This document shows, piece by piece, positions 1 to 64,000 of a stretch of 64,000 bases of DNA. The notes beneath the pieces were generated by a model. The model ran no database searches. It was not told the origin of the DNA and was given only the letters and a program-made list of their open reading frames with translations. The stretch lies in IMG/VR virus record IMGVR_UViG_3300025896_000028. One strand, given 5' to 3'. Numbering within the stretch: position 1 is the first letter of the stretch; the number at the start of each line of letters is the position of its first letter. The stretch comes from a virus. The position numbers were made by a program, and so were the translations under genes.

Positions 1-13
1 CTTAGAGTCAATA

Positions 14-1057
14 TTGCTTCAAGTTTGGTATCCGATTACCGTTGCTTCACTTTCTAGAGAAGTAAGAAAAATCGTTACTGCCGCATTCGTAAAAGGAACA
101 GCGTATGATGCTGGTCTTATCGACTTTCTAGTTGATTTCGTATTGAATGACTTCGGTTTCCGTGGTGTATCAAGTGTACAATCAGCTAAGATTGGTGGTT
201 CTGCTCACTTGGTGAACTTTAGAGGTTCAGATACCGTAGTAGCATCAAAATTAATCCGTGACCTTTATAACACAGAAACTGTGTATGGTTTATCAATCCC
301 AGCAACAGAGCACTCAATCATGACCCTAAACGGTGAAGAAGGTGAGTTAGCACTTATGATGCGTGTATTGAAAACTTATCCTACTGGATTGGTTGCGTGT
401 GTATCAGATTCATTTAACATATTCAGAGCGTGTTCTAAATATTGGGGAACTGATTTGAAAGAATTAGTTTTATCAAGACCAGCGACTCCAGGAAATCAAT
501 TGGTTATACGCCCAGATTCTGGTGATGTATTGATGACCTTAAAAGAAATCTTCAACATCTTATTCGATAAATTTGGTTACACAACCAATGAAAAAGGTTA
601 CAAGGTATTGCCACCACAAGTACGTGTTATTCAAGGTGATGGTGTGAACTTGGATTCAATCAAAGAAATCTACGCAATGTTAGATGAATTGAAAATCTCT
701 CCAGAGAACTTAGCGTTGGGTATGGGTGGTAAATTGCTACAAGCAGATATCAACAGAGATACGCAAAACTTCGCAACCAAAGCGTGTTATGCGATTGTTA
801 ATGGTGAAGAAAGAAATATCGTTAAGTCACCAACCGAAATGGATGCTGATGGTAACATTACAAAATCATTCAAAAAATCTAAACAAGGAAAACTTAAATT
901 GGTTAAGAATGACGATGGTACATACAGAACCGTTACATCAATGGATGCTGACTTTGATTCAGTAACAGATGAATTGATTGAAGTGTTTAGAAGTGGTGAA
1001 ATCCTTGTTGATTACACATTCGAAGAAATTAGAGAAAGAGCAAAAATAACAATTTAA
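14..1057 (+). CDS. Nicotinamide phosphoribosyltransferase (NAMPT/NadV)-like, 5'-truncated at window edge (could also be a Namat-type nicotinamide-ADPR transferase)
   Basis: ORF runs to the window start (track start is TTG at 14). C-terminal NAMPT-family sequence (..GMGGKLLQ.., ..VKSPTEMDADGN..). Confidence 0.8.
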   Translation: MLQVWYPITVASLSREVRKIVTAAFVKGTAYDAGLIDFLVDFVLNDFGFRGVSSVQSAKIGGSAHLVNFRGSDTVVASKLIRDLYNTETVYGLSIPATEHSIMTLNGEEGELALMMRVLKTYPTGLVACVSDSFNIFRACSKYWGTDLKELVLSRPATPGNQLVIRPDSGDVLMTLKEIFNILFDKFGYTTNEKGYKVLPPQVRVIQGDGVNLDSIKEIYAMLDELKISPENLALGMGGKLLQADINRDTQNFATKACYAIVNGEERNIVKSPTEMDADGNITKSFKKSKQGKLKLVKNDDGTYRTVTSMDADFDSVTDELIEVFRSGEILVDYTFEEIRERAKITI

Positions 1058-1069
1058 AAAAAGAAAAAC

Positions 1070-1675
1070 ATGTTAACATTATTAGCAAGTGCGACATTCA
1101 TACTATGGTTTAGTATTATCGCAGCGTTGGTGATTATTATATCACTAGAATTACAATCAGAAGGAACTGCGACAACAGCTTTTAGCTTAGCAATCGCATT
1201 ATTAATTTGGAACTACGGTGGTATTGCATGGGCCTTTATGACCGCCAACATACTCGTAACCGTTTTATTTATCGTAGGATATTTGGTATGTGGGGTTGTA
1301 TGGTCATTCTTAAAATGGAATGAGTTTGTAAAATCAGTATATCGAAAATTTAAAGCCACAAACGATAAGTTTGGTGCGTTAAAAAATCCAAATGATATCA
1401 TTAATTTATGTGAAAGATTAAGACTAGTTGGTATTAGTGTTTATGGTAGTGATGTTAAAACAATATCAGATATCGCAAGTAAAATCATGCCAAAAGGTTT
1501 AGATAACAAAGCATCGATTGTAGCTTGGATTTCATACTGGCCTTTATCATTATTGGGTACGTTATTAAATAACCCATTCCGAAGATTATTTGAATACACT
1601 TATAGTCTTGTATCTGGCTTGTATGACAAAATTAGTGCAAACCATAAAGCTAACGCACTTAAAAACTTAGAATAA
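1070..1675 (+). CDS. membrane protein (multiple TM helices)
   Basis: Hydrophobic segments at N-terminus and mid-protein; tightly packed after the NAMPT-like gene. Confidence 0.55.
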   Translation: MLTLLASATFILWFSIIAALVIIISLELQSEGTATTAFSLAIALLIWNYGGIAWAFMTANILVTVLFIVGYLVCGVVWSFLKWNEFVKSVYRKFKATNDKFGALKNPNDIINLCERLRLVGISVYGSDVKTISDIASKIMPKGLDNKASIVAWISYWPLSLLGTLLNNPFRRLFEYTYSLVSGLYDKISANHKANALKNLE

Positions 1676-2064
1676 TGGGGATGAGAGCTAAATTTGCTGT
1701 ATTGATTGAAACTAATCAGTACGCTGGGAACTTTGAAAGAGAAATGTGTGCACATCTAACTGGTCACGTTGGTGATTGCGAAGTTGGTGACGAATTAATC
1801 GATGAAACTGTTGCAGAATTTTTCGATGATGTTATCGGAAATGAAGCTGATGATAATGGTACGTATAGACCAGTAGCGTTGGGTAACGATATCGATGGTG
1901 GTACCAATCAAGGTGTTGTGATTTTCTTTGATGAAGAACCAACACAGGAACACTTGGATATGATAAAAGAAAGACTTGGAACTTTCACATATACCAAAGG
2001 GTTAGAAATAAAAAGTGTGGAATTGATTGAATTTCATAGAAGCACGACTAAAAAAACTATTTAA
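1675..2064 (+). CDS. hypothetical protein, acidic
   Basis: Start overlaps upstream stop (ATGA-type coupling); no recognisable motif. Confidence 0.5.
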   Translation: MGMRAKFAVLIETNQYAGNFEREMCAHLTGHVGDCEVGDELIDETVAEFFDDVIGNEADDNGTYRPVALGNDIDGGTNQGVVIFFDEEPTQEHLDMIKERLGTFTYTKGLEIKSVELIEFHRSTTKKTI

Positions 2065-2065
2065 A

Positions 2066-2569
2066 ATGAAAAATACAAACGAAAAAACAACTGACGAATT
2101 CGTATTCTTTTGGAATGGAATCTACAGTCAGTGGTATTCGTCTAAGTTCAGCATTGCTGGAATCGAATATAATTGCTGTGAGCAATACATGATGGCGATG
2201 AAAGCATTGACATTCAACGACCAAGAGAGTCATGATGCTATCATGGCTGCCGCTAGACCAGTTGACCAAAAATCTTTGGGTCGTACAGTTAAAAACTTTA
2301 ACACAGACAAATGGAATGAAGTGTGTCGAGAATTTGTTTACCAAGGTAACTTGGCTAAATTCACACAAAATCCTAGTCTAAAGGTTGAGTTATTGAAAAC
2401 TGATGACAAAGAAATTGTTGAGGCTAGTCCATACGACAAGATTTGGGGTATTGGAATGGGTGTTGACCACAGAAACATCGAAGATAAAAGCAAATGGCAA
2501 GGAAAAAACTGGTTAGGTGAAGCCATTATGCGAGTAAGAGAAACTTTTAAAAAACAAGAAAATGATTAG
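2066..2569 (+). CDS. NADAR (YbiA/DUF1768) domain protein
   Basis: FFWNGIYSQWY..FSIAGIEYNCCEQYMMAMKA..ASPYDKIWGIGMG matches the NADAR family. Start re-set to the ATG at ~2066 (track starts at 2027). Confidence 0.7.
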   Translation: MKNTNEKTTDEFVFFWNGIYSQWYSSKFSIAGIEYNCCEQYMMAMKALTFNDQESHDAIMAAARPVDQKSLGRTVKNFNTDKWNEVCREFVYQGNLAKFTQNPSLKVELLKTDDKEIVEASPYDKIWGIGMGVDHRNIEDKSKWQGKNWLGEAIMRVRETFKKQEND

Positions 2570-3011
2570 ATATATCGATGGTGACCTAGTAAAGGATGCC
2601 GAAAATTACGAAGTAATTGCACATTGTTGCAACTGTTTTTGCACTATGGGTGCTGGTATTGCCCCGCAAATCAAACATAAATTCCCAGATGCTTACGCTG
2701 CTGACTGCAAGACAGTTCAAGGGGACATTAACAAGCTAGGTACTATTTCATATAGTGAAGCTACAAAACCGATTGTTGTTAACTTGTATGGCCAATATGA
2801 CTATACTGGAAGACGAAGTGGTCAGATGGATTTAGACTATGAAGCTTTACGTTCTGCGTTGAAGTTGATGAAAGCTAAATTCTCTGGTAAAACATTTGGT
2901 TTACCTAAGATTGGTGCTGGGTTAGCTGGTGGTGATTGGGCTACAATTGAAGCAATCATTGACGAAGAACTTCGTGGTGAGTATGTTACGATTGTAAACT
3001 ATGTACCGTAA
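2562..3011 (+). CDS. macro domain (ADP-ribose binding/processing) protein
   Basis: CNCFCTMGAGIAPQIK..VVNLYGQ.. pattern typical of MacroD/Appr-1-p processing domains; overlaps the upstream gene end. Confidence 0.7.
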   Translation: MIRYIDGDLVKDAENYEVIAHCCNCFCTMGAGIAPQIKHKFPDAYAADCKTVQGDINKLGTISYSEATKPIVVNLYGQYDYTGRRSGQMDLDYEALRSALKLMKAKFSGKTFGLPKIGAGLAGGDWATIEAIIDEELRGEYVTIVNYVP

Positions 3012-3787
3012 TGCACTACATAATACAACAAAATGTATTTAGAGAAACTAACTATGACATCATATTTGAAGCCTTAACCAAATTAGGTTTAGAGTATGAA
3101 GTCATAGAATGTTTACCTAACTCTGATAAGTTTGAATTTGTGACTGATAGAAAAGATGTATTTACATTCGGCTCTATTAGAATGGCTAAACTAGCAACTG
3201 AAAACGGTTGGGAACCTGGTTCTTTCTTTGGTGGAAACCACGATTACTCAATATACTCCGAACACTACAAAGAAAACTTATTGAACTACGATTGTGAAAT
3301 CAAAGAGTTTGAAGAAGAATTTGAATGGAACTACGGTGAAATAAAATTCATAAGACCATGCAAGGATTCAAAGTTGTTTACAGGACAAGTATTTACCAAA
3401 ACCAAATGGGATGATATGCTTGAGCAACGTAAACAAAATATAAACTACACCAAATTAACGGAACCACAACTAATTCAAATCGGTATACCGAAAACCATAT
3501 ACAAAGAAGCCAGAACGTGGATTGTTGATGGAAAGATTGTAACCAGTTCTTATTATCGTTTTGGTCAGTATGTTGCTTACGAAGAAAACGTTGAACCAGA
3601 GGGCTTAGAATTCGCTCAGAGAATGGTTGACTTGTATCAAGTTGCTGAGTGTTTTGTGATGGACATTTGCCTAACACCAGATGGTTGGAAGATAGTTGAA
3701 ATCAATTGCATTAATTGTTCTGGTTTTTACAAGGGTGACATGCAAAAGGTTTTGATAGCTTTGGAGAATAAATACAACCCAATATAA
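3011..3787 (+). CDS. ATP-grasp fold protein (phage DUF4343/R2K-like)
   Basis: C-terminal RTWIVDGKIV..YRF..FVMDICLTPDGWKIVEINCINCSGFY resembles ATP-grasp ligases common in phage NAD/ADP-ribose neighbourhoods. Confidence 0.55.
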   Translation: MHYIIQQNVFRETNYDIIFEALTKLGLEYEVIECLPNSDKFEFVTDRKDVFTFGSIRMAKLATENGWEPGSFFGGNHDYSIYSEHYKENLLNYDCEIKEFEEEFEWNYGEIKFIRPCKDSKLFTGQVFTKTKWDDMLEQRKQNINYTKLTEPQLIQIGIPKTIYKEARTWIVDGKIVTSSYYRFGQYVAYEENVEPEGLEFAQRMVDLYQVAECFVMDICLTPDGWKIVEINCINCSGFYKGDMQKVLIALENKYNPI

Positions 3788-3862
3788 TATTTTAGGTTTC
3801 TCTTGCTTTTTAATAAAAGTATTAGTACCTTTGTTAAATAACAATTTATAAAATTAACATTA

Positions 3863-4042
3863 ATGAATGAGCTTGTTAAAGTAGGTGTTGCCAACGAAGG
3901 TGAACAAACATTTCCACTAAGTGTCGTAAAAGAATGGCAACCAACTAACCTAACATATATTGGAAGTGCGGTATTCTTCAAAGTAGAAGATACATATTTT
4001 TCAATGAACACTTTAGATTTTAGAAACATTTTTGAATCATAA
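3863..4042 (+). CDS. small hypothetical protein (59 aa, below ORF-track cutoff)
   Basis: ATG about 30 nt downstream of a TAccTTTG promoter motif at ~3831; plus-strand ORF MNELVKVGVANEGEQ.. fills the gap. The minus-strand ORF 3727..4029 in the track is judged spurious. Confidence 0.4.
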   Translation: MNELVKVGVANEGEQTFPLSVVKEWQPTNLTYIGSAVFFKVEDTYFSMNTLDFRNIFES

Positions 4043-4044
4043 CT

Positions 4045-4488
4045 ATGAGTATAATTAAATCGATTCTAACGAATCACTTCGAGTACAAGATTACTAGAAA
4101 CTGGGACCGAACATTTTGGGCTTTTGATATTCATGGTACAATTCTTAAACCAAACTATACATTTGGTAGTACGCCAGATGAATTTTATCCAATGGCAAAA
4201 CAAACATTACAGTTCATCAGTCAACGACCAGACATTGTAATGTTCCTTTATACCTGTTCACACCCTAACGAGGTTGATGAGTATTTGGAATTGTTCAAAA
4301 AGAATGACATTCATTTTAAGTATGTGAATGAGAACCCAGAGGTTCCGACACAAACTAATGGATATGGATGTTACGATAAAAAACCTTACATGAATGTTTT
4401 GTTTGAGGACAAAGCTGGATTTGACCCAGAGAACGATTGGGGTTTGGTTTTAAATTTATTAACCGCTAACTATAATGGCAAGGATTAG
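4045..4488 (+). CDS. hypothetical protein
   Basis: ORF in operon context; no recognisable motif. Confidence 0.5.
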   Translation: MSIIKSILTNHFEYKITRNWDRTFWAFDIHGTILKPNYTFGSTPDEFYPMAKQTLQFISQRPDIVMFLYTCSHPNEVDEYLELFKKNDIHFKYVNENPEVPTQTNGYGCYDKKPYMNVLFEDKAGFDPENDWGLVLNLLTANYNGKD

Positions 4489-4837
4489 TGATTTATTAAC
4501 GTACAACTCAAATAAATTTGATAACATGAAGATTAAAACTGCTTCCGATGAAACAGTTTTATTATCTAGTAGTGAAGTCAAAGAAATTCTAACCAAATAT
4601 CTAAACGATGAGTTAGACTTTTTCGCAAAAGGTATCACAAAAGAAACGAAATCAGCGTTGACTGAAAGAGTTAACTTTAGACTTAAACAAATTGAAAGTA
4701 GCCTTGTTAGACATGTTGATGATAAAATAAACGGTATAACGGAAAAAATAGTTTCTTTGTCTACGAATAGAGTTATTGAGGAAGAAGTAAACAGACGGGT
4801 TGAGGCTCGTTTGAAAAAAATAAAAGATTCACTTTAA
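4475..4837 (+). CDS. hypothetical coiled-coil protein
   Basis: Overlapping start; charged heptad-like sequence. Confidence 0.5.
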   Translation: MARISDLLTYNSNKFDNMKIKTASDETVLLSSSEVKEILTKYLNDELDFFAKGITKETKSALTERVNFRLKQIESSLVRHVDDKINGITEKIVSLSTNRVIEEEVNRRVEARLKKIKDSL

Positions 4838-4847
4838 AAGTAAAAAT

Positions 4848-5147
4848 ATGAAAACAAAATTATTCATGACAGTATTTGTGCTGTTATTATTGACTGGATG
4901 TGCTGATGTGGCACATATACAATTCCTTGACCCTAACCAAGAAATCTATGGTTTCTGGGGTGGTGTTTGGCACGGTATGATTATGTTCCCAGCATTTATC
5001 TGTAGTCTTTTCTCAGATAACATTGCTATCTACGCTATAAACAATAACGGTTTCTGGTATAACTTCGGTTATGTTGGTGGGTTAGGTATTATAATCAAGG
5101 GTATCAAAATCTTTTTTGCTGGTTTAAGAAGTTTAAACAATAGATAA
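4848..5147 (+). CDS. small membrane/lipoprotein
   Basis: Signal peptide with lipobox-like LLLLTGC; hydrophobic segments. Confidence 0.5.
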   Translation: MKTKLFMTVFVLLLLTGCADVAHIQFLDPNQEIYGFWGGVWHGMIMFPAFICSLFSDNIAIYAINNNGFWYNFGYVGGLGIIIKGIKIFFAGLRSLNNR

Positions 5148-5905
5148 TGAAAAAGAAAATCGTAATTTTTAGTGGTGCTGGTTTAGATAGAGAGTCGGGT
5201 GTATTAACATTCCGTGACTGTAAAGATGGCCTTTGGAATAACCACAAAATCGAAGATGTTGCTACACCAGAAGGATGGGCTAAAGACCGAAGTAAAGTTC
5301 TAGATTTTTATAATGAAAGAAGAAGACAAATGCCAGAAGTTGTACCTAATGATGCACATATTGGTTTAGTTGAATTAGAAAAAGAATTTGATGTAATACA
5401 CGTTACACAGAATGTAAGTGACTTATTGGAAAGAGCTGGGGCGACAAACATTATTCACTTGCATGGTGAGTTGACCAAAGCTAGAACAAGCTTCGCAATG
5501 AATAACCCTAATGTTGTTGCATCACAACACGTATATGATATTGGTTATGATGATATTAATTTGGGTGATTTAGATGCAGAATATGAATCTCAATTAAGAC
5601 CACATATTGTATGGTTTAGTGAATATCCATTTGGGGTTGATAAAGCAAATCAAGCATTTAGAGATGCTGATGTTGTTTTGATTATAGGTACAAGTCTTCA
5701 AATTAGTTATACCATTGGATTTTTTGGGTTAACAAAATTAGAGACTCCTATTATCTATATTGACCCAGAACCAAGTCATGACTTGGATTATACTTATCGA
5801 GAATTAAAAGTTGAATATATAACCAAGACAGCAGTTGAAGGTGTAACACAAGTAGTAAATAGATTATTAACACAAGCAATCGGAGACGATAAAAACGACA
5901 AATAA
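5147..5905 (+). CDS. Sir2-family protein lacking zinc-binding cysteines (SirTM-like)
   Basis: N-terminal VIFSGAGLDRESGVLTFRD Rossmann motif of sirtuins; no CxxC..CxxC module. Confidence 0.7.
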   Translation: MKKKIVIFSGAGLDRESGVLTFRDCKDGLWNNHKIEDVATPEGWAKDRSKVLDFYNERRRQMPEVVPNDAHIGLVELEKEFDVIHVTQNVSDLLERAGATNIIHLHGELTKARTSFAMNNPNVVASQHVYDIGYDDINLGDLDAEYESQLRPHIVWFSEYPFGVDKANQAFRDADVVLIIGTSLQISYTIGFFGLTKLETPIIYIDPEPSHDLDYTYRELKVEYITKTAVEGVTQVVNRLLTQAIGDDKNDK

Positions 5906-5906
5906 G

Positions 5907-6260
5907 ATGCATTATTTTGTAGAAGGAACAATTAGACACATTGGTGAAGTACAGACATTTGGTGATAAATTCAAAAAAAGAGAATTTATCCTTGAAACTG
6001 ATGAAGCTTACCCAGAAAAATTAAAGTTAGATTTCATTAATGACAATGTAGATGCCTTGGATACCTTTATGGTAAACGAAGTTGTTACAGTTGCGTTTGT
6101 GGTTAAGGGTAGTGAATATCAAGGTAAGCACTACACCAATTTACGAGCAATAGCAATTTGTGAAGTTATTGACGAAAGAGCAGCAAAAGAATTCGCTAAA
6201 GCGAAAAAAGATAACAAAAGAGTTCAGCAATTGCTTGACTCCGTTAAAGTGAAAAAATAA
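5907..6260 (+). CDS. DUF3127 family protein
   Basis: GEVQTFGDKFKKREFILETDEAYPEKLKLDF..VAFVVKGSEYQGKHYTNLRA matches the Bacteroidota DUF3127 pattern. Confidence 0.6.
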   Translation: MHYFVEGTIRHIGEVQTFGDKFKKREFILETDEAYPEKLKLDFINDNVDALDTFMVNEVVTVAFVVKGSEYQGKHYTNLRAIAICEVIDERAAKEFAKAKKDNKRVQQLLDSVKVKK

Positions 6261-6535
6261 TGAAAAAAATAATATCTATCCTAATTTTAGGGTTATTTAT
6301 ATCTTGCAATAAGCCAAGTGATAAATATGTAGATTCACCAACACGTTTTGTAATTACTGGAATGCAAGGTGATAATAGTTTACAGCAAATGTCAATTTAT
6401 GAAGTAGAAGTAATTGATGGTAATTACTTTTCACATAGAGATGGGAACAACTTATCTTTTAGGTTTACAGATTCAGTTAACAAATTTAAGTTAGGTGATA
6501 TTATTAATTTCGAAAGAAAAAACATCATAGAATAA
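6260..6535 (+). CDS. lipoprotein
   Basis: Signal peptide ILILGLFISC (lipobox). Confidence 0.5.
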   Translation: MKKIISILILGLFISCNKPSDKYVDSPTRFVITGMQGDNSLQQMSIYEVEVIDGNYFSHRDGNNLSFRFTDSVNKFKLGDIINFERKNIIE

Positions 6536-6891
6536 TGAGTGTATTAAAATTAGAGTTAAAAGAAGAACACGTAAAATTACTTAAACATTTACGTTGGAGT
6601 CTTAACCCTCAAAATTTCATTGTTGGAGTTTCTGAGGAAGATGAACCAGCACCATTTGGTGAGAATAACATATATGAGGCAATTGACCTTATTCTTAATG
6701 GTGTCCCAAAGGAATTCGACCCGTTTAACACTGAAGAAATTCCTCAGTATTCTGATGAACAAAAAGCTGAGTGGGATAAATTATATTCTGAATTGCCGAT
6801 GGCATTGGATATTATTTTATATCGAGGTAGCTTTGAGTTAGGTAATTATAAAACTAAATTCCACGATAGAGTGTGGAAAAAAACAAACTAA
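6535..6891 (+). CDS. hypothetical protein
   Basis: ORF in operon context; no recognisable motif. Confidence 0.5.
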   Translation: MSVLKLELKEEHVKLLKHLRWSLNPQNFIVGVSEEDEPAPFGENNIYEAIDLILNGVPKEFDPFNTEEIPQYSDEQKAEWDKLYSELPMALDIILYRGSFELGNYKTKFHDRVWKKTN

Positions 6892-7221
6892 AATGAAAAC
6901 ATTAAAATTAATTGGTTATTTTCTAGCGGCATTGCTAGTGTTATTTATCATCAAAGGTATGTTCTTTGGAATATTCCTATTCACTATTGTATTGAAATAC
7001 ATACTGATAGCTGCTGTCGTTGCTGGAGTTCTTTATTTGTTTAATCGAAAAGGTAATAAATAGTAAATGATTTTTCTTTATTATTTTCTTGGGTTGATAG
7101 TCTTTATACATGTTGTAAGAGGACTATCTTATGCAATACATAAGATTATCTTATTCAACAAATATTTAAAGAAAGTTAAAAGAGAACTAGTAAATTATTT
7201 CAAAAAACATAAATAAATATT

Positions 7222-7251
7222 TGTTTATTCAAAATTTTTTATGTACCTTTG
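7222..7251 (+). promoter_or_regulatory. Bacteroidota-type sigma-A promoter (TTTG-N20-TACCTTTG)
   Basis: tttgtttattcaaaattttttatgTACCTTTG lies 16 nt upstream of the ATG at 7268. Confidence 0.6.
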
Positions 7252-7267
7252 TTAAAAATAAATAACT

Positions 7268-8260
7268 ATGAATGATTCAGTATTAGTAGCATTAGATGGT
7301 AGAGAAGATTTAGCGAATAACGTTATTGATTTTATCAATAACAATTCAAAGATAAAAGAGAAAGTAAAGCTAGACATAATCAACAGTCAGAAATTTTCTG
7401 ATGGTGAGTTATGTGTGGATTTCGAAACATCAATTAGAGGCAAGCGAGTATATATTCTATCTAGTCCTAACAATTCAGATGAAATCATAAAGTTAAACCT
7501 AGCGATAGATGCCGCCAAACGTGCAGCTGCTAGAGAGATTATTCCAATCTTACCTTATTTTCCATACGCTCGTCAAGACAAGAAAGACCAATCACGTGGA
7601 CCTATCGGTGCCAAGGTTATGGTTGAAATGATTGAGCATCGTGGAGCAACAGGTGTTATCACATTTGATTTACATGCTGACCAAATCCAAGGGTTTTTCA
7701 ATATCCCAGTTACACACTTAGAAGGTAAAAACGTATTTGATTCATACATCGCTTCGATATATGATGAAGACACTATTCTTTGTGGACCAGATGCTGGTTC
7801 TGGTAAACGTGTTAAACGTATGAAAGACCAATTATCTAACTACCACGACATTTCAATCAATTATGTAATGTTGGATAAGACTCGTAAACAAGCCAACGTT
7901 ATTGACGATATGGTAATCATTGGTGATGTTAGTGGTAAGAACGTAATCATCTTGGATGATATGGTTGATACTGCTGGAACACTTTGCAAAGCCGCTGAAG
8001 TTATTATGGAAGCTGGTGCTAAAAGTGTAAGAGCAATCATTAGTCATGGTATCTGTTCTGGTCCAGCTTTGGCTCGTATTGAAAATTCAGTTCTAACTGA
8101 ATTGGTTATTAGTGATTCCTTAAGAAAACCAACAGATTACAATGGTATCTTTGGTAATGATAAAATCAACGTGATTAGCATGTCAAAACAAATAGGTTTA
8201 GCTGTTAGTGCTATCAATAGTAAAACAAGCTACGAAGGACTTAAAAAAGAAAGATTCTAA
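7268..8260 (+). CDS. ribose-phosphate pyrophosphokinase (PRPP synthetase) homolog; possibly an ADP-ribose pyrophosphokinase (Adps-type)
   Basis: KFSDGE, DLHADQIQGFFNIPV and PRPP-binding loop VIILDDMVDTAGT are Prs-family hallmarks. Confidence 0.85.
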   Translation: MNDSVLVALDGREDLANNVIDFINNNSKIKEKVKLDIINSQKFSDGELCVDFETSIRGKRVYILSSPNNSDEIIKLNLAIDAAKRAAAREIIPILPYFPYARQDKKDQSRGPIGAKVMVEMIEHRGATGVITFDLHADQIQGFFNIPVTHLEGKNVFDSYIASIYDEDTILCGPDAGSGKRVKRMKDQLSNYHDISINYVMLDKTRKQANVIDDMVIIGDVSGKNVIILDDMVDTAGTLCKAAEVIMEAGAKSVRAIISHGICSGPALARIENSVLTELVISDSLRKPTDYNGIFGNDKINVISMSKQIGLAVSAINSKTSYEGLKKERF

Positions 8261-8451
8261 TGGCTGACTTTAACTTAAACGAAAAAGAAGTGGAAACACT
8301 TGCAAAGCTTGAAGAAAGCGTGAATTTATTACACGGTAAAGTTGGTAAGGTGTCTTATATTTTTTCTCACACTGGTATCGGTGTTCATGTAAAAGTAAGA
8401 TTTGAAGACTACGGGATTGAAAAAGATATAACCGATTATGACTCATGGTAA
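8260..8451 (+). CDS. small hypothetical protein
   Basis: Coupled start (TAATG); no recognisable motif. Confidence 0.45.
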   Translation: MADFNLNEKEVETLAKLEESVNLLHGKVGKVSYIFSHTGIGVHVKVRFEDYGIEKDITDYDSW

Positions 8452-9095
8452 TGGAAAAAGGATATAAAATACTTCAGAAAGCTTTTGACACAGAATTCTT
8501 AGACTTTTTTAGTAGAGATTTTGAAACAGTTGCTTTGCAATGTAAAGACGAAAATGTTTTTAGAACCAAGAATGGTGATGTAAAACAAATACAGAATTGC
8601 CAAGGGTATCATTTGTTTATGCGTTTAGCTAAACACATAAAAAAAGTCTTGGGTTATGATGGTGAAGTTATTAACATGCAGTATTTTATCAAACATCCAG
8701 ATTACAAGATAACAGCCCCACATCAAGACGGTGCGTACTTTGACAACAATGATGATGATATTTTAACCTTTTGGATTCCTTTGCATGATGTTGATGTTTC
8801 GACTTCAACTATGTTCTATGCTGATTGGGATGGCAAACGAGAAATAATCAACCATGAAAATTGTGGTTCAAATGTAAGAACTAGAACTGGTAAGACTGGT
8901 ATGTCACAATATACATCCGAAATTCCATTGGAAGACTTTACACCAGTAAAGTTGAAGTATGGTGATTGTGTTGTCCATAATCAATTCTCAGTTCATTATT
9001 CAAACGAAAATTCAACAACAAAACCAAGAATAGCAATTACATGCATTCTTAAACTAAACAAAAATGGAGAATCCAAATTACCCACACAGATTTAG
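8445..9095 (+). CDS. 2OG-Fe(II)/phytanoyl-CoA dioxygenase-like oxygenase
   Basis: HQDGAYFD (HxD) and a downstream His in a jelly-roll-like context. Confidence 0.5.
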   Translation: MVMEKGYKILQKAFDTEFLDFFSRDFETVALQCKDENVFRTKNGDVKQIQNCQGYHLFMRLAKHIKKVLGYDGEVINMQYFIKHPDYKITAPHQDGAYFDNNDDDILTFWIPLHDVDVSTSTMFYADWDGKREIINHENCGSNVRTRTGKTGMSQYTSEIPLEDFTPVKLKYGDCVVHNQFSVHYSNENSTTKPRIAITCILKLNKNGESKLPTQI

Positions 9096-9318
9096 CTTCA
9101 CGTATTCCGACAACAATAGAAATCCTATTCAATGTACTGTACTATGTAAAGAAAAACCTAATTATATTGATTTGGAAGACTTGATTTACGTTAAGTTTAA
9201 TCATTACATAACTGAAAACAAATCAGTTAAAATTTCAAAAAACAACATTATTAAGTTTCTGAATAACAATGGTATAGAGTGTGTTAATAGAGCTTATTAC
9301 AAATCTAATAAAAAATAA
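9064..9318 (+). CDS. hypothetical protein
   Basis: ORF in operon context; no recognisable motif. Confidence 0.4.
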   Translation: MENPNYPHRFSFTYSDNNRNPIQCTVLCKEKPNYIDLEDLIYVKFNHYITENKSVKISKNNIIKFLNNNGIECVNRAYYKSNKK

Positions 9319-9319
9319 C

Positions 9320-10090
9320 ATGGGATTATCTTTAGGAGATAGAATGAAAGAATTCTACGAAAACAGAACAAAAACTTTTTTGAATAGAAGAACCATTACC
9401 ATCATTAGACTTGATGGGAAAGGATTCTCTAAATTCACTAAAAATTTAAACAAACCATTCGATGATGGATTCAGTGATGACATGGATGCAACAGCAATCT
9501 TTTTATGTGAGAACATTCAAGGTGCCAAGTTTGCTTATACACAATCTGACGAAATTAGCGTGGTGTTGTGCGACTATGATACACTTGAAACAAGTGCATG
9601 GTTCGACTATAGCGTACAAAAGATGACAAGTATTGCAGCCTCTTTGGCAACTGCTAAGTTCAACCAATTAAGACATTTAAGGTCAACAATGCAAGGTATG
9701 GAAGGGTTAGCTGAAAGCTTAAACAAACTAGCTTTCTTTGATGCTCGTGTATTCCAAGTTCCTACTGTTGATGAAATGGTTAACGCAATGATTTTCAGAC
9801 AGCAAGACTGTACTAGAAATAGTATTAGTATGGCAGCATCTGCTAACTTCTCTCACAAACTATTAGAGGGTAAATCTGGTAGTGATAAACAGGAAATGTT
9901 ATTTAACGAGAAGGGTATCAATTGGAATGACTATAAAACCAAGTATAAACGTGGTGTAGTTATCAAAAGAGTAGCTGATATAGACTATAGTGGTGAAGCA
10001 GCTGCTGTTAGACGTAACTGGGTACCATTAGAAACACCTATATTCACTAGTGATAGGGATTTTCTAATAAATCTTATGCCTAAATTGTAA
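9320..10090 (+). CDS. tRNA-His guanylyltransferase (Thg1)-like 3'-5' nucleotidyltransferase (TLP)
   Basis: IIRLDGKGFSKFT, YTQSDEISVVL and RQQDCTRNSI match Thg1/TLP catalytic motifs. Start set to the ATG at 9320 (track begins at 9281, overlapping the upstream gene). Confidence 0.8.
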   Translation: MGLSLGDRMKEFYENRTKTFLNRRTITIIRLDGKGFSKFTKNLNKPFDDGFSDDMDATAIFLCENIQGAKFAYTQSDEISVVLCDYDTLETSAWFDYSVQKMTSIAASLATAKFNQLRHLRSTMQGMEGLAESLNKLAFFDARVFQVPTVDEMVNAMIFRQQDCTRNSISMAASANFSHKLLEGKSGSDKQEMLFNEKGINWNDYKTKYKRGVVIKRVADIDYSGEAAAVRRNWVPLETPIFTSDRDFLINLMPKL

Positions 10091-10167
10091 ATAATTAGGT
10101 ATGAATGTTGCAAATATACAATTAAATTCGTATTTTTGTATAAAATAACAAGTTTTAAAATAATAAA

Positions 10168-11748
10168 ATGGATTTTAAAGAATTAACTACAGAACAAATT
10201 GACTATGCTAGGGGTATTTATCAAGATAAAACTTTATCATGGGATGATAGAATGAATATTTTGGTTAAATTCTTTGGTAAATCAGAAAGAACAGTAAGAA
10301 AATGGTGTTCAGAACGATTAAATTTCAAAGAAAAGACTGAAATCGAACCAGAACAGTACGTAAAAGCTAAAGCTAAGGTACATGATGGTACTAAAAAACG
10401 ATTTATCATCACTTGGGCACAGAATAACACACCAGTACATAAGGGTTTCCTTAAGAATATTGAAGCTTATGCTGAATATATCAATGCGGATGTCCACGTA
10501 ATTGCTGGTAGGTATAAAAACCCAACTAGTATATGGTCAAATGACCAAGAAAATGAAGAATTTTGGGCTGATGAAGTAGTAAAATACCTAGATGCCAATA
10601 GACATGACATACATAAGTATGTTTCTATCCTATCAGATATCAAGATACAAGCTACTGCGGTTAATCCTATGACTGGGTTACAAGCATTGAGTGGTGTTAA
10701 TTCATCTATCTTCGGTAGTCCAAAGGTACAAATGGAAATGATTCCAGTACTAGAGGGTAATAAGCCTAAGATTATGCTTACCACTGGTTCTATTACCAAG
10801 AAAAACTATACTGATTCTAAATCTGGTAAGACTGGTGAGTTTCACCACACGTTTGGGTTTGTTATTGTTGAAATCAAAGATGATGAAACATTCTTTGTTA
10901 GACAAGTAACTGCCGATGATAAAACAGGTAACTTTAGTGATTTATATTACAGAGTTGAAGGTGGTTCTATTAGTGGTTTAAACACTATAGCTGCTGCTGT
11001 TCTAGGTGATATTCACTACGGACACCATGACCAAGAAGTTCTTGATTCAACTATGGGATTGTTAGATTCATTAAAACCAAAACACGTGATTCTTCATGAT
11101 GTTTTTGATGGAAATTCTATCAGTCATCACGAAATGAAAGACCCTTTTATTCAATATGGTAAAGAAGTTGCTGGAACCAACGACTTGGGTAAAGAGATTG
11201 ATTTGATGTTAGATGGATTGGGTGCATTCGCTAAGTTCGATAACGTTGTGATTGTTAGAAGTAACCATGATGATTTCTTAGACCGTTGGTTAAAGAATGA
11301 AGATTGGAAGAAACAACCAACATACAAGAACTCAAGACTTTACATGAAAATGTCTGATATGTTGTTGGAACAATATGGCAATGACCCTTACAATGTGAAA
11401 GGTGTTATTCCATGTATCATAAACGAGAAATTCCCTAAGTTCATTACTCTTGGTAGAAGTGCCACATATAGAGTTAAAGATTGGGAGCTTGGACAACATG
11501 GTGATATTGGTTCAAACGGTAGCCGTGGTTCATTGTTACAATTCCGTAAATTGAACACCAAGATTATCGTAGGTCACTACCATAGTCCAGGAAGAAAAGA
11601 CGGAGCATTGGCAGTGGGAACATCAACCAAGTTAAGAGTTGGTTATAACAAAGGGGCCAGCACATGGTTACAATCACACGTGATTATCCATAACGATGGA
11701 AGGTCACAACACATAAACTTCATTAACGGAGAGTTTACAACATTTTAA
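10168..11748 (+). CDS. calcineurin-like metallophosphoesterase with long N-terminal extension
   Basis: Metallophosphoesterase motifs GDIHYGHHD, LHDVFDG, VRSNHDDF and GHYHSP. No Walker A motif. Confidence 0.7.
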   Translation: MDFKELTTEQIDYARGIYQDKTLSWDDRMNILVKFFGKSERTVRKWCSERLNFKEKTEIEPEQYVKAKAKVHDGTKKRFIITWAQNNTPVHKGFLKNIEAYAEYINADVHVIAGRYKNPTSIWSNDQENEEFWADEVVKYLDANRHDIHKYVSILSDIKIQATAVNPMTGLQALSGVNSSIFGSPKVQMEMIPVLEGNKPKIMLTTGSITKKNYTDSKSGKTGEFHHTFGFVIVEIKDDETFFVRQVTADDKTGNFSDLYYRVEGGSISGLNTIAAAVLGDIHYGHHDQEVLDSTMGLLDSLKPKHVILHDVFDGNSISHHEMKDPFIQYGKEVAGTNDLGKEIDLMLDGLGAFAKFDNVVIVRSNHDDFLDRWLKNEDWKKQPTYKNSRLYMKMSDMLLEQYGNDPYNVKGVIPCIINEKFPKFITLGRSATYRVKDWELGQHGDIGSNGSRGSLLQFRKLNTKIIVGHYHSPGRKDGALAVGTSTKLRVGYNKGASTWLQSHVIIHNDGRSQHINFINGEFTTF

Positions 11749-11749
11749 T

Positions 11750-12175
11750 ATGGAAGATAATACAATTGAGATTAATGTGGATTTTGATGGAACGTGTGTA
11801 ACACATAGTTTCCCAGATGTGGGGTCAGACATAGGTTCTGTCCCCGTATTGAAAAGACTGACAGATAAAGGTCATAGACTTATTATCTTCACCATGAGAA
11901 GCAATCGACCATTTACCAAGTATGATGGTACGATTGACAATAATGGTTTGAATGATGTGGTTAAATGGTTCGCAGACAATGACATACCAGTTTATGGTAT
12001 TCAAACGAATCCGACCCAACACACATGGACTGAAAGTCCTAAAAGCTACGCACCATTAATGATTGATGATAGTGCTTTGGGTTGTCCTTTGAAGTATGAT
12101 TTAAGAATCTCACCCAGACCTTTTGTTGACTGGGGTAAGGTTGAGGAATGGTTAGAAAGTAGAGGTTTAATTTAA
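11750..12175 (+). CDS. HAD-superfamily phosphatase-like protein
   Basis: N-terminal DFDGT (DxDGT) motif. Confidence 0.5.
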   Translation: MEDNTIEINVDFDGTCVTHSFPDVGSDIGSVPVLKRLTDKGHRLIIFTMRSNRPFTKYDGTIDNNGLNDVVKWFADNDIPVYGIQTNPTQHTWTESPKSYAPLMIDDSALGCPLKYDLRISPRPFVDWGKVEEWLESRGLI

Positions 12176-12187
12176 AAATAAAAAACA

Positions 12188-12370
12188 ATGTACAAATTAT
12201 CGATTACTACACTTAAAGCTTTAAAGGCAGCTTTGGTAAACTCAAATGAAGTACTAACTGAATTGAGGGAAACAAATGATTTGCCATGGATATCTGGTGC
12301 AATCAAAAAAAACGAGGAACAAATTAGAATATTAACAGAACAATATTACATCGATGAAAGCACAAATTGA
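12188..12370 (+). CDS. small hypothetical protein
   Basis: ORF in operon context; no recognisable motif. Confidence 0.4.
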   Translation: MYKLSITTLKALKAALVNSNEVLTELRETNDLPWISGAIKKNEEQIRILTEQYYIDESTN

Positions 12371-12686
12371 TTTCTCTGAATTTTTAGAGATAGAAGGAAA
12401 ATTGGAAATTAAAATTGGTCGCATAACAGCATCTGAATCGGTACCAAAAAGCTATGGTATTAAATTAACCGTTGATTTCGGTAACGATGATGTTAGAACA
12501 GTTTTCACCAATTTAGGTAAAACATATAAACCAGAACAATTTATTGGTTTTGTAACACCATTCGTAACCAACTTGGCTCCAAGCGAAATCAAAGGTGTTT
12601 TGAGTCAAGCAATGATACTAGTTCCCCAAAACCTTAATGGTGATGATGAATGGTATGATTATTCAATAGGAACTAAATTATTATAA
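12354..12686 (+). CDS. tRNA-binding (CsaA/Trbp111/EMAP-like OB-fold) protein
   Basis: F.EF..L.L.IG.I..AE..P.SY..KL.VDFG......VF.....Y.PE.L.G pattern of the tRNA_bind domain. Confidence 0.6.
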   Translation: MKAQIDFSEFLEIEGKLEIKIGRITASESVPKSYGIKLTVDFGNDDVRTVFTNLGKTYKPEQFIGFVTPFVTNLAPSEIKGVLSQAMILVPQNLNGDDEWYDYSIGTKLL

Positions 12687-12687
12687 T

Positions 12688-12969
12688 ATGAAAAAGATTT
12701 ACAAATTTGAGGCCGATTTTGGTCGCATGGGAGAATTAGAAGGCGTATTCGTATCAACTGATGAAAAATTAGAAGCGTTATACGGAAAAGAAATTTATTT
12801 TGGTGAAGTGTTAGGTAAACATTCGGAAGTTATTTTAACACTAGATGTAGAACATATCACTGAAGTAACTGATGATGAAAAATTCATTGAACTTTTCGTA
12901 TTCTACAGGTTAGAAAATGGTTACAATCCTTTTGATTACTACGAAGAAGACGAAGAAGACGAAGAATAA
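12688..12969 (+). CDS. hypothetical protein with poly-acidic C-terminus
   Basis: Ends EEDEEDEE, encoded by a gaagaagac repeat. Confidence 0.45.
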   Translation: MKKIYKFEADFGRMGELEGVFVSTDEKLEALYGKEIYFGEVLGKHSEVILTLDVEHITEVTDDEKFIELFVFYRLENGYNPFDYYEEDEEDEE

Positions 12970-13421
12970 TGGCAAAGGTAATTGCAGCTGGTTTATTTAT
13001 CGTAAGAAAGGATAAAAAACTATTGATTTGTCATCCGACAAATCATGCCGAAGACTTTTACAGCATACCCAAGGGTAAGGTAGAGAAAGATGAAACTTTT
13101 TTAGAGGGTGCTTTTAGAGAAACCTATGAAGAAACTAATCTAAGTTTAAAAGATAGTAATAAATTTACTATTTACCCTTTGCAATCAGTCAACTATACAC
13201 ATAAAAGAAAGATACTATATCCTTTTTTATGTTTAGAGAACTTTGATTCAAAGATTGAATGGGGTGCTGTTGAGTTAAAGTGTAATTCCGATGTAGAAGA
13301 TGCTCGTGGTAACTTCCCAGAAATGGATGGTTATAAATGGGTAACACTAGAAGAAGCTAGACCACTGTTACATAACACACAGGCAGCTTGTATCGATAAG
13401 ATTTTACAAATAATTGGATAA
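12969..13421 (+). CDS. NUDIX hydrolase
   Basis: Nudix box GKVEKDETFLEGAFRETYEETNL. Confidence 0.75.
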   Translation: MAKVIAAGLFIVRKDKKLLICHPTNHAEDFYSIPKGKVEKDETFLEGAFRETYEETNLSLKDSNKFTIYPLQSVNYTHKRKILYPFLCLENFDSKIEWGAVELKCNSDVEDARGNFPEMDGYKWVTLEEARPLLHNTQAACIDKILQIIG

Positions 13422-13423
13422 TC

Positions 13424-13645
13424 ATGCAAATAGATTTACATGGGACTAAACATGAAGATGTAATAAGAAAGATTGACATGTTTATATGGGAGTGTATTCA
13501 AAACAACACATCTCAAGGAAAGATAATAACTGGGAATTCTCAGATTATGAAACAAATAGTTACAAGTTGTTTGGCTGAACATGGGTTAACACCTAACAAT
13601 TTATTAGCAAATAACAACGTGGGTAGCATTACCTTTGACTTATAA
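13424..13645 (+). CDS. Smr-domain protein (small MutS-related nuclease domain)
   Basis: MQIDLHG...GKIITG pattern of Smr. Confidence 0.6.
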   Translation: MQIDLHGTKHEDVIRKIDMFIWECIQNNTSQGKIITGNSQIMKQIVTSCLAEHGLTPNNLLANNNVGSITFDL

Positions 13646-13896
13646 TGTGGTATGTGTATATCTTAGAGTGTGCCGATAGTACGTTGTACACTGGGATAAC
13701 AACAGACATACAAAAACGCATTTTAACGCACAATAAAGGTAAAGGTGCAAAATATACCAAGACAAGATTACCAGTTGCTCTAAGGGCTTCATTTGAAGCC
13801 GTAGATAGAAGTAACGCAAGCAAAGAAGAATATAGAATCAAACAACTAACTAGAAAAGAAAAGTTAGAATTTATAAACAAATTAAACAACAAATAA
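13645..13896 (+). CDS. GIY-YIG nuclease-domain protein
   Basis: WYVYILECADSTLYTGITTDIQKRILTHN. Confidence 0.7.
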   Translation: MWYVYILECADSTLYTGITTDIQKRILTHNKGKGAKYTKTRLPVALRASFEAVDRSNASKEEYRIKQLTRKEKLEFINKLNNK

Positions 13897-15155
13897 TGGC
13901 AGAAGTGAAAAAAGTATGGAATGAGGATGACAACAGATTATACCCAGCGTATCCATCAAAGGAATTTGACAATTTAGAGAACGCAATCTATAACGTAGGT
14001 ATAGATGAGTATGGTCGTTTCTTTTTAACAAAAAGTAGTGATGGTTTTGTTTTCGACTATAAGATTTATGGTTTAGAAACTGAATTGGTTGAACGTGTAA
14101 TCAAAACCTACAACGCAACATCAAATGGAAACTTAGGTATTCTATTGAACGGGTTGAAAGGTACTGGGAAAACTGTTAGCTCGAAAATTATCGCTAGCAG
14201 ATTAAACCAACCAATTATCCTAGTGGATGCTGCAATCAAGGGAATTCATATCTTTTTAAATGGTATTTCTCAAAATATTACGATATTTATTGATGAGTAC
14301 GAAAAGGTATTTGGTGAATCTACGTCAATGCTAACAATCATGGACGGTGCGATGAATTCAGACCACAGACGAGTATTTTTATTAACTACAAATGAGTTGT
14401 ATGTTGATAGAAATCTTATCCAAAGACCTGGAAGAATTCGTTATCTTAAGAAATTTGAAGACCTTAAACCAGAAATTGTTGAGGAAATCGTTGACGATGT
14501 ATTGGTGCACAAACAATTCAAACAAGAATGTGTTCAATTCATTTCTAACTTGGAAACAATTACTGTTGATATTGTGAAAGCAGTTATTAATGAAGTAAAC
14601 ATCCACGAAGAAGGACCATCAGCATTTGAAAGTATCTTCAACGTTAAAAAATTGAAAGGGTCGTACAATATTTCTATCAAAGAAGAAGATGGAACAATGG
14701 CTCAATTGGCTAACAGCGTTAAGGTTTATCCAAGACCAACCTATGGTGATAACAATGTGAACTATAGATTTGAAATTGATGGTCAATCAATTGGTATGAT
14801 TACGAGAGTAATCGACTGGACTACAGTTGAAGTTTCACCATTTGATGGTGAGAAGGGTAAGAAATTAGGTTTCGATAAACCAATTATCTTAAAGGTTTCT
14901 GATGCTGATGTTGTTAACTATTCATACGCTTATGATGGGTACGGTAGTTCAATGATTGATAAACCTAGCAAAAGCATTTCTAAGTTTGCTAAAAACATCA
15001 TGAAAGCTGTTGATGAAGATGATGAAGATAGTGAGAACATCTTTGAAACTAAAGAAAAAACAGTTTCAAGACCAGTATCAGTAGGAAGTGTAATTCAAAC
15101 GCAATCAGAAGCATTTCCATGGGATGACCTTAATGATGAAGTAAGTGCTGGGTAA
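13896..15155 (+). CDS. AAA+ family ATPase
   Basis: Walker A LNGLKGTGKT, Walker B IFIDEYE, sensor LLTTN. Confidence 0.65.
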   Translation: MAEVKKVWNEDDNRLYPAYPSKEFDNLENAIYNVGIDEYGRFFLTKSSDGFVFDYKIYGLETELVERVIKTYNATSNGNLGILLNGLKGTGKTVSSKIIASRLNQPIILVDAAIKGIHIFLNGISQNITIFIDEYEKVFGESTSMLTIMDGAMNSDHRRVFLLTTNELYVDRNLIQRPGRIRYLKKFEDLKPEIVEEIVDDVLVHKQFKQECVQFISNLETITVDIVKAVINEVNIHEEGPSAFESIFNVKKLKGSYNISIKEEDGTMAQLANSVKVYPRPTYGDNNVNYRFEIDGQSIGMITRVIDWTTVEVSPFDGEKGKKLGFDKPIILKVSDADVVNYSYAYDGYGSSMIDKPSKSISKFAKNIMKAVDEDDEDSENIFETKEKTVSRPVSVGSVIQTQSEAFPWDDLNDEVSAG

Positions 15156-15176
15156 TAAATAATAATCTAATAGAGT

Positions 15177-15416
15177 ATGTATAGCGAAATAAAACATGTG
15201 GGTGAAGGTAAGTTTGAAGCTTTGATGGCTGATGGTTCCGTAAAGGAAGTCGGGCCGACACTTCGTGGGATAATCCGTTATACATACTTTGAAGATTATA
15301 CCCTTCCACCTTTGGGTTGGACTGTTAATCGAGAAGTTTTACTGAACGATTACCAAGAAAAGGTACTTCCAGATATTATTGCTGGTAAAATAACCCCGAA
15401 TACTATGAACTATTAA
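15177..15416 (+). CDS. hypothetical protein
   Basis: ORF in operon context; no recognisable motif. Confidence 0.4.
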   Translation: MYSEIKHVGEGKFEALMADGSVKEVGPTLRGIIRYTYFEDYTLPPLGWTVNREVLLNDYQEKVLPDIIAGKITPNTMNY

Positions 15417-15420
15417 AAAA

Positions 15421-15621
15421 ATGTTAATTACAAGAAGAATCGATTTAGGAGAATACATTGTTGAGATTGAATATGATGACGTTACAGGAGCTATAGAAGT
15501 TAGCGTATTGGATGAGCTAGAAGGAATTATTGAATACATGTCAATAACCAATGCTGAACCTAACAAGGATATCGATGAAGACAATGAAGGTCTTACTAAT
15601 TTGGACATTGGTTTAAATTAA
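15421..15621 (+). CDS. hypothetical acidic protein
   Basis: ORF in operon context; no recognisable motif. Confidence 0.4.
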   Translation: MLITRRIDLGEYIVEIEYDDVTGAIEVSVLDELEGIIEYMSITNAEPNKDIDEDNEGLTNLDIGLN

Positions 15622-15628
15622 AAGTTTT

Positions 15629-15907
15629 ATGGACGAAATAGATTTAAAAGTAGAAACTAGAACAATTACTGGTGGTAAAATCATTAAGATGACCGTTAGA
15701 AATATGTTCTATGTGGGTTTTATTGGTAAAATTAAAACAATACTTGTTTGGTTTTTTTACAAAAGAGGTATCTCATTCCGAGATTACCTAGATACACCAG
15801 TTACATATAGAGTAGAAATGGATGAACTTCACTGTTATCATCACATTGATGCTGAAAAAGAATTAGAAGAATTATTAAAAGAACAAGCAAAATGGGAAAA
15901 GCAATAG
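15629..15907 (+). CDS. hypothetical protein
   Basis: ORF in operon context; no recognisable motif. Confidence 0.4.
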   Translation: MDEIDLKVETRTITGGKIIKMTVRNMFYVGFIGKIKTILVWFFYKRGISFRDYLDTPVTYRVEMDELHCYHHIDAEKELEELLKEQAKWEKQ

Positions 15908-16359
15908 AAATACAAGCACCTAACTCAATACCCCTAACTCACGACTTAAAAGTCTTTTTGGGTGGTTCAATTGAAATGGGTAAAGCCATAAATTGGCAAA
16001 AAACACTTATCGAAGCATTGGCTGACAAACCAATCTTATTCTTAAATCCTCGTAGAGATGATTGGGATTCATCATGGATACAAAACATTAATGACGAGCA
16101 GTTTAGAACACAAGTAGAATGGGAATTAGATTCGATGGAACGTGCTGATATCATTGTTATGGTATTTGACCCTAACACTATGTCACCAATATCTTTATTG
16201 GAATTGGGATTACATTCAAAAAGTGGTAAGTTAGTTGTTATGTGTCCAGAAGGTTTCTGGCGAAAAGGTAATGTTGATATTGTTTGTAACACATATGACA
16301 TACCAATGGTTGAATCCATAGAAGAATTGATTCAATTTATCTTAGAAGATTTATGTTAA
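15892..16359 (+). CDS. nucleoside 2-deoxyribosyltransferase-like protein
   Basis: KVFLGGSIEMG..ADIIVMVFD..LELGLHSKSGKLVVMCPEG resembles the Nuc_deoxyrib_tr family. Confidence 0.55.
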   Translation: MGKAIEIQAPNSIPLTHDLKVFLGGSIEMGKAINWQKTLIEALADKPILFLNPRRDDWDSSWIQNINDEQFRTQVEWELDSMERADIIVMVFDPNTMSPISLLELGLHSKSGKLVVMCPEGFWRKGNVDIVCNTYDIPMVESIEELIQFILEDLC

Positions 16360-16889
16360 CAAAGATTCATAATAGTACGTTTCCAATTTTTTTTCAAGGT
16401 GATGAACTTAAGTACGTTAATTCAAGAGGTCTTAAAAACTTTGCTGACTTGGATACTAATATTGAAACTCATATAAGGAAAATAAAAGCCAATAACCCAG
16501 ATTCTGAAATAGAGGTAGTTTTTTATAGCCTTGAGAATGTGTTTAATGGTAAGTTAAGTTTAAATCTGGATGGTACGCAATCTTTTTTGATGGCTAGATA
16601 TGCTTATGTTGATGTTTCAGTGGGCCCCATCTATATCGTTGATTCACATGATAATGTAATCTTAGATTCTTTAAGATATTATAAGTACAAATTATACAAT
16701 CCAAACGAATCAGAACGAAATAACCCAGACGAATTTCAAGGTAAGCATGTCGTATGGTTTCAACCAGTTAGCTATAATGAAAAACTTAAACATAAAATAG
16801 GTTGGTCGGAAAAATTAAGTAGAATTACCGATGAAAATTTCATAAAACAATTAGAATTAGAATTGATTAAAAAAATAATAAATGAATAA
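16353..16889 (+). CDS. hypothetical protein
   Basis: ORF in operon context; no recognisable motif. Confidence 0.45.
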   Translation: MLTKIHNSTFPIFFQGDELKYVNSRGLKNFADLDTNIETHIRKIKANNPDSEIEVVFYSLENVFNGKLSLNLDGTQSFLMARYAYVDVSVGPIYIVDSHDNVILDSLRYYKYKLYNPNESERNNPDEFQGKHVVWFQPVSYNEKLKHKIGWSEKLSRITDENFIKQLELELIKKIINE

Positions 16890-17376
16890 AAAGAAACAGC
16901 ATAAGCTTAATTCAGAAATCATCGCAAAAGAAGTGCGTGTTGCTGAAGAAGGTGGTATTATGGCGTTATCAGCAGCCCTAGCAATTGCTGAATCTAGAAA
17001 CATGGATTTGGTTCTTATCAACGATAAGACAGTCCCAGTAATTTGTAAGATAATGAACTACGAGAAGTTCATCTACGAATTAAGCAAGAAGCCTAAAAAC
17101 AAAGGGTTAGACGTAAAAGAAATCAAGCTTGGACCGAATACAACAGATAATGATTTGGAATACCGAATCAAACACATGGTTGAATTCCTTAAAAAAGGTC
17201 ACAGAGTTAAGATTAGCCTTCAGTTCAGAGGTCGTCAAATGCAACACATTGATATTGGACAACAACAAATACTTAAAATGATTGTTGCCGTTGAAGAATT
17301 TGGGTCAGCAGAAGCTATGCCTAAGTTAGAAGGTAAAAAAATGTTTGCGGTAATCAAACCGAAAGTGGTTAAATAA
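16882..17376 (+). CDS. infC: translation initiation factor IF-3 homolog
   Basis: Aligns end-to-end with bacterial IF3: INSEIIAKEVRV.., KIMNYEKFIYE.., LQFRGRQMQH.., C-terminal KKMFAVIKPK. Confidence 0.8.
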   Translation: MNKKKQHKLNSEIIAKEVRVAEEGGIMALSAALAIAESRNMDLVLINDKTVPVICKIMNYEKFIYELSKKPKNKGLDVKEIKLGPNTTDNDLEYRIKHMVEFLKKGHRVKISLQFRGRQMQHIDIGQQQILKMIVAVEEFGSAEAMPKLEGKKMFAVIKPKVVK

Positions 17377-17378
17377 CC

Positions 17379-17407
17379 TTGACACTTATTTTTATTATGA
17401 CTATAAT
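17379..17407 (+). promoter_or_regulatory. perfect sigma-70 consensus TTGACA-N17-TATAAT
   Basis: ttgaca cttatttttattatgac tataat, 5 nt upstream of the ATG at ~17413. Unusual in a genome otherwise using TAnnTTTG promoters. Confidence 0.35.
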
Positions 17408-17412
17408 TGTAT

Positions 17413-17886
17413 ATGGAAAAATTCATATACGATTATTTGTCAAAAAATTATTACATTGATACTAGCGAAGTTGGTAACGATGGGATATACTCTATTTCCG
17501 ATGATAGGAAATTTAAAACACCGCATTGTGGTAAAAAGCTAACCAATGAGTTAATCACTGTATTTAACATTGCAGAAGAAGAAGCTAAGCTTTTTATCCA
17601 TCTTTGGTCTAGCAACATAAAACCAGATGTAGACTTAGAATTCTACTGGCAAACCCTAGAAACTTTATTTGAAAACGTAGCGTTTCCAATGGTTCGAAGA
17701 GTATTTGCACAAACCCTAGCTATGGATTTGGTACCAGTTGTACCATTGTCAATGCCTAATCTTGATTTGGTTTATTTGGATTTTCAATACAAAGAAGAAA
17801 CTTTGTATGAAAAGGTTAAAAATAAAATTATTGAAGTTATGGAGAATATTTATTATAGAATATTAGGATTATTCAAAAATAATTAA
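17413..17886 (+). CDS. hypothetical protein
   Basis: Track start at 17407 is a TTG; the ATG at ~17413 is preferred. Confidence 0.5.
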   Translation: MEKFIYDYLSKNYYIDTSEVGNDGIYSISDDRKFKTPHCGKKLTNELITVFNIAEEEAKLFIHLWSSNIKPDVDLEFYWQTLETLFENVAFPMVRRVFAQTLAMDLVPVVPLSMPNLDLVYLDFQYKEETLYEKVKNKIIEVMENIYYRILGLFKNN

Positions 17887-17909
17887 TACCTTTGTAAACG
17901 AAATGAAAA

Positions 17910-18290
17910 ATGAAATTTAACATATTAAAAACTAGACGAGGAAAATTAGGTAGCAAGATTCAAATTGAATTAGATAAAACCAAACCAAATCTAGAAACTA
18001 TTCTTACGTTAGTAGATGACTATGAGAAAAATAACTTGGAATCAATCGAGAAATTGAGAAAGGAAAAGTTATACGAAACGAAAAGAATAAACGGTGCTTT
18101 AAAACAAACTATTAACGCACACGGACCAATAACAGCAGTACTGATTGGTTCAGCAACAAAAAGAATACACGGGTCGCTATTGGCCAATGGAACCACAGAC
18201 CAACAAGATTATGTGAAAATAAATAAAGGGTCATTCATACTAGGAATGATTTTTATAATAATCACAATCGGAGTGTTGGTCATAATTTAA
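17910..18290 (+). CDS. hypothetical protein with C-terminal TM anchor
   Basis: TAccTTTG motif at ~17886 about 17 nt upstream; hydrophobic C-terminus. Confidence 0.5.
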   Translation: MKFNILKTRRGKLGSKIQIELDKTKPNLETILTLVDDYEKNNLESIEKLRKEKLYETKRINGALKQTINAHGPITAVLIGSATKRIHGSLLANGTTDQQDYVKINKGSFILGMIFIIITIGVLVII

Positions 18291-18295
18291 AAACT

Positions 18296-28553: not shown

Positions 28554-28841
28554 TTGCAAAAACACTTGCATATTAAATAAAAAGGTAGTACCTTTGTAAT
28601 ATAATTACGCATAGAAAGATAAACAAGTAAGTGCCATACAGCTATGGAGACAAAATATGGGAAGTGAAAGACCCCATACCTTACAACACAACAAGAAGTG
28701 TTATGTTTGTTGAGTATGATAATGAAAGGGTAGTCAGAATAACTAAAGTATTTTTGCAAGAGGAAATAGTTATAGGGGTTCAACTCCCCCATACGCCAAG
28801 TGCTGGGGTATGAGACAGATTTATCCCAATCTTGATGGATG

Positions 28842-28935
28842 TGTGATTAACGGAGAAGCTTTGGATGGAAGTTGGGTTCGAGTCCCAAGGAAGGTCATGG
28901 CTGATAGCTTAGCGGCTTGTAGAGGTTCGAATCCT
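28842..28935 (+). tRNA. tRNA-like element (~94 nt, isotype unresolved)
   Basis: Perfect 7-bp acceptor ggagaag/cttctcc; T-arm agagg-ttcgaat-cctct. Contains an internal hairpin ttggg-ttcgagt-cccaa whose loop would present CGA. D-region is non-canonical. Confidence 0.35.
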
Positions 28936-29374
28936 CTCTTCTCCACGCTACTTTAGTCAGTTTATGAACTGGCACTTGCAGTGGGATTCTGCACATGATG
29001 ATTTTTTTGTTCGAGGTTAACAGATAGTGGAACCACCATTAATGCCAGTAAGGTCTGGCGTGTGACACAAGGCTTAGCGGCTGGGAGTGTAATCAAAACC
29101 AATTAGACTTGGTATGTCTATCCACTATTAGTCAATTACAAATGGCGTATGTTAATTAAGAGGTAGCACTGGCAACTATGCCGTAAATAGTAGGGAGTAC
29201 AAGTTCCTAAAGAGATGAAGCAGATGCAATATTCTCGTGCATGTACGCTACTCACCGATTTGTATAGGTGACAAGAATTAGATAAGTGGTGGAAAAGCTA
29301 AGCTGACTTCATTAGAAGTGGTGGTTCTGGGAGAATCTTAAATTAGTAGACACATAACGGCTTGGAGCAATTGG

Positions 29375-29445
29375 GGATAGCTCGTTAAACACTCAATCCG
29401 AGCGTGGCTAGCTTGGCGGTGCAAGTTCAAATCTTGCCTTATCTA
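29375..29445 (+). tRNA. tRNA-like element (~71 nt)
   Basis: T-arm gcaag-ttcaaat-cttgc; acceptor ggatagc/cttatct pairs at 6 of 7 positions; weak D-arm. Confidence 0.3.
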
Positions 29446-29482
29446 CTAAAACTGGTGACAGAGTAAGCTGAACACACATAGT

Positions 29483-29806
29483 ATGAAACTAAAAAGAGAA
29501 AATGTTTTCCCATGGGAAAATGCTATTAATGACCTTCTTTACGAAATGGAAGGTAATGAAGATTATTTAAAAGGTGCTGAAGATTTTTTAAAACTTTTAA
29601 ATGATAAAAGACTATTAAATAGTAAATATCAAATTGGCGATTTAGTCAAGATTAATTTCGGTGATACTGGAACAATTAAAAATTGTAAAGTCATAAAAGT
29701 ACATTTTACACATGATAAAATATTATATGATGTTACAGTTCAACTTAATGTGACACACATCACTAGACTATACAACATTGACAGCGTTTTCGTTGTCGGA
29801 AAATAA
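29483..29806 (+). CDS. hypothetical protein embedded in the RNA-gene region
   Basis: 107-aa ORF with an ATG start between tRNA-like elements. Confidence 0.45.
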   Translation: MKLKRENVFPWENAINDLLYEMEGNEDYLKGAEDFLKLLNDKRLLNSKYQIGDLVKINFGDTGTIKNCKVIKVHFTHDKILYDVTVQLNVTHITRLYNIDSVFVVGK

Positions 29807-30158
29807 AAACCGTTCGTAAGGAAGAATGATTGGAAGTTCTTTTGTTTGAAATGTTAGTTTTTAATTTGAGGGGTACGTAACCCGATAACAAGGTTCCTAG
29901 CATTAGAAAGAAAAGTATTCGCTGGTGGTCATAAGCCAGAGATTGTGGGTTCGAGTCCCATCCTTACCACAAGTCGCTTTGATGTTCCACTATGGAGAGC
30001 AGTTTGGATAGTTATGAAACTGGTAGCAGAATAGAGGTTTTAAAAGTTTAACCATAATAAAGCACGGCTTATTCCCAAAGAAAGGGGTTTCCTAGCCTAA
30101 TACAGAAACAAAAATAACATGAGGGTGTGTTAACCGAGGCTAAAGGTAGCACCCAAAT

Positions 30159-30362
30159 GGTTAGATGGCAGAATGGAATTGCTAATTAACAAGGTTAAGT
30201 AATGGGTTGCCGATGAGATGAGTTAGTGGACAAGTCGTGTAAACAGGTGTAACATTCATCAACCCAATAAAAGTCGTAATAATAATAAAACCTTATGTCC
30301 CAGTCAAATGGTGTCGACTAAGCGACTATAATTACACACAGGTTCGATTCCTGTTCTAACCA
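30159..30362 (+). tRNA. tRNA-like element with a ~130-nt insertion between D-arm and T-arm (candidate intron-containing tRNA)
   Basis: Perfect acceptor ggttaga/tctaacc; U8; canonical D-arm gcag-aatggaa-ttgc; candidate anticodon stem aatta/taatt flanking the insertion; T-arm acagg-ttcgatt-cctgt; ends ..ACCA. Confidence 0.35.
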
Positions 30363-30594
30363 CGAAGCCTGTTCGAGAGGTAAATCTAAGCGTAATCCTC
30401 TGACGTATAAGGTGCTTAGCTGATTGAGAAGCAGTCTTGGACAATGTGTCTGAAAATATCTTGACTATTCGGAAAGACGAAGATTACTACTTGACATGAG
30501 GCGTTAGCGACACCGAGAGTAGGGTAACAAAGAAAGACGCTCCGTGATGCTAATGATTCGGATATATGTTACTCGTTGCTGGTAGTAATCAAAT

Positions 30595-30668
30595 GGGAGT
30601 ATAGTACAATAGTATAGTATAAAGCGGCTGTAGCTGCGAGAACACGGGTTAGAGTCCCGTTACTTCCA
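30595..30668 (+). tRNA. tRNA-like element (74 nt), anticodon arm non-canonical
   Basis: Acceptor gggagta/tacttcc (7 bp including one GU); D-stem gtac/gtat; T-arm acggg-ttagagt-cccgt; discriminator A. The anticodon position is occupied by a gcggc-tgta-gctgc tetraloop hairpin. Confidence 0.4.
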
Positions 30669-30781
30669 CAAGAAATCCAACGGTTAAGCCCTATGGTCAC
30701 TGTACACAAACTATGGTAATTGGCAATGACGATGTGCACTCTTCATACTGCAATGGTTGACACTAGGAAAGACTAGAAACT

Positions 30782-30880
30782 GCGAGAGTGGCGAAGTTGG
30801 TAAACGCTAAGGTCTTTAGCCCGAAGTACAAGGGAACAACTAGGGACGTGGTGTCGGTGGTTCGAGTCCACCCTCTCGCA
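30782..30880 (+). tRNA. tRNA-like element (~99 nt), possibly type II or intron-containing
   Basis: Perfect acceptor gcgagag/ctctcgc; 3-bp D-stem gcg/cgc with an 11-nt loop; T-arm ggtgg-ttcgagt-ccacc; discriminator A. 48 nt lie between the D-arm and T-arm. Confidence 0.45.
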
Positions 30881-30977
30881 CAAAATTGGGGAATAGCAAC
30901 ATGAAGGTCGGCAAACTTTCAGACGGTTATAATCCTTTCTATCACGTTTAGCTTTGCCGAGCGACATGGTGATAGTT

Positions 30978-31048
30978 GATTCATTAGTGGAGTGGAACCA
31001 CGGGGGGCGTTGAGCCCGCAGACACTGGTTCGAATCCAGTATGAGTTT
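30978..31048 (+). tRNA. tRNA-like element (~71 nt)
   Basis: Acceptor gattcat/atgagtt (2 GU pairs); D-arm gtgg-agtggaa-ccac; T-arm actgg-ttcgaat-ccagt; weak anticodon stem with loop ttgagcc (possible GAG). Confidence 0.35.
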
Positions 31049-31156
31049 CTAGGTTATACTATTAAAGCGACATTGGTTGAGTAGTCCAGTGAGGGCACAC
31101 ATTAACAGTTTTAGCGAAAGGCTAAGGTGATAGACCACCATATAGTATAACCGAAT

Positions 31157-31255
31157 ATATAGCTAGCTCAGTGGTAGAGTGCCGAAATGGGAGCACATCG
31201 GAAGATGCAGTACCAATCGCTTGCGGAGATGGGGGTTCGATTCCCTCGCTATGTA
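31157..31255 (+). tRNA. tRNA-like element (~99 nt)
   Basis: Acceptor atatagc/gctatgt; D-arm gctc-agtggta-gagt; T-arm ggggg-ttcgatt-ccctc; 49 nt lie between the D-arm and T-arm. Confidence 0.45.
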
Positions 31256-31272
31256 CTAAAAAAGAATACAAT

Positions 31273-31968
31273 ATGAAGATAGTAGCACTAGGTGATACAC
31301 ATGGTCGTGTATTATGGGAAGAAATCGTGAAAAAAAATAAGGATGCTGATAAAATTATCTTCATAGGTGACTATTTTGATACTCATTACGATATAACTAC
31401 TGACCAACAGATAGAAAACTTCACAAAAATTTTAGAATTCAAGAAAAATAACATGGAACAAGTAGTTTTACTTCTTGGTAACCATGATTTTCACTATTTA
31501 AAAGGTGCTGGTGAGAAATATTCTGGTCATGATACCTTCAGAGCGTTAGATATTAACATAGTTTTGCAACCCGCAGTCGATTCTGGACTAATTCAGATGT
31601 GTTTTAAACATGACAAATACGTTTTTACACATGCTGGGGTAACAAAAACATGGTGTTTACGCAATGGAATCAAAACAAATGACCTAGAAAAGGAGATAAA
31701 TGATAAATTTACTACTGAATTAGATTCATTTTGCTTTGCATATGGACAAAATATGAGTAGAACAGGTAATGATGTGACTCAATCACCTATATGGGTGCGT
31801 ATTCCATCACTATTTGCTGATGCTATTGACGATATTACCTATGTAATAGGGCATACTACACAAGAAAGTATCGTAATTACTGATAAAATCATAGCTATAG
31901 ACACTATAGGTACTAGTGGGGAATACCTAGTAATAGAAAATAATGTACCCACACCAGAAAAACTTTAG
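31273..31968 (+). CDS. calcineurin-like metallophosphoesterase
   Basis: IVALGDTHGR, FIGDYFD and LLGNHDFHY motifs. The track's 5' extension (31171) overlaps the tRNA-like element, so the start is re-set to the ATG at ~31273. Confidence 0.7.
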   Translation: MKIVALGDTHGRVLWEEIVKKNKDADKIIFIGDYFDTHYDITTDQQIENFTKILEFKKNNMEQVVLLLGNHDFHYLKGAGEKYSGHDTFRALDINIVLQPAVDSGLIQMCFKHDKYVFTHAGVTKTWCLRNGIKTNDLEKEINDKFTTELDSFCFAYGQNMSRTGNDVTQSPIWVRIPSLFADAIDDITYVIGHTTQESIVITDKIIAIDTIGTSGEYLVIENNVPTPEKL

Positions 31969-32000
31969 GATATTAACTAAATTAATCGTACCTTTGCACT

Positions 32001-32444
32001 ATGAAATCAATAACGAAAAACAAACGAGCATATTTTGAATACAATATACTCGAAAAGCACATAGCTGGTATTCAACTACAAGGTTCCGAGGTCAAATCAA
32101 TAAAATCAAGCAAGGTTTCTATAGTGGAAGCCTATTGTTTTATTACCAATGATGAAATCTTTATCAAAGGAATGCACGTAACCGAACACAAAGAAGGTGG
32201 CAAGTACTACAACCATCAACCGCTAAGGGATAGAAAGCTTCTTATGAAAAAGAAAGAAATAATCAAGCTACGTGAAAGTATTTCACAAAAAGGCTTGACT
32301 ATTGTGCCATTGGAGATTATACTATCAAACACTGGATTCATTAAATTGGAAATTGGTCTTGCCAAAGGTAAGCACCTATACGACAAACGCAATAGTTTGA
32401 AAGAGAAAGACTTAAAAAGAGAAGTTGAAAGAAACTTAGATTAA
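32001..32444 (+). CDS. smpB: SsrA-binding protein SmpB homolog
   Basis: NKRAYFEYNILEKHIAGIQLQGSEVKSIK.., ..RDRKLLMKKKEI.., ..LEIGLAKGKHLYDKR.. align with bacterial SmpB. TAccTTTG motif at ~31990. Confidence 0.85.
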   Translation: MKSITKNKRAYFEYNILEKHIAGIQLQGSEVKSIKSSKVSIVEAYCFITNDEIFIKGMHVTEHKEGGKYYNHQPLRDRKLLMKKKEIIKLRESISQKGLTIVPLEIILSNTGFIKLEIGLAKGKHLYDKRNSLKEKDLKREVERNLD

Positions 32445-32537
32445 TTAGGATAATAAGAAGATTATTCCTACCGTCCTGTGGCTATACGAGGTTGTTGCCG
32501 AATTAAAAACCGACCTCACAAACTAATATTTAAAATT

Positions 32538-32831
32538 ATGACTGATATTTCAAAAAATACCGAATTGCAACAATCTTGTATAACCGCTGTTATGAACTGG
32601 ATTTCTTGCGATGAAAGATTACCAATGTGTTACAGTACAGGAAACTGGGACGGAAAAAAAAGCGATAATTTTATTGGTGAAACAATTACAGGAAAACAAT
32701 TTATAGGCTGTTGTTACGAGGGAACGATGGACGGTTCTAAATTCTTTGATTGGTATCAAATAGATGAATTGAATAACAATGATTGGACGATTAATGAAAC
32801 TGTTTCTCGTTGGTTACCAATTCCGTTTTAA
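32538..32831 (+). CDS. DUF551-like phage protein
   Basis: C-terminal ..WTINETVSRWLPIPF resembles the DUF551 tail W..W.PLP. Start re-set to the internal ATG (MTDISKN). Confidence 0.35.
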   Translation: MTDISKNTELQQSCITAVMNWISCDERLPMCYSTGNWDGKKSDNFIGETITGKQFIGCCYEGTMDGSKFFDWYQIDELNNNDWTINETVSRWLPIPF

Positions 32832-32900
32832 TCTAGTTCATAACTTTACACTTAAACATTAAATACTTAAACATTAAACAACTAAACCCCAAATTTTTTT

Positions 32901-33785
32901 ATGAGACAATTTAAAATTGCACAGAAGTACACAAACACTGAGAACGATTCATTTAAACAATACTTAAAAGACATATCTGGTATTCCTATGTTCACACCAG
33001 AGGAAGAAAAGATATGCACTGAAAAAGCTAGTAAAGGTGATAGAAAAGCGATTGACGAATTGGTGCGTAGAAACCTACGTTTCGTAGTATCGGTTGCGAA
33101 GCAATATGCAACTGAAAATGTTCACTTGGAAGACTTGGTTAACGAAGGTAACATTGGGTTGGTATTGGCGGCTGAGAAGTTCACACCAGATATGGGTTAC
33201 AAATTTATTTCATACGCTGTATGGTGGGTTAGAAAAATCATAATGGAACATATTACCAAGTATGGTAAATTGGTTCGTATTCCAGCAAACAAGGTTAACA
33301 ACTTGTCTAAGTTGGATAAGTATATCCAAGAGTTGGAACAAAAAGCTGGTCGTAGTGTTGACATCAACGAAGTTATTAGTGAGTTCGGTAACGAGTTATC
33401 TAGCGAAGACTTTATGTTCTTAGATGTATTGAATACATACAACATGGATTCAATGGACCGAACAATTGGAACTGATGATGGTGGTAATGGTTCTATGTTA
33501 TCAGACTTAATCTCTGATGATTCAACATATAAAGCTACAGACCATTTATTGAATCAACAAGATATTCAATCAGAGATTGCGGCTAGCCTAGATATCTTGA
33601 AGCCAAGAGATAAACGTATCATGGAAGCATTGTTCGGGTTGAATGGGGCAATACCAATGACCTTGAAAGAGATTGGTGATGAAGTTGGTATCACACGTGA
33701 AATGGCTCGTCAAGTTAAAGAGAAATCACTTAAGAAATTAAGACAAAATGCTAGAGTAAATTTAGCTTACAATGAATTGAACTAA
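32901..33785 (+). CDS. sigma-70 family RNA polymerase sigma factor (regions 2-4)
   Basis: Region 2 RRNLRFVVSVAKQY, region 2.4 YAVWWVRKIIMEHI, region 4 HTH LKEIGDEVGITREMARQVKEKSLKKLR. Confidence 0.8.
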   Translation: MRQFKIAQKYTNTENDSFKQYLKDISGIPMFTPEEEKICTEKASKGDRKAIDELVRRNLRFVVSVAKQYATENVHLEDLVNEGNIGLVLAAEKFTPDMGYKFISYAVWWVRKIIMEHITKYGKLVRIPANKVNNLSKLDKYIQELEQKAGRSVDINEVISEFGNELSSEDFMFLDVLNTYNMDSMDRTIGTDDGGNGSMLSDLISDDSTYKATDHLLNQQDIQSEIAASLDILKPRDKRIMEALFGLNGAIPMTLKEIGDEVGITREMARQVKEKSLKKLRQNARVNLAYNELN

Positions 33786-34081
33786 TGGACATTGTAAAAC
33801 ATAACGTAATGCTTGTGAAGGTTTATATTCGCAAGCATTATAAAGTTTATAGGATATACCCGTTTACCGATGACATTTCAAATGGTTATCGAAGCTTTAG
33901 TATTTTTAGCTATGAGGAAAAGTGTGAAGTCAATAACTTTAACGTCTACAATTTATTGAATAAATTATTTGGTGTTGAAGATACGATAGTTGCAGCAGCC
34001 TTCAAAGAAATATGTAACGAGGAAATATTAAAATTACAATCCACGCAATTAAAAATAGACTATGAAGGAGATAGTATCTAA
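33785..34081 (+). CDS. hypothetical protein
   Basis: ORF in operon context; no recognisable motif. Confidence 0.4.
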   Translation: MDIVKHNVMLVKVYIRKHYKVYRIYPFTDDISNGYRSFSIFSYEEKCEVNNFNVYNLLNKLFGVEDTIVAAAFKEICNEEILKLQSTQLKIDYEGDSI

Positions 34082-34400
34082 ATTTTTAGAAGACCAATAT
34101 CGATTTACGTTATCAACGTATTCATCTTATATGTTACAGGATAGATATACAAAACAAGATGTATATCTTAGGACTGTATTTGAAAACCTTAAAACTATTT
34201 TTGGTGTTGAGGACGATGAACTACAAGACATCTGGGATTTCTGGGCCGATAAAAAGATTATTGAATTGAATAACCGTATCACGGATATTCGATACAAGGT
34301 TTTTGAGATTACAGGTCATGATGTTGAAGTTGGAATCAACGAAATCAATGCGGCTTTAAGCAAGGACGACCTAGAACAAATAATAAGGATGAATGAATAA
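34062..34400 (+). CDS. hypothetical protein
   Basis: ORF in operon context; no recognisable motif. Confidence 0.4.
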   Translation: MKEIVSKFLEDQYRFTLSTYSSYMLQDRYTKQDVYLRTVFENLKTIFGVEDDELQDIWDFWADKKIIELNNRITDIRYKVFEITGHDVEVGINEINAALSKDDLEQIIRMNE

Positions 34401-34475
34401 GTCATGTACACAAATGTGTACATAGAGGTTGTCTTTTATTGAAAAACTAGATATTTATATTAAAAGAAATACGTC

Positions 34476-34841
34476 ATGATAAAAACATTTATAAAACAAG
34501 CTTTGAGAGAAAACTTATTCAAACGCTTGGCAGAGAAAAGTAAAAATACGCCAGAGCCTAAATCTGATGATGAAGAAACTAGCAAAGAATATGGTGAGCT
34601 TTCACCAAAAGAGAAAAAGAAAGTAGATACTCAAACCATTGAGATTAGACAAGCTGTTGGTCCTGGGAAATCCCTTAAGATTTCTCAAGCCATTGAAGAC
34701 GCTAACTTAGGTTCGGCAACAGATGCCAGTGCGAGAGGTAAATTCACACAGAAAATCTTCGGTAGAAATGATAGACATCTTTCACCAAAAGAGGCAGCCG
34801 CTCTTAGTAAGGTAACTAAGAATCCTGGTGCTTATAACTAA
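34476..34841 (+). CDS. hypothetical Lys/Glu-rich protein
   Basis: ORF followed by a terminator. Confidence 0.45.
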   Translation: MIKTFIKQALRENLFKRLAEKSKNTPEPKSDDEETSKEYGELSPKEKKKVDTQTIEIRQAVGPGKSLKISQAIEDANLGSATDASARGKFTQKIFGRNDRHLSPKEAAALSKVTKNPGAYN

Positions 34842-34849
34842 TACACACT

Positions 34850-34880
34850 AACCCCGACACTGTTCGGGGTTTTTTATTTC
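34850..34880 (+). terminator. rho-independent terminator
   Basis: accccgacactgttcggggt followed by tttttattt. Confidence 0.65.
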
Positions 34881-34952
34881 TGAGTCTTTTTTTCTATCAT
34901 AGTTTATCATTTTATAAGTTAACGGTGATTACTGCCGATATAAACGATTTTC

Positions 34953-35408
34953 TTAAATTAAATGATATAGATTTTTATTTAGTTTATAAATTTTATTAGC
35001 TTCTTCTTCAGTATCAAAATAACCAATGTGTTTTTTAACATTATTTACGGTTATTTGTACGTGCCATTTTTTTATATTTTTATGATAATAAAAACCTTTA
35101 CCTTTAGTGTTCCACATATTTTGACCACGAGTCACACTTCTTAAATTATCGATTCTATTATCTGAACGTATTCTATTTATATGGTCTATTTCTTCAACAC
35201 ATTCCTTATTAACCCAATACCATGCAAAGATATGACCTTTTAAATAATATCTCTTTTTTTCATAATTGAAGTTTATTTCGAAATATCCTCTACCGTCCAT
35301 ATTTTTTAAAACACCACCTCTAACACCATAAATAATTCCAGTTTCTGGGTTGTAGGTAAAACCTTTATCTATAACTATTTTACACTTTTCTTCTTTTGTC
35401 ATATACAA
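34953..35408 (-). CDS. HNH homing endonuclease (free-standing)
   Basis: Only convincing minus-strand gene. GYFEINFNYEKKRYYLKGHIFAWYWVNKECVEEIDHINRIRSDNRIDNLRSVTRGQN is an HNH_3/NUMOD-like motif. Confidence 0.75.
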   Translation of the reverse strand: MYMTKEEKCKIVIDKGFTYNPETGIIYGVRGGVLKNMDGRGYFEINFNYEKKRYYLKGHIFAWYWVNKECVEEIDHINRIRSDNRIDNLRSVTRGQNMWNTKGKGFYYHKNIKKWHVQITVNNVKKHIGYFDTEEEANKIYKLNKNLYHLI

Positions 35409-35627
35409 ATATAGTTAAAAAAATAAAATAGTCAACACGTAAACCCAATCACCGTATTTGGTGTTGGGTCGCATGGCTTTGGTTGTAGTTGGTTAGACTA
35501 CAAGTTTTATGTAAGTTCTGCAAAGGTATAACAAACTTTTTTAATATGCAAGTAAAATTTACCATTTTTTATTTGGTACATTCAAATATTATATGTACCT
35601 TTGTCTTTTAATTTAATAAAGAATAAA

Positions 35628-35834
35628 ATGAAAGCAAATGGAAATTATTTACCTTGGGAATCTGGATATTATGAAAGTTCTGGTTCATATAAAAAAAGTA
35701 ATGGGGAATTAATACTTTGTTATACTTATTATTTTTCTGGAAAAGCAGAACAAATAGAAACTAAATTTCCAATAGATTGTGCTAAATTAAATGAAGAAAT
35801 AGAAAAAAGATGTAATTTAAAATTAATAAAATGA
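35628..35834 (+). CDS. hypothetical protein
   Basis: Track start 35601 is a TTG inside the promoter motif; the downstream ATG (MKANGNYLPW) is preferred. Confidence 0.4.
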   Translation: MKANGNYLPWESGYYESSGSYKKSNGELILCYTYYFSGKAEQIETKFPIDCAKLNEEIEKRCNLKLIK

Positions 35835-36232
35835 CGAAAGAAATCCAACTACTTACAAGAGCGAAAAAAACGATTGTAGAAGAAGTTAAAGAAACTATCA
35901 ACCTAGAGTATCCGACACAAGACAAGTTTTACAAAAGAAATGACGATGGTGCCTTTTTTGCTAGAGGTGTTATCTTATTTGGTATTCTTGTAAAATACTC
36001 GACTACTTTTTTACTTTTTGAAGTTGAAAGAGGAAAGCAATTCTACACTGATTTTGTACCGACTAAAGATTGTAGACAAGATTACTGGCTTTCTGATACC
36101 AATGATATTAGACGAACAGCCTTAGATATTATGCGTGGTAAAGACCGTGAATTTGTTGAAATAACCAAAGAAGAATTTATCGCAGAAAGAGAACGTTTAT
36201 TAAACGAACCATTTGATGAAGATTTTTTCTAG
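35831..36232 (+). CDS. hypothetical protein
   Basis: ORF in operon context; no recognisable motif. Confidence 0.45.
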   Translation: MTKEIQLLTRAKKTIVEEVKETINLEYPTQDKFYKRNDDGAFFARGVILFGILVKYSTTFLLFEVERGKQFYTDFVPTKDCRQDYWLSDTNDIRRTALDIMRGKDREFVEITKEEFIAERERLLNEPFDEDFF

Positions 36233-36296
36233 GATTTATTTGGTAGATTAAAATATTATCATTACCTTTGCATTCTAATCATTAACACTAACCATT

Positions 36297-36650
36297 ATGA
36301 GCAATCAAATTAGCATCGTTACTAACTTTATTAAAGAGTACGAAAACATTGAAGCATTATTAGAAGTTTCCAGAGTAGAACAAAGCAAATTAGACTGTGA
36401 ACTTTCTGAATTTTACCATAACTTAGAAGGAACCAAGTTAGGTGCTATCTATAAGTCACACGAGAAATTAAAATACTTACAAGTTTTGTTAGCAAAACGC
36501 AGAGAGAACAAATTAGACGTTATTATATTGAGTTCTACTTGTGATACTCTTAGAGCATCAATCAAAGCATTGAAGCTATCAAACACTAAGCGTTTGGCTA
36601 GACATGATGAAGTATTGGTAGAGATTAAAGAACGAGCAATAAAAGATTAA
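36297..36650 (+). CDS. hypothetical protein
   Basis: ttacctttgc motif ~30 nt upstream. Confidence 0.45.
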   Translation: MSNQISIVTNFIKEYENIEALLEVSRVEQSKLDCELSEFYHNLEGTKLGAIYKSHEKLKYLQVLLAKRRENKLDVIILSSTCDTLRASIKALKLSNTKRLARHDEVLVEIKERAIKD

Positions 36651-36652
36651 TT

Positions 36653-37324
36653 ATGGCAACAACGGTAGAAAAAATACGTGATTTAGATTATGATGAACTA
36701 ATCACACTGGGTCTTATTGAACAAGACGATGATTTACGTGATATATTCAATGGTGAAATCAATATGCCTTTCTCTATACTGTATAGATTACAGAAAGAAG
36801 GAAGACTAAACGATGAAACCAAAGAGTTAATATCGACTATCTTCCAAATGATTATTCTTACCAAAAAAGAATTAATTGATAAGTACTTGCGTTTAGCCAG
36901 TAACGATGGAAAGGTTATCAATGTGTCTATGCCGATAACACCAGTTGAAGTAATTGAAGCAATTACCGAAGATGAAGATGAAGATGAAATTGAAGAAGTG
37001 GTTGAAGAACCTATCAAGGACATAATCAAGGACATAATCAAGGACAAAGTGTCCGTGAAGAAAGAAAGTGATATTCCTCGTAGATACGGCAAGGAGAAGA
37101 TTACCGCAGACATTGTAGCACAAGGTGGCAATGCCAAGCCAGTTCAACGTGCTATGTTAAAGGTAAACGACTTGAAGAACATCTATGTTAATTTATCAGC
37201 TAGAGGTATCAAGGACATGGTTGGTGGTACAAATCTGTTATCTGATGAAGATTGTAGAAAAATAGTATCGGTGATTACGATTGCTGAAAGACAATTAAGT
37301 GAAATTTTAAAAAAGAAAAAATAA
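36653..37324 (+). CDS. hypothetical protein with acidic tract and tandem IKDI repeats
   Basis: EDEDEDEIEEVVEEPIKDIIKDIIKDKV, encoded by a 12-bp tandem aaggacataatc. Confidence 0.5.
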   Translation: MATTVEKIRDLDYDELITLGLIEQDDDLRDIFNGEINMPFSILYRLQKEGRLNDETKELISTIFQMIILTKKELIDKYLRLASNDGKVINVSMPITPVEVIEAITEDEDEDEIEEVVEEPIKDIIKDIIKDKVSVKKESDIPRRYGKEKITADIVAQGGNAKPVQRAMLKVNDLKNIYVNLSARGIKDMVGGTNLLSDEDCRKIVSVITIAERQLSEILKKKK

Positions 37325-37561
37325 TATGGAAGTATTCGCAATACCATTATGTATCTTAGCATTTGCATTTCTTATGAATGGGTTTCCTAGTATCCACATT
37401 GGGACTAAGAAATACTATAAGAACAAAAAAGACAGATATGAAGATTCCGACCTATAATCCTATAAGGATGGGTGACCCCGTGTTCGCAAATGAATATGGG
37501 AAGAAAATGTTACGCTATCGTAAAAGCTTGGAGAAGAAACAAATAGAAGAAAACCGAAATA

Positions 37562-38644
37562 ATGAAAATCAGAAATAGTGTTAGGATTTATAGTGGTAAT
37601 ACTACTAGGAAAAATCATCTCAAAACACTTAGGAAAAAAGTTTTAAATTACCAAGATTATGTTGAGTATTATTTTATACAAAAAAGTGACGAAACTTTGT
37701 ATATTGAATGTCGAAAATACACTAAAGATTATTTAGAGTTTTCAGACTTAGACTATAAGGTAAAGGGTCTTATTGAATTTGATTTAATCAATAAAAAGCT
37801 AACCAAGTCTGTCAATTTCAATTCATATTGGTCTGATGCTAAGCTTTTAACTTATTTAGGTGTTGAGTTTTTATTAGATGATTCAATAAATAATCGTACT
37901 TATAATACTACTATTTATGATTTCATAAAGTCTATTTTTAAGATTTATACAAAGCCTAGTGACATATTAAAATCTATCATTGTTTCAGAAGGTTTCACTC
38001 TGAATAACTTTCCTATGAGTGATTTTAAGAGAGTAATAGGTTATGATAAAAATGTTTGGCAAAATAAAGTTTCACATTATATGTCAATATTTTTCTACAT
38101 GAAAAATGTTGTGGATTTAACTATGTTTTTCAAACATATTAGTAAATTGAAAAAAATGGCATTGGTTGATATGTTTCAAGATGCTAATACATTAGGTTAT
38201 AAAGTCAATATGCGTTGGAGTTATAATCGAATCAAACTTGAACACGAAAATTGGAGTTATGAGATAAGAGATAAGCGATTGTTATCGGAAGAAAATGAAC
38301 AATTATCAACGGGTTATACGTACCCTAAGATTGAAGGTGCTGAATTACTAACATCGAAATTTGCTTTGGTTTATGAAGGTCAAGAAATGAAACATTGTGT
38401 TGGTGGTTCTGGTTACTGGGAATCATGTAAAAGAGGTACTTCTGCAATTTATTCTTATAAAAATAAGCAATCCAAACATCTAAGAGCAACTATTGAAATT
38501 AAGATAGATACGAACAACGGTACAGTTACTTTGAACCAAATACAACGTAAAGGTAATCGTTTATATATTCCAGATGAAATAAAAGAATCTATTAGGAAGC
38601 AACTAAAAGGGTATGTAATACCAGAACTTAGAGAAAAAAAATAA
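37562..38644 (+). CDS. hypothetical protein (360 aa)
   Basis: Long ORF; no recognisable family. Confidence 0.5.
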   Translation: MKIRNSVRIYSGNTTRKNHLKTLRKKVLNYQDYVEYYFIQKSDETLYIECRKYTKDYLEFSDLDYKVKGLIEFDLINKKLTKSVNFNSYWSDAKLLTYLGVEFLLDDSINNRTYNTTIYDFIKSIFKIYTKPSDILKSIIVSEGFTLNNFPMSDFKRVIGYDKNVWQNKVSHYMSIFFYMKNVVDLTMFFKHISKLKKMALVDMFQDANTLGYKVNMRWSYNRIKLEHENWSYEIRDKRLLSEENEQLSTGYTYPKIEGAELLTSKFALVYEGQEMKHCVGGSGYWESCKRGTSAIYSYKNKQSKHLRATIEIKIDTNNGTVTLNQIQRKGNRLYIPDEIKESIRKQLKGYVIPELREKK

Positions 38645-38648
38645 AATA

Positions 38649-38682
38649 ATGACACTATCGTTTGGTAGTGTCATTTTTTTTG
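38649..38682 (+). terminator. rho-independent terminator
   Basis: atgacactatcgtttggtagtgtcat followed by ttttttttg. Overlaps the spurious 5' extension of ORF 38649. Confidence 0.55.
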
Positions 38683-38697
38683 TTTACCTTTGTACTA

Positions 38698-38978
38698 TGA
38701 AAAAATTAAAACAATTTAGCTACTGGAGTCAATTCGGTTTAGATAAAGGAACTCAGTACTATATCATGGCTTCATCACAGAAACAAGTTATTGCTTTATT
38801 TGATACTCTTGGAAAACACTTCTCCGCAAGTTATGTTAGAGATTACTTTTACCAAGCATGGGGCAACGATGGTGCTGAAATAATGAAAGATATTGAGATT
38901 ACCGAAGCTTGTATCTATGCGGTTAAAAGAACCGATAGTTTTGGTAAAGCAATCGAAGAACCAAAAAAAGTTGTCTAA
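38698..38978 (+). CDS. hypothetical protein
   Basis: ATG directly after tacctttgtact; the track start at 38649 lies within the terminator. Confidence 0.45.
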
Positions 38979-39053
38979 AAATTTGCACAAGTCAAAAATT
39001 TGTTTTACCTTTGTCGGGTATTAAAATACTAACACTAACAAAAACCAAAAGTC

Positions 39054-39686
39054 ATGTCAAAAAAAGTAGCAAAATTAGTAAGAGTATCGTTGGTAACAAG
39101 AGTAATTGTTGATGCTGATGCTTCCGAAACGGATATCCTTATCCAATCCCAAATGAAATTTATCGAACAAATCACAAACGAAATCCATGAGAACTTGGAA
39201 GAAATCGTTGATGATACTGAATGTCCTTATGAGGAATCAGAAGTAGAAGACATCGAAAACTATATTGATGTTTACGCTAGTGTTGAATTAGACACGTGGT
39301 TGCGTTGTAAAGAAGAAATCATGTCTTTTGCCATTGATGGTATAAATCATCACGATAACGAGTCCAGAATGACTCACGAAGACGACTGGAATATCAACCT
39401 AAGAATCCATAGAGAAGATTATGCTAGTCTTGAAAAGTTTTGTAACTATTTTGAAACGGTTGAAGTTGATGACGATAAGTCAGATGAAGTTTATGATATT
39501 TTGTGTGATGAATACTTACATTCTGATGTGACAAGTGGTGAAATGATTTATTCAACTACGTTAAGCTTAAAGTTTACCGAAGGTGATGTAAGAGAAGGTG
39601 TTCAAACATTCTTGGATTGGGATGATTCACCAGAAACCTTTGCAATCGAGAAAGGCGATAAACACTGGATAATTAAGTGTATCTAA
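39054..39686 (+). CDS. hypothetical acidic protein
   Basis: tacctttgtcgggtat motif upstream. Confidence 0.5.
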   Translation: MSKKVAKLVRVSLVTRVIVDADASETDILIQSQMKFIEQITNEIHENLEEIVDDTECPYEESEVEDIENYIDVYASVELDTWLRCKEEIMSFAIDGINHHDNESRMTHEDDWNINLRIHREDYASLEKFCNYFETVEVDDDKSDEVYDILCDEYLHSDVTSGEMIYSTTLSLKFTEGDVREGVQTFLDWDDSPETFAIEKGDKHWIIKCI

Positions 39687-39738
39687 AAATAATTTAAAAA
39701 AACCTGGGCAAAAATTTGCAAGTGTCCAGGATTTTACT

Positions 39739-39776
39739 TACCTTTGTACTCTAATCAATAATAAAAACTAAAAGCT
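39739..39776 (+). promoter_or_regulatory. conserved phage promoter plus leader (TACCTTTGTACTCTAATCAATAA..)
   Basis: Same 38-nt unit recurs upstream of ORFs starting at 40494, 41966, 43903, 48452 and 50114. Confidence 0.6.
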
Positions 39777-40178
39777 ATGTCAAAATTAACAAAAACACAG
39801 GAAATTAAATTAATGATTATCGAAAACTATATCGATAATTTTACTACCAACGATGATGAACGTGATACAATGAAAGCTAATGCTTTGATATACGTTGAAG
39901 AAGACCACGTTGATGAAATTGCACAATCTGGAATGAGTATGTTGCCAACTGAAAGACAGAATGTAATCACCAGAGTACGTCATTTACTTTGCGAGTTAGA
40001 TACTGACGAAGAAGTTGTTGAAGCTGTCAGAGCCATTGTTAACATGAAAGACCAAGATGCGTATGTTGATTGGGTTGATGGGATAATCGTTTGGGATAAG
40101 GTATCTAATACATTCACTTGTGAAGAATTTTTAGAAGAAATCGAATACTACGATGGATTTGAAAATGAATTAAACTAA
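39777..40178 (+). CDS. hypothetical protein
   Basis: Promoter-proximal ORF. Confidence 0.5.
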   Translation: MSKLTKTQEIKLMIIENYIDNFTTNDDERDTMKANALIYVEEDHVDEIAQSGMSMLPTERQNVITRVRHLLCELDTDEEVVEAVRAIVNMKDQDAYVDWVDGIIVWDKVSNTFTCEEFLEEIEYYDGFENELN

Positions 40179-40180
40179 TC

Positions 40181-40429
40181 ATGATGGAAAAGACACCAAA
40201 ACAAGTTACAGAGGACATCTTAAAATCATTAAGAGTACCTAACGCACCCGAAGGAATATTGCTTGAAAGCTATTTAGAAATCTGGGAAAAAAGTATCAAA
40301 AAGAAACTACTTGAAGGAGTATATCAAGAGATAAGTGAGAACACTTTGAAAGATTGTGAATATTTAACATTACCTACTGTCAAAGATATTTTGATTAGAC
40401 ATGGTGCTGATGTAAAAAAAATGAAATAA
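40181..40429 (+). CDS. hypothetical protein
   Basis: ORF in operon context; no recognisable motif. Confidence 0.45.
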   Translation: MMEKTPKQVTEDILKSLRVPNAPEGILLESYLEIWEKSIKKKLLEGVYQEISENTLKDCEYLTLPTVKDILIRHGADVKKMK

Positions 40430-40455
40430 AATTAGGATATGTCAAAAACATTCCT

Positions 40456-40493
40456 TACCTTTGTACTCTAATCAATAATAAAAACCAAAAGCT
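40456..40493 (+). promoter_or_regulatory. conserved phage promoter plus leader
   Basis: ccttacctttgtactctaatcaataataaaaaccaaaagct ATG. Confidence 0.6.
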
Positions 40494-40829
40494 ATGTCAG
40501 AATTAAAGTTTAAATTTAAAAAGAAAGGTAACAACATTGTAGCCTTTGATGCCGAAGACAACACGAAATCTTACGGAAAAATAAATATCAAAACTGGTGA
40601 GTGTACTGGTGGAACTCTTTGCTTCCAAGCACTACGTGACCATTTAGCAACCCTTGTTGTTAAAAAGACATACAAGGTTTGGCTTGTAGTTGAAGAATGT
40701 ACTGAATTTGCTGATGGTACGGAAGTCTACAAAGACTTGAAAGATGAAACTGCTAGTGTAGGTTCATTTGGAAAGCTTGAAAGTGCCTACGAGAGAATGG
40801 GTATCGTTGCAAATACATTTAACTACTAA
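40494..40829 (+). CDS. hypothetical protein
   Basis: ORF in operon context; no recognisable motif. Confidence 0.5.
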   Translation: MSELKFKFKKKGNNIVAFDAEDNTKSYGKINIKTGECTGGTLCFQALRDHLATLVVKKTYKVWLVVEECTEFADGTEVYKDLKDETASVGSFGKLESAYERMGIVANTFNY

Positions 40830-40841
40830 AAACCAAAAGCC

Positions 40842-41060
40842 ATGTCAAACACAATAAAAGTAATCGAGTACGCAGATTTTTCAAGTGAAGAAAATTTATT
40901 CTTCGAGCATAGAGGTGACGTTGTTTGTCTTTATGATGATTTAAGTGAACCATGTACATTGGGTTGGTTCAAAGTATGGTACGATTCCGAAATGGAAGAC
41001 AGAGAATACATTACAGTGAATGATACAATCATTTATTTGGATTCGATAGACGAACTTTAA
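40842..41060 (+). CDS. hypothetical protein
   Basis: ORF in operon context; no recognisable motif. Confidence 0.45.
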   Translation: MSNTIKVIEYADFSSEENLFFEHRGDVVCLYDDLSEPCTLGWFKVWYDSEMEDREYITVNDTIIYLDSIDEL

Positions 41061-41070
41061 AAACAAAACT

Positions 41071-41667
41071 ATGAATATATTTCCAAAGAGTGTCTTTAAA
41101 GGCACGAACGCAGATGGTACTAAATTTACCGCAAAGGAATATGATTTTTCAACGTATGCTAATATAGCTTCGATTAATTTCTTCATGTATCTATTGTTCG
41201 GTGCTTTATTCTCTGGATTTGTAGCACCTATAGTATTGTTGTTATCGGTACTATCTTTTAATGGTAGGTTTAATATGCTATACCTATTAGGTATAATATT
41301 CAGTACCTACTTCCTATATGATTGTTATCATGGGTGGATAATACTCTTGATGTTGAGTTTTTTATGTAATGGTACTACTGGAACAGAGTATTATTGGTTC
41401 ATAGACTTACTTGTAGCGTTGAATGTGGGTGTATTGGTTACGATTGGTGGTTTAATTGTCTTTGGAAGTCAAATATTTGACTTCATAAATGAAAAAATTG
41501 AAGATTATCATGCAAAGTTAGCTTATTTTTTCGGATTTGTACTACTAATTTTCGTATTTGGGTGTGTAAAAGGTAATGTTATTACAAATAAAGACAAAGA
41601 TTGGGTAAATAGAGCGTTGGAGTTGGGTAATTTTAATACAACACATAGTAACAATACTATACACTAG
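41071..41667 (+). CDS. integral membrane protein (4-5 TM)
   Basis: Multiple hydrophobic helices. Confidence 0.5.
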   Translation: MNIFPKSVFKGTNADGTKFTAKEYDFSTYANIASINFFMYLLFGALFSGFVAPIVLLLSVLSFNGRFNMLYLLGIIFSTYFLYDCYHGWIILLMLSFLCNGTTGTEYYWFIDLLVALNVGVLVTIGGLIVFGSQIFDFINEKIEDYHAKLAYFFGFVLLIFVFGCVKGNVITNKDKDWVNRALELGNFNTTHSNNTIH

Positions 41668-41861
41668 TCCAGGAAATGTAAAATTTATTAAAAATAAATG
41701 TAAATTTACTTGAAATTGTCCTAAAAAATCCGTACCTTTGTATTATAATAATAAAATATAATAAATAATATATAAATAACTAACTATAATAACTATACTA
41801 GTATGGTATTAGTTTTATGTTAGTGAGAAATATACTTGGTGGTTCTTGTATATTGGAGAAA

Positions 41862-41890
41862 TGGGTAGCTAGTCTACCCTTTTTTTTTAA
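41862..41890 (+). terminator. rho-independent terminator
   Basis: gggtagctagtctaccc followed by ttttttttt. Confidence 0.55.
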
Positions 41891-41965
41891 TATATTATAA
41901 AAAAATTAGGATATGTAAATATTAATACTTACCTTTGTACTCTAATCAATAAACAAATAGAAATT

Positions 41966-42271
41966 ATGGCAATGAAAATCAATACCAAGTTATTTACAGC
42001 TAACGAAATTGCAAGTAAATTCAATTACGGAAGAACTATACAAATCCTTGCTAACTTAGAGGAAATAGTATGTGAATTTCAAGAAGAAAAAGAAGCGTTA
42101 TCCAACATGGCGTTTCCACCAGAACAAACCATTAACGACATTGATAAACAATTACGTTACTTAGCGTTGAATATCAATACTGTAAAAGATGTTATTAATA
42201 ACCATGAGAGAAATTCTTTTGATAACCTTATGACTTCAATGGGAATTTCTGTAAATATTTCTAAGAATTAA
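41966..42271 (+). CDS. hypothetical protein
   Basis: Promoter motif at ~41930. Confidence 0.5.
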   Translation: MAMKINTKLFTANEIASKFNYGRTIQILANLEEIVCEFQEEKEALSNMAFPPEQTINDIDKQLRYLALNINTVKDVINNHERNSFDNLMTSMGISVNISKN

Positions 42272-42330
42272 TTAGGAAGTTCCAAATATTATTCTTACCT
42301 TTGTATCATCATTAACATAAACCAATAATT

Positions 42331-42828
42331 ATGAAAAAGAATTCAGCCATTGTAGATTGCAGAAAAAAAGTATTAACTATTATATTCAACGGAGAAGAAC
42401 ACGTAGTTGATTTAAGAGAAGGTGATTTACACGACAATTGGAACTCAATCCAAGATAAGAATGAAGTAGTATGGGATATCAACTTTAGTTGGGAAGATTG
42501 CAAAGGTGAGAAGCCTTATCTTAGTATCTATGCTTTGGAAGAACCAAACGAAGAAGGTTACCAATCAACCAATTGGGATGATTACACTTCAATCAATGTT
42601 AAGGCTATAGGTAATCGTGATGATTACTTCAAGGAAGAACGTTTCAAATACAGATTTGATTCAGCTTCAAGTCTTACTTTTAGGGTTTACGACCAAACAG
42701 ATAATTTGTTATTCAAAACAAAAAGTCTTAACAAAGCTAGTGACTTCGTAACCAACCATAAATGGTTGACAAGGTTGAATAGCTACATGATAGTAACCGA
42801 TGCTAATGGTGCTACTAAAAAAATCTAA
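42331..42828 (+). CDS. hypothetical protein
   Basis: Promoter motif at ~42296. Confidence 0.5.
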   Translation: MKKNSAIVDCRKKVLTIIFNGEEHVVDLREGDLHDNWNSIQDKNEVVWDINFSWEDCKGEKPYLSIYALEEPNEEGYQSTNWDDYTSINVKAIGNRDDYFKEERFKYRFDSASSLTFRVYDQTDNLLFKTKSLNKASDFVTNHKWLTRLNSYMIVTDANGATKKI

Positions 42829-42829
42829 G

Positions 42830-43261
42830 ATGAAAAAACTAATCTTCTTTTTACTGGTATCTACCGTGTGTTTCGGGCAATCAATTACAGTTGAAAATGT
42901 TACACTTACCTATAACAAAACGAACAACTCAATGCTTATTGTGATACCGCCTAAGTGCTTGGTGTTCCCAAACAATGACAAGAGGTTTGCTGTAAGGATA
43001 ACCAGAGAATACGACTTGGTTATGGAAATCAATGGGGTTCAATATACTATGGGTGATACATACTTTGCGTTTAGCGGGTTAACACGACCCACACATAGTG
43101 AAGAATTTTATGAGAACATAAAGAATTGCAAATGGTTAAGTAAACATTACAATTTTTTGTTTCCAAGTGTTGAAAAAGGTGAGTACATCTTGACCGTAAC
43201 AATAACACGTGATGATGGTACAGTTGTGATAACTAAAAATAATTCATTAATTATTAGGTAG
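42830..43261 (+). CDS. secreted/periplasmic protein (signal peptide)
   Basis: MKKLIFFLLVSTVCFGQ signal peptide; start re-set within the track ORF 42800. Confidence 0.45.
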   Translation: MKKLIFFLLVSTVCFGQSITVENVTLTYNKTNNSMLIVIPPKCLVFPNNDKRFAVRITREYDLVMEINGVQYTMGDTYFAFSGLTRPTHSEEFYENIKNCKWLSKHYNFLFPSVEKGEYILTVTITRDDGTVVITKNNSLIIR

Positions 43262-43309
43262 ATTAAAATCTTTTACTTACCTTTGTAATCTAATCAATAA
43301 ATAGAAATT

Positions 43310-43837
43310 ATGACAACTACGACATTTACAATTGACGATGCAATCCGAAATCAACGTGACCAATTATTTGCTTGGCGTAAAGTACTTACACCCGAAGCCT
43401 ATGGTGATTTGGTTATCTATGCTGAACAAAATAATAGAACCGCTAAACAACCTAAAGATATTATTCGTGGCACTAATTTGAGTGTTTTTATTGAAAACTA
43501 TTCAAATGAAATAAAAGCGGTTGATAATAATACAACAATGACAAAAATGAGTGCTGACGACCTTAGAAGTTTGCAACACGGTGATAAGGTTTATCTAGGT
43601 AATGGTTCAAGTATGCGTGGTTTACATTATGTTGGACGTATGCCAACAAGTGAAGAACATTATCTTATTTTTTGTGACGGACAATATCTTACACACTTAT
43701 ATATTCATAACGATAACACTTTCAATGGTGATTGGTTTATGGGCAAATATGATAGTGAGTTTGTTGGTAACTATATTAAAGACTGGCACTTAAAAAGAAT
43801 TGATAGTGTTGAAAGAATTTATTTTGAAAAAAAATAA
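43310..43837 (+). CDS. hypothetical protein
   Basis: Promoter motif at ~43278. Confidence 0.5.
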   Translation: MTTTTFTIDDAIRNQRDQLFAWRKVLTPEAYGDLVIYAEQNNRTAKQPKDIIRGTNLSVFIENYSNEIKAVDNNTTMTKMSADDLRSLQHGDKVYLGNGSSMRGLHYVGRMPTSEEHYLIFCDGQYLTHLYIHNDNTFNGDWFMGKYDSEFVGNYIKDWHLKRIDSVERIYFEKK

Positions 43838-43902
43838 GAAACAATTTGGTTAATTAGAATCTTTTACTTACCTTTGTACTCTAATCAATAAAAACAAATA
43901 TC

Positions 43903-44253
43903 ATGTCAAGACTTACAGGTAAAGAATTAGCATCAGAGTTAGCAGACTTCGTTAACTCTAGCAACAAAGAGAAGTATCAAGAGTTCATTCAGTCATTCAG
44001 CAATCAACACAGAACGCTACAACAATCAGCTTTCGGATTGGTGCTTCAATTGGTAGAACACATGGCTTCTGACGAGTACCATACAGATGCTAGAAACGCT
44101 GATTCCAAGAAAGTGGCACAAACCCTTATGAAAGGATTTAAAGTGGCTCAAACGGCTCAATATGTTGCCGAGGGAACTTCCGAGGTTAGAGCGAAAGAAT
44201 ACATGGAAATGGAAGGCTTTGACAAACCAAGTAGATATTTAGGATTCATTTAA
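43903..44253 (+). CDS. hypothetical protein
   Basis: Promoter motif at ~43869. Confidence 0.5.
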   Translation: MSRLTGKELASELADFVNSSNKEKYQEFIQSFSNQHRTLQQSAFGLVLQLVEHMASDEYHTDARNADSKKVAQTLMKGFKVAQTAQYVAEGTSEVRAKEYMEMEGFDKPSRYLGFI

Positions 44254-44263
44254 TATTAGAACT

Positions 44264-44614
44264 ATGAAACAGATAGACGAAACAGAATTTGACGAAAAAT
44301 ACAAATTGGTTATTAATCACTTTGAGAGAGCGAAACAACCAGACACGGTTGCTGACGAAGACTTGTGTTCTTTCAACGGATATATGTTTGAAACCTTTGG
44401 TGAAGAACTTGACTTCGTAAGAGAAATGGCTAAACAGAACCGAGTTATTACTATACTTGAAGGTGATGATGAAACTTGTTCTGGTGAGTGTGAAGCTTGT
44501 GAATGTGGTTCTACAATATACTACGTTAATGGGTATCACCTTGTAAATAGAATTGGGTATTTCGTAACCGAAGAACCTATCACCGAAGAATTTGAATGTA
44601 AATTAGACTACTAA
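44264..44614 (+). CDS. hypothetical Cys-rich protein
   Basis: Contains CSGECEACECGS, which looks like a Zn-binding cluster. Confidence 0.45.
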   Translation: MKQIDETEFDEKYKLVINHFERAKQPDTVADEDLCSFNGYMFETFGEELDFVREMAKQNRVITILEGDDETCSGECEACECGSTIYYVNGYHLVNRIGYFVTEEPITEEFECKLDY

Positions 44615-44919
44615 TGGCTGAAAAGAAACCAACAATGTGGGGAACTCACTACGGAACGACAATGGAGATATCGAAGCTATCGCACCAACACTTGTCAAAT
44701 ATCTGGTACTACTTCCATGTAGTATTGGAAACGAAGCCACCAATAGTTATCATTGAAGAATTGGCTAACCGATTTGGTTGTCTTAGACTGCCTTATCACC
44801 CACTTATTTCTTTTAGATACGAAATCGATGCTTTGGTTAGTAAAGGTTACACTACTGGTGAACCTAACGCTGATATCATTGATAAAGGATTTTGGATTGG
44901 AAAAATAAAATACGAATAA
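44614..44919 (+). CDS. hypothetical protein
   Basis: Coupled start (ATGG overlap). Confidence 0.45.
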   Translation: MAEKKPTMWGTHYGTTMEISKLSHQHLSNIWYYFHVVLETKPPIVIIEELANRFGCLRLPYHPLISFRYEIDALVSKGYTTGEPNADIIDKGFWIGKIKYE

Positions 44920-44956
44920 ATTAGGATTATTAAAATTAATACCATACCTTTGTACT

Positions 44957-45181
44957 ATGAAAAACAAAATACTAAATATCGGACTTAAGAACGACTTGCA
45001 AACTATCTTGGAAAACCCAGGAAATGTGTCAAGAGTTGAAAAGGGTACAGTAAGTGGCTTCTCAATCGAAGTTGACTTCAAAGAGGAAATGGCTTATAGT
45101 AGCTATGTTTATTACGAAGATGAAGCATTACGTGATTCAGACTTCAACGAACTTAAAAGACTTATCAAAGATGGAAAATAA
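44957..45181 (+). CDS. hypothetical protein
   Basis: tacctttgtact ATG context. Confidence 0.45.
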   Translation: MKNKILNIGLKNDLQTILENPGNVSRVEKGTVSGFSIEVDFKEEMAYSSYVYYEDEALRDSDFNELKRLIKDGK

Positions 45182-45506
45182 AACCTACGTTGTCTTGGAT
45201 AACGGACAACACGAGTACAATATCATAGAGCGAGAAAGAAAGAATGGTAGAACCTTATCGTTGCACTATTCTGAGGCTGATTTCTGGGCTTCTCGAATTA
45301 GAGGTAAGTTGGCTATGAAAATGACTATCACTGGCAACGGTGTTAGATTTAGTAAGAATGGTAAATCGTTAGACTATAGCGAATTGGCACACATGAGAAT
45401 GCTTATGAATTTTGAACAAGCTACTGATACCAACGAGTACAATAGATTAAAGCTTCAAGTTTATACGTCTATGAATGATACCAATACAAAACCAATTGAA
45501 ATATAA
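45171..45506 (+). CDS. hypothetical protein
   Basis: In-frame ATG (MENKTYVV) overlapping the upstream stop; the track's longer start at 45054 is rejected. Confidence 0.45.
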   Translation: MENKTYVVLDNGQHEYNIIERERKNGRTLSLHYSEADFWASRIRGKLAMKMTITGNGVRFSKNGKSLDYSELAHMRMLMNFEQATDTNEYNRLKLQVYTSMNDTNTKPIEI

Positions 45507-45527
45507 TTTGGTAGTTTAAAATAATTT

Positions 45528-46007
45528 TTGTACCTTTGCCCTATGAATATATTTGTATTAGATACCGACCCGAAAAAATGTGCTGAATATCATAATGATA
45601 AGCACTGCGTAAAAATGATACTTGAAACTGCACAACTTCTTTGTGGTGTACACTGGGTATTAGGTGGTGAAGCACCGTATAAACTTTCACACAAGAATCA
45701 CCCATGTGCTATTTGGACACGTGAATGTATTGAAAATTACATTTGGTTATGTGACTTAGGTCTTGAACTATGTGCCGAATACACGTATCGTTATGGTAAG
45801 CGACATAAGTCAGAAGACATCATTGAATGGTGTTTGATGAACCAACCAGATTTACGTGACAATGGTGATATTACGGAGTTCGCAGTAGCTATGCCAGATG
45901 AATGTAAAAATGATGATATAGTTCAAGCATATAGAACTTATTATATGGTTGAGAAACGTAACATAGCAGTTTGGAAAAACAGAGAAGTACCACAATGGTT
46001 TAATTAA
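45528..46007 (+). CDS. hypothetical protein
   Basis: Weak N-terminal resemblance to pyrimidine-dimer glycosylase (DenV) proteins; not reliable. Confidence 0.45.
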   Translation: MYLCPMNIFVLDTDPKKCAEYHNDKHCVKMILETAQLLCGVHWVLGGEAPYKLSHKNHPCAIWTRECIENYIWLCDLGLELCAEYTYRYGKRHKSEDIIEWCLMNQPDLRDNGDITEFAVAMPDECKNDDIVQAYRTYYMVEKRNIAVWKNREVPQWFN

Positions 46008-46069
46008 TTTCAAATAAATTTGGTAGTTCCAAATATTATTCTTACCTTTGTACTATAAAATTAGAAACT

Positions 46070-46657
46070 ATGACAGATAACTTTGATTTAATTCGTCCAT
46101 TATTGAAATTCACCAGTGAAGATGATTTTTACTTCATTCAAATCTTGAAGCGAAGAAAGGACAATCCTGGATTTAATACTGATGTTGCTGTTATCAAAGA
46201 ATACTTTGTTGATAGCTTAGAATACTTTGATAAGAAACGTGAAGACATGATTGAACAAGCGACCAAGAACAACGCTAGGGTTACAATCAGACTAAACAAG
46301 CGTTCTTACCAAAAGACAGCATTGAAGATGCTAGTTGATGTTGCCAATAAATTTGAGCAAGGTCAGTACAGAGCAGTTAAGTCTTCATTTTCAAGTTGTG
46401 CGGGTAAATACTCTGCTGATAAAGAAAAGACTTGGTTAGTCGATGTTGATTCCGAAGACTTGCAGAACTACAACATGGATGAAGTGGTAGTTGCTATCAA
46501 TGAATCTATGCCAGTTGGTGATAAGGTTTTGGGTAAGATACCAAGCAAGACTGGTTACCACTTATTGGTTAAGCCTTTTGATTTGAGAATATTTTCTGAA
46601 AAGTATAAAAGTCTTGACTTGAAGAAGGATAACCCAACTAATTTGTTCATACCTTAA
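46070..46657 (+). CDS. hypothetical protein
   Basis: Promoter motif at ~46043. Confidence 0.5.
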   Translation: MTDNFDLIRPLLKFTSEDDFYFIQILKRRKDNPGFNTDVAVIKEYFVDSLEYFDKKREDMIEQATKNNARVTIRLNKRSYQKTALKMLVDVANKFEQGQYRAVKSSFSSCAGKYSADKEKTWLVDVDSEDLQNYNMDEVVVAINESMPVGDKVLGKIPSKTGYHLLVKPFDLRIFSEKYKSLDLKKDNPTNLFIP

Positions 46658-46732
46658 AAAAGTTTAAAAAAAACTTGTGTATGTCAAAAATTATTCATAC
46701 CTTTGTAATCTAATCCTTAAATACTAATTATT

Positions 46733-46990
46733 ATGAATGCAGTAAAAGTTGAACCAGTAAAGACATCAACCAGAAAACGTCCTAACAAAACGTTTATCCA
46801 ACAAATGGCAGAGTTCAGAGGTCACATGACCGAGAATGAGAAAACTCAATTAAAGGGTCTGGAAGTTAAAAACGCATTGCAACGCATCAACAACCGAGCA
46901 ATGGACGAAAAGCTTAGCAATGAGCAAAACCTTGAATTGCAGAAAGCAATGGATATGTTTGTAAAAAGCATTGACAAGGTTCTAAAATAG
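46733..46990 (+). CDS. hypothetical protein
   Basis: Promoter motif at ~46698. Confidence 0.45.
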   Translation: MNAVKVEPVKTSTRKRPNKTFIQQMAEFRGHMTENEKTQLKGLEVKNALQRINNRAMDEKLSNEQNLELQKAMDMFVKSIDKVLK

Positions 46991-46994
46991 GCTA

Positions 46995-47290
46995 ATCGGG
47001 TTCTCTTATGCACGGGAGAGGAAAGTACCTACAAGGGATGTAGGTAGCCCTAACAATATATAGGATAGAGGGAAATACTAGCTAGGGATTTATCTTGTCG
47101 GATAATGAAATCACTCGCCATCGGCTCCAAACCCCCCCTCGACTCCTTAGACATAATTTGGGTTTTGGTGACTTACATACGTGCTAGTACTTGATTAGCG
47201 TTTGGCGGTGAAGACGGACAGTTGGAAAGACAACGAATCACAATCGGTTAGAAGGCAATCTTTTTGCATTTTGGTTGCCTTCGACATCGA
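46995..47290 (+). ncRNA. candidate structured non-coding RNA (ORF-free, GC-elevated)
   Basis: ~300 nt without ORFs; hairpins cctaca-aggga-tgtagg and gaaggcaa-N16-ttgccttc; GC noticeably above flanks. Confidence 0.3.
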
Positions 47291-47308
47291 TACTTAAAAA
47301 AAAGAAAA

Positions 47309-47506
47309 ATGACATCATTAGAAATCATACTTATCATAATTGTTTGGATAAACTTAGGGTTATTCATTTGTAAAAAAAGAAACTGGTATCAATCAGAAGG
47401 TGATGATGATGCTATCTTCACTTGTGTTTTTGGTGTAATATTTGCACCATTAAATCTTATTCTAACAATCGTTAAGGTTTATTTAATCAAAGACTGGGAA
47501 AACTAA
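47309..47506 (+). CDS. small membrane protein
   Basis: MTSLEIILIIIVWINLGLFI; start re-set from track 47264. Confidence 0.4.
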   Translation: MTSLEIILIIIVWINLGLFICKKRNWYQSEGDDDAIFTCVFGVIFAPLNLILTIVKVYLIKDWEN

Positions 47507-47840
47507 AAACTTATGAAAAAATTCTTTATAACATTCGCAATCTACTACATATCAATTTCTTTGGTAGTTGGATTTTTATCGTTGCTAACAGGTATTGGTG
47601 GTTTTATACCAATGAGAGTACTTATGTCAGCATTATTGGCTTATTTGAAACCAATTGATTTAACATTCAAAGGGTGATAATTGCTTTAACCATATTAGGA
47701 ATCATAGTGTTCTTCGGAATTGTAAGAATTATTGTACAACCTAGACAAGGGTTTTGGAATAATGTTTACTGTGTTTTCTATTTGGATAAAATCTTCAATC
47801 TTATTGAGGATATCAAAGAAAACTTAGACGATAGAAAATA

Positions 47841-48092
47841 ATGGCAAAGTATAGAATAATTACCGTATCTAGCAATGATTTAACCAAGACCAAATGGAAA
47901 ATCCAATACAAATCCTTCTGGGGTTGGAGAACTGTTAAAGGTGGTGAGAATCGAGATTTGACTGAACTTGAATTCGGTTCGTATGTTGAAGCAGAACACC
48001 GAATAATCAAAGTGTATTGCAACCGACATGGTGAAATCACCCAACCTAGACCTAACGAATACCATTACCACGAATATACCTATTACGTATGA
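47841..48092 (+). CDS. hypothetical protein
   Basis: ORF in operon context; no recognisable motif. Confidence 0.45.
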   Translation: MAKYRIITVSSNDLTKTKWKIQYKSFWGWRTVKGGENRDLTELEFGSYVEAEHRIIKVYCNRHGEITQPRPNEYHYHEYTYYV

Positions 48093-48388
48093 CACTAAAA
48101 ACACTGAAAATAAACGGAAAAGAATTTCAATATCAAGTAATAATTGATAATGGTGAAGATGGTTCTTTTGAATGGACGAAGTTCTATCAAGGTACAACAA
48201 CTACCATTTACAAAAAGTATTGGTTATTTGGTGAAGAACTTATTAAGATAGAACCTAGATTTGCTTTTAACATTTGGAAAAACATTGAAAGTGAAAACTA
48301 TACCAAAGCTGAAATTAGAAAATGGCTTGAACGTGAAGTAGAACTATTGGATAGAAAAGAAGAAATCAAAAGAGGTGAAATAATTTAG
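48089..48388 (+). CDS. hypothetical protein
   Basis: Coupled start (ATGA overlap). Confidence 0.45.
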   Translation: MTLKTLKINGKEFQYQVIIDNGEDGSFEWTKFYQGTTTTIYKKYWLFGEELIKIEPRFAFNIWKNIESENYTKAEIRKWLEREVELLDRKEEIKRGEII

Positions 48389-48451
48389 CAAAATATTTGG
48401 TAGATTAAAATATTATTCTTACCTTTGTACTCTAATCAATAATTTAAAGCT

Positions 48452-48763
48452 ATGGGCAATAAAGAAACAACATTCTATGATAGATTTGTAGGCGTTTTTA
48501 AAAAAACTAGAATTCCAGTAAAAGGTGATGAAGGAGTACTTCAAGACATTCTGACATTCTTTAGTTCAAACGACACAACTGATGGTTTAAAGCATAATAT
48601 CTTCGTAAAGGTAAGAGTTGTCGAAGTTTACCAAAAACTCGTGGAAATCGAAGTTATCGAAGTTGTAATCTCTGATTCAGCTAGTGACTGTGTTACAGAA
48701 TTAGTAACATCGAGTGTTCCTAAGTTTGTCAATCCGAAAAATATTAACTGGAAAGTAGAATAA
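48452..48763 (+). CDS. hypothetical protein
   Basis: Promoter motif at ~48420; followed by terminator. Confidence 0.5.
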   Translation: MGNKETTFYDRFVGVFKKTRIPVKGDEGVLQDILTFFSSNDTTDGLKHNIFVKVRVVEVYQKLVEIEVIEVVISDSASDCVTELVTSSVPKFVNPKNINWKVE

Positions 48764-48768
48764 AAACA

Positions 48769-48797
48769 AAGAGGGTAAATTTTACTCTCTTTTTTTG
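48769..48797 (+). terminator. rho-independent terminator
   Basis: agagggta-aattt-tactctct hairpin followed by ttttttg. Confidence 0.5.
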
Positions 48798-48841
48798 TTT
48801 ATATCAATTTTAATGCGTACCTTTGTATCAAACAAAATCTA

Positions 48842-49336
48842 ATGGAACAAACAAAACTAAAAGGTAAATTCGATTTACCCAAGACAAACTGGGATATATC
48901 AGAACTAACATGGGACGTAGTGTATCAAACTATTGAAAATGGAATCATCATAATCAAGCGAGTACCACTTCACCCAAACCAATATTCGTTGGCTAAGGTT
49001 GATAAAGAATGTGAGTTCAACATTAGAAGTTGTCCTAACTTGCACAATGGTGGTGAATTTGAAGATATGGCTGTTGTTATGGATGGTAGTCAAGATAGAA
49101 TCAAAGAGGTAGCTAAAATACTTGAAGGTAAAGAACTATTCAAAAGGCTTAACGACCATGCGAGAGATGCGTTGACAAATATGATAAAGTTGCCAGAACC
49201 GCAACCATTTGAGAATGACTGGGAAGAAATTCTATTTGATTTTATTGATTTTTATCCTTGCCAGTTGCCACACGAATTGTTTGAATGGTTGGAGAACAAC
49301 TATGAAATACCTAAAAAGAAAATCAATGAGAAGTAA
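48842..49336 (+). CDS. hypothetical protein
   Basis: tacctttgtatc motif upstream. Confidence 0.5.
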   Translation: MEQTKLKGKFDLPKTNWDISELTWDVVYQTIENGIIIIKRVPLHPNQYSLAKVDKECEFNIRSCPNLHNGGEFEDMAVVMDGSQDRIKEVAKILEGKELFKRLNDHARDALTNMIKLPEPQPFENDWEEILFDFIDFYPCQLPHELFEWLENNYEIPKKKINEK

Positions 49337-49464
49337 AACAGCACAGCGTATCTTACATGAAACACCACAAGAGGTTCAAGATAAGGTAAGAGCAGAAGGT
49401 TTCAAGAGAGCCAAGAAGCGATGCCGAATACTAAAATGGTTCCCATTTGCCAAACGTTTCTTTA

Positions 49465-49842
49465 ATGATTAGGCAAGAAAGTACTTATTATAAGGACTTT
49501 ACAATCAAGACATTCAGTGAATTTACTGGTGGTATTTTAACGAGATACATTCAATATAATAAGTTGGGGGAAGAAACGTATCAAGAAGTAATGGATGATA
49601 TTTCTGGTGTTGTTATTCTTTCTCGAATATCAAAGTATCGAGGTAAAAAATTAATAAGTAAGCATTATTCAGATGGTCAATGGGATAAATATTCGTATTC
49701 AAAAGCCAACAATACCTATCGGATAATGGTAAACCGACCCGCTGAAAAATCTATCTGGATTGGTATTTTTAACGCAGAAACGGATATCTGCATTGATAGT
49801 CGGTTATTAGATAAAAAAACAAAAAATGAGAAAAATAGATAA
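49465..49842 (+). CDS. hypothetical protein, RQExTYY paralog family member 1
   Basis: N-terminus MIRQESTYYKDFTIKTFSEF shared with ORFs 54408..54995 and 60560..60835. Confidence 0.5.
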   Translation: MIRQESTYYKDFTIKTFSEFTGGILTRYIQYNKLGEETYQEVMDDISGVVILSRISKYRGKKLISKHYSDGQWDKYSYSKANNTYRIMVNRPAEKSIWIGIFNAETDICIDSRLLDKKTKNEKNR

Positions 49843-50077
49843 ATTTAAGTTAATACTAATCACAATAATAAAAGGATTGTTCTTTATAGTTACATATTCA
49901 GCTATTTGGTTATGTCTATTCATTGATGTGTTGGTTAAAATTCTATCAATTGGAATGTTCGAGAGCTTTCTCACTGAAAACTTAACAAGATTCTCAATCT
50001 ATGTTATGAATAAAATGTTACAAATAGAATTTAAAATTATTTTTAAGAAATAATTTGGTAGTTTAAAATATTATCCT

Positions 50078-50113
50078 TACCTTTGTACTCTAATCAATAA
50101 ATAAAGAGAAATT
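50078..50113 (+). promoter_or_regulatory. conserved phage promoter plus leader
   Basis: ccttacctttgtactctaatcaataaataaagagaaatt ATG. Confidence 0.6.
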
Positions 50114-50521
50114 ATGGCAGAAACTAAAATGACCAAAACGCAAATCATCAACGAAACCTTCAACTTCTACAAAGCAAATCCTTCGTTGAGAGGTAAAAAC
50201 CCTAAAGGTAATCCAGAAACTTGTATGTATAACGGTGGTGATGGAAGACACTGTGCTGTTGGTAGATGCTTATCAGCTAAGTACAAAAAAATGGGTGCTG
50301 ATTTAGAAGGGAATCAAAACGTTATTACCGATTTGATTGAGTTGAATAAAGTTGAAAATCTTGATGAAATGCTGATTCCTCGTTATAGAGGTCATTCAAA
50401 GGAATTTTGGAGAAATATGCAACGTGTTCATGATGCTTCAAAGTTCTGGAATGAAGAAGGTCTTACCGAAGAAGGTATCAAAAATCTTAATGAATTAAAA
50501 GAATCTTACCATGGCTTATAA
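50114..50521 (+). CDS. hypothetical Cys/His-motif protein (tandem paralog A)
   Basis: CMYNGGDGRHCAVGRCL .. PRYRGH .. FW .. HD, shared with the next gene. Confidence 0.55.
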   Translation: MAETKMTKTQIINETFNFYKANPSLRGKNPKGNPETCMYNGGDGRHCAVGRCLSAKYKKMGADLEGNQNVITDLIELNKVENLDEMLIPRYRGHSKEFWRNMQRVHDASKFWNEEGLTEEGIKNLNELKESYHGL

Positions 50522-50921
50522 AAAATTAACCAAGTTAGAAATACTTGAAGAAACTTTGGAGTTTTACACTGCCGACCCTAAAAGACGTTCAATGGATGCC
50601 GATAGCAACTGTATGTATAATGGTGCTGATGGAACACATTGTGCTGTGGGTAGATGCCTTATGACAAAATACCACAAGTTAGGTAATAAGCTAGAAAAAA
50701 ATGATTGGGGTGTTGATGCTTTGTATGAAAAGTACCAATTTGGTAGCATTGACCCAATGTTGTCACCTAGATATAGAGGACATGAAATTGATTTCTGGAC
50801 TGAATTACAAGAACTTCACGATACAAGCTATCATTGGGATGAAAATGGTATAACTGAATCTGGTAAACGTTGGTTTGATAAAGTCAAAGGTCGAATTGAA
50901 GCAAATATATCCCATGACTAA
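50511..50921 (+). CDS. hypothetical Cys/His-motif protein (tandem paralog B)
   Basis: CMYNGADGTHCAVGRCL .. PRYRGH .. FW .. HD; overlaps paralog A by 11 nt. Confidence 0.55.
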   Translation: MAYKKLTKLEILEETLEFYTADPKRRSMDADSNCMYNGADGTHCAVGRCLMTKYHKLGNKLEKNDWGVDALYEKYQFGSIDPMLSPRYRGHEIDFWTELQELHDTSYHWDENGITESGKRWFDKVKGRIEANISHD

Positions 50922-51186
50922 CGAACCGACTTACGAGGAAAAAAGCCAATACTTACGAACACATGGTTGGCACACACTTTGGTCGGAAGATAATTGGATT
51001 GAAGAAGGTATTGAACACCAAAATTTAGACCATGCGGGTTGCTCAACCGATGTTGCCTACTATTCAGAGATAAATAGAGGTATAGACCAACCACATACTG
51101 GCGACTGGGGTAAGAATTACTATGACAAAGATGGTAATTATATAAGTTCAGAGGTTTATGATAAAGAAAATAAGTTAAAAAATTAG
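50875..51186 (+). CDS. hypothetical protein
   Basis: ORF in operon context; no recognisable motif. Confidence 0.4.
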   Translation: MIKSKVELKQIYPMTNEPTYEEKSQYLRTHGWHTLWSEDNWIEEGIEHQNLDHAGCSTDVAYYSEINRGIDQPHTGDWGKNYYDKDGNYISSEVYDKENKLKN

Positions 51187-51238
51187 GTAGTGTCAAATAT
51201 TATACTTACCTTTGTAATCTAATCTAAAAATAATAATT

Positions 51239-51796
51239 ATGAAAGCGAATACAAATTCTATTAGTGCAAAATTATATTGTTGGTTCTACGGTAAACGTGT
51301 AGGGCAATTGCCGAACAACCTATGTCCATATTTCTGGAAGTTGGTGTTGGCTTACATATTGTTTATCCCTTACGTTATTTTCTCGTTGCCAATGATAGTT
51401 TTTACTGAATTGTTGGATAAAAACTATTCAAACGGTGATAATAAAACTGGTGAGAGATTGGGTCTTAGCTTCCTTGCGTATTTTGGTCTTTTCTTGGTAA
51501 GCCTTATGGTTATTGCTGTGGGTGCATTTTTCACAACATACGTTAAAGATGGTTTCTGTTATAAATTTTACCCTATTGGTATTTTATTATGGCTTGTCGC
51601 TATCGTAATAGGTGGTTATCAAGGAATCAAAGCATGGCGTGAATACATCATTAATAGTAGAATAAAATACGATGAAAATGGTTACAGAATTTGGGAAGAA
51701 CCTAAAGAGAAAACACCTAACATGGTAATCGAATTTATCAAGGCTAAGTATGGTGAATACTGCCCTAGAATTGAGTGGTCTGATGGTAAGAAATAA
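51239..51796 (+). CDS. integral membrane protein
   Basis: Promoter motif at ~51207; multiple TM helices. Confidence 0.5.
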   Translation: MKANTNSISAKLYCWFYGKRVGQLPNNLCPYFWKLVLAYILFIPYVIFSLPMIVFTELLDKNYSNGDNKTGERLGLSFLAYFGLFLVSLMVIAVGAFFTTYVKDGFCYKFYPIGILLWLVAIVIGGYQGIKAWREYIINSRIKYDENGYRIWEEPKEKTPNMVIEFIKAKYGEYCPRIEWSDGKK

Positions 51797-52041
51797 TGGA
51801 GTACATAGACGAAAAATTTAAAATAAAGTCTGCCAAAGCAATGGAGAAACATATCACTAAGATTACTGCAATCGAAGTGATGTGTATCAAAATGGCTGAC
51901 GTTGTCCGAGTAATCTGGGCAGTCGATAATAAGCTACACCACTACGATATCAAAGGTAGTGTAATCTATGTAATCAAAGAAGATGACCTACAACTGGCTG
52001 TCGATTATGTTATGAATAGCGTAAAACAAATCAAAAACTAA
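51796..52041 (+). CDS. hypothetical protein
   Basis: Coupled start. Confidence 0.45.
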   Translation: MEYIDEKFKIKSAKAMEKHITKITAIEVMCIKMADVVRVIWAVDNKLHHYDIKGSVIYVIKEDDLQLAVDYVMNSVKQIKN

Positions 52042-52295
52042 TGAAATATTTTTATACCTTTGTAATCCTATTCCTTATTACCGTATCTTGTGTGAACCTT
52101 GAAAATATCTGCAAAGAATCAATCCGTATCAATGGTGAAGTTACCTATGCGATACCAACACCGAACAAAACGAGAATGGTAGTTATACAAACACCTAATG
52201 GTGAAGTAGTTATACACAGAGTACCATTGGAACAACCTTTAACAAATATACCAGTATGCTACAAACATGGAAAGCTATATTGGGTAATGCCTTAA
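52041..52295 (+). CDS. lipoprotein
   Basis: VILFLITVSC lipobox. Confidence 0.45.
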   Translation: MKYFYTFVILFLITVSCVNLENICKESIRINGEVTYAIPTPNKTRMVVIQTPNGEVVIHRVPLEQPLTNIPVCYKHGKLYWVMP

Positions 52296-52299
52296 AACT

Positions 52300-52557
52300 A
52301 TGAAAAAAATCTTATTATTACTAGCCATTGTATTGATGATGGTTAGCTGTCAAAAGAAAGGTGCTTATCAATACCTTATCTACATGAATGATGGTGAAGT
52401 CGTTAAGGCTTGGAGTGTTGAACCATCGGGCGGTGGACTATCTGTTACACCACCAATGGGTACTAGCGGACATTATTACTTGTCTAGTTCAACTTATACC
52501 AAAGCTCAATTCGTTGGGTCTAAGGGTTGCGGTTGCGGTTCAAACCCAAATCGATAA
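52300..52557 (+). CDS. lipoprotein
   Basis: LLLLAIVLMMVSC lipobox. Confidence 0.45.
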   Translation: MKKILLLLAIVLMMVSCQKKGAYQYLIYMNDGEVVKAWSVEPSGGGLSVTPPMGTSGHYYLSSSTYTKAQFVGSKGCGCGSNPNR

Positions 52558-52796
52558 TGGAAGATAAATTCAAATTAATAGCCAGAGTTCTAATCATATT
52601 GTTCTGGCTATTCGCTGTGTATAGTGTAGTTTTCATGTCAGACAATACATCAAATTGGTTAGTACTACCATTTCTAATTGGTATGTTTACACTAATAGGT
52701 CTTGCTGTTGTTTTGATGTTTGGTTTTGTAGGAATTTGCCAAGCAATTTTGTTTACATTTTTTAATTGGGCATTTGATACTGAATTTTTTGACTAA
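52557..52796 (+). CDS. small membrane protein
   Basis: Two TM helices; start re-set to the internal ATG (track starts at 52527). Confidence 0.4.
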   Translation: MEDKFKLIARVLIILFWLFAVYSVVFMSDNTSNWLVLPFLIGMFTLIGLAVVLMFGFVGICQAILFTFFNWAFDTEFFD

Positions 52797-52855
52797 ATAT
52801 TTGCGTATGTCAAATATTATACATACCTTTGTACTCTAATCTAAAAGAAACTATT

Positions 52856-53929
52856 ATGGGAAGTTGGTCAGTAAGCTGTGGAATAAGTAATATCGCTATT
52901 ACAGAAGGAAATGAATGTGTAATCATACCTATCAAAGGTGATAGCAGTGAGTATGGTGGTTACTTACCATCTACGTTACCTATCTTCGGTAGATACAATG
53001 ACTACGGTGGAATGGAAGACATCATTCATGACGACAATACCAAATTAATCGAAGACCACTTAGGTATCACGATTGATGAATTTGTTGAGTTCTTGGTTGA
53101 TGGTAAATTTACCTACGATAGAGATGAAGCTAAAGCTACCAAAGCAAAACTGGAAGCTAACGATAGACTTGAAGAAGTTGCTAACTGGCGTTTTATGTGG
53201 GTTGACAAGCAAGTCTATGAAGTAATGATTCAAAACTTAAACGTTCACGACCAAGGGTATATGGACTATGGCACACCAGAAATGGCAAAGCAATTAGGTT
53301 TAGAAGTAGTTGAAGGATTTGAGATTAATAACTACGACCCAAAAAGATTTAAAACCGTTTACAAAAAAAGTGATACTATCTTGTATTCTGATGGAAGCAC
53401 TTTGTTAAGTGATAAAAACCAATACGTTTACCACATGGGTAAAGGTAACGAGAGTAGCATTGAAACATACATTGATGTTCCAGAGGAATTGCAATACCTT
53501 AAAGGTAAAACCAAAAGCGAAGCGTGGAGATTGATGTCAGAAAGAAAACAAATGTCAACGCTAGGTTACATCTTTGGTGACAGATTTGGGTACATGGAAC
53601 GAGAGTTGGACATGAAAGCAATGATGTTATCGTTGGCGACTGATGGTGATGTTAAAAACGAAGAAAGCGTTAAAAAGATATTAGCCAAAGCTGAAAAATC
53701 AGCAACGATTGTTAATAAGTATTTCAAGAACTTGGATGCGTATGGCGATAGAATTGTTGACCTAATCAACATAAGAGGTAATATGCACCCAATGTCTAGT
53801 AGATATTACCCACACGTTTTGTACTTAACACCACAATGTGGAGAACATGAACACCACCAAAAGTTGCTTGAAGCATTTGCTGAAATCAATAAATCGTATA
53901 TTGAAGAATACGAAGAAGACGAAGATTAA
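52856..53929 (+). CDS. hypothetical protein (357 aa)
   Basis: Track start 52829 is a TTG inside the promoter motif; the ATG at 52856 (MGSWSVS) lies 24 nt after TACCTTTG. Confidence 0.5.
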   Translation: MGSWSVSCGISNIAITEGNECVIIPIKGDSSEYGGYLPSTLPIFGRYNDYGGMEDIIHDDNTKLIEDHLGITIDEFVEFLVDGKFTYDRDEAKATKAKLEANDRLEEVANWRFMWVDKQVYEVMIQNLNVHDQGYMDYGTPEMAKQLGLEVVEGFEINNYDPKRFKTVYKKSDTILYSDGSTLLSDKNQYVYHMGKGNESSIETYIDVPEELQYLKGKTKSEAWRLMSERKQMSTLGYIFGDRFGYMERELDMKAMMLSLATDGDVKNEESVKKILAKAEKSATIVNKYFKNLDAYGDRIVDLINIRGNMHPMSSRYYPHVLYLTPQCGEHEHHQKLLEAFAEINKSYIEEYEEDED

Positions 53930-53947
53930 TCTAAAAACAAAAATATT

Positions 53948-54430
53948 ATGTGCTTAATTACAACACAAAAAACAGCATTGATTGCTGACGAAGACATTAC
54001 AGTTTTCAAAGTATTAACTCAAAATCAAGGTTCTATTTATCAATCATTTAAGTATGAATTGGGTGTAGAATACACAGAAAAGATAGAACATTCAGATGAA
54101 TGGTGTTGTCTGGGTATTCTCGATATTGAATGGTTACATTCAAATTACCCTAATGGATGGAAAAGACACGCAGATTTAATTTGTCTAGGAGAAGGATTTC
54201 ATTCAATTGATAGTCTTGAAACTGCTAAGAAGGTTTTAAAAGAAGAATACGAAAGTACCAAGATTTTTGAGTGTACAATACCTAAAGGTTCAGAATACTA
54301 CAAAGATGCTGTCGGGTTTATGATTTCTAGTTCGTTGATAGTCAACAACCAATTAAAGTTTTCACTTCAATTTAATCAAGAAACTGGTTATTCTGAAGTA
54401 GTAGAAGATGCCAATGAAGAAGTTAGTTAG
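53948..54430 (+). CDS. hypothetical protein
   Basis: ORF in operon context; no recognisable motif. Confidence 0.45.
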   Translation: MCLITTQKTALIADEDITVFKVLTQNQGSIYQSFKYELGVEYTEKIEHSDEWCCLGILDIEWLHSNYPNGWKRHADLICLGEGFHSIDSLETAKKVLKEEYESTKIFECTIPKGSEYYKDAVGFMISSSLIVNNQLKFSLQFNQETGYSEVVEDANEEVS

Positions 54431-54995
54431 ACAAGAAACTACCTATTACGATAACTTTGACTTGAAAGAGTTTAAAGAGTATTACGATAATACCCTTACT
54501 ATACACGAAAGATACGATGAAAGAAATAATCTAATATTTTTCGATGATGGTAAGGGTTTTACCATGGAAAAAATATTCAAAACTAAGATTAGTAATGCTA
54601 AAAAAAATGTAACACAAAGTCAACTATTAGATTACTATAAAGATTCAGATGGTGCGTATTATGAATGTTTCTACTTTCCTAGAGAAACAATGAGTATTCA
54701 AGTTACAATACATGATAAATTTTCACCAAATCCATTACATGATGATTTTAGTACATATCGTTATTATGAATTGGAAGTTAAGATTACAAATCAAGACCAC
54801 AATTTGAATGACTTTAAATTGACGTGTACAAAAAACGATATCAAATATCCATGGGTTATTCAAACTTGTACTGGTAAAATGACATTGTATCGTTCTAGGA
54901 ATCACGAGAAAATGTTAGAAATCCTTAAAGATAAACTAGACATCACACATGAAATCTGGGAGTCAAACAATTATAAAATAAAATTTACATTTTAA
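54408..54995 (+). CDS. hypothetical protein, RQExTYY paralog family member 2
   Basis: LVRQETTYYDNFDLKEFKEYYDN. Confidence 0.5.
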   Translation: MPMKKLVRQETTYYDNFDLKEFKEYYDNTLTIHERYDERNNLIFFDDGKGFTMEKIFKTKISNAKKNVTQSQLLDYYKDSDGAYYECFYFPRETMSIQVTIHDKFSPNPLHDDFSTYRYYELEVKITNQDHNLNDFKLTCTKNDIKYPWVIQTCTGKMTLYRSRNHEKMLEILKDKLDITHEIWESNNYKIKFTF

Positions 54996-55047
54996 TTTGG
55001 TAGTATGAATTATTATACGTACCTTTGTAATCTAATATAAAAATACT

Positions 55048-55404
55048 ATGAGTCAAAACCGTATCAACGAAATCGAAAAAGAAATTCAAAAGCTAAGTCT
55101 TGAAAAAGAAAAACTAGAAGCTATAGAGAGAATACCACTGGTTGAACGTAAGGTTCAAAAATACTTAGATGGTGCTTACTCTGCAAAAGAACTAATGGCT
55201 CGACACAACTTGGATGATTTTGGCTTATGGCAAATCAAAGGTGAAGACCCTAACTGTGATATGGGCGGGTATCATCATGAACCAGACTTAGGTATCTTCG
55301 AGGGAACACTTAAAGAAGCACTAAGCTACGCAGTAGAACACCCAGATTTCTACGCTTGGGGTGGCGGTGGAAGAATAACTAAAGTATCAACAATCAAATC
55401 TTAA
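55048..55404 (+). CDS. hypothetical protein
   Basis: Promoter motif at ~55020. Confidence 0.5.
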   Translation: MSQNRINEIEKEIQKLSLEKEKLEAIERIPLVERKVQKYLDGAYSAKELMARHNLDDFGLWQIKGEDPNCDMGGYHHEPDLGIFEGTLKEALSYAVEHPDFYAWGGGGRITKVSTIKS

Positions 55405-55408
55405 AACA

Positions 55409-55792
55409 ATGAAAAACGCTATCTATTTACACCAGAAAAACATTCAAGAAATCTCAATGGAATCAAGACCACATGAGGATTTTGGGTACGACTACGACAA
55501 ACACGATGATTACATTGAATTAGGTGATGGTGTATTGACCGATGTAGGTCTTGTAGATATTGAAACACTTATCAATAACCTAACCCAATTAAGGTCGCAT
55601 GGTGCAACACACGTTAGTTGTGACTGGCATTGTGACCATGGTGAGTTAGATTTGTACGGAGTTGAATATCGTCTTGCTAAACAAGAGGAAATCGAAGCGT
55701 ACCACAACGCTAAGAAACTGAAAGAAGATGCCAAAAAACAACGTGAAATCGAAACGTTAGAAGCAAAGTTAAAAGCCTTAAAGAATGAGTAA
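55409..55792 (+). CDS. hypothetical protein
   Basis: ORF in operon context; no recognisable motif. Confidence 0.45.
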   Translation: MKNAIYLHQKNIQEISMESRPHEDFGYDYDKHDDYIELGDGVLTDVGLVDIETLINNLTQLRSHGATHVSCDWHCDHGELDLYGVEYRLAKQEEIEAYHNAKKLKEDAKKQREIETLEAKLKALKNE

Positions 55793-56090
55793 AGAGAGAA
55801 ATCAATTTATTGAAAGTGATGGTTTGTATTGGGAATCGGAAACACACGAATGGTTTCACGATAAGATTAGTACAGCCTATGCCCGTAAGAAAACAGTAAC
55901 TGCTACTGGTGAACTAGATGATGCTTTAAATGTAGTGTGTTTGGTTACTCGAAACAAGGAAACTGGTGAATACGATAGAGTTATGATGGATGTTTTAACT
56001 AACGAAATCATCTATGATACAAAGGTTTTGGAAGATATGGCGTTCCAAGTTGATAAAATGAAACTAGCTAAACGATTTAAAAATGAGTAA
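55785..56090 (+). CDS. hypothetical protein
   Basis: ORF in operon context; no recognisable motif. Confidence 0.45.
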   Translation: MSKERNQFIESDGLYWESETHEWFHDKISTAYARKKTVTATGELDDALNVVCLVTRNKETGEYDRVMMDVLTNEIIYDTKVLEDMAFQVDKMKLAKRFKNE

Positions 56091-56331
56091 TATGGATAAT
56101 GATTTAGAATTAAGATGCAATTTTATTAGCGTTGATTTTAAAATAGGTAGAAATTCCTACGGTGAGTTCTTTAAGATTGGTGACGAAGTTGGTCACGAGG
56201 GACATGATGGTGGAAGTGCAAAGATTTTGAGTTTTGAATTGGATGAAGAAAGCAACGAAGTGAAAGCCAACACAACGAGTGGTTGGTGTCACTTGGATTT
56301 TATTTTTAAAATAGGTGAAAATGAGCAATAA
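56083..56331 (+). CDS. hypothetical protein
   Basis: ORF in operon context; no recognisable motif. Confidence 0.4.
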   Translation: MSNMDNDLELRCNFISVDFKIGRNSYGEFFKIGDEVGHEGHDGGSAKILSFELDEESNEVKANTTSGWCHLDFIFKIGENEQ

Positions 56332-56668
56332 GAAAATATATTACAGAGTATGCCACAAAGATACCCTACAAGGGTTGTGGTATGATTACAAAGGAACATT
56401 CACTGGACTTATCCATGAGGAATTTAGCTTTTGTTTGAACAATAAACTTGAAATGGACTTCGACCCAGAGATTGTTGGTTGGCTTTCAGCTACCGATAGC
56501 TTAGAAACTCTATACCATTGGTTTACTGCCGAAGATATCATACAATTACAAGAACAAGGTTGGTTTATCCATGAGTTTGAAGCAACCGATGTGAAGTTCT
56601 ATGAGAGATTCCAACACCTTATCATCAAACAAGATACCTCTAAGGTAATCAGAACGATAGAACTATAA
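56315..56668 (+). CDS. hypothetical protein
   Basis: ORF in operon context; no recognisable motif. Confidence 0.45.
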   Translation: MKMSNKKIYYRVCHKDTLQGLWYDYKGTFTGLIHEEFSFCLNNKLEMDFDPEIVGWLSATDSLETLYHWFTAEDIIQLQEQGWFIHEFEATDVKFYERFQHLIIKQDTSKVIRTIEL

Positions 56669-56695
56669 TGGAAGTAGAATGCTCTCCAACTAGCG

Positions 56696-57013
56696 GTGGC
56701 GAAGGAACCGAATGGGTTTATGTTGCCAAGTGTGTTGACTTATGCGATATTGATTATGAATAGCCACGAACTAAAAACACTGTCAAATGAAGATGCAATG
56801 ACCTATGTTATTGATAATCATCAAGATAGAATGTGTGAACTATGTGAACTCCATATCTTAGGGTGTTGCCATAACACGAGTACCTATCAATGTGAGGGTA
56901 GCAAGTGTGATGTAGCGATAGATTACATGATGGAAGAACTAATTGATAATGCGGAAGCAGAGGAAGAACAATACGTTGAAACCTATTCGCCAATATTAAT
57001 CAATAGAAATTAA
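56696..57013 (+). CDS. hypothetical Cys-rich protein
   Basis: CELCELHILGCCH..CEGSKC. Confidence 0.4.
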   Translation: MAKEPNGFMLPSVLTYAILIMNSHELKTLSNEDAMTYVIDNHQDRMCELCELHILGCCHNTSTYQCEGSKCDVAIDYMMEELIDNAEAEEEQYVETYSPILINRN

Positions 57014-57201
57014 TGAGTAAACCAAAAAGATTCTGGTGTGAAGATGATTCTACCAGTCTTAAAGAAATTGTAAAATCAAAGAAGAACGGGAAGATACTAG
57101 AAATCGATGGTATTCAATATGAACGCATTGGTGATGATATGGTGCTTTGCCCTAAGTCTTCTCGCATAAAAAAATTAGTAGATGGAAATAAAGTTGTATA
57201 G
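57013..57201 (+). CDS. hypothetical protein
   Basis: ORF in operon context; no recognisable motif. Confidence 0.4.
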   Translation: MSKPKRFWCEDDSTSLKEIVKSKKNGKILEIDGIQYERIGDDMVLCPKSSRIKKLVDGNKVV

Positions 57202-57472
57202 GTTAGTAGAAGAAGTAAAAGTCAAAACAGAAAAATTAACAATTGAAGAATTTGTTGATTTGATGATTAAGTATAAACCTACGGGAATATTCAATACTTA
57301 CTATTCAAGCAAGTCACCATGTTGGCATATCACAGAATATATCCATGACTTCACCATTATGTATTACGCACATTCTTATGCTGATAAAACACCTAGAATG
57401 ATTAATCTGGATGATTTCTATCGCATGATATCGTATCAAGGTCTTGACCAATGTCATTTTGTTACAGATTAA
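57182..57472 (+). CDS. hypothetical protein
   Basis: ORF in operon context; no recognisable motif. Confidence 0.4.
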   Translation: MEIKLYRLVEEVKVKTEKLTIEEFVDLMIKYKPTGIFNTYYSSKSPCWHITEYIHDFTIMYYAHSYADKTPRMINLDDFYRMISYQGLDQCHFVTD

Positions 57473-57511
57473 TTAGGATATTAAAAAAACTTTATGTACC
57501 TTTGTACTATG

Positions 57512-58183
57512 AAAAACATATTCACATTACCGACACCAAATCCTAGTGAACTTTATAAGAATATAAATGGTGAATTGGGTTACACGAAAAATTTTTTTAT
57601 CCAAAACGATGGGTTTAATGATAATCAGCAAATCTATATCACCAACGATGAAGTAATAAAAACTGGTGACTGGTGTATGTCTTTATGTGATGATGAATCA
57701 TTTGAAGAAATATACAAGTGTGAAGATGTTGATTTGGTTGATGAAGAAGATAAAAAAATTATCTTTACCAAAGACCCAATTCTTATCAAAGATGGTGTAG
57801 AAACTATTCCAGATAATTTCATTGAATGGTTCCTTCAAAATCAAACTTGTGAAAGTATTGAAGTGAAAAAAAATTGTTGTGGAGAATGTGATGAACGTCT
57901 TTGTGAAATACATGATTTGCAACGAGAAGAAACTAAGTATAATACTTTTTATAAACTGATAATTCCTAAACACGAAACACTAAGTGAGAAATTAGATAAG
58001 ATAGTTTCGAAAGAACCAAGCAAGTTTTGGGCAGAAAGTGATGAAAGAATTAAAAGTAAAGAAATCACCTATACAGCAGATGAAGTTCTAGGATTTTTAC
58101 ATGATTATGAAGCCTTTAAATTTAATAGTTCCGTTCCAGTTAACATTGATGTTTGGTTTCATAAGAATAAAAAAAGAAAATAA
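57512..58183 (+). CDS. hypothetical protein
   Basis: ATG (MKNIFTLP) directly after tacctttgtact; track start 57494 lies within the promoter. Confidence 0.5.
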   Translation, partial: KNIFTLPTPNPSELYKNINGELGYTKNFFIQNDGFNDNQQIYITNDEVIKTGDWCMSLCDDESFEEIYKCEDVDLVDEEDKKIIFTKDPILIKDGVETIPDNFIEWFLQNQTCESIEVKKNCCGECDERLCEIHDLQREETKYNTFYKLIIPKHETLSEKLDKIVSKEPSKFWAESDERIKSKEITYTADEVLGFLHDYEAFKFNSSVPVNIDVWFHKNKKRK

Positions 58184-58219
58184 TTAGGATATCCCAAAAA
58201 TTTTACATACCTTTGTACT

Positions 58220-59119
58220 ATGAAAAACATACACCTAACAATAACACAAGAAAAAGCTTACCTTACCGTCATGAATGGTAGGGTTCGTTTTGATTATACA
58301 CCAATATTCGGTGAACCATCAATTAGAATGGATGCAGTGGATATGCACATCACAATCAATGAAGAACCAAAGCTTGATGAATGGGGAATCAATATTGATA
58401 ATAATGTCGTGTTTAAAGATAAAGGGTTTACATCTGATGAATACGGTAAACTATACTGCAAAAAAATCATTATGACCACCGACCAACAACTTATCAGAGC
58501 GGGTGTTCAAGAAATATCCATGGAAGTTCTGGAATGGTACGCCAAAAACCCAACACATGATTTTGTCAAGATTGAATCAGAAGTTAAATTTTACGATAAA
58601 CATGGTTTCTGTGTTAGTTTAATCTGTCAAGAAGGTGACTACGAAAAACTCATGTACTACATTGAGCTACCTAGTGAAAAAACATTAAGCATCAATAACT
58701 TTGTTAACGTGTTTAAGATACCTAAAAAGTATTTCGGTAGCAAAGAAGAACAAACCGACTGGAAACCATCAACAATAGCACATATGGAAGCTTGTGGTGT
58801 TGACCCAAATGATTTACCATATAACCCAAAAGGTAATTCAACTCACGAAGATAGACTTGCGAAAGCCTTGACCAAGTATGTAAGAGAAAAACATACACAA
58901 GAGGAATGTATCGGGTTTATCGATGGCTTCAATGAAAATGTAACGCTAGAGTTTAATCAAACTGAAAATACCAGTCAATGGTGCAAGGTTTTTGATGAAA
59001 TGAGAGCTTCACCTTACATTGATATGAAAGGTATGAGAGATTGTGATGTAACAGCTATTATTAGTTGGTTATCGTCTAACTATCATTTTCCAATTACAAA
59101 CAATAAACCTTACAGATAA
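58220..59119 (+). CDS. hypothetical protein
   Basis: ATG (MKNIHLTIT) directly after tacctttgtact. Confidence 0.5.
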   Translation: MKNIHLTITQEKAYLTVMNGRVRFDYTPIFGEPSIRMDAVDMHITINEEPKLDEWGINIDNNVVFKDKGFTSDEYGKLYCKKIIMTTDQQLIRAGVQEISMEVLEWYAKNPTHDFVKIESEVKFYDKHGFCVSLICQEGDYEKLMYYIELPSEKTLSINNFVNVFKIPKKYFGSKEEQTDWKPSTIAHMEACGVDPNDLPYNPKGNSTHEDRLAKALTKYVREKHTQEECIGFIDGFNENVTLEFNQTENTSQWCKVFDEMRASPYIDMKGMRDCDVTAIISWLSSNYHFPITNNKPYR

Positions 59120-59146
59120 AATTAAACAATTTAAAAAACAATAACT

Positions 59147-59335
59147 ATGCAAGAAGAATTAGAAGGATTATTGAACGAAATGGAATCAAAGATTGACCCA
59201 GAATTTGATTTTGAAGTGGAACACTGGGACAATGGAAACTTTGACGATAGCTATGAGTATGGCGTTGAAGTAGGTGAGGAATATGCTTACAGAGAAATCG
59301 TGGCGAAGCTAAAAGAAATCCTTAAAAAGAAATAA
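59147..59335 (+). CDS. hypothetical acidic protein
   Basis: ORF in operon context; no recognisable motif. Confidence 0.4.
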   Translation: MQEELEGLLNEMESKIDPEFDFEVEHWDNGNFDDSYEYGVEVGEEYAYREIVAKLKEILKKK

Positions 59336-59532
59336 GATGCCAGAAGTAGAACCTAAGTTTACACTAGAATTAACCAAAGCAGAAGCTTTAGGGTTAATGA
59401 GCTGTCTTGTTAGAACGTCAGCCAAAGGAACCGATTTGGACGTGGGTGAAATGATTGAAGATAAATTGGCAGAATTTCTAAATATTCTGTAATTTACTTG
59501 CTTTTTTGAAATAGTATTCGTACCTTTGTAGT

Positions 59533-59817
59533 ATGAAAATGACCTTAAAAGAATATCGAAAATTTGAAATGCGTAGACTAAGTGGTTTTATGCGATTCAT
59601 GGTGCGAATAAAATTGTTCAAACTTATCATAACCGACCAGAATGTTTGGAAAAACAATAATGATTATTATAGTGAAATTAGAATAAACATCTATAACCCA
59701 CTGACTTACATCATGTTGTTGTTTTATATACCATTGGCGTTTTTGATTAATGGTATAAACCCAGATTCATATCGAGATATCAAAAGGGAATTAAAAGAAC
59801 AATTTAAAAAGAAGTAA
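59533..59817 (+). CDS. small membrane protein
   Basis: tacctttgtagt ATG context. Confidence 0.4.
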   Translation: MKMTLKEYRKFEMRRLSGFMRFMVRIKLFKLIITDQNVWKNNNDYYSEIRINIYNPLTYIMLLFYIPLAFLINGINPDSYRDIKRELKEQFKKK

Positions 59818-60169
59818 TATGTTTCGACTACTACGAGTTTACCTAAAGGGTAAAAGAAATCTATTCAATAAATTATCACATAAAAGATATATGGAATTAC
59901 TTTCAAAAGCAAATAGTGTTTTTGATTGTTGCTACACCTTGAAGGAAATCCAATATCTTAGCAGTAAATACTAACTAATATGTGGAAAGAAGAAACACCA
60001 TTACAATTTTTAGCAAGTTGCATTTGGAATACCAGTGAAATTTTAAATATACCATTAGGTAGATTAGCACCAACTATATTTGGTTGGATGATAGGTGCGA
60101 AAAAAGAAAAGAAATAGTTTGGTAATCTGAAATATTATTCATACCTTTGTAATCTAATCATAAAGAAAC

Positions 60170-60559
60170 ATGAAATTAGCTATTAAACAATACGAGTACG
60201 AGAAGAAAGAAATCAACTCAAAAGAAATCGAACTTCCTACCGAAACTGCATATTACTTTGAAACAGGTGTAAGACGTTCTATTAGAATCGTTCCTAAGTT
60301 TACTACATGGAACAAAGAACATTACGATAAAGAAGAAGAACTATATGAGTTAAAAATTACTTGTGTGTATCTTTCTTCTGAATGTATCATTGAAAAGTTT
60401 ACTCTATATCCAAAAGACATTGAGAAAATATTCTATGCTGACAAACATAAACTGCTAGATTTCGTAAGAGCATTGGTTAACGATTGGTTTGATAATAGAA
60501 CCAAAGAAAAATTTGAAGCTGATTTGAACGAAGCCATAAGACAGCTTAAAGAAGAATAA
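60170..60559 (+). CDS. hypothetical protein
   Basis: Promoter motif at ~60142. Confidence 0.5.
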   Translation: MKLAIKQYEYEKKEINSKEIELPTETAYYFETGVRRSIRIVPKFTTWNKEHYDKEEELYELKITCVYLSSECIIEKFTLYPKDIEKIFYADKHKLLDFVRALVNDWFDNRTKEKFEADLNEAIRQLKEE

Positions 60560-60835
60560 ATGACAAGACAAGAATGTACATACCATTCTAATTTTGTACT
60601 GGCTTCCATTAAAGAATACTACAACGGAAAACTAGTCAAACACGAAACCTTTACCGACACAGGTGAAACAATGTATCTTTTTCGAGAAGAGGAGTATAGA
60701 GTTTTTTGGTACGAATATGTTTATGAGAATGGTGTGCTAGTATGGTTCTGGAACTCAGATGGGCATACGGTAACGTACAACGACAATGGTGTTATTAAAT
60801 CCATGTCGACCATAAAGCTGAAATCAGAAATTTAG
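60560..60835 (+). CDS. hypothetical protein, RQExTYY paralog family member 3
   Basis: MTRQECTYHSNF..IKEYYNGKL. Confidence 0.5.
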   Translation: MTRQECTYHSNFVLASIKEYYNGKLVKHETFTDTGETMYLFREEEYRVFWYEYVYENGVLVWFWNSDGHTVTYNDNGVIKSMSTIKLKSEI

Positions 60836-60916
60836 GAAAAGATTTGCATATGTGAAAAATAATACGTACCTTTGTATTATTAGAAACCGATTGCAAGGAC
60901 AAGTGCTAAATCTATT

Positions 60917-61345
60917 ATGAAACTTAAAGAAATTTTAAAAAACAACGTTTATTCTCATTTCGATGGAACTAACCCAACTCTTACTGGTTCGGGTCTTGAT
61001 GCCATGACACCATTTTTTAATGATATTGAAGAATTTAATGGTAAAATCATCGAAGTAATTCATACTTTAGATGATTTGGTAACAGTAAAAGGTGTTGAAA
61101 ACCTTAGTGAAAATGTAAAAATACAAACGCTATTTTTAATAAACGATGATGTTTTTATTCGATGCACATCTGATTCATTAAAAACACTTAATGAGAACAT
61201 AAAACAACAAAAATTGTATAGTGAGGAAGTTGTTGAGTTAGTTGCTCTTGAAATGGTTAGTTGGGCTATTGATAACATCGGTAATATTTCTGCTCAAAGT
61301 GGTAAAAAGTTTGATGAAGTATTAGGTAAATATAAAAACAAATAA
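60917..61345 (+). CDS. hypothetical protein
   Basis: tacctttgtatt motif upstream. Confidence 0.45.
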   Translation: MKLKEILKNNVYSHFDGTNPTLTGSGLDAMTPFFNDIEEFNGKIIEVIHTLDDLVTVKGVENLSENVKIQTLFLINDDVFIRCTSDSLKTLNENIKQQKLYSEEVVELVALEMVSWAIDNIGNISAQSGKKFDEVLGKYKNK

Positions 61346-61349
61346 GATT

Positions 61350-61757
61350 ATGAAAATCGAAAAACTAGAATCAAGAACAAAATGGCTATGCGAAGCCGAA
61401 GGTCACGAATACGTTAGAGAAGAAATCCAATGGGTTGATGGTGGAATAACAATAGGTTGGCATCTTAACGAAGATAGCACAGCAGATTACGAAGCACTAA
61501 CCGATGAACAATTGGAAACCTTATTCTGGCAAAATAATGTCAAAAAGAATAACCCAGTGTTCTATTCGTCAAACACCGACAAGTCATTTACCCCAACAGA
61601 AAAAGGTTGGTACATACAATACAGAACAGAATCGGGTGACGAAGGTGCTATCAAAGTTGATAGAGAGCCAACGTCTGATGAAGATGCACTACAATTGCTA
61701 AAAGAAATTGATGCTGATGAATTGTGGAATGTACATTACTACGCTCTGGTTGACTAA
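61350..61757 (+). CDS. hypothetical protein
   Basis: ORF in operon context; no recognisable motif. Confidence 0.45.
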   Translation: MKIEKLESRTKWLCEAEGHEYVREEIQWVDGGITIGWHLNEDSTADYEALTDEQLETLFWQNNVKKNNPVFYSSNTDKSFTPTEKGWYIQYRTESGDEGAIKVDREPTSDEDALQLLKEIDADELWNVHYYALVD

Positions 61758-61971
61758 ATGGTTAAACAGGAAGTAACATACTACCCAGATACATTTAGAA
61801 TCAAAGAATACAAAGAATATCATAACGATGTTTTAGTTGTTCACACCAAATATGATGAGAACAACAAAAAGGTTTATATATATCTAGCCTATGCTGATTT
61901 TCTATGGGAAACTAAAGAAAAAATATTGGTGTAGATTTGCATATATGAAATATTATATGTACCTTTGTACT

Positions 61972-62721
61972 ATGAAAAAAGATAAACTATACGGAGCAAT
62001 ACTTGGTGACCTCGTAGGACAACCCTACGAGTTTCCCATTATGGCAAACTTCCCACCAGAAGATACAATCAACCTACATAACCCAGATTCAGTATTTAGC
62101 GATGATACGCTAATGACACTGGCAACCGCCAAAGCAATCCTAGATAACCAATCATTCGAGGAAGCATACAAAGAAGTAGGTATGAGATACCAAGGCGACC
62201 ACTATGGCAAAGACTTCAAAGAATGGCTTAACTCACCAATGGGTACGATTAATAAATCTTGGGGCAACGGGTGTCTGATGAGAATAGCACCGTTTATGTA
62301 TCTATCAAACGCTTTGTTAACAACCAAAGAACTTATCGCTGAATCTTGCCTAACATCACACGTGAACGCTGAAAGCATTGTATATTCGTTGGAATTGGCT
62401 GAACTGTACTATACAAATCTTAATGAGTATGACTACTTTATTAAGTTTAAATTATTTCCATTTACAAAGTTTGAAGTGAAAGCCAAAGATACATTTAGAT
62501 TCTGTAAAAGTGCATTTATCTATCATTCAGATAAGAATACCCAAGATGCTATCAAAAATGTTGTTAGCTGTGGCGGTGATACAGATACCAACGCATCAAT
62601 AGTTGGTGAACTACTTAACTATCACCTTCAAGACCTAACACAAGCAGACATAGACTACGTAGAAAGTAAACTAGACCCTTATCTACTAGATATCCTTAAA
62701 CGATTTAATGAAAGATACTAA
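61972..62721 (+). CDS. ADP-ribosylglycohydrolase (ARH/DraG family)
   Basis: N-terminal LYGAILGDLVGQPYEF (GAxxGDxxGxPxE) and C-terminal SCGGDTDTNASIVGELL di-metal motifs. Start re-set to the ATG after tacctttgtact (track begins at 61891). Confidence 0.75.
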   Translation: MKKDKLYGAILGDLVGQPYEFPIMANFPPEDTINLHNPDSVFSDDTLMTLATAKAILDNQSFEEAYKEVGMRYQGDHYGKDFKEWLNSPMGTINKSWGNGCLMRIAPFMYLSNALLTTKELIAESCLTSHVNAESIVYSLELAELYYTNLNEYDYFIKFKLFPFTKFEVKAKDTFRFCKSAFIYHSDKNTQDAIKNVVSCGGDTDTNASIVGELLNYHLQDLTQADIDYVESKLDPYLLDILKRFNERY

Positions 62722-62993
62722 TGGAAGAAAAACCAATATACAGACTAGTAAAATCCTATAACGGACACTGGGGACTTAGATGGAACGGTAACCCAGACTA
62801 CGACTTCATGCCAAAGCAAGTTACCAGAGATAACCAAAAAGCCTACAATGCCAGAAGTGGTGACGCTTGTAATAGTATTAGAGTACCATCATTGAAACGT
62901 TCCGATAAGGTATGGAGAAATTTCTATAACCTATTTCCAAGTATCAAAGGACAGAAAACCTATAGAGGTTGTAAACTAAAAACAATAAAATAA
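62721..62993 (+). CDS. hypothetical protein, translationally coupled to the ARH gene
   Basis: TAATG overlap with the ARH stop codon. Confidence 0.45.
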   Translation: MEEKPIYRLVKSYNGHWGLRWNGNPDYDFMPKQVTRDNQKAYNARSGDACNSIRVPSLKRSDKVWRNFYNLFPSIKGQKTYRGCKLKTIK

Positions 62994-62994
62994 T

Positions 62995-63915
62995 ATGTCA
63001 GTTGAAAGCAATATATTACATATCGATTTTAAAATCGATATTAGTGGTGGATATTCAAATCCAATACCAGAAGTCTATATGTTTAAATACCGTTATAAAA
63101 CCTATACCTTTGAAGTAACATTGCCAATGTATAACAACGGTACACCATGGACAGATATCTTTAGCAGTGCAATCTCAAAGATAATTGAATTGGAAAATTT
63201 AACAATAAGCAAAGATTCTAGTTGGGGTGGTAGTGTATATTCAACAACTGATACTTATAGACTAGAAAAAAGAGAAAACTTAAACGATGATGAAGTTGCT
63301 GAAATAATAGGACATGGTGGTTTTAGTAGAACCTATTATGTTATCCATAAGTTAAATGATATTGACCATAAATCAATATTGAATGGTGTTACCTATGATG
63401 AAGATGATAACTGGGTAGATACAGAAAACTTGAAGGCTCTATATGATGCTGTTGAAAACTATAACAATCCTAAAACAATACTCGCTAATAAATTAGAAAT
63501 ATTAAAAAGCAAGTTCATTGATAGTATTGAACCAATATTCAAAGAATATACTGATAAGTTCCAATTGGAATTTGATGAATACTTGTTAATTATAGGTGCT
63601 TATAAATCTGGCGATATTGTTAAAACAATTTTTAATGAATTTTATGTTATTAGTGATATTAATAATGAAAATATTATTGGTAACTGTAAACTTACACTTA
63701 ATCATATCTTTCCAAAAAATTATGTTGAATTTCAAAACGATAGAGATATAAAACCCAAGGATATTAATGACCCATATTACTATGGTTATAGAGTGAATAA
63801 AAGTGGTGCAGTATCTATTAAAAAAACCAACGTATATGGTATCAACACTAAACTTGGTGAAATCAAAGACTTTAAAAAACCATCAGAGTTAAAAAAATTA
63901 ATGAACGATAATTAG
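62995..63915 (+). CDS. hypothetical protein
   Basis: Coupled start after the upstream stop. Confidence 0.5.
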   Translation: MSVESNILHIDFKIDISGGYSNPIPEVYMFKYRYKTYTFEVTLPMYNNGTPWTDIFSSAISKIIELENLTISKDSSWGGSVYSTTDTYRLEKRENLNDDEVAEIIGHGGFSRTYYVIHKLNDIDHKSILNGVTYDEDDNWVDTENLKALYDAVENYNNPKTILANKLEILKSKFIDSIEPIFKEYTDKFQLEFDEYLLIIGAYKSGDIVKTIFNEFYVISDINNENIIGNCKLTLNHIFPKNYVEFQNDRDIKPKDINDPYYYGYRVNKSGAVSIKKTNVYGINTKLGEIKDFKKPSELKKLMNDN

Positions 63916-64000
63916 GTTATTCCAATAACTTTGCGTACCTTTGTAAAAAAGAAATCAGTATGAGAAACATTCACGAAAACTACGTACCATATTCAGAATC

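Follow-up and report, generated by a model that had tools for sequence, protein, structure and literature searches.

The locus raises the question of the route by which an island of NAD+ and ADP-ribose genes in a phage would restore NAD+. The window, that is, the whole stretch of 64,000 nt analysed from IMGVR_UViG_3300025896_000028, carries the island at positions 14-8260, and the contig L001 was from the same phage (6 mismatches over 9,576 nt). The genome belonged to an uncultured giant/jumbo-phage lineage. An initial annotation had placed six ADP-ribose/NAD domains within 8 kb. All six were real and correctly located, each ORF being present on the + strand and above its Pfam gathering score, and the Pfam HMM check suggested there matched NAPRTase, NADAR, Macro, R2K_3, SIR2 and Pribosyltran. 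The comparison covered which genes are present, the families they belong to, their conserved motifs and their synteny, the conservation counts referring to 26 related arrangements. The idea of a phage NAD+/ADP-ribose neighbourhood, plausibly restoring NAD+ and removing ADP-ribose, was supported. Judged from these comparisons, the island is very probably a NARP2-type NAD+ synthesis module, like the NadV/NatV pair of phage KVP40, joined by a phage Prs and by proteins that strip or process ADP-ribose. NARP2 pairs a Nampt with an Nmnat, uses up PRPP and overcomes both Thoeris and DSR2 (bioRxiv 10.1101/2024.02.11.579819).

The first gene of the island (1..1057, ORF 14..1057, + strand; Pfam NAPRTase 8.5e-41) was the C-terminal two thirds (351 codons) of a 521-aa Nampt truncated by the window edge. 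The full gene was found at L001 8423-9988, starting 508 nt left of the window, and its product possessed NAMPT_N and NAPRTase domains. Among solved structures, the mammalian NAMPTs (human, rat and mouse) matched at about 1e-116 to 7e-120 and the Xanthomonas Nampt at 1e-95, while the more distant 9w5w and 9ke8 gave 1e-62 and 1e-56. The protein kept the equivalents of human Y18, F193, R196, D219, H247, R311, D313 and R392 within the motifs DGYK, NDFGFRG, GSDTV, ATEHS, VIRPDSG, IQGDGV and GMGGKLLQADINRD. The initial annotation had proposed NARP1, in which the Prs homolog is an Adps and the Nampt homolog a Namat, so that ADPR and nicotinamide yield NAD+ via ADPR-PP and no NMNAT is needed. In its favour, one stretch of 8 kb holds both a Prs-family and a Nampt-family gene, no NMNAT was found in the window, and KVP40-type Nampt has weak activity on ADPR-PP in vitro. 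However, the Nampt-type GMGGKLLQADINRD stands here in place of the GS[FY]x[FY]xxxTRD of Namats, and the aromatic "selectivity clamp" of Namats was missing. Furthermore, the beta1-beta2 loop was short, the protein grouped with human and KVP40-type Nampt, and neighbour-joining split it from six Namats with 98% bootstrap. By sequence, it is an ordinary PRPP-using enzyme of the Nampt/NadV type. The KVP40 Nampt formed a little NAD+ from ADPR-PP in vitro (bioRxiv 10.1101/2024.02.11.579819), and by analogy a minor use of ADPR-PP may also occur here.

An NMNAT had been reported to be found nowhere in the window, which was correct for the window but not for the phage. No CTP_transf_like domain was detected by a Pfam scan of the other window ORFs of at least 85 aa, and the sole match of a NadM profile to the six-frame translation of the window fell on the Nudix portion of a small protein of that family (12969..13421). 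On L001, a NadM-type NMNAT/Nudix protein of 327 aa was encoded at 5864-6847, 1.6 kb upstream of the Nampt gene and about 2.1-3.1 kb left of the window; thus, the NMNAT is absent from the window because of where the window starts. This protein matched Pfam NUDIX (1e-15) and, weakly, CTP_transf_like (20.6 bits, with the cut-off at 21), and the NCBIfam PRK05379 models scored far under their cut-offs, pointing to a divergent NMNAT domain. Its sequence contained GRFETPYLHDGH and SHNATEIR as motifs. When 22 homologs were combined into a profile, this matched Francisella NadM-Nudix 2qjt at 4e-26 across both domains, followed by Synechocystis 2qjo (3e-17) and then archaeal NMNATs. In addition, the six top PDB matches of its AlphaFold model (pLDDT 78.9) were the Francisella and Synechocystis bifunctional enzymes (E 1e-15 to 1e-18), and homologs were named "bifunctional NMN adenylyltransferase/nudix hydrolase" by JGI. 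The spacing of the Nudix box was altered by one residue. ADP-ribose pyrophosphatases typically carry a proline downstream of this box, which was not seen in the Nudix sequence here. At the level of the family, the domain probably hydrolyses ADP-ribose.

The last of the six ORFs (7268..8260, + strand; Pfam Pribosyltran_N, Pribosyl_synth and Pribosyltran, 5.8e-29) had been proposed as an Adps, which the Prs-versus-Adps comparison contradicted. It scored 301.1 bits on NCBIfam NF002320 (cut-off 297) and 263.6 on TIGR01251, whereas an Adps reached 104 of the 297 bits needed. Its PDB matches were human PRPS1 (1e-61) and B. subtilis Prs (6e-61), and its identity was 35-41% to cellular Prs versus 18-24% to six Adps. 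Every PRPS element lost or remodelled in Adps was kept: the catalytic and PRPS regulatory loops, the QIQGFF motif and the DTAGT ribose-5-phosphate loop, with FPYARQDKKDQSRGPIGAK, DLHADQIQGFF, DKTRKQANV and DDMVDTAGT retained. Moreover, the C-terminal alpha11-alpha12 module was present, while its loss is the defining signature of Adps (PMC13586617). The sequence thus places the protein among canonical class I PRPP synthetases (ribose-phosphate pyrophosphokinases), not Adps. Namat is the immediate neighbour of 97% of Adps genes (bioRxiv 10.1101/2024.02.11.579819), but here Prs lay 6.2 kb downstream of the Nampt gene end with about 15 ORFs between. No phage with both NARP1 and NARP2 was found in the same study. 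The NARP1 proposal was accordingly dropped as extremely improbable, being contradicted by the sequences: an NMNAT elsewhere in the genome, which the initial annotation itself had named as counting against NARP1, was found upstream in the same phage, together with a Nampt-type motif and a PRPS-type Prs.

[quoted passage not shown] The Nudix domain would probably split ADP-ribose into AMP and ribose-5-phosphate, the ribose being returned to the Prs step. Both products of NAD+-depleting defences, nicotinamide and ADP-ribose, would then be turned back into NAD+ via PRPP and NMN and not via ADPR-PP. The enzymatic activities, the flux from one step to the next and the role in counter-defence are all inferred, the chemistry being assigned by homology with conserved catalytic residues. 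The cluster most likely rebuilds NAD+ from nicotinamide through NMN, a route already known. The same enzymes might instead serve mainly as a metabolic booster, supplying NAD+ to NAD+-dependent phage enzymes and PRPP to the making of nucleotides in a phage with a large genome, with counter-defence not primary. This is possible but doubtful. NARP2 increases NAD+ also when no defence system is present, although KVP40 NadV/NatV abolished Thoeris and DSR2 defence in tests (bioRxiv 10.1101/2024.02.11.579819). Prs persisted in three of the 26 arrangements, L061, L076 and L077, which had no NAD genes, and it may act in general nucleotide synthesis and not in NAD+ synthesis specifically. The flanks also encoded other functions of nucleotide and RNA metabolism, among them DHFR, Thg1-like, NDT-like, Nudix, RNase R-like and IF3 proteins. 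On the other hand, NADAR and a DarG-class macro gene, whose relatives are proven anti-defence factors in other phages, stand in among the NAD genes. One purpose does not preclude the other.

The NADAR-domain protein (2066..2569, + strand; Pfam NADAR 1.1e-51) reached 156 bits on NCBIfam TIGR02464 (cut-off 73.7), matched the NADAR protein of PDB 8bau at 5e-15 and had homologs in 763 phage records, making it a candidate ADP-ribosyl glycohydrolase. Its stop was overlapped by 8 nt by the macro ORF (2562..3011, + strand; Pfam Macro 5.2e-09), a TARG1/DarG-class domain with PDB matches to BT1257 (7e-12), SCO6735-type 5e3b (6e-11) and TARG1 (3e-08). The sole NCBIfam match of the macro protein was the macro part of antitoxin DarG (1.2e-10; 41 bits versus a cut-off of 250). 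Its catalytic Asn and MGAGxA motif aligned with those of PhiKZ AdfM, which BLASTP matched at 6e-05 across 30 residues; the likeness to DarG and AdfM is weak. In previous studies, phage NADARs (AdfN) neutralised DarTG1 (PMC11825919) and the phage macro protein AdfM neutralised DarTG2 (PMC13309987). The island pair resembles these proven anti-DarTG "orphan antitoxins", and both proteins would most likely be glycohydrolases of that type, releasing ADP-ribose from phage DNA after DarT1/DarT2-type attack or from soluble derivatives. The start of the R2K-clade ATP-grasp gene (3011..3787, + strand; Pfam R2K_3 2.5e-21; phrog_7313, function unknown, 2.5e-57) overlapped the macro stop codon. It was present in only 1/26 arrangements, and in 65 other jumbo-phage records it was distant from the NAD genes in every case that gave both positions; it is a rare accessory passenger, not a core member.

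The Sir2 protein (5147..5905, + strand; Pfam SIR2 2.8e-30; phrog_2162) had been described as lacking the Zn-Cys module, and its zinc-module region indeed contained no cysteine. The further identification as SirTM was not supported. E. coli CobB was the first PDB match (1.4e-42), followed by Af1 Sir2 and Sirt5, and SirTM was absent from the best 60. The zinc cysteines had decayed to differing degrees among orthologs, and the group matched 1,008 phage records, including T5-like, slur12-type coliphage and KVP40-like phages. The motifs SGAGLDRESG, FYNERRRQ, TQNVSDLLERAG and HLHGEL were observed. By sequence, the protein is a CobB/class III-like phage type with a degenerate zinc site, which would consume NAD+. 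A self-contained writer/eraser cycle, in which Sir2 modifies proteins as an ADP-ribosyltransferase of the SirTM type and its marks are erased by macro, NADAR and ARH, is very unlikely. Altered chemistry may follow from the missing zinc cysteines and from Ser replacing the conserved Asp of TQNxD, the macro domain lies 2.1 kb upstream, and toxin/antitoxin-like sirtuin-macro pairs are known (PMC9503650). However, the nearest solved relatives are deacylases, and the class III Tyr-x-x-Arg (within FYNERRRQ) and the catalytic His were conserved. Five ORFs separate Sir2 from macro, neither a GcvH-L nor an LplA2 partner was detected, and the ARH (61891..62721, + strand; Pfam ADP_ribosyl_GH 6.4e-23) lay 54 kb from the island. 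In addition, the most constant neighbour of Sir2, immediately upstream of it, was a 147-aa protein (25/26 arrangements, versus 19/26 for macro). The main viral sirtuin clade was also assigned to RNA repair and noted to be uncoupled from any adjacent macro gene (PMC9503650).

Dozens of related contigs, of which the longest measured 306-376 kb, shared the order NadM-Nudix, Nampt, NADAR or NDT, macro, Sir2 and Prs. NadM-Nudix accompanied Nampt in 19 of the 21 arrangements showing Nampt; in the other two, no more than about 2 kb separated Nampt from the edge of the locus. The two genes directly adjoin in megaphage LR756504 and phage Tunturi_5. NADAR was kept in 15/26 arrangements and Sir2 in 21/26; in others an NDT-like domain took the place of NADAR or was fused to it. 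The arrangement had been called undescribed, which is only partly true: NADAR adjoining NadM and NadV was already known in phages (PMC9503650), and the ATP-grasp is not core. Directly 3' of Nampt, a predicted 201-aa membrane protein (1070..1675, + strand) was conserved between Nampt and NADAR/NDT/macro in 10/26 arrangements and gave no Pfam or PHROG match. The 147-aa protein (4045..4488, + strand; phrog_1238 1e-08, no Pfam match), always upstream of Sir2, carried a DIHGT segment loosely resembling the HAD phosphatase motif. The ssDNA-binding-like DUF3127 protein (5907..6260, + strand; Pfam DUF3127 1.1e-20; phrog_4932 "single strand DNA binding protein" 1.7e-20) was a variable neighbour (7/26), and a 118-aa protein upstream of Prs (6535..6891, + strand), matching no family, was found in 25/26. 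Downstream, a PhyH-like dioxygenase (8445..9095; Pfam PhyH 1.8e-10), a Thg1-like enzyme (9281..10090; Pfam Thg1 2.8e-30) and a T5 A1-like metallophosphoesterase (10168..11748), all on the + strand, formed a block (8445..11748; phrog_1745 6.6e-151 and phrog_221) that was syntenic in relatives.

The island is best read as a module for NAD+ salvage of the NARP2 type (Nampt and Nmnat, predicted to act via PRPP and NMN). Beside it lie a canonical Prs of the phage and predicted ADP-ribose erasers that belong to known kinds, and the whole is carried by a new and abundant jumbo-phage lineage. The six domains named in the initial annotation were each confirmed by Pfam on the + strand, all above the gathering score: NAPRTase (14..1057), NADAR (2066..2569; 1.1e-51, residues 17-161 of 167), Macro (2562..3011), the ATP-grasp R2K_3 (3011..3787; PF14243, 77 bits against a cut-off of 26.3), SIR2 (5147..5905) and three PRPP-synthetase domains (7268..8260). 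Neighbouring genes encoded DUF3127, PhyH and Thg1-like proteins, and the remainder of the window contained an ARH gene (61891..62721), a small Nudix gene (12969..13421) and an NDT-like gene (15892..16359). The + strand ORFs filled 1..12000 and were contiguous or overlapping. Scans of 1..12000 gave 46 promoter-like sites (shuffled mean, 52) and 9 terminator-like sites (4.9 in shuffled sequence), neither judged an excess, so that operon boundaries cannot be read from them. Megablast of 1..8500 against 50,697 phage records gave no match, which indicated that there was no close cultured relative; protein-level searches were therefore used.

The ORF at 14..1057 crosses the left end of the window. 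A 25-kb ENA contig (L001) was found through an exact-protein look-up of the gene at 1070..1675; it differed from the window at 6 of 9,576 bases and was therefore taken to be the same phage. On this contig the full Nampt gene encoded 521 aa with a NAMPT_N domain, and it was preceded by a gene for a 327-aa NMNAT/Nudix protein and a 498-aa glutamate-synthase-domain gene, in that order. No cytidylyltransferase-like (NMNAT) domain was found within the 64-kb window, nor was a second NMNAT, NadR or PnuC. The initial annotation, which found no NMNAT in the window, was thus correct for the window itself; the 327-aa protein is encoded to its left (L001 5864-6847, window about -3067..-2084). An NMNAT elsewhere in the genome was what the initial annotation had itself named as evidence against its reading, and the case illustrates how a window edge can make a known pathway look new.

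Several lines of evidence identified the 327-aa protein as a predicted NadM-type bifunctional NMN adenylyltransferase/Nudix hydrolase. Pfam gave a NUDIX match and a weak CTP_transf_like match, and the HxGH motif (GRFETPYLHDGH) and the SxTxxR motif (SHNATEIR) were both found. The best single-sequence PDB matches were the NadM-Nudix enzymes of Synechocystis and Francisella. A 22-sequence profile matched both domains of 2qjt (4e-26), then 2qjo (3e-17) and, after these, archaeal NMNATs, and the six best PDB matches of the AlphaFold model (pLDDT 78.9) were all NadM-Nudix enzymes. Furthermore, homologs were named "bifunctional NMN adenylyltransferase/nudix hydrolase" by JGI. The phage protein shared the two-domain architecture, HxGH, SxTxxR and a Nudix box with REUxEE with the enzymes of Francisella tularensis (2qjt) and Synechocystis (slr0787, 2qjo). 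It differed from them by an identity of only about 21%, a two-residue insertion in the GRFxPxHxGH motif and a Nudix box spacing shifted by one residue. It was also very divergent from the NadM proteins of cultured phages (about 20-25% identity). The same phage genome thus encodes an Nmnat homolog of the bifunctional type. The 498-aa protein between NadM-Nudix and Nampt (L001 6847..8343, window about -2084..-588) was an FMN-binding glutamate-synthase-domain protein (Pfam 1e-88), whose gene was found in just 3 of 26 related arrangements.

The initial annotation had proposed NARP1, in which Adps and Namat rebuild NAD+ via ADPR-PP and no NMNAT is needed; Adps makes ADPR-PP from ADP-ribose and ATP and is not active as a PRPP synthetase. 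The hallmark of Namat is an adenine "selectivity clamp", consisting of a longer beta1-beta2 loop, which brings an adenine-stacking Arg, and a helix GSX-phi-X-phi-X-phi-TRD with aromatic X (PMC12774641). [quoted passage not shown] All six Namats possessed motifs of the GSYTYQYxTRD type. At the clamp position the window enzyme had GMGGKLLQADINRD and the Namat motif was absent. A GxGGxxxQ pattern was shared by the human (GSGGGLLQKLTRD), KVP40-like, Tunturi_5 and LR756504 Nampts; the window motif fitted the pattern of the human, KVP40-like ValKK3 and Tunturi_5 enzymes and was nearest to that of LR756504. In addition, its beta1-beta2 loop was of the short ESRGGKF-SETV form, as in KVP40-like NadV. 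The neighbour-joining tree separated the Nampts, including that of the window, from the Namats with 98% bootstrap. The window enzyme therefore has neither the clamp motif nor the extended loop, and falls outside the Namat clade.

The comparison with known structures was in agreement with this result. The window enzyme scored 390-404 bits against mammalian NAMPT and 324 bits against the Xanthomonas Nampt, compared with 193-214 bits against 9ke8 and 9w5w, which are more distant. The equivalents of human Y18, F193, R196, D219, H247, R311, D313 and R392 were kept. Judged from its residues, the enzyme has an intact catalytic centre and is probably a Nampt that uses PRPP. It also scored 508 bits against NCBIfam NF006629 (cut-off 405), but this model was ruled out as a discriminator because the Sf18 Namat passes it too. 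Apart from this enzyme, a very divergent 547-aa Nampt-family protein, 20% identical to that of the window, occupied the same position in a related locus (L006, 1828..3471). Proteins of this type were also present in the related loci L039, L057, L065, L071 and L075; the catalytic His is retained in this type, as are the motifs RPDS and GGG, and its Pfam NAMPT_N match was weak.

The second enzyme of NARP1 was likewise not found. Adps is defined by the loss of the C-terminal alpha11-alpha12 module, and it further shows a remodelled donor (PP) loop and a degenerate PRPS regulatory loop and allosteric sites (PMC13586617). In the alignment, the protein at 7268..8260 had the full C-terminal segment (residues 300-330), before which the six Adps end, and this segment aligned with the C-termini of the E. 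coli, Listeria-contig and Microcystis-phage Prs. Its regulatory loop, FPYARQDKKDQSRGPIGAK, was nearly identical to that of human PRPS1, and DLHADQIQGFF, the catalytic loop DKTRKQANV and the ribose-5-phosphate loop DDMVDTAGT were retained. The six Adps, by comparison, had DDICDGGxTF and a different regulatory loop, and lacked QIQGFF and the N- and C-terminal segments. The identity of the window protein was 35-41% to the E. coli, Listeria-contig, Microcystis-phage and human Prs and 18-24% to the six Adps, and the neighbour-joining tree grouped it with Prs. Moreover, it exceeded the cut-offs of NF002320, a Prs subfamily (301.1 bits against 297; Sf18 Adps, 104 bits), and of TIGR01251 (263.6 bits against 113), and matched PRPS1 and B. 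subtilis Prs in the PDB at about 1e-61. PHROGs placed it in the generic family phrog_619, which did not help in the discrimination. Namat is the immediate neighbour of the Adps gene in 97% of cases (bioRxiv 10.1101/2024.02.11.579819); here, the nearest Nampt-family gene ended 6.2 kb upstream and was of the Nampt type. The sequence tests thus agreed in making the protein a canonical class I PRPP synthetase, with a predicted substrate specificity to match.

Full-length canonical Prs was rare among catalogued phage records, only 33 of 50,697 matching at least 80% of the query. Most of the 33 were metagenomic megaphages of 460-735 kb or unverified "phage" contigs. The unverified Listeria, Enterococcus and Staphylococcus contigs resembled host DNA, and several of the 33 records look like host contamination.

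NARP1 (Adps and Namat, as in SpbetaL1 and Bas63) has in common with the island the PRPS-like and Nampt-like superfamilies and, by prediction for the island, a net formation of NAD+ from ADP-ribose and nicotinamide. The enzymes of the window, in contrast, were of the ancestral types (a Prs with its C-terminal module and regulatory loop, a Nampt without the adenine clamp), their genes were not adjacent, and an NMNAT was present. The NARP1 reading was therefore not supported. Among the closest known systems was NadV-NatV of Vibrio phage KVP40 (bioRxiv 10.1101/2024.02.11.579819), a NARP2 pathway, which restores NAD+ and overcomes NAD+-depleting defences. Like the window phage, it combines a PRPP-type Nampt with a bifunctional NadM-type NMNAT/Nudix. 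The NadV of the KVP40-like phage ValKK3 was 39% identical to the window Nampt, with the ESRGGKF loop and GMGGxLLQ common to both. As in the KVP40-type pair, Nampt and NadM-Nudix were 0-1 genes apart in the window phage and its close relatives. Compared with KVP40, the window phage had a glutamate-synthase-domain gene between NadM and Nampt, interleaved NADAR, macro and Sir2 genes, a very divergent NadM-Nudix, and a canonical Prs in the same conserved block, so that the phage can presumably make its own PRPP.

The conservation of the block was studied in relatives of Prs, which formed a very large set at 69-98% identity from many metagenomes, with contigs reaching 376 kb. Two NCBI contigs, of 339 kb and 376 kb, were retrieved together with 80 IMG/VR loci, and synteny was mapped by tblastn. 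The recurrent order, with optional genes in brackets, was AAA ATPase, NadM-Nudix, (Glu-synthase), Nampt, membrane protein, (NADAR and/or NDT-like), macro, (R2K), 147-aa protein, Sir2, (DUF3127), 118-aa protein, Prs, (PhyH), Thg1-like and T5 A1-like phosphoesterase. Of the distinct arrangements, 26 extended 9.9 kb or more upstream of Prs; Nampt and Sir2 were each found in 21 of these, macro in 19, NADAR in 15 and R2K in one. NadM-Nudix accompanied Nampt in 19 arrangements, and the other two of the 21 with Nampt ended at a locus edge. Prs is syntenic with the NAD+ module and not strictly dependent on it, because three arrangements kept Prs without any NAD genes. NadM-Nudix and Nampt were direct neighbours in phage Tunturi_5 and in LR756504, a distant megaphage. 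A DUF3307 gene lay a few kb upstream of Nampt both in the window phage (L001 2832..3230) and in ValKK3 (L004 1056..1385), which hints at an old shared synteny of the region.

The comparison of window 2570..5905 with 5491..8800 of a related locus (L018, IMGVR_UViG_3300033984_000473) pointed to cassette and allele swapping inside the island. The flanking proteins were mostly 94-99% identical, while the related locus had an NDT-like gene between NADAR and macro, no R2K, and a Sir2 allele 64% identical to that of the window. The R2K ATP-grasp, which also scored 50 bits with R2K_2, was considered as a core partner of macro and NADAR and rejected, as it was present in just one arrangement and lay tens to hundreds of kb from Nampt in Tunturi_5, RsoM2USA and phiRSL1. 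It is an accessory cassette of the island. The protein belongs to phrog_7313 and was found in 65 jumbo-phage records, and Burroughs et al. (2015) predicted that R2K ATP-grasps ligate peptides onto proteins.

The NADAR protein matched 8bau (5e-15), and its best NCBIfam model was the YbiA-type N-glycosidase domain. Homologs were present in 763 phage records, including coliphages and Klebsiella phages of 143-152 kb at 36-39% identity. Phage NADARs known as AdfN strip DarT1-made ADP-ribose from guanine in DNA and thereby rescue phage from DarTG1, and anti-DarTG1 NADARs outside the T4-like phages include those of Bas32/Bas33 and Bas60 (PMC11825919). By sequence, the window protein resembles AdfN as a stand-alone phage NADAR-fold protein of similar size, and differs in being translationally coupled to a macro domain among NAD+ salvage genes. 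The stop and start codons of NADAR, macro and R2K overlapped, which suggests that the three are co-expressed.

The closest structures of the macro domain were BT1257 and SCO6735, and TARG1 was also matched; DarG was the only NCBIfam hit, a weak one with 41 bits where the cut-off is 250. As an orthologue of TARG1 it was rejected: the Lys/Asp pair appeared not to be conserved in an alignment to the TARG1 sequence, and the protein was therefore assigned, tentatively, only to the broader TARG1/DarG class. AdfM of PhiKZ (gp104) is a DarG2-like macrodomain and a proven anti-DarTG2 factor (PMC13309987). It and the window protein are single macro domains without a DarT-binding domain, and the catalytic Asn and the MGAGxA motif aligned; however, the similarity was weak (BLASTP 6e-05 over 30 residues). 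The coupled NADAR-macro pair is a candidate dual anti-DarTG device. In the view of Iyer et al., the main substrates of macro, NADAR and Nudix domains in phages are soluble derivatives of ADP-ribose (PMC9503650). Both readings would yield free ADP-ribose, which the Nudix domain of NadM could recycle.

The initial annotation had suggested that the zinc-less Sir2 is a SirTM-type ADP-ribosyltransferase, a reading that was rejected for reasons of homology and gene context. The best PDB relatives were E. coli CobB (1.4e-42), Af1 Sir2 and Sirt5, no SirTM chain was found among the 60 best PDB matches, and the NCBIfam hits were all CobB/Sir2 deacylase models, below their cut-offs. The SirTM operon reportedly contains an adjacent macro gene and the lipoate-carrier partners GcvH-L and LplA2. 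In the window, the macro gene ended 2.1 kb upstream of Sir2 with five ORFs between, and the region contained no recognised GcvH or LplA domain. The loss of the zinc cysteines, on which the SirTM reading drew, was complete in the window allele and had proceeded to varying degrees in orthologs, and the catalytic His and the class III Tyr-x-x-Arg were kept. Two allele types were observed, TQNVDDLH (as in L018) and TQNV(S/T)DLL (as in the window). The protein shares its CobB-like catalytic core with a phage Sir2 group of 1,008 records, including T5-like, slur12-type coliphage and KVP40-like phages, and differs from the group in the lost zinc module and in having TQNVSDLL where TQNVDDLH is expected. 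A role in RNA repair was predicted for the main clade of viral sirtuins (PMC9503650), and the RNA-repair-type neighbours of Sir2 in the window or its relatives (Thg1-like, T5 A1-like phosphoesterase and HAD_SAK genes) may fit this prediction.

We consider it possible, though rather doubtful, that the conserved block forms a closed, self-sufficient NAD+ recycling loop whose NADAR-macro pair also disarms DarTG1 and DarTG2. In such a loop, NADAR, macro and host NADases would release ADP-ribose, the Nudix domain of NadM would cut it to ribose-5-phosphate, the phage Prs would turn this into PRPP, and Nampt and NMNAT would rebuild NAD+ from PRPP via NMN; the translationally coupled pair would act on both DarTG systems. 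If true, four activities, all of ancestral enzyme types, would together do the work of NARP1, and the PRPP cost suggested to limit NARP2 would be removed. A Prs feeding salvage would answer the PRPP-cost problem raised for NARP2, and would offer a simple three-gene cassette for engineering phages resistant to NAD+-depleting defences.

The arrangement had been called undescribed, and this stands for details only, namely the presence of Prs at the locus, the coupling of NADAR to macro, and R2K where it occurs; NADAR genes adjoining NadM and NadV were already noted in phages by Iyer et al. (PMC9503650). What is added is a canonical PRPP synthetase beside NAD+ salvage genes in a large uncultured jumbo-phage lineage. 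Further, where a phage has a Prs-family and a Nampt-family gene, NARP1 can be told from NARP2 plus Prs by sequence, through the clamp motif of Namat, two features of Prs that are absent from Adps (the C-terminal module and the ribose-5-phosphate loop), and the presence of NadM-Nudix.

For the other genes of the phage, a T4-like classification was tried, but its sole support was a borderline Gp23 match on a 159-aa ORF, and T4-like status is therefore not asserted. An IF3 gene was located at 16882..17376. Further genes of translation and RNA metabolism lay among the ORFs in 10168..46657: one for an RNase R/II-like protein that combines RNB, cold-shock and S1 domains, one for a protein with a tRNA-binding domain, and one for a sigma-70 factor. 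One ORF within 29483..46657 encoded SmpB (Pfam 1.5e-52), and no tmRNA gene was found in the window by ARAGORN or Rfam. The stretch 29000..31300 was nearly ORF-free, with raised G+C (0.39) and a tRNA cluster. ARAGORN predicted a tRNA-Gln (30978..31049) and Rfam three other tRNAs (30595..30668, 30782..30880 and 31157..31255), no gene being agreed on by both tools; the last two may have long variable arms or introns, as they are 99 nt long. The 526-aa protein at 10168..11748 belonged to the T5 A1 "DNA transfer protein" family (phrog_1745, 6.6e-151) with a metallophosphoesterase core, and in nearly all relatives its gene followed shortly after Prs and Thg1.

Follow-up and report, generated by a model that had tools for sequence, protein, structure and literature searches.

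A Thg1-like protein and a T5 A1-family enzyme in an accessory gene region of an uncultured jumbo phage

Described systems and content of the locus

Phage genes for the repair of tRNA ends and for the degradation of host DNA have both been described. Iyer, Anantharaman, Krishnan, Burroughs and Aravind (2021; PMC7824862) described computationally the 5' repair of tRNA by Thg1-like proteins (TLPs) and the jumbo-phage orthologs of phage T5 A1, and they read such gene sets as a means of countering attacks directed at tRNA and NAD+. In vivo, T5 A1 was reported to be both required and sufficient for the breakdown of host DNA, its expression alone destroying the chromosome; according to the authors, its biochemical substrate is not yet demonstrated in vitro (bioRxiv 10.64898/2026.04.02.716235). 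Also, Tpt1/KptA and Thg1 are linked in bacterial operons (PMC8120803). Phage T4 Pnkp/Rnl1 and TLP-based repair have a conceptual goal in common, which is the restoration of tRNAs cut by defence nucleases.

The window analysed here, 64,000 nucleotides of IMG/VR record IMGVR_UViG_3300025896_000028, is part of the ~233 kb genome of an uncultured jumbo phage whose host probably belongs to Bacteroidota. It carries a long, tightly packed run of accessory genes on the + strand, and the segment at 9.3-15.2 kb (Table 1) is one part of a single-strand early/auxiliary gene run of at least 60 kb. An earlier note had proposed that this segment encodes an undescribed RNA 5'-end repair module. The ORFs on which it relied are all present, close-set and on the + strand; its Thg1-like call agrees with the Pfam Thg1 and Thg1C matches, and its tRNA_bind, NUDIX, Smr, GIY-YIG and AAA calls each pass the Pfam threshold. 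"Undescribed" was nevertheless an overstatement, as jumbo-phage Thg1 RNA repair, SAK HADs and T5 A1 orthologs are all found in PMC7824862. The inventory in common with those sets comprises Thg1, a stand-alone SAK HAD, Macro, NADAR, SIR2, Nudix, NAMPT and T5 A1 orthologs, whereas their usual core, ATP-grasp or RtcB RNA ligases with PNK, was not detected in the window. A term search of that paper found neither a Trbp111-like protein nor a BT0820-type HAD.

We consider it likely that the segment is made of separable accessory genes, in at least three pieces, and forms no single machine. The first piece would be the TLP, as the end of a PRPP-synthase unit closing an upstream island of NAD+ salvage and ADP-ribose processing. 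The second would be a lineage-wide, highly conserved T5 A1-family enzyme that would destroy the host chromosome, and the third a variable cassette of a BT0820-type HAD, a Trbp111-like binder, NUDIX, Smr, GIY-YIG and AAA ATPase proteins, whose enzymes would come and go independently among related phages. These genes would adjoin because the lineage gathers its accessory and counter-defence genes into a single collinear stretch, and not because they share a pathway.

Table 1. Features of the segment and of its context in the window
Feature	Coordinates	Strand	Basis or remark
PRPP-synthase-like gene (context)	7268..8260	+	NCBIfam PRK01259 E=1e-89; Pfam Pribosyltran_N, Pribosyl_synth
Bacterial-type TLP, predicted 3'-5' nucleotidyltransferase, intact catalytic site	9320..10090	+	Pfam Thg1 E=2.5e-30, Thg1C
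AT-rich 77-nt intergenic gap, candidate promoter motif	10091..10167	+	only sizeable gap in block
T5 A1-family metallophosphoesterase	10168..11748	+	PHROG 1745 E=6.6e-151; T5 A1 alignment; motifs; predicted fold
Capless stand-alone HAD phosphatase, BT0820 type, 141 aa	11750..12175	+	PHROG 1238 E=1e-27; PDB 2OBB
60-aa ORF	12188..12370	+	17-nt overlap with next gene; seen in only 3 related loci
Trbp111/CsaA/MetRS-C-type tRNA-binding OB-fold protein	12354..12686	+	Pfam tRNA_bind E=4e-12
93-aa protein, acidic C-terminal tail	12688..12969	+	PHROG 5848 E=2.6e-29
Stand-alone NUDIX hydrolase	12969..13421	+	Pfam NUDIX E=9e-15; Nudix box intact (regex)
Minimal Smr-domain protein, 73 aa	13424..13645	+	Pfam Smr E=1.8e-7, over cutoff
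Minimal GIY-YIG nuclease-domain protein, 83 aa	13645..13896	+	Pfam GIY-YIG E=3.6e-17
AAA-family ATPase	13896..15155	+	Pfam AAA E=1.7e-7; PHROG 2376 E=1.8e-52
SAK-type HAD (HAD_SAK_1), context	18296..18811	+	Pfam PF10307 E=1.7e-14, over cutoff

The A1-family enzyme and the HAD phosphatase

The earlier note recognised a metallophosphoesterase in the 526-aa ORF, which motifs and fold bear out, but missed its specific T5 A1 family identity. A Pfam search of this ORF gave no match. It does match PHROG 1745 (Table 1), and 1132 phage records with the annotation A1 or DNA transfer protein are related to it. The ORF is 33% identical to T5 A1 over 474 aa (E=2e-65); the alignment takes in every metallophosphoesterase motif, and GDIH 280, HDVFDG 310, SNHD 365, QHGD 443 and GHYH 469 are invariant across 60 homologs. 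The protein is very strongly conserved, with 72-95% identity over more than 120 environmental clusters. Its predicted model has a metallophosphoesterase fold, the top matches being the DNA nucleases PolD-DP1, SbcD and Mre11, in line with the likeness to Mre11, SbcD and DP1 stated for T5 A1. What it shares with the Demerecviridae "DNA transfer protein" is the A1-specific middle and the C-terminal Mre11/SbcD/DP1-like metallophosphoesterase domain; an extra N-terminal HTH region of ~75 aa lies outside the alignment. The kinase- or ligase-like N-terminal extension that had been envisaged is not evident in the structure prediction, where residues 1-50 form a confident three-helix, HTH-like bundle instead, and this suggests nucleic-acid binding. 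Neither an A2 partner nor a Dmp homolog was identified. Its homology to T5 A1 makes a DNA-directed nuclease for host-chromosome destruction the most likely role of this protein. Since jumbo-phage A1 orthologs have been predicted to be phosphodiesterases of the cyclic oligonucleotides of immune signalling (PMC7824862), and the gene lies in a region rich in counter-defence, such an activity in place of a DNase also has to be considered; the nuclease-like best fold matches, the HTH and the effect of T5 A1 expressed alone make it quite improbable.

The 141-aa HAD had been rightly called in the earlier note despite the absence of a Pfam match to the ORF. Its motifs (DxDGT, T48, K98, DD106-107) are invariant in 51 sequences, and its model (pLDDT 89) has the uncharacterised BT_0820 (2OBB) as sole significant structural match, so that by its sequence it appears to be a catalytically intact capless phosphatase of this uncharacterised BT0820 type. 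The match to NCBIfam NF046079 (E=1.2e-12) is under the curated cutoff. In other phages A1 is found beside replication and nucleotide genes (RNR, DNA polymerase, primase, a MazG-like gene), the HAD family occurs in crAss-like phages among nucleotide-metabolism genes (PRTase, ThyX), and in T5 the A1 operon also includes the gene for the dNMP phosphatase Dmp. In this sense, A1 and HAD, separated here by a junction of 1 nt, might act in the manner of A1/Dmp, with A1 degrading host DNA, the HAD and perhaps the NUDIX processing nucleotides, and the NDT-like (PF15891) and PRPP-synthase genes of the region channelling bases and sugars into the synthesis of phage DNA. We find this salvage unlikely, given that the HAD shows no sequence relationship to T5 Dmp (E=0.67), is absent from most related loci (it adjoins A1 in 10 of 73) and has the uncharacterised BT_0820 as its one significant structural match, and that the PRPP synthase fits the NAD+ salvage island better.

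The Thg1-like protein and its upstream neighbours

The TLP matches PHROG 4717 ("tRNA-His guanylyltransferase", E=5e-80), and among solved structures its best match is B. thuringiensis TLP (BtTLP; PDB 4KGK, E=3.6e-54); homology is full-length, all being ~250 aa. In the alignment E14, R30, D32 and S76-D77-E78 are the counterparts of BtTLP E12, R28, D30, D75 and E76, hence the three catalytic carboxylates, on which the earlier note had made its reading depend, are conserved together with the E12/R28 equivalents. The sequence thus supports a catalytically intact protein of the bacterial, tRNA-5'-repair type, for which homology to BtTLP predicts templated 3'-5' addition to tRNAs with truncated 5' ends. 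Neither the window nor the surroundings of 60 TLP loci contained a tRNA-His gene, and tRNA genes of any kind are rare near TLPs. Homologs with 30-50% identity occur in 163 records of cultured phages, and the contexts in CBB, CcrColossus, Bombitas and P018-4 differ from the NAD-linked one. In mycobacteriophage Bombitas a polynucleotide kinase is located two genes from the TLP.

Unlike the bacterial TLPs and the PHROG 4717 proteins, the TLP of the window closes an NAD-salvage island: it is preceded by NAMPT, NADAR, Macro, R2K, SIR2 and the PRPS-like gene, and no promoter-like motif occurs between this last gene and the TLP. The two are probably the first and the last gene of one transcription unit. 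In the TLP/A1 gap, by comparison, positions 10131-10138 read TATTTTTG, a candidate -7 promoter motif of the Bacteroidota type; the motif TAnnTTTG stands 37 nt ahead of the start codon of A1 and again 24 nt before the PRPP synthase start. Such -7 motifs number 82 against about 35 expected, with the consensus taken from Bacteroidota as the assumed host phylum. We infer from this short motif, and on that assumption, that it acts as a promoter, so that the A1-family gene would start its own close-packed string, the junctions from A1 through AAA measuring -17 to +12 nt.

PRPP synthase is the commonest neighbour of phage TLPs, lying within 5 kb at 25 of the 66 loci, of which 13 do not belong to the clade of the window. 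In a second group, of ~17 contigs, the genes run PRPPs, TLP, YqeY, NAMPT, NDT, HAD_SAK_2, and in Bacillus phage FADO the NAMPT is 2.2 kb from the TLP. These neighbourhoods, and the Tpt1/KptA-Thg1 operons, would suit a TLP whose partner is the NAD+/ADP-ribose island and not A1, either restoring RNA 5' ends after NAD-dependent damage or processing (5'-phosphate ADP-ribosylation, NAD caps, Tpt1-type chemistry) or just sharing its regulation with NAD+ reconstitution, as a second means of countering the effectors of abortive infection. However, at about half of the TLP loci the 5 kb around the gene lack NAD genes, and contexts of other kinds exist in the four phages named above. NAD-linked loci fall mostly in one super-clade of the TLP tree, so inherited synteny explains most of these neighbourhoods. 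We give such a partnership a low probability; the frequent vicinity of phage TLPs to NAD+-salvage genes is the lead that remains.

Conservation of the gene order and the downstream cassette

The earlier note had suggested looking for TLP and metallophosphoesterase together in other phages, and for conservation of the block. A1 adjoins the TLP in 13 of 13 loci of the clade versus 0 of 53 TLP loci elsewhere, and the 2.5 kb upstream of A1 contain a TLP at 18 of 71 closely related loci; these counts are raw, without phylogenetic correction, and many contigs are fragments. As an accessory gene, the TLP is carried by roughly one close relative in four. PRPP synthase directly abuts A1 with no TLP between in L091, L092 and L129, and in L084-87, L103-104, L117 and L140 HAD_SAK and RNase R follow nearly straight after A1. 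L098 has the full downstream set without the TLP, and L110 and L113 show the converse; the TLP is truncated in L063/L153, and in L042 and L047 an insertion of about 4 kb parts A1 from the HAD. In cultured phages that have both, TLP and A1 are far apart (about 87 kb in CcrColossus). Related phages do not keep the block together, and its components are gained and lost independently. About 9-13 loci, all of one clade, retain the order TLP, A1, HAD, tRNA_bind, NUDIX, Smr. Against a reading as separate genes, the TLP-A1 adjacency survives within this clade down to 48% TLP identity and may reflect a functional link, and the fragmentary contigs, the assumptions behind the promoter and a possible RNA or nucleotide substrate of the A1 family weigh on the same side, together with the plausible RNA connections of tRNA_bind, Smr, NUDIX (weakly RppH) and HAD (weakly T4 Pnkp).

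In the cassette, the tRNA-binding protein also matches NCBIfam metG_C_term (E=3e-15) and CsaA (E=4e-9) and is rare in cultured phages, with only 15 matching records. The 60-aa ORF before it has no Pfam or PHROG family match, and the 93-aa protein is missing from the 99%-identical relative L003. The NUDIX has RppH as its best NCBIfam match, at 27 bits for a cutoff of 241. The HAD shares its capless tier with the T4 Pnkp phosphatase, to which its fold is weakly alike (TM about 0.4, E=0.03-0.05), but it stands alone, and the window has no Pfam or PHROG match to an RNA ligase or polynucleotide kinase. The roles of RppH- or Pnkp-type end healers given to them in the earlier note cannot be assigned, both proteins being far under the RppH and BT0820 cutoffs.

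The pathway proposed there would counter defences that cleave anticodons or acceptor stems: NUDIX, metallophosphoesterase and HAD would yield 5'-monophosphates, the Trbp111-like protein would recruit tRNA and the TLP would rebuild the end by reverse polymerisation. An intact repair-type TLP, the tRNA-binding protein, the weak RppH and Pnkp resemblances, the gene order kept in one clade, the Bombitas kinase and the SAK HAD, RNase R, IF3 and SmpB in the vicinity are in agreement with it. On the other side, the metallophosphoesterase is of the T5 A1 family with a DNA-nuclease-like fold and HTH, the block is a mosaic in which most A1 loci lack an upstream TLP, none of the 53 TLP loci outside the clade has A1, the gap with its promoter-like motif splits off the TLP, no kinase is attached to the HAD, and the rare tRNA genes near TLPs include none for tRNA-His. 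An integrated module of this kind is therefore very unlikely; separately shuffled accessory genes around a central T5 A1 homolog do not make a new RNA-repair machine.

The wider region does have an RNA and translation theme. Downstream of the cassette are the NDT-like gene, IF3, HAD_SAK_1, RNase R (19406-21334, after the SAK-type HAD) and SmpB. SAK HADs are a family predicted as RNA-repair 3'-phosphatases (PMC7824862), and the one here matches PHROG 415, "polynucleotide kinase", with E=2.6e-4. IF3, RNase R, SmpB and four tRNA-like genes, which the earlier note had placed beside the segment, are indeed in the window, but at a distance of 3-20 kb.

The metallophosphoesterase and the Thg1-like protein

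All open reading frames described in the earlier note were recovered, on the plus strand and closely packed (see table). That note had read them as an undescribed phage tRNA/RNA 5'-end repair module centred on the Thg1-like protein (TLP), and our main correction is that its "large metallophosphoesterase" is a homolog of phage T5 A1. The 526-aa protein has no match in Pfam. Its BLASTP alignment with T5 A1 (E=2e-65, residues 77-523 against 96-554) extends over 474 residues with 33% identity, takes in the A1-specific middle region as well as the catalytic domain, and keeps all metal-binding motifs in register. The homology is near full-length, the non-catalytic middle region included, and the metal-binding motifs and fold of a metallophosphoesterase are complete. 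As a sequence search of the PDB returned no match, structure prediction was needed; in the AlphaFold2 model, built with 60 homologs (pTM 0.73), residues 1-50 fold with confidence into a three-helix HTH-like bundle, where the earlier note had asked about a kinase- or ligase-like domain. This bundle is a feature of the window protein that falls outside the alignment with T5 A1.

A 2026 preprint reports T5 A1 to be essential and to be both required and enough for breakdown of the host chromosome in vivo, and notes that its nuclease activity in vitro is yet to be demonstrated (bioRxiv 10.64898/2026.04.02.716235). Within the A1 family this role has been shown for T5 only. By tblastn, we found A1 homologs in 1132 phage records, labelled A1, A1-like or DNA transfer protein and carried by T5-like phages, Caulobacter and Xanthomonas jumbo phages, and Flavobacterium, Maribacter and Cellulophaga phages. 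A1 is strongly conserved (>120 database clusters, 72-95% identity); IMG/VR contains 404 stretches that match it, and several contigs there span 200-370 kb. In T5 it is a pre-early gene of the terminal-repeat first-step-transfer region with an A2 partner, and in the jumbo and Flavobacteriia phages inspected its neighbours are replication or accessory genes. The window derives from an uncultured jumbo phage, and a 99%-identical TLP is found on the 232,931-bp contig IMGVR_UViG_3300033984_000473. This adds an abundant clade of environmental jumbo phages to the range of a host-DNA-degradation factor called mainly Demerecviridae-associated; in that clade the factor is among the best-conserved genes and bears an additional HTH.

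Two side observations concern A1. In the 99%-identical relative L003, a 299-aa homing-endonuclease-like open reading frame with repeated Zn-ribbon-like motifs sits inside the 5' end of A1, the original N-terminus is reduced to a 55-aa remnant, and A1 restarts with a different yet similar HTH N-terminus; the insertion appears to carry its own substitute for the segment that it disrupts. Additionally, the window frame at 17407-17886 and XacN1 ORF261 (L071 7842-8627), two genes downstream of the XacN1 A1 homolog, match the Pfam T4 Gp23 major-capsid model over no more than its first ~50 positions, which may reflect a common short N-terminal motif rather than a capsid fold.

TLP exceeds the Pfam gathering thresholds (PF04446, 105.5 bits against 29.2; PF14413, 27.8 against 26.3). 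Its closest solved structure is the Bacillus thuringiensis TLP (BtTLP, 4KGK, E=3.6e-54) and eukaryotic Thg1 is far weaker (Candida 3WBZ, E=3.9e-13; human 3OTB, E=2.2e-9), so it is of the bacterial TLP type, nearer to TLPs than to the eukaryotic G-1-adding enzymes. Residues E12, R28, D30, D75 and E76 of BtTLP, named as catalytic or NTP-positioning (PMC3701042), correspond in the alignment to 4KGK to E14, R30, D32, D77 and E78. No carboxylate has been lost, and the proposal of a confident Thg1/TLP homolog stands. A tie of TLP to nearby tRNA or tRNA-His genes was unsupported: no tRNA-His gene was found in the window or among the tRNA genes within 8 kb of TLP at 60 loci, only ~11 of which have tRNA genes in that range. 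To our knowledge, phage Thg1-like genes are biochemically uncharacterised so far. In three related contigs, ARAGORN detected a 95-nt tRNA-like element with a four-base anticodon (acaa) ~225 nt upstream of the TLP start.

Features of the window and of compared loci (L-numbers, IMG/VR or cultured-phage loci)
Feature	Location	Strand	Remarks
NAD+/ADP-ribose island	14-8260		NAMPT partial at window start
NADAR	2027-2569		
Macro	2562-3011		
R2K ATP-grasp	3011-3787		
SIR2	5147-5905		
PRPS-like gene	7268-8260		
TLP	9320-10090	+	Pfam Thg1 E=2.5e-30, plus Thg1C; PHROG 4717 'tRNA-His guanylyltransferase' E=5e-80
A1-family ORF, 526 aa	10168-11748	+	PHROG 1745 'DNA transfer protein' E=6.6e-151, profile positions 53-540 of 542
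HAD, 141 aa	11750-12175	+	HAD motifs; BT0820-type by NCBIfam and model
tRNA_bind	12354-12686	+	Pfam E=4e-12; 46.5 bits against cutoff 27
NUDIX	12969-13421	+	Pfam E=9e-15; Nudix box intact
Smr	13424-13645	+	Pfam E=1.8e-7
GIY-YIG	13645-13896	+	Pfam E=3.6e-17
AAA	13896-15155	+	above Pfam threshold
SAK-type HAD, stand-alone	18296-18811		Pfam HAD_SAK_1 PF10307 E=1.7e-14; two genes upstream of RNase R
RNase R	19406-21334		
Homing-endonuclease-like insertion	L003 8849-9938		equivalent to window about 10168-10310
TLP remnant	L063 8001-8303; L153 5542 onward		
tRNA-like element, 4-base anticodon	L018 7682-7776; L019 677-771; L022 662-756		ARAGORN
NAD-linked TLP loci	L008, L012-L015, L018-L019, L022-L023, L025-L027, L031, L033, L044, L062, L067		

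Small enzymes downstream of A1

The tRNA_bind, NUDIX, Smr, GIY-YIG and AAA assignments were sustained, each over its Pfam threshold. The 141-aa HAD has no Pfam match, and its motifs I-IV (D11, D13, T15, T48, K98, D106, D107) are invariant or nearly so among 51 sequences. With 48.3 bits against NCBIfam NF046079 (BT0820 family), under the curated equivalog cutoff of 165, it is on sequence grounds a BT0820-family relative, not an equivalog. The sole significant match of its model (pLDDT 89) is the uncharacterised BT_0820 structure 2OBB (Foldseek E=1.9e-7, TM 0.65/0.75). The T4 Pnkp phosphatase structures 2IA5 and 5UJ0 reach E=0.03-0.05 and TM about 0.4, which does not surpass GmhB or HisB; the fold tier is that of capless GmhB, HisB-N and T4 Pnkp, with no preference among the three. 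Pfam and PHROG revealed neither a kinase domain in HAD nor a kinase gene adjoining it. A T4 Pnkp-type 3'-phosphatase was rejected on the grounds of this non-specific fold likeness, the missing 5'-kinase and the looseness of the crAss label: the crAss-like homolog labelled 'polynucleotide kinase/phosphatase' is a stand-alone protein among nucleotide-metabolism genes. Homology to T5 Dmp was ruled out (E=0.67), and we also rejected the PHROG label 'phosphoheptose isomerase', which probably stems from weak GmhB likeness. Among cultured phages, 172 records contain a member of the HAD family (Ackermannviridae, crAss-like phages, Lak phages and phage PAU).

The NUDIX hydrolase had been put forward as an RppH-like enzyme able to make 5'-monophosphate ends. 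This is unsupportable: RppH models head its NCBIfam matches, but the best of them scores 27.2 bits where the cutoff is 241, and NudC, MutT and others come within about two orders of magnitude of it. The tRNA_bind protein, with an OB domain of the Trbp111/CsaA/MetRS-C kind, does not reach the CsaA and YgjH equivalog cutoffs of NCBIfam, and only 15 records of cultured phages contain a Trbp111-like protein. In a comparison with L003, the genes on either side are 92-98% identical to those of the window and the tRNA-binding gene only 51%, and L003 lacks the PHROG 5848 gene (window 12688-12969). A local cassette seems to have been exchanged here (window 12354-12969 against L003 12131-12466).

Neither an RNA ligase nor a polynucleotide kinase came up in the precomputed Pfam annotation of window genes or when unannotated neighbours were scanned with Pfam and PHROG, a search that divergent ligases could escape; the ligase of heal-and-seal RNA repair (Pnkp/Rnl, RtcB, Pnkp/Hen1) was thus not found. 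The HAD_SAK_1 family, present further downstream, is a predicted RNA-repair 3'-phosphatase. A PADLOC scan gave weak generic matches only.

Conservation of the gene order

In a TLP-anchored survey of 66 IMG/VR loci with 8-kb flanks, A1 adjoins TLP in 13, all of the window's own clade, and is near TLP in none of the 53 loci outside it. The A1-anchored survey covered 80 loci at 63-98% identity, and TLP lies upstream of A1 in only 18 of the 71 with enough upstream sequence. At L091, L092 and L129 the PRPP-synthase gene stands directly against A1, leaving no space for TLP; at L063 and L153 only ~105 N-terminal codons of TLP are left immediately 5' of A1, consistent with TLP being lost while A1 stays. 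HAD is immediately 3' of A1 in 10/73 loci and anywhere downstream in 23. A1 almost directly joins the SAK-HAD and RNase R genes at L084-87, L103-104, L117 and L140, ~4 kb is inserted between A1 and HAD at L042 and L047, the downstream set is complete without TLP at L098, and TLP occurs without that set at L110 and L113. Cultured phages with both TLP and A1 have them widely separated (~87 kb in CcrColossus, for example), and a megablast search with the block returned no close relative among cultured phages. From these surveys, the L003 differences and the distances in cultured phages, the genes have not been kept together as one block; the components are present or absent independently, unlike those of a conserved multi-gene module or operon. 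A pre-early TLP beside A1 in T5-like Vibrio phages was also rejected, as P018-4 has a TLP without A1 among its annotated neighbours. The order A1 ... o17910, HAD_SAK, RNase R is kept more widely among relatives than the block.

Junctions from A1 to AAA measure -17 to +12 nt, and the AT-rich TLP/A1 gap is 77 nt and contains TAnnTTTG, a Bacteroidota-type -7 element, 37 nt before the A1 start. This difference suggests that TLP may end one transcription unit and A1 begin the next. The motif also occurs 24 nt before the PRPP-synthase start, and it is 2.4-fold over-represented on the coding strand. It was counted because a sigma-70 promoter scan, with a consensus uninformative for a probable Bacteroidota host, gave no enrichment (45 observed, 49.7 expected). 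A perfect sigma-70 consensus (TTGACA, 17 nt, TATAAT) at window 17379-17407, between IF3 and the frame at 17407-17886, is the sole 12/12 match in the 10.7 kb scanned.

The repair-module reading is thus only partly retained: the intact TLP, the tRNA binder and an RNA theme stand, and the module itself is refuted by the identity of A1 and by mosaicism. Adjacency has little functional weight here, the block being one stretch of a long accessory and counter-defence gene stack. It is probably a set of independent accessory genes lying side by side in a jumbo-phage accessory-gene array, in which TLP would serve tRNA 5' repair, A1 would be a T5 A1-type DNA-directed nuclease and the rest, small hydrolases and nucleases, would make up a variable cassette. 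The failure of a candidate new RNA-repair system spares follow-up effort. Furthermore, Thg1 in jumbo phages has been listed as an RNA-repair enzyme restoring 5' ends, stand-alone SAK-type HADs as RNA 3'-phosphatases and T5 A1 orthologs as calcineurin-like phosphodiesterases, and NAD+-salvage, Macro, NADAR and Nudix systems are catalogued there as well (Iyer et al. 2021, PMC7824862), so that neither the components nor the idea of TLP countering attack on tRNA is new, and "undescribed" goes too far.

NAD+-salvage neighbours and the wider window

NAD-related genes are the commonest neighbours of TLP, with PRPP synthase within 5 kb in 25 of the 66 loci. A second group, of ~17 contigs, is arranged PRPPs (PRPS-like), TLP, YqeY, NAMPT, NDT-like, HAD_SAK_2, and in Bacillus phage FADO (L160) NAMPT lies 2.2 kb from TLP. 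Most NAD-linked loci fall in one super-clade of a rough TLP tree, with one or two independent recurrences, so the signal is mostly shared ancestry. We did not find this association in the literature searched, and a link of phage TLPs to NAD+-salvage genes is suggestive, not established. Phage TLPs might be partners of the NAD+/ADP-ribose island, rather than tRNA repair enzymes acting alone, and rebuild RNA 5' ends blocked or shortened by NAD-dependent defence chemistry (ADP-ribosylation of the 5'-phosphate, NAD-derived caps, or trimming by nucleases linked to loss of NAD) once Macro, NADAR, NUDIX or HAD has cleared the adducts, or, as a variant, the clade's A1-family nuclease might have been recruited to process RNA ends feeding TLP; we hold this to be very improbable. 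The recurrence of Thg1-like genes beside NAD+-salvage genes and the Trbp111-like tRNA binder are modest leads that could steer experiments on how large phages protect the tRNA pool during abortive-infection responses.

Context genes, called from precomputed Pfam on the exact contigs, are nearly all on one strand. The window opens with an island of NAMPT, NADAR, Macro, R2K, SIR2 and PRPS-like genes, and a 327-aa NUDIX protein and YqeY lie just outside the window on its upstream side. The island looks complete and could be a NARP1- or NARP2-type NAD+ reconstitution system with a Macro phosphatase resembling the one reported to act against aRES defence. That phage phosphatase was rejected as a link to the block: it is a Macro-domain protein, neither HAD nor metallophosphoesterase, and thus irrelevant to it. 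Past the block come NDT-like, IF3, the SAK-type HAD, RNase R, two more metallophosphoesterases, four tRNA-like genes, SmpB and a sigma factor; no tmRNA was found in the window despite SmpB. Of the four tRNA-like genes (30595-31255), only tRNA-Gln (UUG) is standard. The anticodon loop of one of the three atypical genes is abnormal; the other two measure 99 nt, with additional bases around the anticodon that ARAGORN in intron mode reads as introns of 23 nt (anticodon UUA, given as 'stop') and 28 nt (Pro-GGG).

Follow-up and report, generated by a model that had tools for sequence, protein, structure and literature searches.

A full-length bacterial-type IF3 homolog encoded by a phage lineage with probable Bacteroidota hosts

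Does a phage carry a complete translation initiation factor IF3, and what would such a factor do during infection? The question is raised by a 64,000-nucleotide stretch of viral DNA (the window), in which one open reading frame had been predicted from the letters alone to encode a full-length IF3. In this study, we examined the identity of this protein, its viral setting, the likely host and the role that the protein may play.

Domains, predicted fold and relatives of the IF3 protein

The gene and the parts of its product were delimited as follows.

16882..17376, + strand: phage infC homolog, ATG start, 164 aa, basic (pI 9.7)
16909..17100, + strand: IF3 N-terminal domain (residues 10-73)
17062..17112, + strand: Lys-rich interdomain linker (about residues 61-77)
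17110..17364, + strand: IF3 C-terminal (30S-binding) domain (residues 77-161), with the Bacteroidota-type motifs GPNT and MPKLEGKKMF

The coordinates, strand, ATG start and length agree exactly with those of the original prediction, and an in-frame TAA immediately 5' of the ATG makes a longer N-terminus impossible. In Pfam, IF3_N (PF05198) scored 70.3 bits against a cutoff of 26.9 (residues 10-73, profile positions 2-69 of 70) and IF3_C (PF00707) scored 100.6 bits against a cutoff of 34.8 (residues 77-161, profile positions 2-86 of 86). The protein also matched the NCBIfam infC equivalog TIGR00168 from end to end (145.7 bits, cutoff 60, profile positions 2-168 of 170) and PHROG 9787 (E=1e-38, positions 2-167 of 168), and its top PDB sequence match was E. 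coli IF3 (E=5.6e-30, residues 5-161). The two domains are joined by the Lys-rich linker YELSKKPKNKGLD. These results bear out the claim of a full-length homolog with N-domain, linker and C-domain; the similarity is not confined to one domain, as both lie far above their cutoffs.

The structure of the protein was modelled with AlphaFold2 (mean pLDDT 85), and the top Foldseek matches of the model were all IF3. The C-domain model superposed on 1tig with a TM score of 0.92 and an rmsd of 1.2 Å, and its secondary-structure elements followed the order E-H-E-H-E-E-E. The N-domain model superposed on 1tif with a TM score of 0.80 and an rmsd of 2.4 Å. The predicted fold of the phage protein matches that of ribosome-bound IF3.

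We compared the protein with cellular IF3s. Those of Flavobacteriales and other Bacteroidota scored 122-136 bits, that of E. coli 107 and that of Geobacillus 105; the nearest named cellular sequences were from Flavobacteriales, at 38-44% identity. Bacteroidota IF3s share GPNT, K112-H and MPKLEGKKMF with the phage protein. In a genome scan for IF3 relatives seeded on shared 8-mers, Bacteroidota accounted for all phylum-labelled sequences among the best 80 matches except about nine from bins that carry the names of other taxa. In an unbootstrapped neighbour-joining tree, the phage clade joined the Bacteroidota group before Firmicutes or E. coli. Judged by these scores, motifs and the unbootstrapped tree, the phage IF3 apparently derives from a Bacteroidota-type infC.

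Bacteroidota IF3s (for example, the F. johnsoniae infC product and the Flavobacteriales MAG loci L029, L054 and L106) have the same two-domain architecture as the phage protein, and in both the GPNT motif places Gly at E. coli R99. However, the phage protein lacks their basic N-terminal tail of about 20 residues, and carries Leu instead of Phe or Tyr at position 107. [quoted passage not shown] The genes also differ, since Bacteroidota infC starts with ATA or ATT within thrS-infC-rpmI-rplT whereas the phage gene starts with ATG outside such an operon. In the Flavobacteriales loci, GGAGG is followed by ATT and the order is thrS-infC-rpmI-rplT; L054 carries thrS, infC (with no canonical start before the conserved N-terminus), L35 and L20. 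It has been reported that the start codon of F. johnsoniae infC is ATA and that the gene seems to be autoregulated, and that F. johnsoniae IF3 behaves unusually in vitro (PMC7797042), so that extrapolation from E. coli is uncertain. The E. coli and Geobacillus proteins (PDB 8jsg, 5me0, 1tif, 1tig) show full-length homology at 37-40% identity and the same folds, but the phage protein departs from them by R99G, Y107L, R116E and R129Q, by the shorter linker and hairpin, and by the absence of an AUU start.

Functional residues were then compared in an alignment of 19 distinct family members, using E. coli numbering. R25, Y70, K72, Y75, K79, D106 and R133 were invariant (19/19). In the phage IF3, R19 corresponds to E. 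coli R25, K56 to R66, Y65 to Y75 and K69 to K79. We take Y75 to be the IF3 fidelity residue, from the infC362 mutant. R25 and R66 contact the initiator-tRNA elbow (PMC9723500), whose further contact position Q33 is variable. The alignment that had been proposed as a check on initiator-tRNA discrimination showed R25 and Y75 unchanged and the R66 position occupied by Lys in 17 of the 19 sequences and by Arg in two. The Q33 tRNA-contact position adjoins the shortened hairpin.

In the E. coli C-domain, the basic and aromatic residues implicated in 30S binding are R99, Y107, K110, R112, R116, R129, R131, R133, R147 and R168. The changes at K110R, R112K, R131R/K, R147K and R168K were conservative in the family, and those at R99G, Y107L/I/V (Y107L in the window protein), R116E and R129Q were not. 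The R99, R116 and R129 positions are non-Arg in Bacteroidota IF3 too, and an aliphatic residue at 107 is specific to the phage IF3s compared, as none of the Bacteroidota, E. coli and Geobacillus proteins has one. The shorter hairpin or the shorter linker could alter fidelity rather than preserve it. Three family members (L011, L012 and L016) retain a longer hairpin, and its deletion is therefore not essential to the function of the family.

Gene neighbourhood, synteny and selection

The genes and sites around IF3 that are relevant here are listed below.

9281..10090, + strand: Thg1-like 3'-5' tRNA nucleotidyltransferase
12354..12686, + strand: tRNA_bind domain protein, similar to the MetRS C-terminus and CsaA
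13424..13642, + strand: Smr-domain protein, 73 aa
13630..13637, + strand: nearest upstream host-type -7 element (TACCTTTG)
16353..16889, + strand: upstream open reading frame, 178 aa, no assigned function; its stop overlaps the IF3 start by 8 nt (ATGAATAA)
17379..17407, + strand: perfect TTGACA-17-TATAAT promoter-like site, 2 nt after the IF3 stop
17413..17886, + strand: conserved downstream gene, 157 aa from ATG 17413, weak match to the Gp23 N-terminus
18296..18811, + strand: HAD_SAK_1 RNA-repair-type HAD protein, syntenic with IF3
19406..21334, + strand: RNase R equivalog (TIGR02063, 692 bits against a cutoff of 598)
32001..32444, + strand: SmpB (trans-translation factor), with a leaderless-type promoter at 31989

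The setting between RNA-repair genes and RNase R was as originally described, with Thg1-like, tRNA_bind, Smr and NUDIX genes upstream and HAD_SAK_1 and a true RNase R downstream. The element at 13630..13637 is a candidate promoter of a transcription unit comprising the GIY-YIG, AAA, NDT-like and IF3 genes. The promoter-like site at 17379..17407 marks the end of this unit, and its -10 hexamer is followed at a distance of 5 nt by the ATG of the next gene. The open reading frame at 16353..16889 was confined to the window and near-identical relatives; elsewhere, IF3 comes immediately after the NDT-like gene. By analogy with locus L114, the open reading frame at 24615-25118 was considered as SmpB, but it gave no match. 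Neither ARAGORN nor Rfam found a tmRNA near SmpB, even at E<=0.1 in 28.8-32.1 kb. The phage IF3 would belong to a translation-maintenance gene set with SmpB, RNase R, Smr, Thg1 and RNA repair. The company of IF3 with the RNase R/RNA-repair module, SmpB, Smr, Thg1 and the tRNA-binding protein suggests a shared part in ribosome and tRNA upkeep during RNA damage or turnover.

We found the gene at 24 IMG/VR loci, 51-99% identical, on contigs of up to 368 kb and in one gene order (A1-like, NUDIX, AAA, NDT-like, IF3, gp23N-like, HAD_SAK, RNase R, phosphoesterase). At 21 of the 23 assessable RNase R-anchored loci, IF3 was found upstream of RNase R at a distance of 0.6-7.3 kb. The same context surrounds a 43%-identical IF3 on L114, and P0125, one of the closest representatives outside the clade, shares this phage synteny. 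More than 600 homologues were found at E<=1e-5, with 62-100% identity among the 120 matches listed. All 24 phage IF3 genes start with ATG, no rpmI-rplT follows any of the 24 copies, and no thrS, rpmI or rplT was found near the window IF3. The dN/dS values ranged from 0.025 to 0.35, with a median of 0.19 over 51 unsaturated pairs and 0.025 for the window against L001 (dS 0.30). These values show that the phage IF3 gene is under purifying selection. The window itself is coded on a single strand and contains an A1-like DNA-transfer gene as well as PHROG matches. No INPHARED phage gave a megablast match to window positions 10-30 kb, and there was no cultured close relative.

It could be argued that this is no phage gene but a mis-assembled, prophage-flanking or mis-binned host infC, or a decaying passenger. 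No virion structural gene (capsid, terminase) was found within the 64-kb window, and several INPHARED "phage" records with IF3 or RNase R matches consist of short contigs that lack annotation, or of multi-contig entries whose genes look bacterial. This reading is, however, barely credible given the only 38-44% identity to the nearest cellular IF3, the phage gene order conserved on 24 contigs, the lack of thrS, rpmI and rplT nearby, and 64 kb of coding on one strand with about 38 repeated promoters and an A1-like phage gene. The ATG start and the strong purifying selection also count against it. Host contamination or a pseudogene is effectively refuted by synteny, start codon, neighbours and dN/dS, and the IF3 gene is viral.

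Host type and start sites

The element TACCTTTG occurred 44 times in the window against 2.8 expected, preceded by TTTG or TTAGG. A TTTG/TACCTTTG-type pattern is the -33/-7 promoter of Bacteroidota (PMC6847099). GGAG or GAGG was found upstream of none of the 81 genes in the window, and Shine-Dalgarno-based initiation was rejected for the phage. The leaders of these 81 genes are A-rich, with peaks of A at -3 and at -11 to -13. Initiation in Bacteroidota is unusual in that Shine-Dalgarno pairing is not used and a Kozak-like A stands at -3, and the phage shares this SD-less, A-rich context. In addition, the A1-like protein has its nearest counterparts in phages of Maribacter, Cellulophaga and Flavobacterium. 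The promoters, the missing Shine-Dalgarno motifs and the A-rich leaders indicate that the host belongs almost certainly to the Bacteroidota, and the hosts are probably Flavobacteriia-like and SD-less.

A sigma-70 consensus promoter was rejected as a window-wide feature, since 74 promoter-like sites were found against 78 expected; TTGACA-17-TATAAT with at most one mismatch was likewise at chance level (two found, 1.87 expected). For the site after infC, positional conservation in related loci is what suggests that it is real.

At least eight genes in the window have a leaderless promoter geometry. Most F. johnsoniae transcripts have leaders (PMC6847099), which sets the phage apart from its likely host. 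At least five start calls of the open-reading-frame list look artefactual, including two TTG starts, at 17407 and 45528. At these starts a second candidate, an ATG, lies a few codons downstream and follows a promoter element by 4-5 nt. For the near-identical contig L025, a separate gene call gave a 157-aa product, in agreement with ATG 17413. The TTG calls had been taken as a hint that the phage IF3 favours non-AUG starts. This proposal conflicts with IF3 biology, as IF3 accepts AUG, GUG and UUG alike as canonical starts and discriminates against none of them (PMC4611024), and two of the TTG calls are among those that look artefactual.

Proposed role and other phage IF3s

We consider it fairly probable that the protein is a working bacterial-type IF3, acquired long ago by Bacteroidota-infecting jumbo phages, inherited vertically and maintaining initiation on the host 30S subunit. 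During infection, the C-domain would bind the host 30S subunit, and the factor would keep subunits apart and free for fresh initiation and help recycled 30S subunits to shed tRNA and mRNA. The N-domain would proofread the initiator tRNA and the start codon, and initiation capacity for phage mRNAs would thereby be maintained or raised. With an ATG start and outside thrS-infC-rpmI-rplT, synthesis of the phage IF3 would not be limited by near-cognate-start autoregulation. If active, the phage IF3 would also repress host infC, so that the IF3 pool would become phage-supplied. We infer these interactions with the 30S subunit, initiation and host infC, and the phage IF3 would most likely evade the autoregulation of host infC and might also exploit it.

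It had also been suggested that the factor favours phage leaders, which may be the case; the phage has distinctive leaders and several genes of leaderless type, but leaderless mRNAs are antagonised by canonical IF3. To the at least eight genes of leaderless geometry, extra standard IF3 is not obviously helpful. A re-tuned factor might displace host IF3 and bias initiation towards A-rich, SD-less or leaderless phage mRNAs and away from host mRNAs, instead of just supplementing IF3 activity, owing to the trimmed N-domain hairpin, the linker shortened by five residues and the change of Y107 to Leu. The deletions are clade-wide and, like the change of Y107 to Leu, Ile or Val, are kept under purifying selection; the aliphatic residue recurs in other phage IF3s and not in the cellular ones compared. 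The leaderless-geometry genes, the conserved promoter that abuts an ATG directly after infC and the mostly leadered transcripts of F. johnsoniae, unlike those of the phage, fit as well. The longer hairpin kept in L011, L012 and L016 speaks against re-tuning, and the invariant tRNA-elbow R25 and fidelity residue Y75 argue for retained proofreading; we hold re-tuning to be possible, if unlikely. It is quite unlikely that the gene acts as a takeover device, in which a feedback-free phage IF3 would shut off host infC through its near-cognate start, replace the host factor and, through the shortened hairpin and linker and Y107L, relax the IF3 block on leaderless mRNAs with a 5'-terminal AUG. Leaderless and short-leader phage transcripts would then be favoured, including that of the gene starting immediately after infC. 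If true, this would be the first case of a virus that takes over IF3 autoregulation and thereby redirects the choice of start sites.

The phage IF3 might also be a spare part or decoy in counter-defence, replacing or shielding a host IF3 inactivated by defence or by phage shut-off. Its neighbours are typical of countermeasures to RNA- and NAD-targeting defence (Thg1, HAD_SAK, SmpB, RNase R, NAD salvage, Macro, NADAR and ADP-ribosylglycohydrolase), and its ATG start frees its supply from host regulation. However, no evidence was found for the original suggestion that host IF3 is a target of defence; we are aware of no system that attacks IF3, the literature searched yielded none, and the sequence conservation suits an active factor as well as a decoy; we regard this explanation as highly unlikely.

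The reading of a working IF3 that maintains initiation carries a prediction, namely that the ATG-started phage IF3 should repress the ATA- or ATT-started infC of the host. A reconstituted initiation system and infC-gfp reporters exist for F. johnsoniae (PMC7797042), and a virus that supplies or re-tunes an initiation factor is thus directly testable. The family is a good test case, being large and well sampled, with a clear likely host phylum and defined changes (tail, hairpin, linker, Y107L).

IF3 had been called rare in phages. By number this stands, as 78 of 50,697 INPHARED records match IF3, some of which look like bacterial contamination; the finding is not new, given PHROG 9787 and published phage IF3s. 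The published cases come from huge phages (PMC7162821), "group 2.2" jumbo phages (PMC7824862) and phage Sharanji (PMC11895373), and Iyer et al. proposed ribosome rescue or support of phage translation as the role of phage IF3 (PMC7824862). Among the several jumbo and huge phages in which it is annotated, none appears to have been studied experimentally, and the literature searched yielded no phage IF3 that had been tested biochemically or genetically. Phage-encoded IF3 is therefore already known, and the window IF3 adds one lineage, which is expected as a sequence finding.

The other jumbo- and huge-phage IF3s (Klebsiella RaK2/K64-1, E. coli fEgEco12, Sharanji and relatives, Sinorhizobium Phosso, and uncultured LR756501 and LR756504) are 32-40% identical to the window IF3. 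Like it, they are full-length and lie in very large genomes with translation and RNA-repair genes. An aliphatic residue at 107 is common to the window IF3, RaK2, fEgEco12, LR756504 and Phosso. Unlike these phages, the window lineage probably infects Bacteroidota-type hosts. In the neighbour-joining tree, RaK2, fEgEco12 and Phosso branch outside the group formed by Bacteroidota and the window clade, which suggests independent acquisitions. The neighbours of IF3 also differ, being a dda helicase and a protease adaptor in RaK2 and fEgEco12 and a ClpX-like gene in Phosso.

Identity of the phage IF3

The infC homolog was located as follows.

16882-17376, + strand: phage infC homolog, 164 aa, ATG start by ORF calling

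The original prediction of a full-length IF3 homolog was borne out by profile searches and fold comparison. In Pfam, IF3_N (70.3 bits, residues 10-73) and IF3_C (100.6 bits, residues 77-161) were both matched with nearly full coverage of the profiles, so the similarity is not confined to one domain. The NCBIfam infC equivalog TIGR00168 matched at 145.7 bits (cutoff 60 bits) over positions 2-168 of 170. The top solved relatives were E. coli IF3 (E=5.6e-30) and the 171-residue IF3 chain of PDB 5me0 (E=3.3e-29), which we take to be the Geobacillus factor, and both alignments span the two domains. An AlphaFold2 model based on 36 family members had a mean pLDDT of 85, and its best 25 Foldseek matches in the PDB were without exception IF3 or mitochondrial IF3. 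The C-domain of the model matched 1tig with a TM of 0.92 (1.2 A) and the N-domain matched 1tif with a TM of 0.80. The protein is basic (pI 9.7).

Phage IF3 is already a category (PHROG 9787; 78 INPHARED records, among them the RaK2/K64-1 group, E. coli jumbo phages, Phosso and huge phages) and has appeared in previous reports (PMC7162821, PMC7824862, PMC11895373). We found no experimental study of any phage IF3 in the literature searched. Many INPHARED records with IF3 or RNase R matches consist of a short contig without annotation or of several contigs in one entry, such as Listeria phage LM 4-14-1, Enterococcus phage IME_EF3 and 'Bacteriophage sp.' MT83xxxx, in which the genes resemble ordinary host infC or rnr. 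Such records probably inflate the apparent phage IF3 gene count. In this study, we describe a large, previously undescribed Bacteroidota-phage IF3 lineage with its own signature changes, which is of interest chiefly as a tractable test case and not as a surprise.

Viral context, host and origin

It is highly improbable that infC is not a phage gene. Virion genes were absent from the 64-kb window, and its viral status rests on the IMG/VR classification together with strand and GC skew, phage genes, related contigs, synteny and selection. Every non-nested ORF of at least 100 aa was on the + strand, GC was ~33%, and GC skew was positive throughout. Its genes include those for a T5 A1-like DNA-transfer protein (PHROG 1745, E=6.6e-151) and for a phage-type sigma factor, and numerous small ORFs had no matches. 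The identical IF3 protein was present on metagenomic contigs, and relatives with 51-99% identity were found on 24 IMG/VR viral contigs, including those of 232,931, 306,463 and 368,549 bp. Across this range the gene order was kept: A1-like, NUDIX, AAA, nucleoside-deoxyribosyltransferase (NDT)-like, IF3, gp23-N-like, a 126-aa gene, HAD_SAK_1, RNase R and metallophosphoesterase. When loci were anchored on RNase R, IF3 lay 0.6-7.3 kb upstream in 21 of the 23 with sufficient upstream DNA. The infC gene of the window had a dN/dS of 0.025 against that of the viral locus L001 (dS 0.30), and the ratio by the Nei-Gojobori method was 0.025-0.35 over 51 unsaturated pairs (median 0.19). By these comparisons, infC is a phage gene, vertically inherited, under selection and near-core in a jumbo-phage lineage.

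The two most divergent RNase R-anchored loci, L139 (IMG/VR 3300006105_002083) and L140 (3300009420_003882), had no IF3 in ~8-10 kb upstream of RNase R or 10 kb downstream. They retained the A1-like, HAD_SAK and RNase R genes and may serve as natural IF3-minus comparators. Among 1.84 billion representatives, the top match outside the phage clade was P0125 (43% identity), which has the same context: Thg1, A1-like, AAA, IF3, tRNA_bind, HAD_SAK_1, RNase R, phosphoesterase and SmpB. In its locus, L114, a distant phage relative, a TnpB/Cas12f1-like gene with a TNB domain (30-1154) adjoins the Thg1/A1-like/IF3 module, and SmpB lies a few genes downstream of RNase R.

The octamer TACCTTTG occurred 44 times in the window, 38 times on the + strand, against 2.8 expected. 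It typically lay ~19-21 nt 3' of TTTG/TTAGG and shortly upstream of ORFs. The full repeat, TTTGG/TTAGG, ~21 nt and TACCTTTG(TA), was found 5' of nearly every small gene, and the 38 + strand sites were densest at 35-64 kb (e.g. 39006, 41930, 48420, 55020). The Bacteroidota promoter consists of -33 TTTG and -7 TAnnTTTG, as refined for F. johnsoniae (PMC6847099). The repeat matches this -33/-7 consensus, which effectively names the host phylum. GGAG/GAGG was found upstream of none of 81 genes; leaders were G-poor, with A peaks at -3 and -11 to -13, which is the Kozak-like pattern known from Bacteroidota (PMC6847099). The nearest relatives of the A1-like protein were in Maribacter, Cellulophaga and Flavobacterium phages.

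When 185,579 species genomes were scanned, every one of the 80 best loci that had a phylum-level taxon label was Bacteroidota (38-44% identity to phage IF3), except for about nine contigs in bins labelled as other taxa. Bacteroidota IF3s scored 122-136 bits (E. coli, 107; Geobacillus, 105) and shared with phage IF3 the motifs GPNT and K-x-K-H and an identical MPKLEGKKMF. A neighbor-joining tree recovered the phage clade as monophyletic. The clade joined first a group of metagenomic IF3s, P0125 among them, next the huge phage LR756504 and after that the Bacteroidota group, while the IF3s of RaK2, fEgEco12, Phosso, Geobacillus and E. coli lay further out. A Bacteroidota origin of phage IF3 is likely, and is graded no higher because the tree was not bootstrapped and the genome scan used shared 8-mers as seeds.

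Differences from cellular IF3 and proposed action

Functional residues were compared in an alignment, with E. coli numbering. Across 19 distinct members of the family R25, Y70, K72, Y75, K79, D106 and R133 were invariant, and K110R, R112K, R131R/K, R147K and R168K were conservative changes. In a published comparison of bacterial IF3s, R25 did not vary and R66 was well conserved, and solved structures of 30S pre-initiation complexes show both residues touching the elbow of the initiator tRNA (PMC9723500); position 66 is Lys in phage IF3. Unlike E. coli IF3, phage IF3 has R99G, R116E and R129Q, and Bacteroidota IF3 is likewise non-Arg there. Y107 is L/I/V in the phage family. The proteins of RaK2, fEgEco12, LR756504 and Phosso have this change too, and none of the Bacteroidota, E. 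coli and Geobacillus IF3s compared has it. Compared to cellular IF3, the N-tail is short, the linker is 5 residues shorter throughout the clade, and the N-domain hairpin is 5 residues shorter by a deletion adjoining position 33, which is absent from one sub-branch (L011, L012, L016, L017, L020). With these changes set beside the invariant residues, a version of IF3 with altered selectivity is a tentative, minority reading.

Phage IF3 probably still acts as IF3, given its conserved fold, tRNA-elbow and linker residues, basic C-domain and strong purifying selection. It would bind the 30S platform, keep the 50S subunit from joining too early and check both the start codon and the initiator tRNA. 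All 24 phage infC copies start with ATG. F. johnsoniae infC has an ATA start and is apparently autoregulated as in E. coli (PMC7797042). Several Flavobacteriales infC loci, which retain the thrS-infC-rpmI-rplT order, show GGAGG followed by ATT, with a conserved N-terminus and no canonical start before it. A strong Shine-Dalgarno (SD)-like AAGGAGG lay 5-6 nt 5' of the ATT/ATC codon in L029 (4230-4255), L030, L054 (4940-4965), L082 and L106, a striking exception in a phylum where SD sequences are otherwise avoided. This pattern suggests SD-plus-near-cognate-start regulation of infC. The ATG start would free phage infC of IF3 feedback, and by the established logic of infC autoregulation (PMC7797042, PMC4611024), active phage IF3 would lower translation of near-cognate-start host infC. 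We consider it fairly probable that phage IF3 is active and maintains or increases the capacity for initiation on behalf of the phage. That it is a spare or decoy in counter-defence is quite unlikely.

The window also carries a translation and RNA-repair gene set.

9281-10090: Thg1-like
12354-12686: tRNA-binding protein
13424-13642: Smr-domain protein
18296-18811: RNA-repair HAD (HAD_SAK_1)
19406-21334: RNase R, true equivalog
32001-32444: SmpB (Pfam E=1.5e-52)

This set fits two published proposals: Iyer et al. suggested a supporting role of phage IF3 in ribosome rescue or phage translation (PMC7824862), and in the view of Al-Shayeb et al. such genes redirect host translation (PMC7162821). 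No tmRNA was found in the window by ARAGORN or Rfam.

Promoters, start codons and putative leaderless genes

An in-frame TAA stands directly 5' of the infC ATG, and the ATG and the stop of the upstream ORF form an 8-nt overlap (ATGAATAA); infC may be translationally coupled to that ORF. The nearest upstream + strand host-type promoter element was at 13630, with no predicted terminator between it and infC. We infer that infC is the last gene of a GIY-YIG/AAA/small ORFs/NDT-like/178-aa ORF/IF3 unit read by host RNA polymerase.

17379-17407, + strand: perfect TTGACA-17-TATAAT site, 2 nt past the infC stop

Taken singly, this site was statistically unremarkable within the window. The next gene's ATG (17413) lies 5 nt 3' of the -10 hexamer, and TTtACa-N17-TAtaAT followed by ATG at 4-6 nt recurs 3' of infC in diverged relatives (L002, L004-L008, L010-L015, L017 and L019). 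A promoter so placed gives a transcript with no leader or almost none. The host-type promoter (TTTG...TACCTTTG) looks different, so the RpoD/RpoS-like sigma factor of the phage itself (32901-33785) may be used at this site. The gene at 17413-17886 is conserved, and residues 88-136 of its product match positions 4-54 of the T4 major capsid protein Gp23 (N-terminal propeptide region), a borderline match (Pfam 24.6 bits, cutoff 24.4). The product might be a capsid-targeting or prohead-protease-processed segment.

The proposal that phage IF3 favours TTG starts does not fit, as IF3 treats UUG, like AUG and GUG, as a canonical start (PMC4611024); favouring of phage leaders is possible. At least five starts (TTG 17407, TTG 45528, and upstream ATGs at 38649, 57494 and 61891) were probably miscalled, because in each case a promoter element is followed after 4-5 nt by an ATG that lies a few codons into the called ORF. 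An independent gene call on L025 (157 aa) agreed with ATG 17413 rather than TTG 17407.

31989, 38685, 44945, 45531, 57497, 58208, 59521, 61960: promoters of the form TACCTTTG-(tact/cact/ccct/tagt)-ATG

Since transcription in F. johnsoniae starts 4-5 nt past the -7 element (PMC6847099), the transcripts of these eight genes, SmpB included, would have no leader, and canonical IF3 acts against leaderless mRNAs (PMC4611024). Either these genes are expressed at low IF3, or the phage factor differs from canonical IF3 toward such mRNAs; that it departs from this antagonism is doubtful.

A ~1.4-kb RNA-rich stretch of higher GC was found at 29850-31260.

30595-30668: Rfam tRNA call
30782-30880: Rfam tRNA call (99 nt)
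30978-31048: Rfam tRNA call
31157-31255: Rfam tRNA call (99 nt)

In this stretch ARAGORN called only tRNA-Gln (30978-31049). The length of the 99-nt matches points to tRNAs that carry insertions or a long variable arm; a GTG ORF call at 31171 overlaps one of them. More T-arm/acceptor-like sequences lie near 29940-29975 and 30335-30365. The window also carries an NAD salvage and ADP-ribose-reversal set, consisting of NAPRTase, Sir2, PRPP synthetase, ADP-ribosylglycohydrolase, NADAR and Macro proteins.

14-1057, 5147-5905, 7268-8260, 61891-62721: part of the NAD/ADP-ribose gene set

Such sets are typical of jumbo phages, as counter-measures to defences that act by NAD depletion or ADP-ribosylation.

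Follow-up and report, generated by a model that had tools for sequence, protein, structure and literature searches.

Phage tRNA islands are usually viewed as supplements that serve codon usage or act against host defence. In the Lak megaphages the tRNAs contain "enigmatic", highly conserved introns at position 37/38 (Devoto et al. 2019, PMC6784885), and one of these inserts holds a nested T-arm-like hairpin (PMC6784885). Structured non-coding RNAs, GOLLD (RF02032) and ROOL (RF03087), occur in or beside phage tRNA islands; both oligomerise via kissing loops, and tRNAs are sometimes found inside the GOLLD linker (Kretsch et al. 2025, PMC12286853).

Here we describe a locus within 64 kb of a ~230-kb jumbo-phage genome, IMGVR_UViG_3300025896_000028 (the whole stretch analysed is referred to as the window; the nearest relative contig is 233 kb), in which nearly every "tRNA" has its frame under selection and its decoding end rebuilt. 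The locus is similar to that of Lak in its oversize tRNA genes, in the very large size of the phage genomes and in being missed by bacterial tRNA finders. As in Lak, anticodon-loop inserts are near-identical between relatives, which holds here for the units that we call A and B, and the T-arm-like hairpin within one Lak insert may be compared with units B, A and E2. Lak tRNAs, however, are canonical once the insert is gone, whereas most units here have no recoverable anticodon loop; moreover, some of the present inserts separate the D region from the anticodon arm, and one is a module common to an independent RNA family, the W RNA. With GOLLD and ROOL the locus shares self-complementary loops, carried by the hairpin of unit A and by W RNA, yet the present units are 72-204 nt long, each is framed by tRNA ends and their order is shuffled between relatives, and the GOLLD and ROOL models gave no match in 28400-31400 even at E<=10.

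The tRNA shape also scaffolds or punctuates other RNAs in engineered tRNA scaffolds, MALAT1 mascRNA, the MHV68 TMERs and the stable RNAs C and D of the T4 tRNA cluster. In these, as may be the case here, it serves RNase P/RNase Z processing and stability, with another element at or beside the anticodon arm, but to our knowledge none of them forms a conserved multi-member phage island.

A cluster of tRNA-framed units

T-arm-like stems start at positions 28775, 28872, 28921, 29421, 29945, 30338, 30644, 30856, 31024 and 31231 of the window; all ten hairpins listed in a preliminary description of this DNA are thus present, within ~5 nt of where it placed them. The motif GTTCRANTC occurs 12 times in the 64-kb window against 4.8 expected, and nine of the 12 copies fall within 28778-31243, all on the + strand, where the expectation for that strand is ~0.1. 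The region is ORF-poor and GC-elevated, as had been described: its GC content is 0.41-0.47 versus 0.27-0.35 in the flanks, and 29483-29806 is the sole credible ORF in a stretch otherwise nearly ORF-free. Seven T arms had been assigned a 5' acceptor partner at tRNA-like distance, and seven perfect 7-bp pairings are indeed found, but three of them span 166, 204 and ~155 nt, beyond such a distance. Eight tRNA-shaped units of 72-204 nt were resolved (94, 166, ~155, 204, 74, 99, 72 and 99 nt in island order, against 72-93 nt for canonical tRNAs). Acceptor stem and T arm are present in every one of them, and a D arm in seven. The features of the region are as follows.

28775..28798, + strand: E1, orphan T-arm-like hairpin GGGG-UUCAACU-CCCC, followed by CAUACGCC-A
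28852..28945, + strand: E2 ("double-T"), 94 nt, with a 7-bp acceptor stem and a true T arm
28946..29279, + strand: conserved non-coding spacer, with a ~120-nt domain closed by a 15-bp inverted repeat (I8)
29280..29445, + strand: E3, 166 nt, with acceptor AGAUAAG/CUUAUCU, U8-G9 and T arm
29815..29969, + strand: E4, ~155 nt, with D arm GAAU/GUUC, GG in its loop, and T arm
30159..30362, + strand: E5, 204 nt, with acceptor GGUUAGA/UCUAACC (7 Watson-Crick pairs), U8-G9 and T arm
30595..30668, + strand: E6, 74 nt, with G1-C72, G2-C71, G3:U70 and A73, the alanine identity set
30782..30880, + strand: A (E7), 99 nt, with a Leu-like D arm; Rfam tRNA 41.5 bits
30881..30977 and 31050..31156, + strand: conserved, structured spacers on either side of E8, with inverted repeats I1 and I4
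30978..31049, + strand: E8, 72 nt, the only near-canonical tRNA, anticodon UUG (Gln); found by ARAGORN, Rfam 40.9 bits
31157..31255, + strand: B (E9), 99 nt; Rfam tRNA 43.4 bits

The preliminary description had given the coordinates of the two 99-nt units exactly and the length of the 94-nt unit correctly, but had placed the latter at 28842-28935 instead of 28852-28945. Standard tools do not fold all elements as canonical 72-90-nt tRNAs: ARAGORN with default settings reports a single tRNA in the whole 64-kb window (30978-31049, one of nine elements), and the gathering score of the Rfam tRNA model (RF00005) is reached by four units, two of which are the 99-nt ones with 38-39 nt looped out. The non-tRNA matches of Rfam in 28400-31400 at E<=10 were low-scoring snoRNA, miRNA, plastid UTR and tmRNA fragments far below gathering score, with no Intron_gpI match among them, and neither ARAGORN nor the Rfam tmRNA and tmRNA_permuted models found a tmRNA above threshold in the window.

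A conserved frame and a rebuilt anticodon end

Each of the eight units has an acceptor stem of 7 bp and a discriminator A with C after it, and its T arm combines a 5-bp stem with a loop of the GTTCRANNC type; seven of the eight retain U8 and a D arm with GG. None has a full canonical anticodon arm (5-bp stem, 7-nt loop, U33 and purine at 37), and only E8 has a near-normal one. The anticodon end is changed in three ways. In A and B the anticodon loop holds a conserved insert; in E3, E4 and probably E5 a large structured insert separates the D region from a hairpin that resembles an anticodon arm; and in E6 and E2 the arm has been exchanged for a short hairpin. As the anticodon end is rebuilt with conserved extra domains, most units cannot be ordinary decoding tRNAs.

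The segment 30758-31244 is 89% identical to the related contig L011 and 86% to L013, the SmpB proteins of which are only 71-72% identical to that of the window, and the RNA blocks are the only DNA-level matches of the window to these two contigs. Conservation of the inserts exceeds that of the protein genes on either side. Among related jumbo-phage contigs the order of the units is shuffled, indicating that they are separate modules. Comparison within families, most of which comprise 2 to 7 distinct sequences and hence offer limited power to detect covariation, shows that the tRNA frame is maintained by compensatory evolution and that the inserts are nearly frozen.

Units A, B and E8

In A the anticodon arm is lengthened to an 8-bp helix. 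The hairpin that caps it, AGCCC-GAAGUACAA-GGGAAC (30818-30837), is P1 of W RNA. W is a widespread pseudoknotted phage RNA absent from Rfam, for which we built a model (R1) consisting of P1 with its palindromic loop, GAAGAU, P2, P3 (CCRA-AUCGUNNG-UYGG) and an H-type pseudoknot. Full W copies elsewhere score 43-120 bits with R1. The window holds no full W RNA, R1 with filters off matching only 30818-30884 at 23.5 bits with P1 alone aligning, and unit B does not match R1. In other phages W RNA is directly flanked by tRNA genes, and oversize tRNA-like genes akin to those of the island recur next to W RNA in many metagenomic phage tRNA islands.

A Watson-Crick palindrome is present in the apical loop of 40 of 40 P1 variants. 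The palindromes are of 12 different kinds, GCGCGC, GUGCAC, CCGCGG and CUGCAG among them; the loop shared by A and W has 9 nt, GAA-GUAC-AA, with its self-complementary tract lying between purines. The dimerisation initiation site of HIV-1 is a kissing-loop hairpin, to which P1 is similar in form, not by homology, having a 9-nt loop with a self-complementary centre and purine flanks, but the GUAC tract is merely 4 nt long and dimerisation of P1 is putative.

Five orthologues of A are ~97% identical. Allowing for introns (ARAGORN -i), A is read as "tRNA-Stop(tta)", with anticodon UUA and a 23-nt insert. In its predicted fold the anticodon triplet pairs with nucleotides of the insert in an extended anticodon-intron helix. 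This helix is continuous over 8 bp and has one bulge, of 5 nt, unlike a bulge-helix-bulge, in which a 4-bp helix lies between two 3-nt bulges.

B has, instead of an anticodon arm, a 45-nt arm (CCGAA...UGCGG) within which an irregular hairpin ends in a GNRA tetraloop. ARAGORN -i makes this unit "tRNA-Pro(ggg)" and places an insert of 28 nt at 37/38, with U33 present and position 37 a purine; a clear bulge-helix-bulge is not apparent in its predicted folds (energy-based folds and inspection). Among seven homologues, compensatory changes are found in 9 of 16 acceptor, D and T pairs versus 0 of 12 pairs of the insert arm. The 45-nt arm is nearly invariant in these homologues, its cap varying within GNRA (GGAA, GUGA, GAAA), and the "anticodon" is GGG or GAG. 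Once the insert is removed, the rebuilt anticodon stems of A and B each contain one mismatched pair (ARAGORN -i).

E8 departs from the canon by G33 and one anticodon-stem mismatch. Its anticodon is UGG in L001, the nearest relative, and L011 has a canonical UUU loop.

Units E1 to E6

E1 has no convincing 5' partner and shows a weak match to the 3' end of Rfam tmRNA (12.5 bits). The segment that holds it, 28721-28822, is an indel missing from L001, and E1 is probably a remnant. In E2 a second T-arm-like hairpin (28872-28888), the nested hairpin noticed earlier, occupies the usual place of the D and anticodon arms; the unit scores 25.8 bits with Rfam tRNA, below threshold. Orthologues of E2 are present in L079, L011, L013 and the unrelated contig L049, and across them both hairpins covary and GGAAGGU is invariant.

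At the anticodon-arm position E3 has a 6-bp hairpin with a 7-nt loop, GUGGCUA, containing U33, and a ~95-nt multi-helix insert separates this hairpin from the D region. RNAalifold of five E3 sequences gave 45 pairs, 12 of them with compensatory changes, acceptor and T stems included. E4 has a ~80-nt insert followed by an anticodon-arm-like hairpin with CAU in a 7-8-nt loop and G33, and its 3' part scores 17 bits with Rfam tRNA. Its acceptor stem is mismatched at 1:72 in four of four sequences (N1 is C or A opposite C72) and has two covarying pairs (U-A to G-C and A-U to G-C). In E5 a Leu-like D arm (GCAGAAUGGAAUUGC) precedes a ~130-nt insert. The only orthologue of E5 is in the near-identical L001, which leaves covariation without power for this unit. 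In its acceptor and D arm E5 is similar to a long tRNA-like family, AGUYAGG, found beside W RNA in other phages.

The anticodon arm of E6 is the hairpin GCGGC-UGUA-GCUGC, a 5-bp stem with a UGUA tetraloop, as had been described for this 74-nt unit, and E6 is therefore without an anticodon loop. The unit scores 40 bits with Rfam tRNA, with a fold z of -2.8. In its L079 orthologue the hairpin is retained with the loop UGAU, and a D-loop U to G change is paired with a T-loop A56 to C56 change, a covariation of the 19:56 elbow pair.

Spacers and neighbouring genes

The spacers are 97-334 nt long, GC-rich, conserved and closed by long terminal helices. That at 28946-29279, for which Rfam gave no match, is 79% identical to L011 and L013; the arms of its inverted repeat are 29017-29031 and 29121-29135, and 29019-29128 is 90% identical to L079. 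The spacer at 31050-31156 is closed by the 11-bp stem GGUUAUACUAU/AUAGUAUAACC.

Near the island the window encodes the Thg1-like protein, RNase R, SmpB and IF3 that had been reported as its neighbours, all four confirmed here, together with a HAD_SAK_1 "RNA repair" gene and two metallophosphoesterase genes. A NAD+ salvage set and a sigma-70 factor are also encoded in the window. Judging by its SmpB, sigma-70 factor, IF3 and RNase R genes, the phage has a host of bacterial type.

Discussion

We tentatively prefer the reading that the units are tRNA-scaffolded functional RNAs. The stretch 28.85-31.26 kb would be a phage "tRNA island" made up almost wholly of tRNA-derived but non-canonical genes and transcribed as a precursor, which RNase P and a 3' endonuclease would cleave at every tRNA frame; with CCA added, the products would be stable tRNA-shaped RNAs and the intervening structured spacers. 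The inserts would be kept in the mature RNAs as functional parts, A offering a kissing hairpin with its self-complementary GUAC, B an arm that ends in GNRA and E6 a tRNA body that would accept alanine without having an anticodon, and the tRNA frame would provide processing, stability and access to tRNA-binding proteins. In agreement with this, the T arms cluster on one strand, ARAGORN fails on most units while Rfam recognises some, and the units are conserved in related contigs with covarying frames. Moreover, the inserts behave as modules and not as junk, the arm of B being near-invariant and the insert of A being the P1 of W with its palindromic loop. In E6 and E2 excision cannot yield an anticodon loop, and there is nothing to splice out. 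A highly conserved insert would, however, also be expected if a sequence-specific endonuclease had to recognise it.

In the account that we consider the next in probability, and a serious rival, the units are intron-containing tRNA genes and the inserts are cut out by a phage-specific endonuclease with healing and sealing, or by another route, to yield decoding tRNAs: Leu(UAG) or UUA from A, Pro(GGG) from B, GGC from E3 and CAU from E4. The island and the "enigmatic introns" of Lak megaphages would then represent one phenomenon, and the oversize Lak tRNAs with their highly conserved 37/38 inserts (PMC6784885) speak for this account. As one of two options, the preliminary description had suggested that the tRNAs are ordinary and carry small introns or a long variable arm. 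This is tenable for A and B, which become formally acceptable tRNAs upon removal of one contiguous anticodon-loop insert (23 and 28 nt, respectively; ARAGORN -i), that of B lying at the canonical 37/38 with U33 and a purine at 37, but it fails elsewhere. No excision rescues E6 or E2. In E3-E5 a non-standard site would have to be used, as the insert follows the D region and precedes the anticodon arm, a position at which we know of no bacterial or phage intron.

The position of the B insert and the pairing of the A triplet in an extended anticodon-intron helix are reminiscent of archaeal and eukaryal pre-tRNAs, yet the predicted fold of A has no bulge-helix-bulge geometry, its 5' strand forming a continuous helix, and the host is of bacterial type. 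Thg1-like, HAD_SAK_1 "RNA repair" and two metallophosphoesterase genes near the island likewise speak for splicing, but neither a splicing endonuclease nor an RNA ligase was recognised among the ORFs of the 64-kb window. Group I introns in the tRNA genes of cyanobacteria and Patescibacteria are at least ~200 nt long, so that the inserts of A and B are far too short for one, and Rfam found none. The anticodon-like triplets of E3 (GGC), E4 (CAU) and E8 (UUG) match well-used codons, but the "anticodon" of B shifts from GGG to GAG, and that of E8 between UUG, UGG and UUU, with no matching changes in the tRNA body, and E3 has the Ala-like GGC yet lacks G3:U70. A tRNA with anticodon UUA would read UAA and suppress the main stop codon of the phage, used by 77 of 88 ORFs. 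Finally, queries with the predicted spliced junctions found no insert-less alleles of A or B in IMG/VR.

It is conceivable, though improbable, that the island encodes an RNA-based machine. The tRNA-shaped RNAs would associate, mutually or with W-type RNAs, via kissing loops (A) and GNRA contacts (B), and E6 would reach ribosomes or tRNA-binding proteins, for example with phage SmpB, to rescue or hijack translation. E6 is like tmRNA in its acceptor with G3:U70 and A73, its T arm and its lack of an anticodon, and the SmpB gene lies 1.3 kb downstream, but it has neither an mRNA-like tag frame nor pseudoknots and its D stem is present. A tag frame is found in no unit, E5 (204 nt) having by inspection no usable one, and the linkage between SmpB and the island is loose, as related phages keep SmpB without an adjacent island. 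If this account were true, it would define a new functional class in jumbo phages, that of oligomerising, possibly aminoacylated tRNA-scaffold RNAs.

The units had also been suggested to be decoys or mimics. Mimicry in a broad sense is upheld by the conserved tRNA shape with its remodelled decoding end, whereas a decoy role is not specifically supported. Decoys or sponges would bind up tRNA-targeting defence nucleases of the host, or toxins or modification enzymes, and so keep them off real tRNAs, which would agree with selection on the upper half of the tRNA and with a window rich in counter-defence and RNA-repair genes (the NAD+ salvage set, Thg1-like, HAD_SAK_1 and RNase R). The anticodon loop, however, is what most known defence nucleases directed at tRNAs recognise, and it is this usual target that is missing or buried in most units. 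The frozen, module-like inserts (kissing hairpin and GNRA arm) would be left unexplained by a simple decoy role, a defence-related partner was not identified and no tested feature points specifically to decoys; we therefore regard this explanation as doubtful.

Equally doubtful is that the units are processing punctuation, RNase P/RNase Z handles that are themselves functionless and solely release the structured spacer RNAs. The conserved spacers with their long terminal helices would make plausible cargo, and W RNA is directly flanked by tRNA genes elsewhere, but for this purpose nothing more would be needed than plain tRNAs or minimal minihelices of acceptor and T arm, and neither the invariant inserts nor the D arms, nor the elbow covariation and the alanine identity set, would be explained. 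A decaying array of tRNA pseudogenes, to which the orphan T arm E1, absent from L001, and the rejection of most units by ARAGORN might point, is very hard to credit: the perfect 7-bp acceptor stems are upheld by compensatory changes, this covariation largely refuting decay, the inserts outdo the flanking protein genes in conservation and the same units occur in phages with SmpB only 71-72% identical.

Concrete targets for mutation that emerge from the analysis are the GUAC kissing loop, the GNRA cap and the G3:U70 pair. Retention of the inserts would mean that phages have in the tRNA shape a natural scaffold for RNAs with other functions; their splicing would mean that an undescribed non-group-I pathway of tRNA splicing operates in viruses that infect bacteria. 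Either outcome bears on the nature of the "enigmatic introns" of Lak and on the role of GOLLD- and ROOL-type RNAs in phage tRNA islands.

Results

A cluster of T arms that standard tools do not all fold as canonical tRNAs

Across the 64-kb window there are 12 occurrences of the motif GTTCRANTC as compared to 4.8 expected, and nine of the 12 lie within 28778-31243, all on the + strand; a tenth T arm, with the loop UUAGAGU, was read from the sequence at 30644, beyond the motif count. The GC content of this stretch is 0.41-0.47 versus 0.27-0.35 in the flanks, and 29483-29806 is the sole credible ORF inside it. The Rfam tRNA threshold was passed by 31157-31255 and 30782-30880, each 99 nt long with 38-39 nt of the anticodon region looped out, by 30595-30668 with its entire anticodon arm looped out and, in a more permissive run, by 30978-31048; the element at 28852-28945 scored 25.8 bits, below the threshold. 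ARAGORN in default mode detected one tRNA in the whole window (30978-31049, anticodon UUG). Motif clustering and both programs thus bear out the preliminary description, which had reported a T-arm cluster with non-canonical folds; standard tools do not fold all of its elements as canonical tRNAs. Its hand folds were essentially right, except that the coordinates of the 94-nt unit were off by 10 nt, the true position being 28852-28945.

Ordinary tRNAs are ruled out by default-mode ARAGORN, the Rfam alignments and folding. Inserts and spacers gave no Rfam match at E<=10 to group I introns, GOLLD, ROOL, Y RNA or known ribozymes, and cultured phages in INPHARED gave no match to the island. Upstream, the non-coding stretch 28558-28722 is 83-88% identical in the relatives L001 and L011 and may hold the island promoter or leader; a sigma-70 consensus scan found no site in it. 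The same upstream region carries a 14-nt inverted repeat (28554-28567 with 28746-28759).

Three types of decoding end

The scan for units required a T stem of 5 bp with G53-C61 as the closing pair and, after it, a 3' strand of 7 nt that pairs perfectly with a 5' strand upstream.

tRNA-shaped units of the island
28852-28945, + strand: E2, 94 nt
29280-29445, + strand: E3, 166 nt
29815-29969, + strand: E4, the eighth unit, with six Watson-Crick acceptor pairs and 1:72 mismatched
30159-30362, + strand: E5, 204 nt
30595-30668, + strand: E6, 74 nt
30782-30880, + strand: A, 99 nt
30978-31048 (to 31049 in ARAGORN), + strand: E8, about 71 nt
31157-31255, + strand: B, 99 nt

All units except E2 have U8 (A8 in E4) and a D arm, the D loop containing GG in six of them and GU in E6. 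The 3' end is a discriminator A and then C, with no encoded CCA, in all units except E8. E1 (28775-28798), an orphan T arm that L001, the closest relative, lacks, is likely to be a remnant.

The decoding ends are of three types. In A and B the insert lies within the anticodon loop: ARAGORN in intron mode reads A as 'tRNA-Stop(UUA)' with a 23-nt insert and B as 'tRNA-Pro(GGG)' with a 28-nt insert at 37/38, and rescues no other unit. In E3 and E4 a large insert separates the D region from an anticodon-arm-like hairpin, which in E3 has a 6-bp stem and the loop GUGGCUA and in E4 has a loop of 7-8 nt that contains CAU, position 33 being G; E5 is probably of this type as well. In the third type the arm is replaced outright, by GCGGC-UGUA-GCUGC in E6 and by a second T-arm-like hairpin in E2.

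Many other phage tRNA islands contain tRNA-like genes of 105-165 nt, and those of L040 and L064 include oversize genes whose inserts precede an intact anticodon arm. Several oversize genes share the hairpin GAUUCUU-NNNN-AAGAAUC, followed by RAACAGCGA and located between the D arm and an intact anticodon arm (UUU).

Oversize tRNA-like genes in other islands
L040 2836-2955, 4134-4262, 5526-5649 and 9040-9158, all - strand: oversize tRNA-like genes
L064:4236-4355 and 5740-5861: oversize tRNA-like genes
L036:3666-3772 and 3857-3988: oversize tRNA-like genes
L010:9903-10065: oversize tRNA-like gene

The frames covary among relatives and the inserts are conserved

Relatives were collected as SmpB-anchored loci from IMG/VR. 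The lineage is one of jumbo phages, with relative contigs of 205-369 kb, and the nearest relatives of the window RNase R come from uncultured phages of 634-642 kb. Over the island, identity to L001 (233 kb) is 97-98%. The SmpB proteins of L011 and L013 are only 71-72% identical to that of the window; blastn aligns the RNA blocks of these two relatives at 75-89% and finds no match for the adjacent protein-coding genes in L011. A further relative, L079 (362 kb), retains E2, E3, E6 and A. The units are separate modules, given that L011 and L013 lack both E5 and E6 and that unit order varies among relatives. The ORF at 29483-29806 encodes 107 aa, has a tandem 21-nt internal repeat and gave no Pfam or PHROG match; it lies within the RNA island only in this phage, since L001, L011 and L013 join 29452 directly to 29805.

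Covariation supports the predicted tRNA frames of E2, E3, E4 and E6. In E3, 12 of 45 predicted pairs show compensatory changes, including pairs of the acceptor stem spanning 165 nt; the acceptor stem of E4 changes from U-A to G-C and from A-U to G-C in homologues, and both hairpins of E2, a homologue of which was found in the unrelated contig L049, covary. E6 has a D-loop U and T-loop A56 in the window versus G and C56 in L079, which amounts to compensation at the tertiary 19:56 elbow pair.

For B, a metagenome search added only two new homologues among 19 hits. Across its seven homologues, 9/16 acceptor, D and T pairs changed on both sides as compared to 0/12 proposed pairs of the 45-nt insert arm, most of which never vary, and only GNRA-type sequences (GGAA, GUGA or GAAA) occupy the apical tetraloop. 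A is ~97% identical in five phages. Searching IMG/VR with predicted spliced-junction patterns revealed no insert-less allele of A or B, the 10 hits for the B junction all being chance matches in coding DNA. These alignments indicate that the inserts are constrained as sequences.

A carries a hairpin of a phage RNA, W

A 20-mer from A, AGCCCRAAGTACAAGGGAAC, was found in 59 viral contigs and, beyond this lineage, forms the 5' hairpin (P1) of W, a ~115-nt conserved element of phage tRNA islands found in 59 contigs by one pattern and 72 by another; a second pattern scan together with the model R1 yielded 66 copies, and among MAG records only three contain W.

L036:3551-3663: type example of W, with further copies in L024-L139

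W consists of P1, a GAAGAU joiner, a variable P2, P3 (CCRA-AUCGUNNG-UYGG) and an H-type pseudoknot with an A-rich loop. In an alignment of 23 sequences 92.5% of cells pair and 14/19 pairs changed on both sides, a result reached by 0/500 shuffles. W is not in Rfam 15 and has no match in the cultured phage genomes of INPHARED. Of 53 W contexts, 26 have a tRNA-like gene within 15 nt after W; ten of the 26 belong to a family with the acceptor AGUYAGG, nine are 101-126 nt long, and E5 resembles this family in its acceptor (GGUUAGA) and D arm. A more distant SmpB relative of the lineage, the contig of L046 and L015, carries a tRNA island with GOLLD RNA (186 bits), a small SRP RNA and W (L046:4390-4794, - strand).

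The P1 apical loops differ in sequence and always hold a self-complementary tract, of which there are 12 kinds (GUAC, GCGCGC, GUGCAC, CCGCGG, CUGCAG, UGGCCA, AGCGCU, UGCGCA, UUCGAA, UGAUCA, UUAA and AGUACU). A palindrome of at least 4 nt is present in 40/40 distinct P1 variants and one of at least 6 nt in 25/40, as compared to 9.9 on average, and 19 at most, in shuffles. From sequence, the simplest reading is that P1 would act as an intermolecular kissing or dimerisation hairpin, and the palindromic loop suggests a kissing-loop homodimer of W; in form P1 is like the HIV-1 DIS, which we take to be a formal likeness. P1 could instead be a DNA-level protein site or promoter, but the existence of twelve distinct palindromes is more in keeping with a loop that self-pairs as RNA than with a single protein site. 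The likeness of P1 to a sarcin-ricin loop or 5S loop E was seen by eye only (AGUAC...GGAAC); such mimicry was rejected, as the flanks cannot pair and the loops of other W copies are quite different.

The window holds P1 only, inside A: no full W is hidden in the spacers, where nothing else matches R1, and the B insert, suspected by eye to be a homologue of the W core GAAGAU...CCAAUCG, has no match to the model. The P1 sequence appears in no paper of the literature searched.

Gene neighbourhood

Genes in the window
14-13421: NAD+ salvage/ADP-ribose set upstream of the island (NAPRTase, PRPP synthase, NUDIX, Sir2, NADAR)
9281-10090, 18296-18811, 23625-24281 and 31273-31968: Thg1-like 3'-5' polymerase, HAD_SAK_1 and two calcineurin-like phosphoesterases, flanking the island
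61891-62721: ADP-ribosylglycohydrolase, further downstream

HAD_SAK_1, the HAD domain of 'Swiss Army Knife' RNA-repair proteins, lies upstream of the island, as do the Thg1-like protein, IF3, RNase R, an AAA ATPase, an SPFH protein and one metallophosphoesterase; the second metallophosphoesterase is downstream with SmpB and a sigma-70 factor. The NAD+ salvage/ADP-ribose set, accompanied by an R2K ATP-grasp gene, is typical of counter-defence against NAD-depleting systems. Thg1-like enzymes (TLPs) repair substrates of the kind represented by a 5'-shortened acceptor stem and, speculatively, the conserved 1:72 mismatch of E4 could be such a stem and a candidate Thg1-like substrate.

Neither ARAGORN nor Rfam found a tmRNA, standard or two-piece, as a partner of the adjacent SmpB, and in several SmpB-bearing relatives the island does not adjoin SmpB. 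On inspection, stop codons lie in the frame of the UAA run of E5, and downstream pairing of the E1 T arm, absent from L001, gives only G:G at 3:70, so that neither was retained as tmRNA or part of one. DUF805b RNA motifs (Rfam RF02914) occur ~4.5 kb downstream of SmpB in two relatives (L004:10904-10937, L010:10896-10930).

Discussion

We conclude that the tRNA-derived, tRNA-shaped RNAs of this region form a conserved island and have rebuilt decoding ends. Our leading reading, held tentatively and a little short of an even chance, is that the units are functional RNAs on a tRNA scaffold that keep their inserts. That they are spliced, intron-bearing tRNAs of the Lak megaphage type is less likely, though a serious rival, and decoding has observations in its favour: the B insert lies at the canonical intron site 37/38, the anticodon-like triplets of the units correspond to used codons, and the E8 variants match CAA, CCA and AAA, the top codons for Gln, Pro and Lys. 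In addition, Lak megaphages carry conserved, formally similar inserts in otherwise canonical tRNAs (PMC6784885).

Against ordinary decoding, E6 and E2 are without an anticodon loop, E3 has the alanine triplet GGC yet A3-U70, and the same tRNA body in B carries GGG in six homologues and GAG in the remaining one. The E8 anticodon likewise switches on one tRNA body, being UUG in the window (30978-31049), UGG in the 98%-identical L001 (4979-5050) and UUU in L011 (3693-3765). E6 carries G1-C72, G2-C71, G3:U70 and A73, the alanine identity set, and as AlaRS does not read the anticodon, this unit is predicted to accept alanine while being unable to decode. No RNA ligase or splicing endonuclease was recognised among the window ORFs, and PHROG and Pfam searches of the unknown neighbouring ORFs for such enzymes found nothing.

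A as parsed by ARAGORN would read UAA, which also counts against decoding. Of the 88 + strand ORFs with 100 or more codons, 77 stop at TAA, 11 at TAG and 0 at TGA, and window genes contain no in-frame stops or TGA, none needing read-through. Stop-codon recoding that requires a UUA suppressor was accordingly rejected, TAA being the main stop and TGA merely avoided; this apparent avoidance could reflect a host or late-gene set with reassigned TGA.

We regard decoys, raised in the preliminary description, as improbable, and assign a similarly low likelihood to units that serve as processing punctuation only. Pseudogenes are very improbable indeed.

In the literature searched we found no description of the units or of W, which is also absent from Rfam, nor of the kissing-hairpin module, an alanine-identity unit without an anticodon or inserts between the D region and the anticodon arm. 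As precedents exist in the 'enigmatic introns' of Lak phages (PMC6784885) and in the tRNAs inside GOLLD linkers (PMC12286853), the island is a new variant within a kind already known, though unexplained, and does not make a category of its own.
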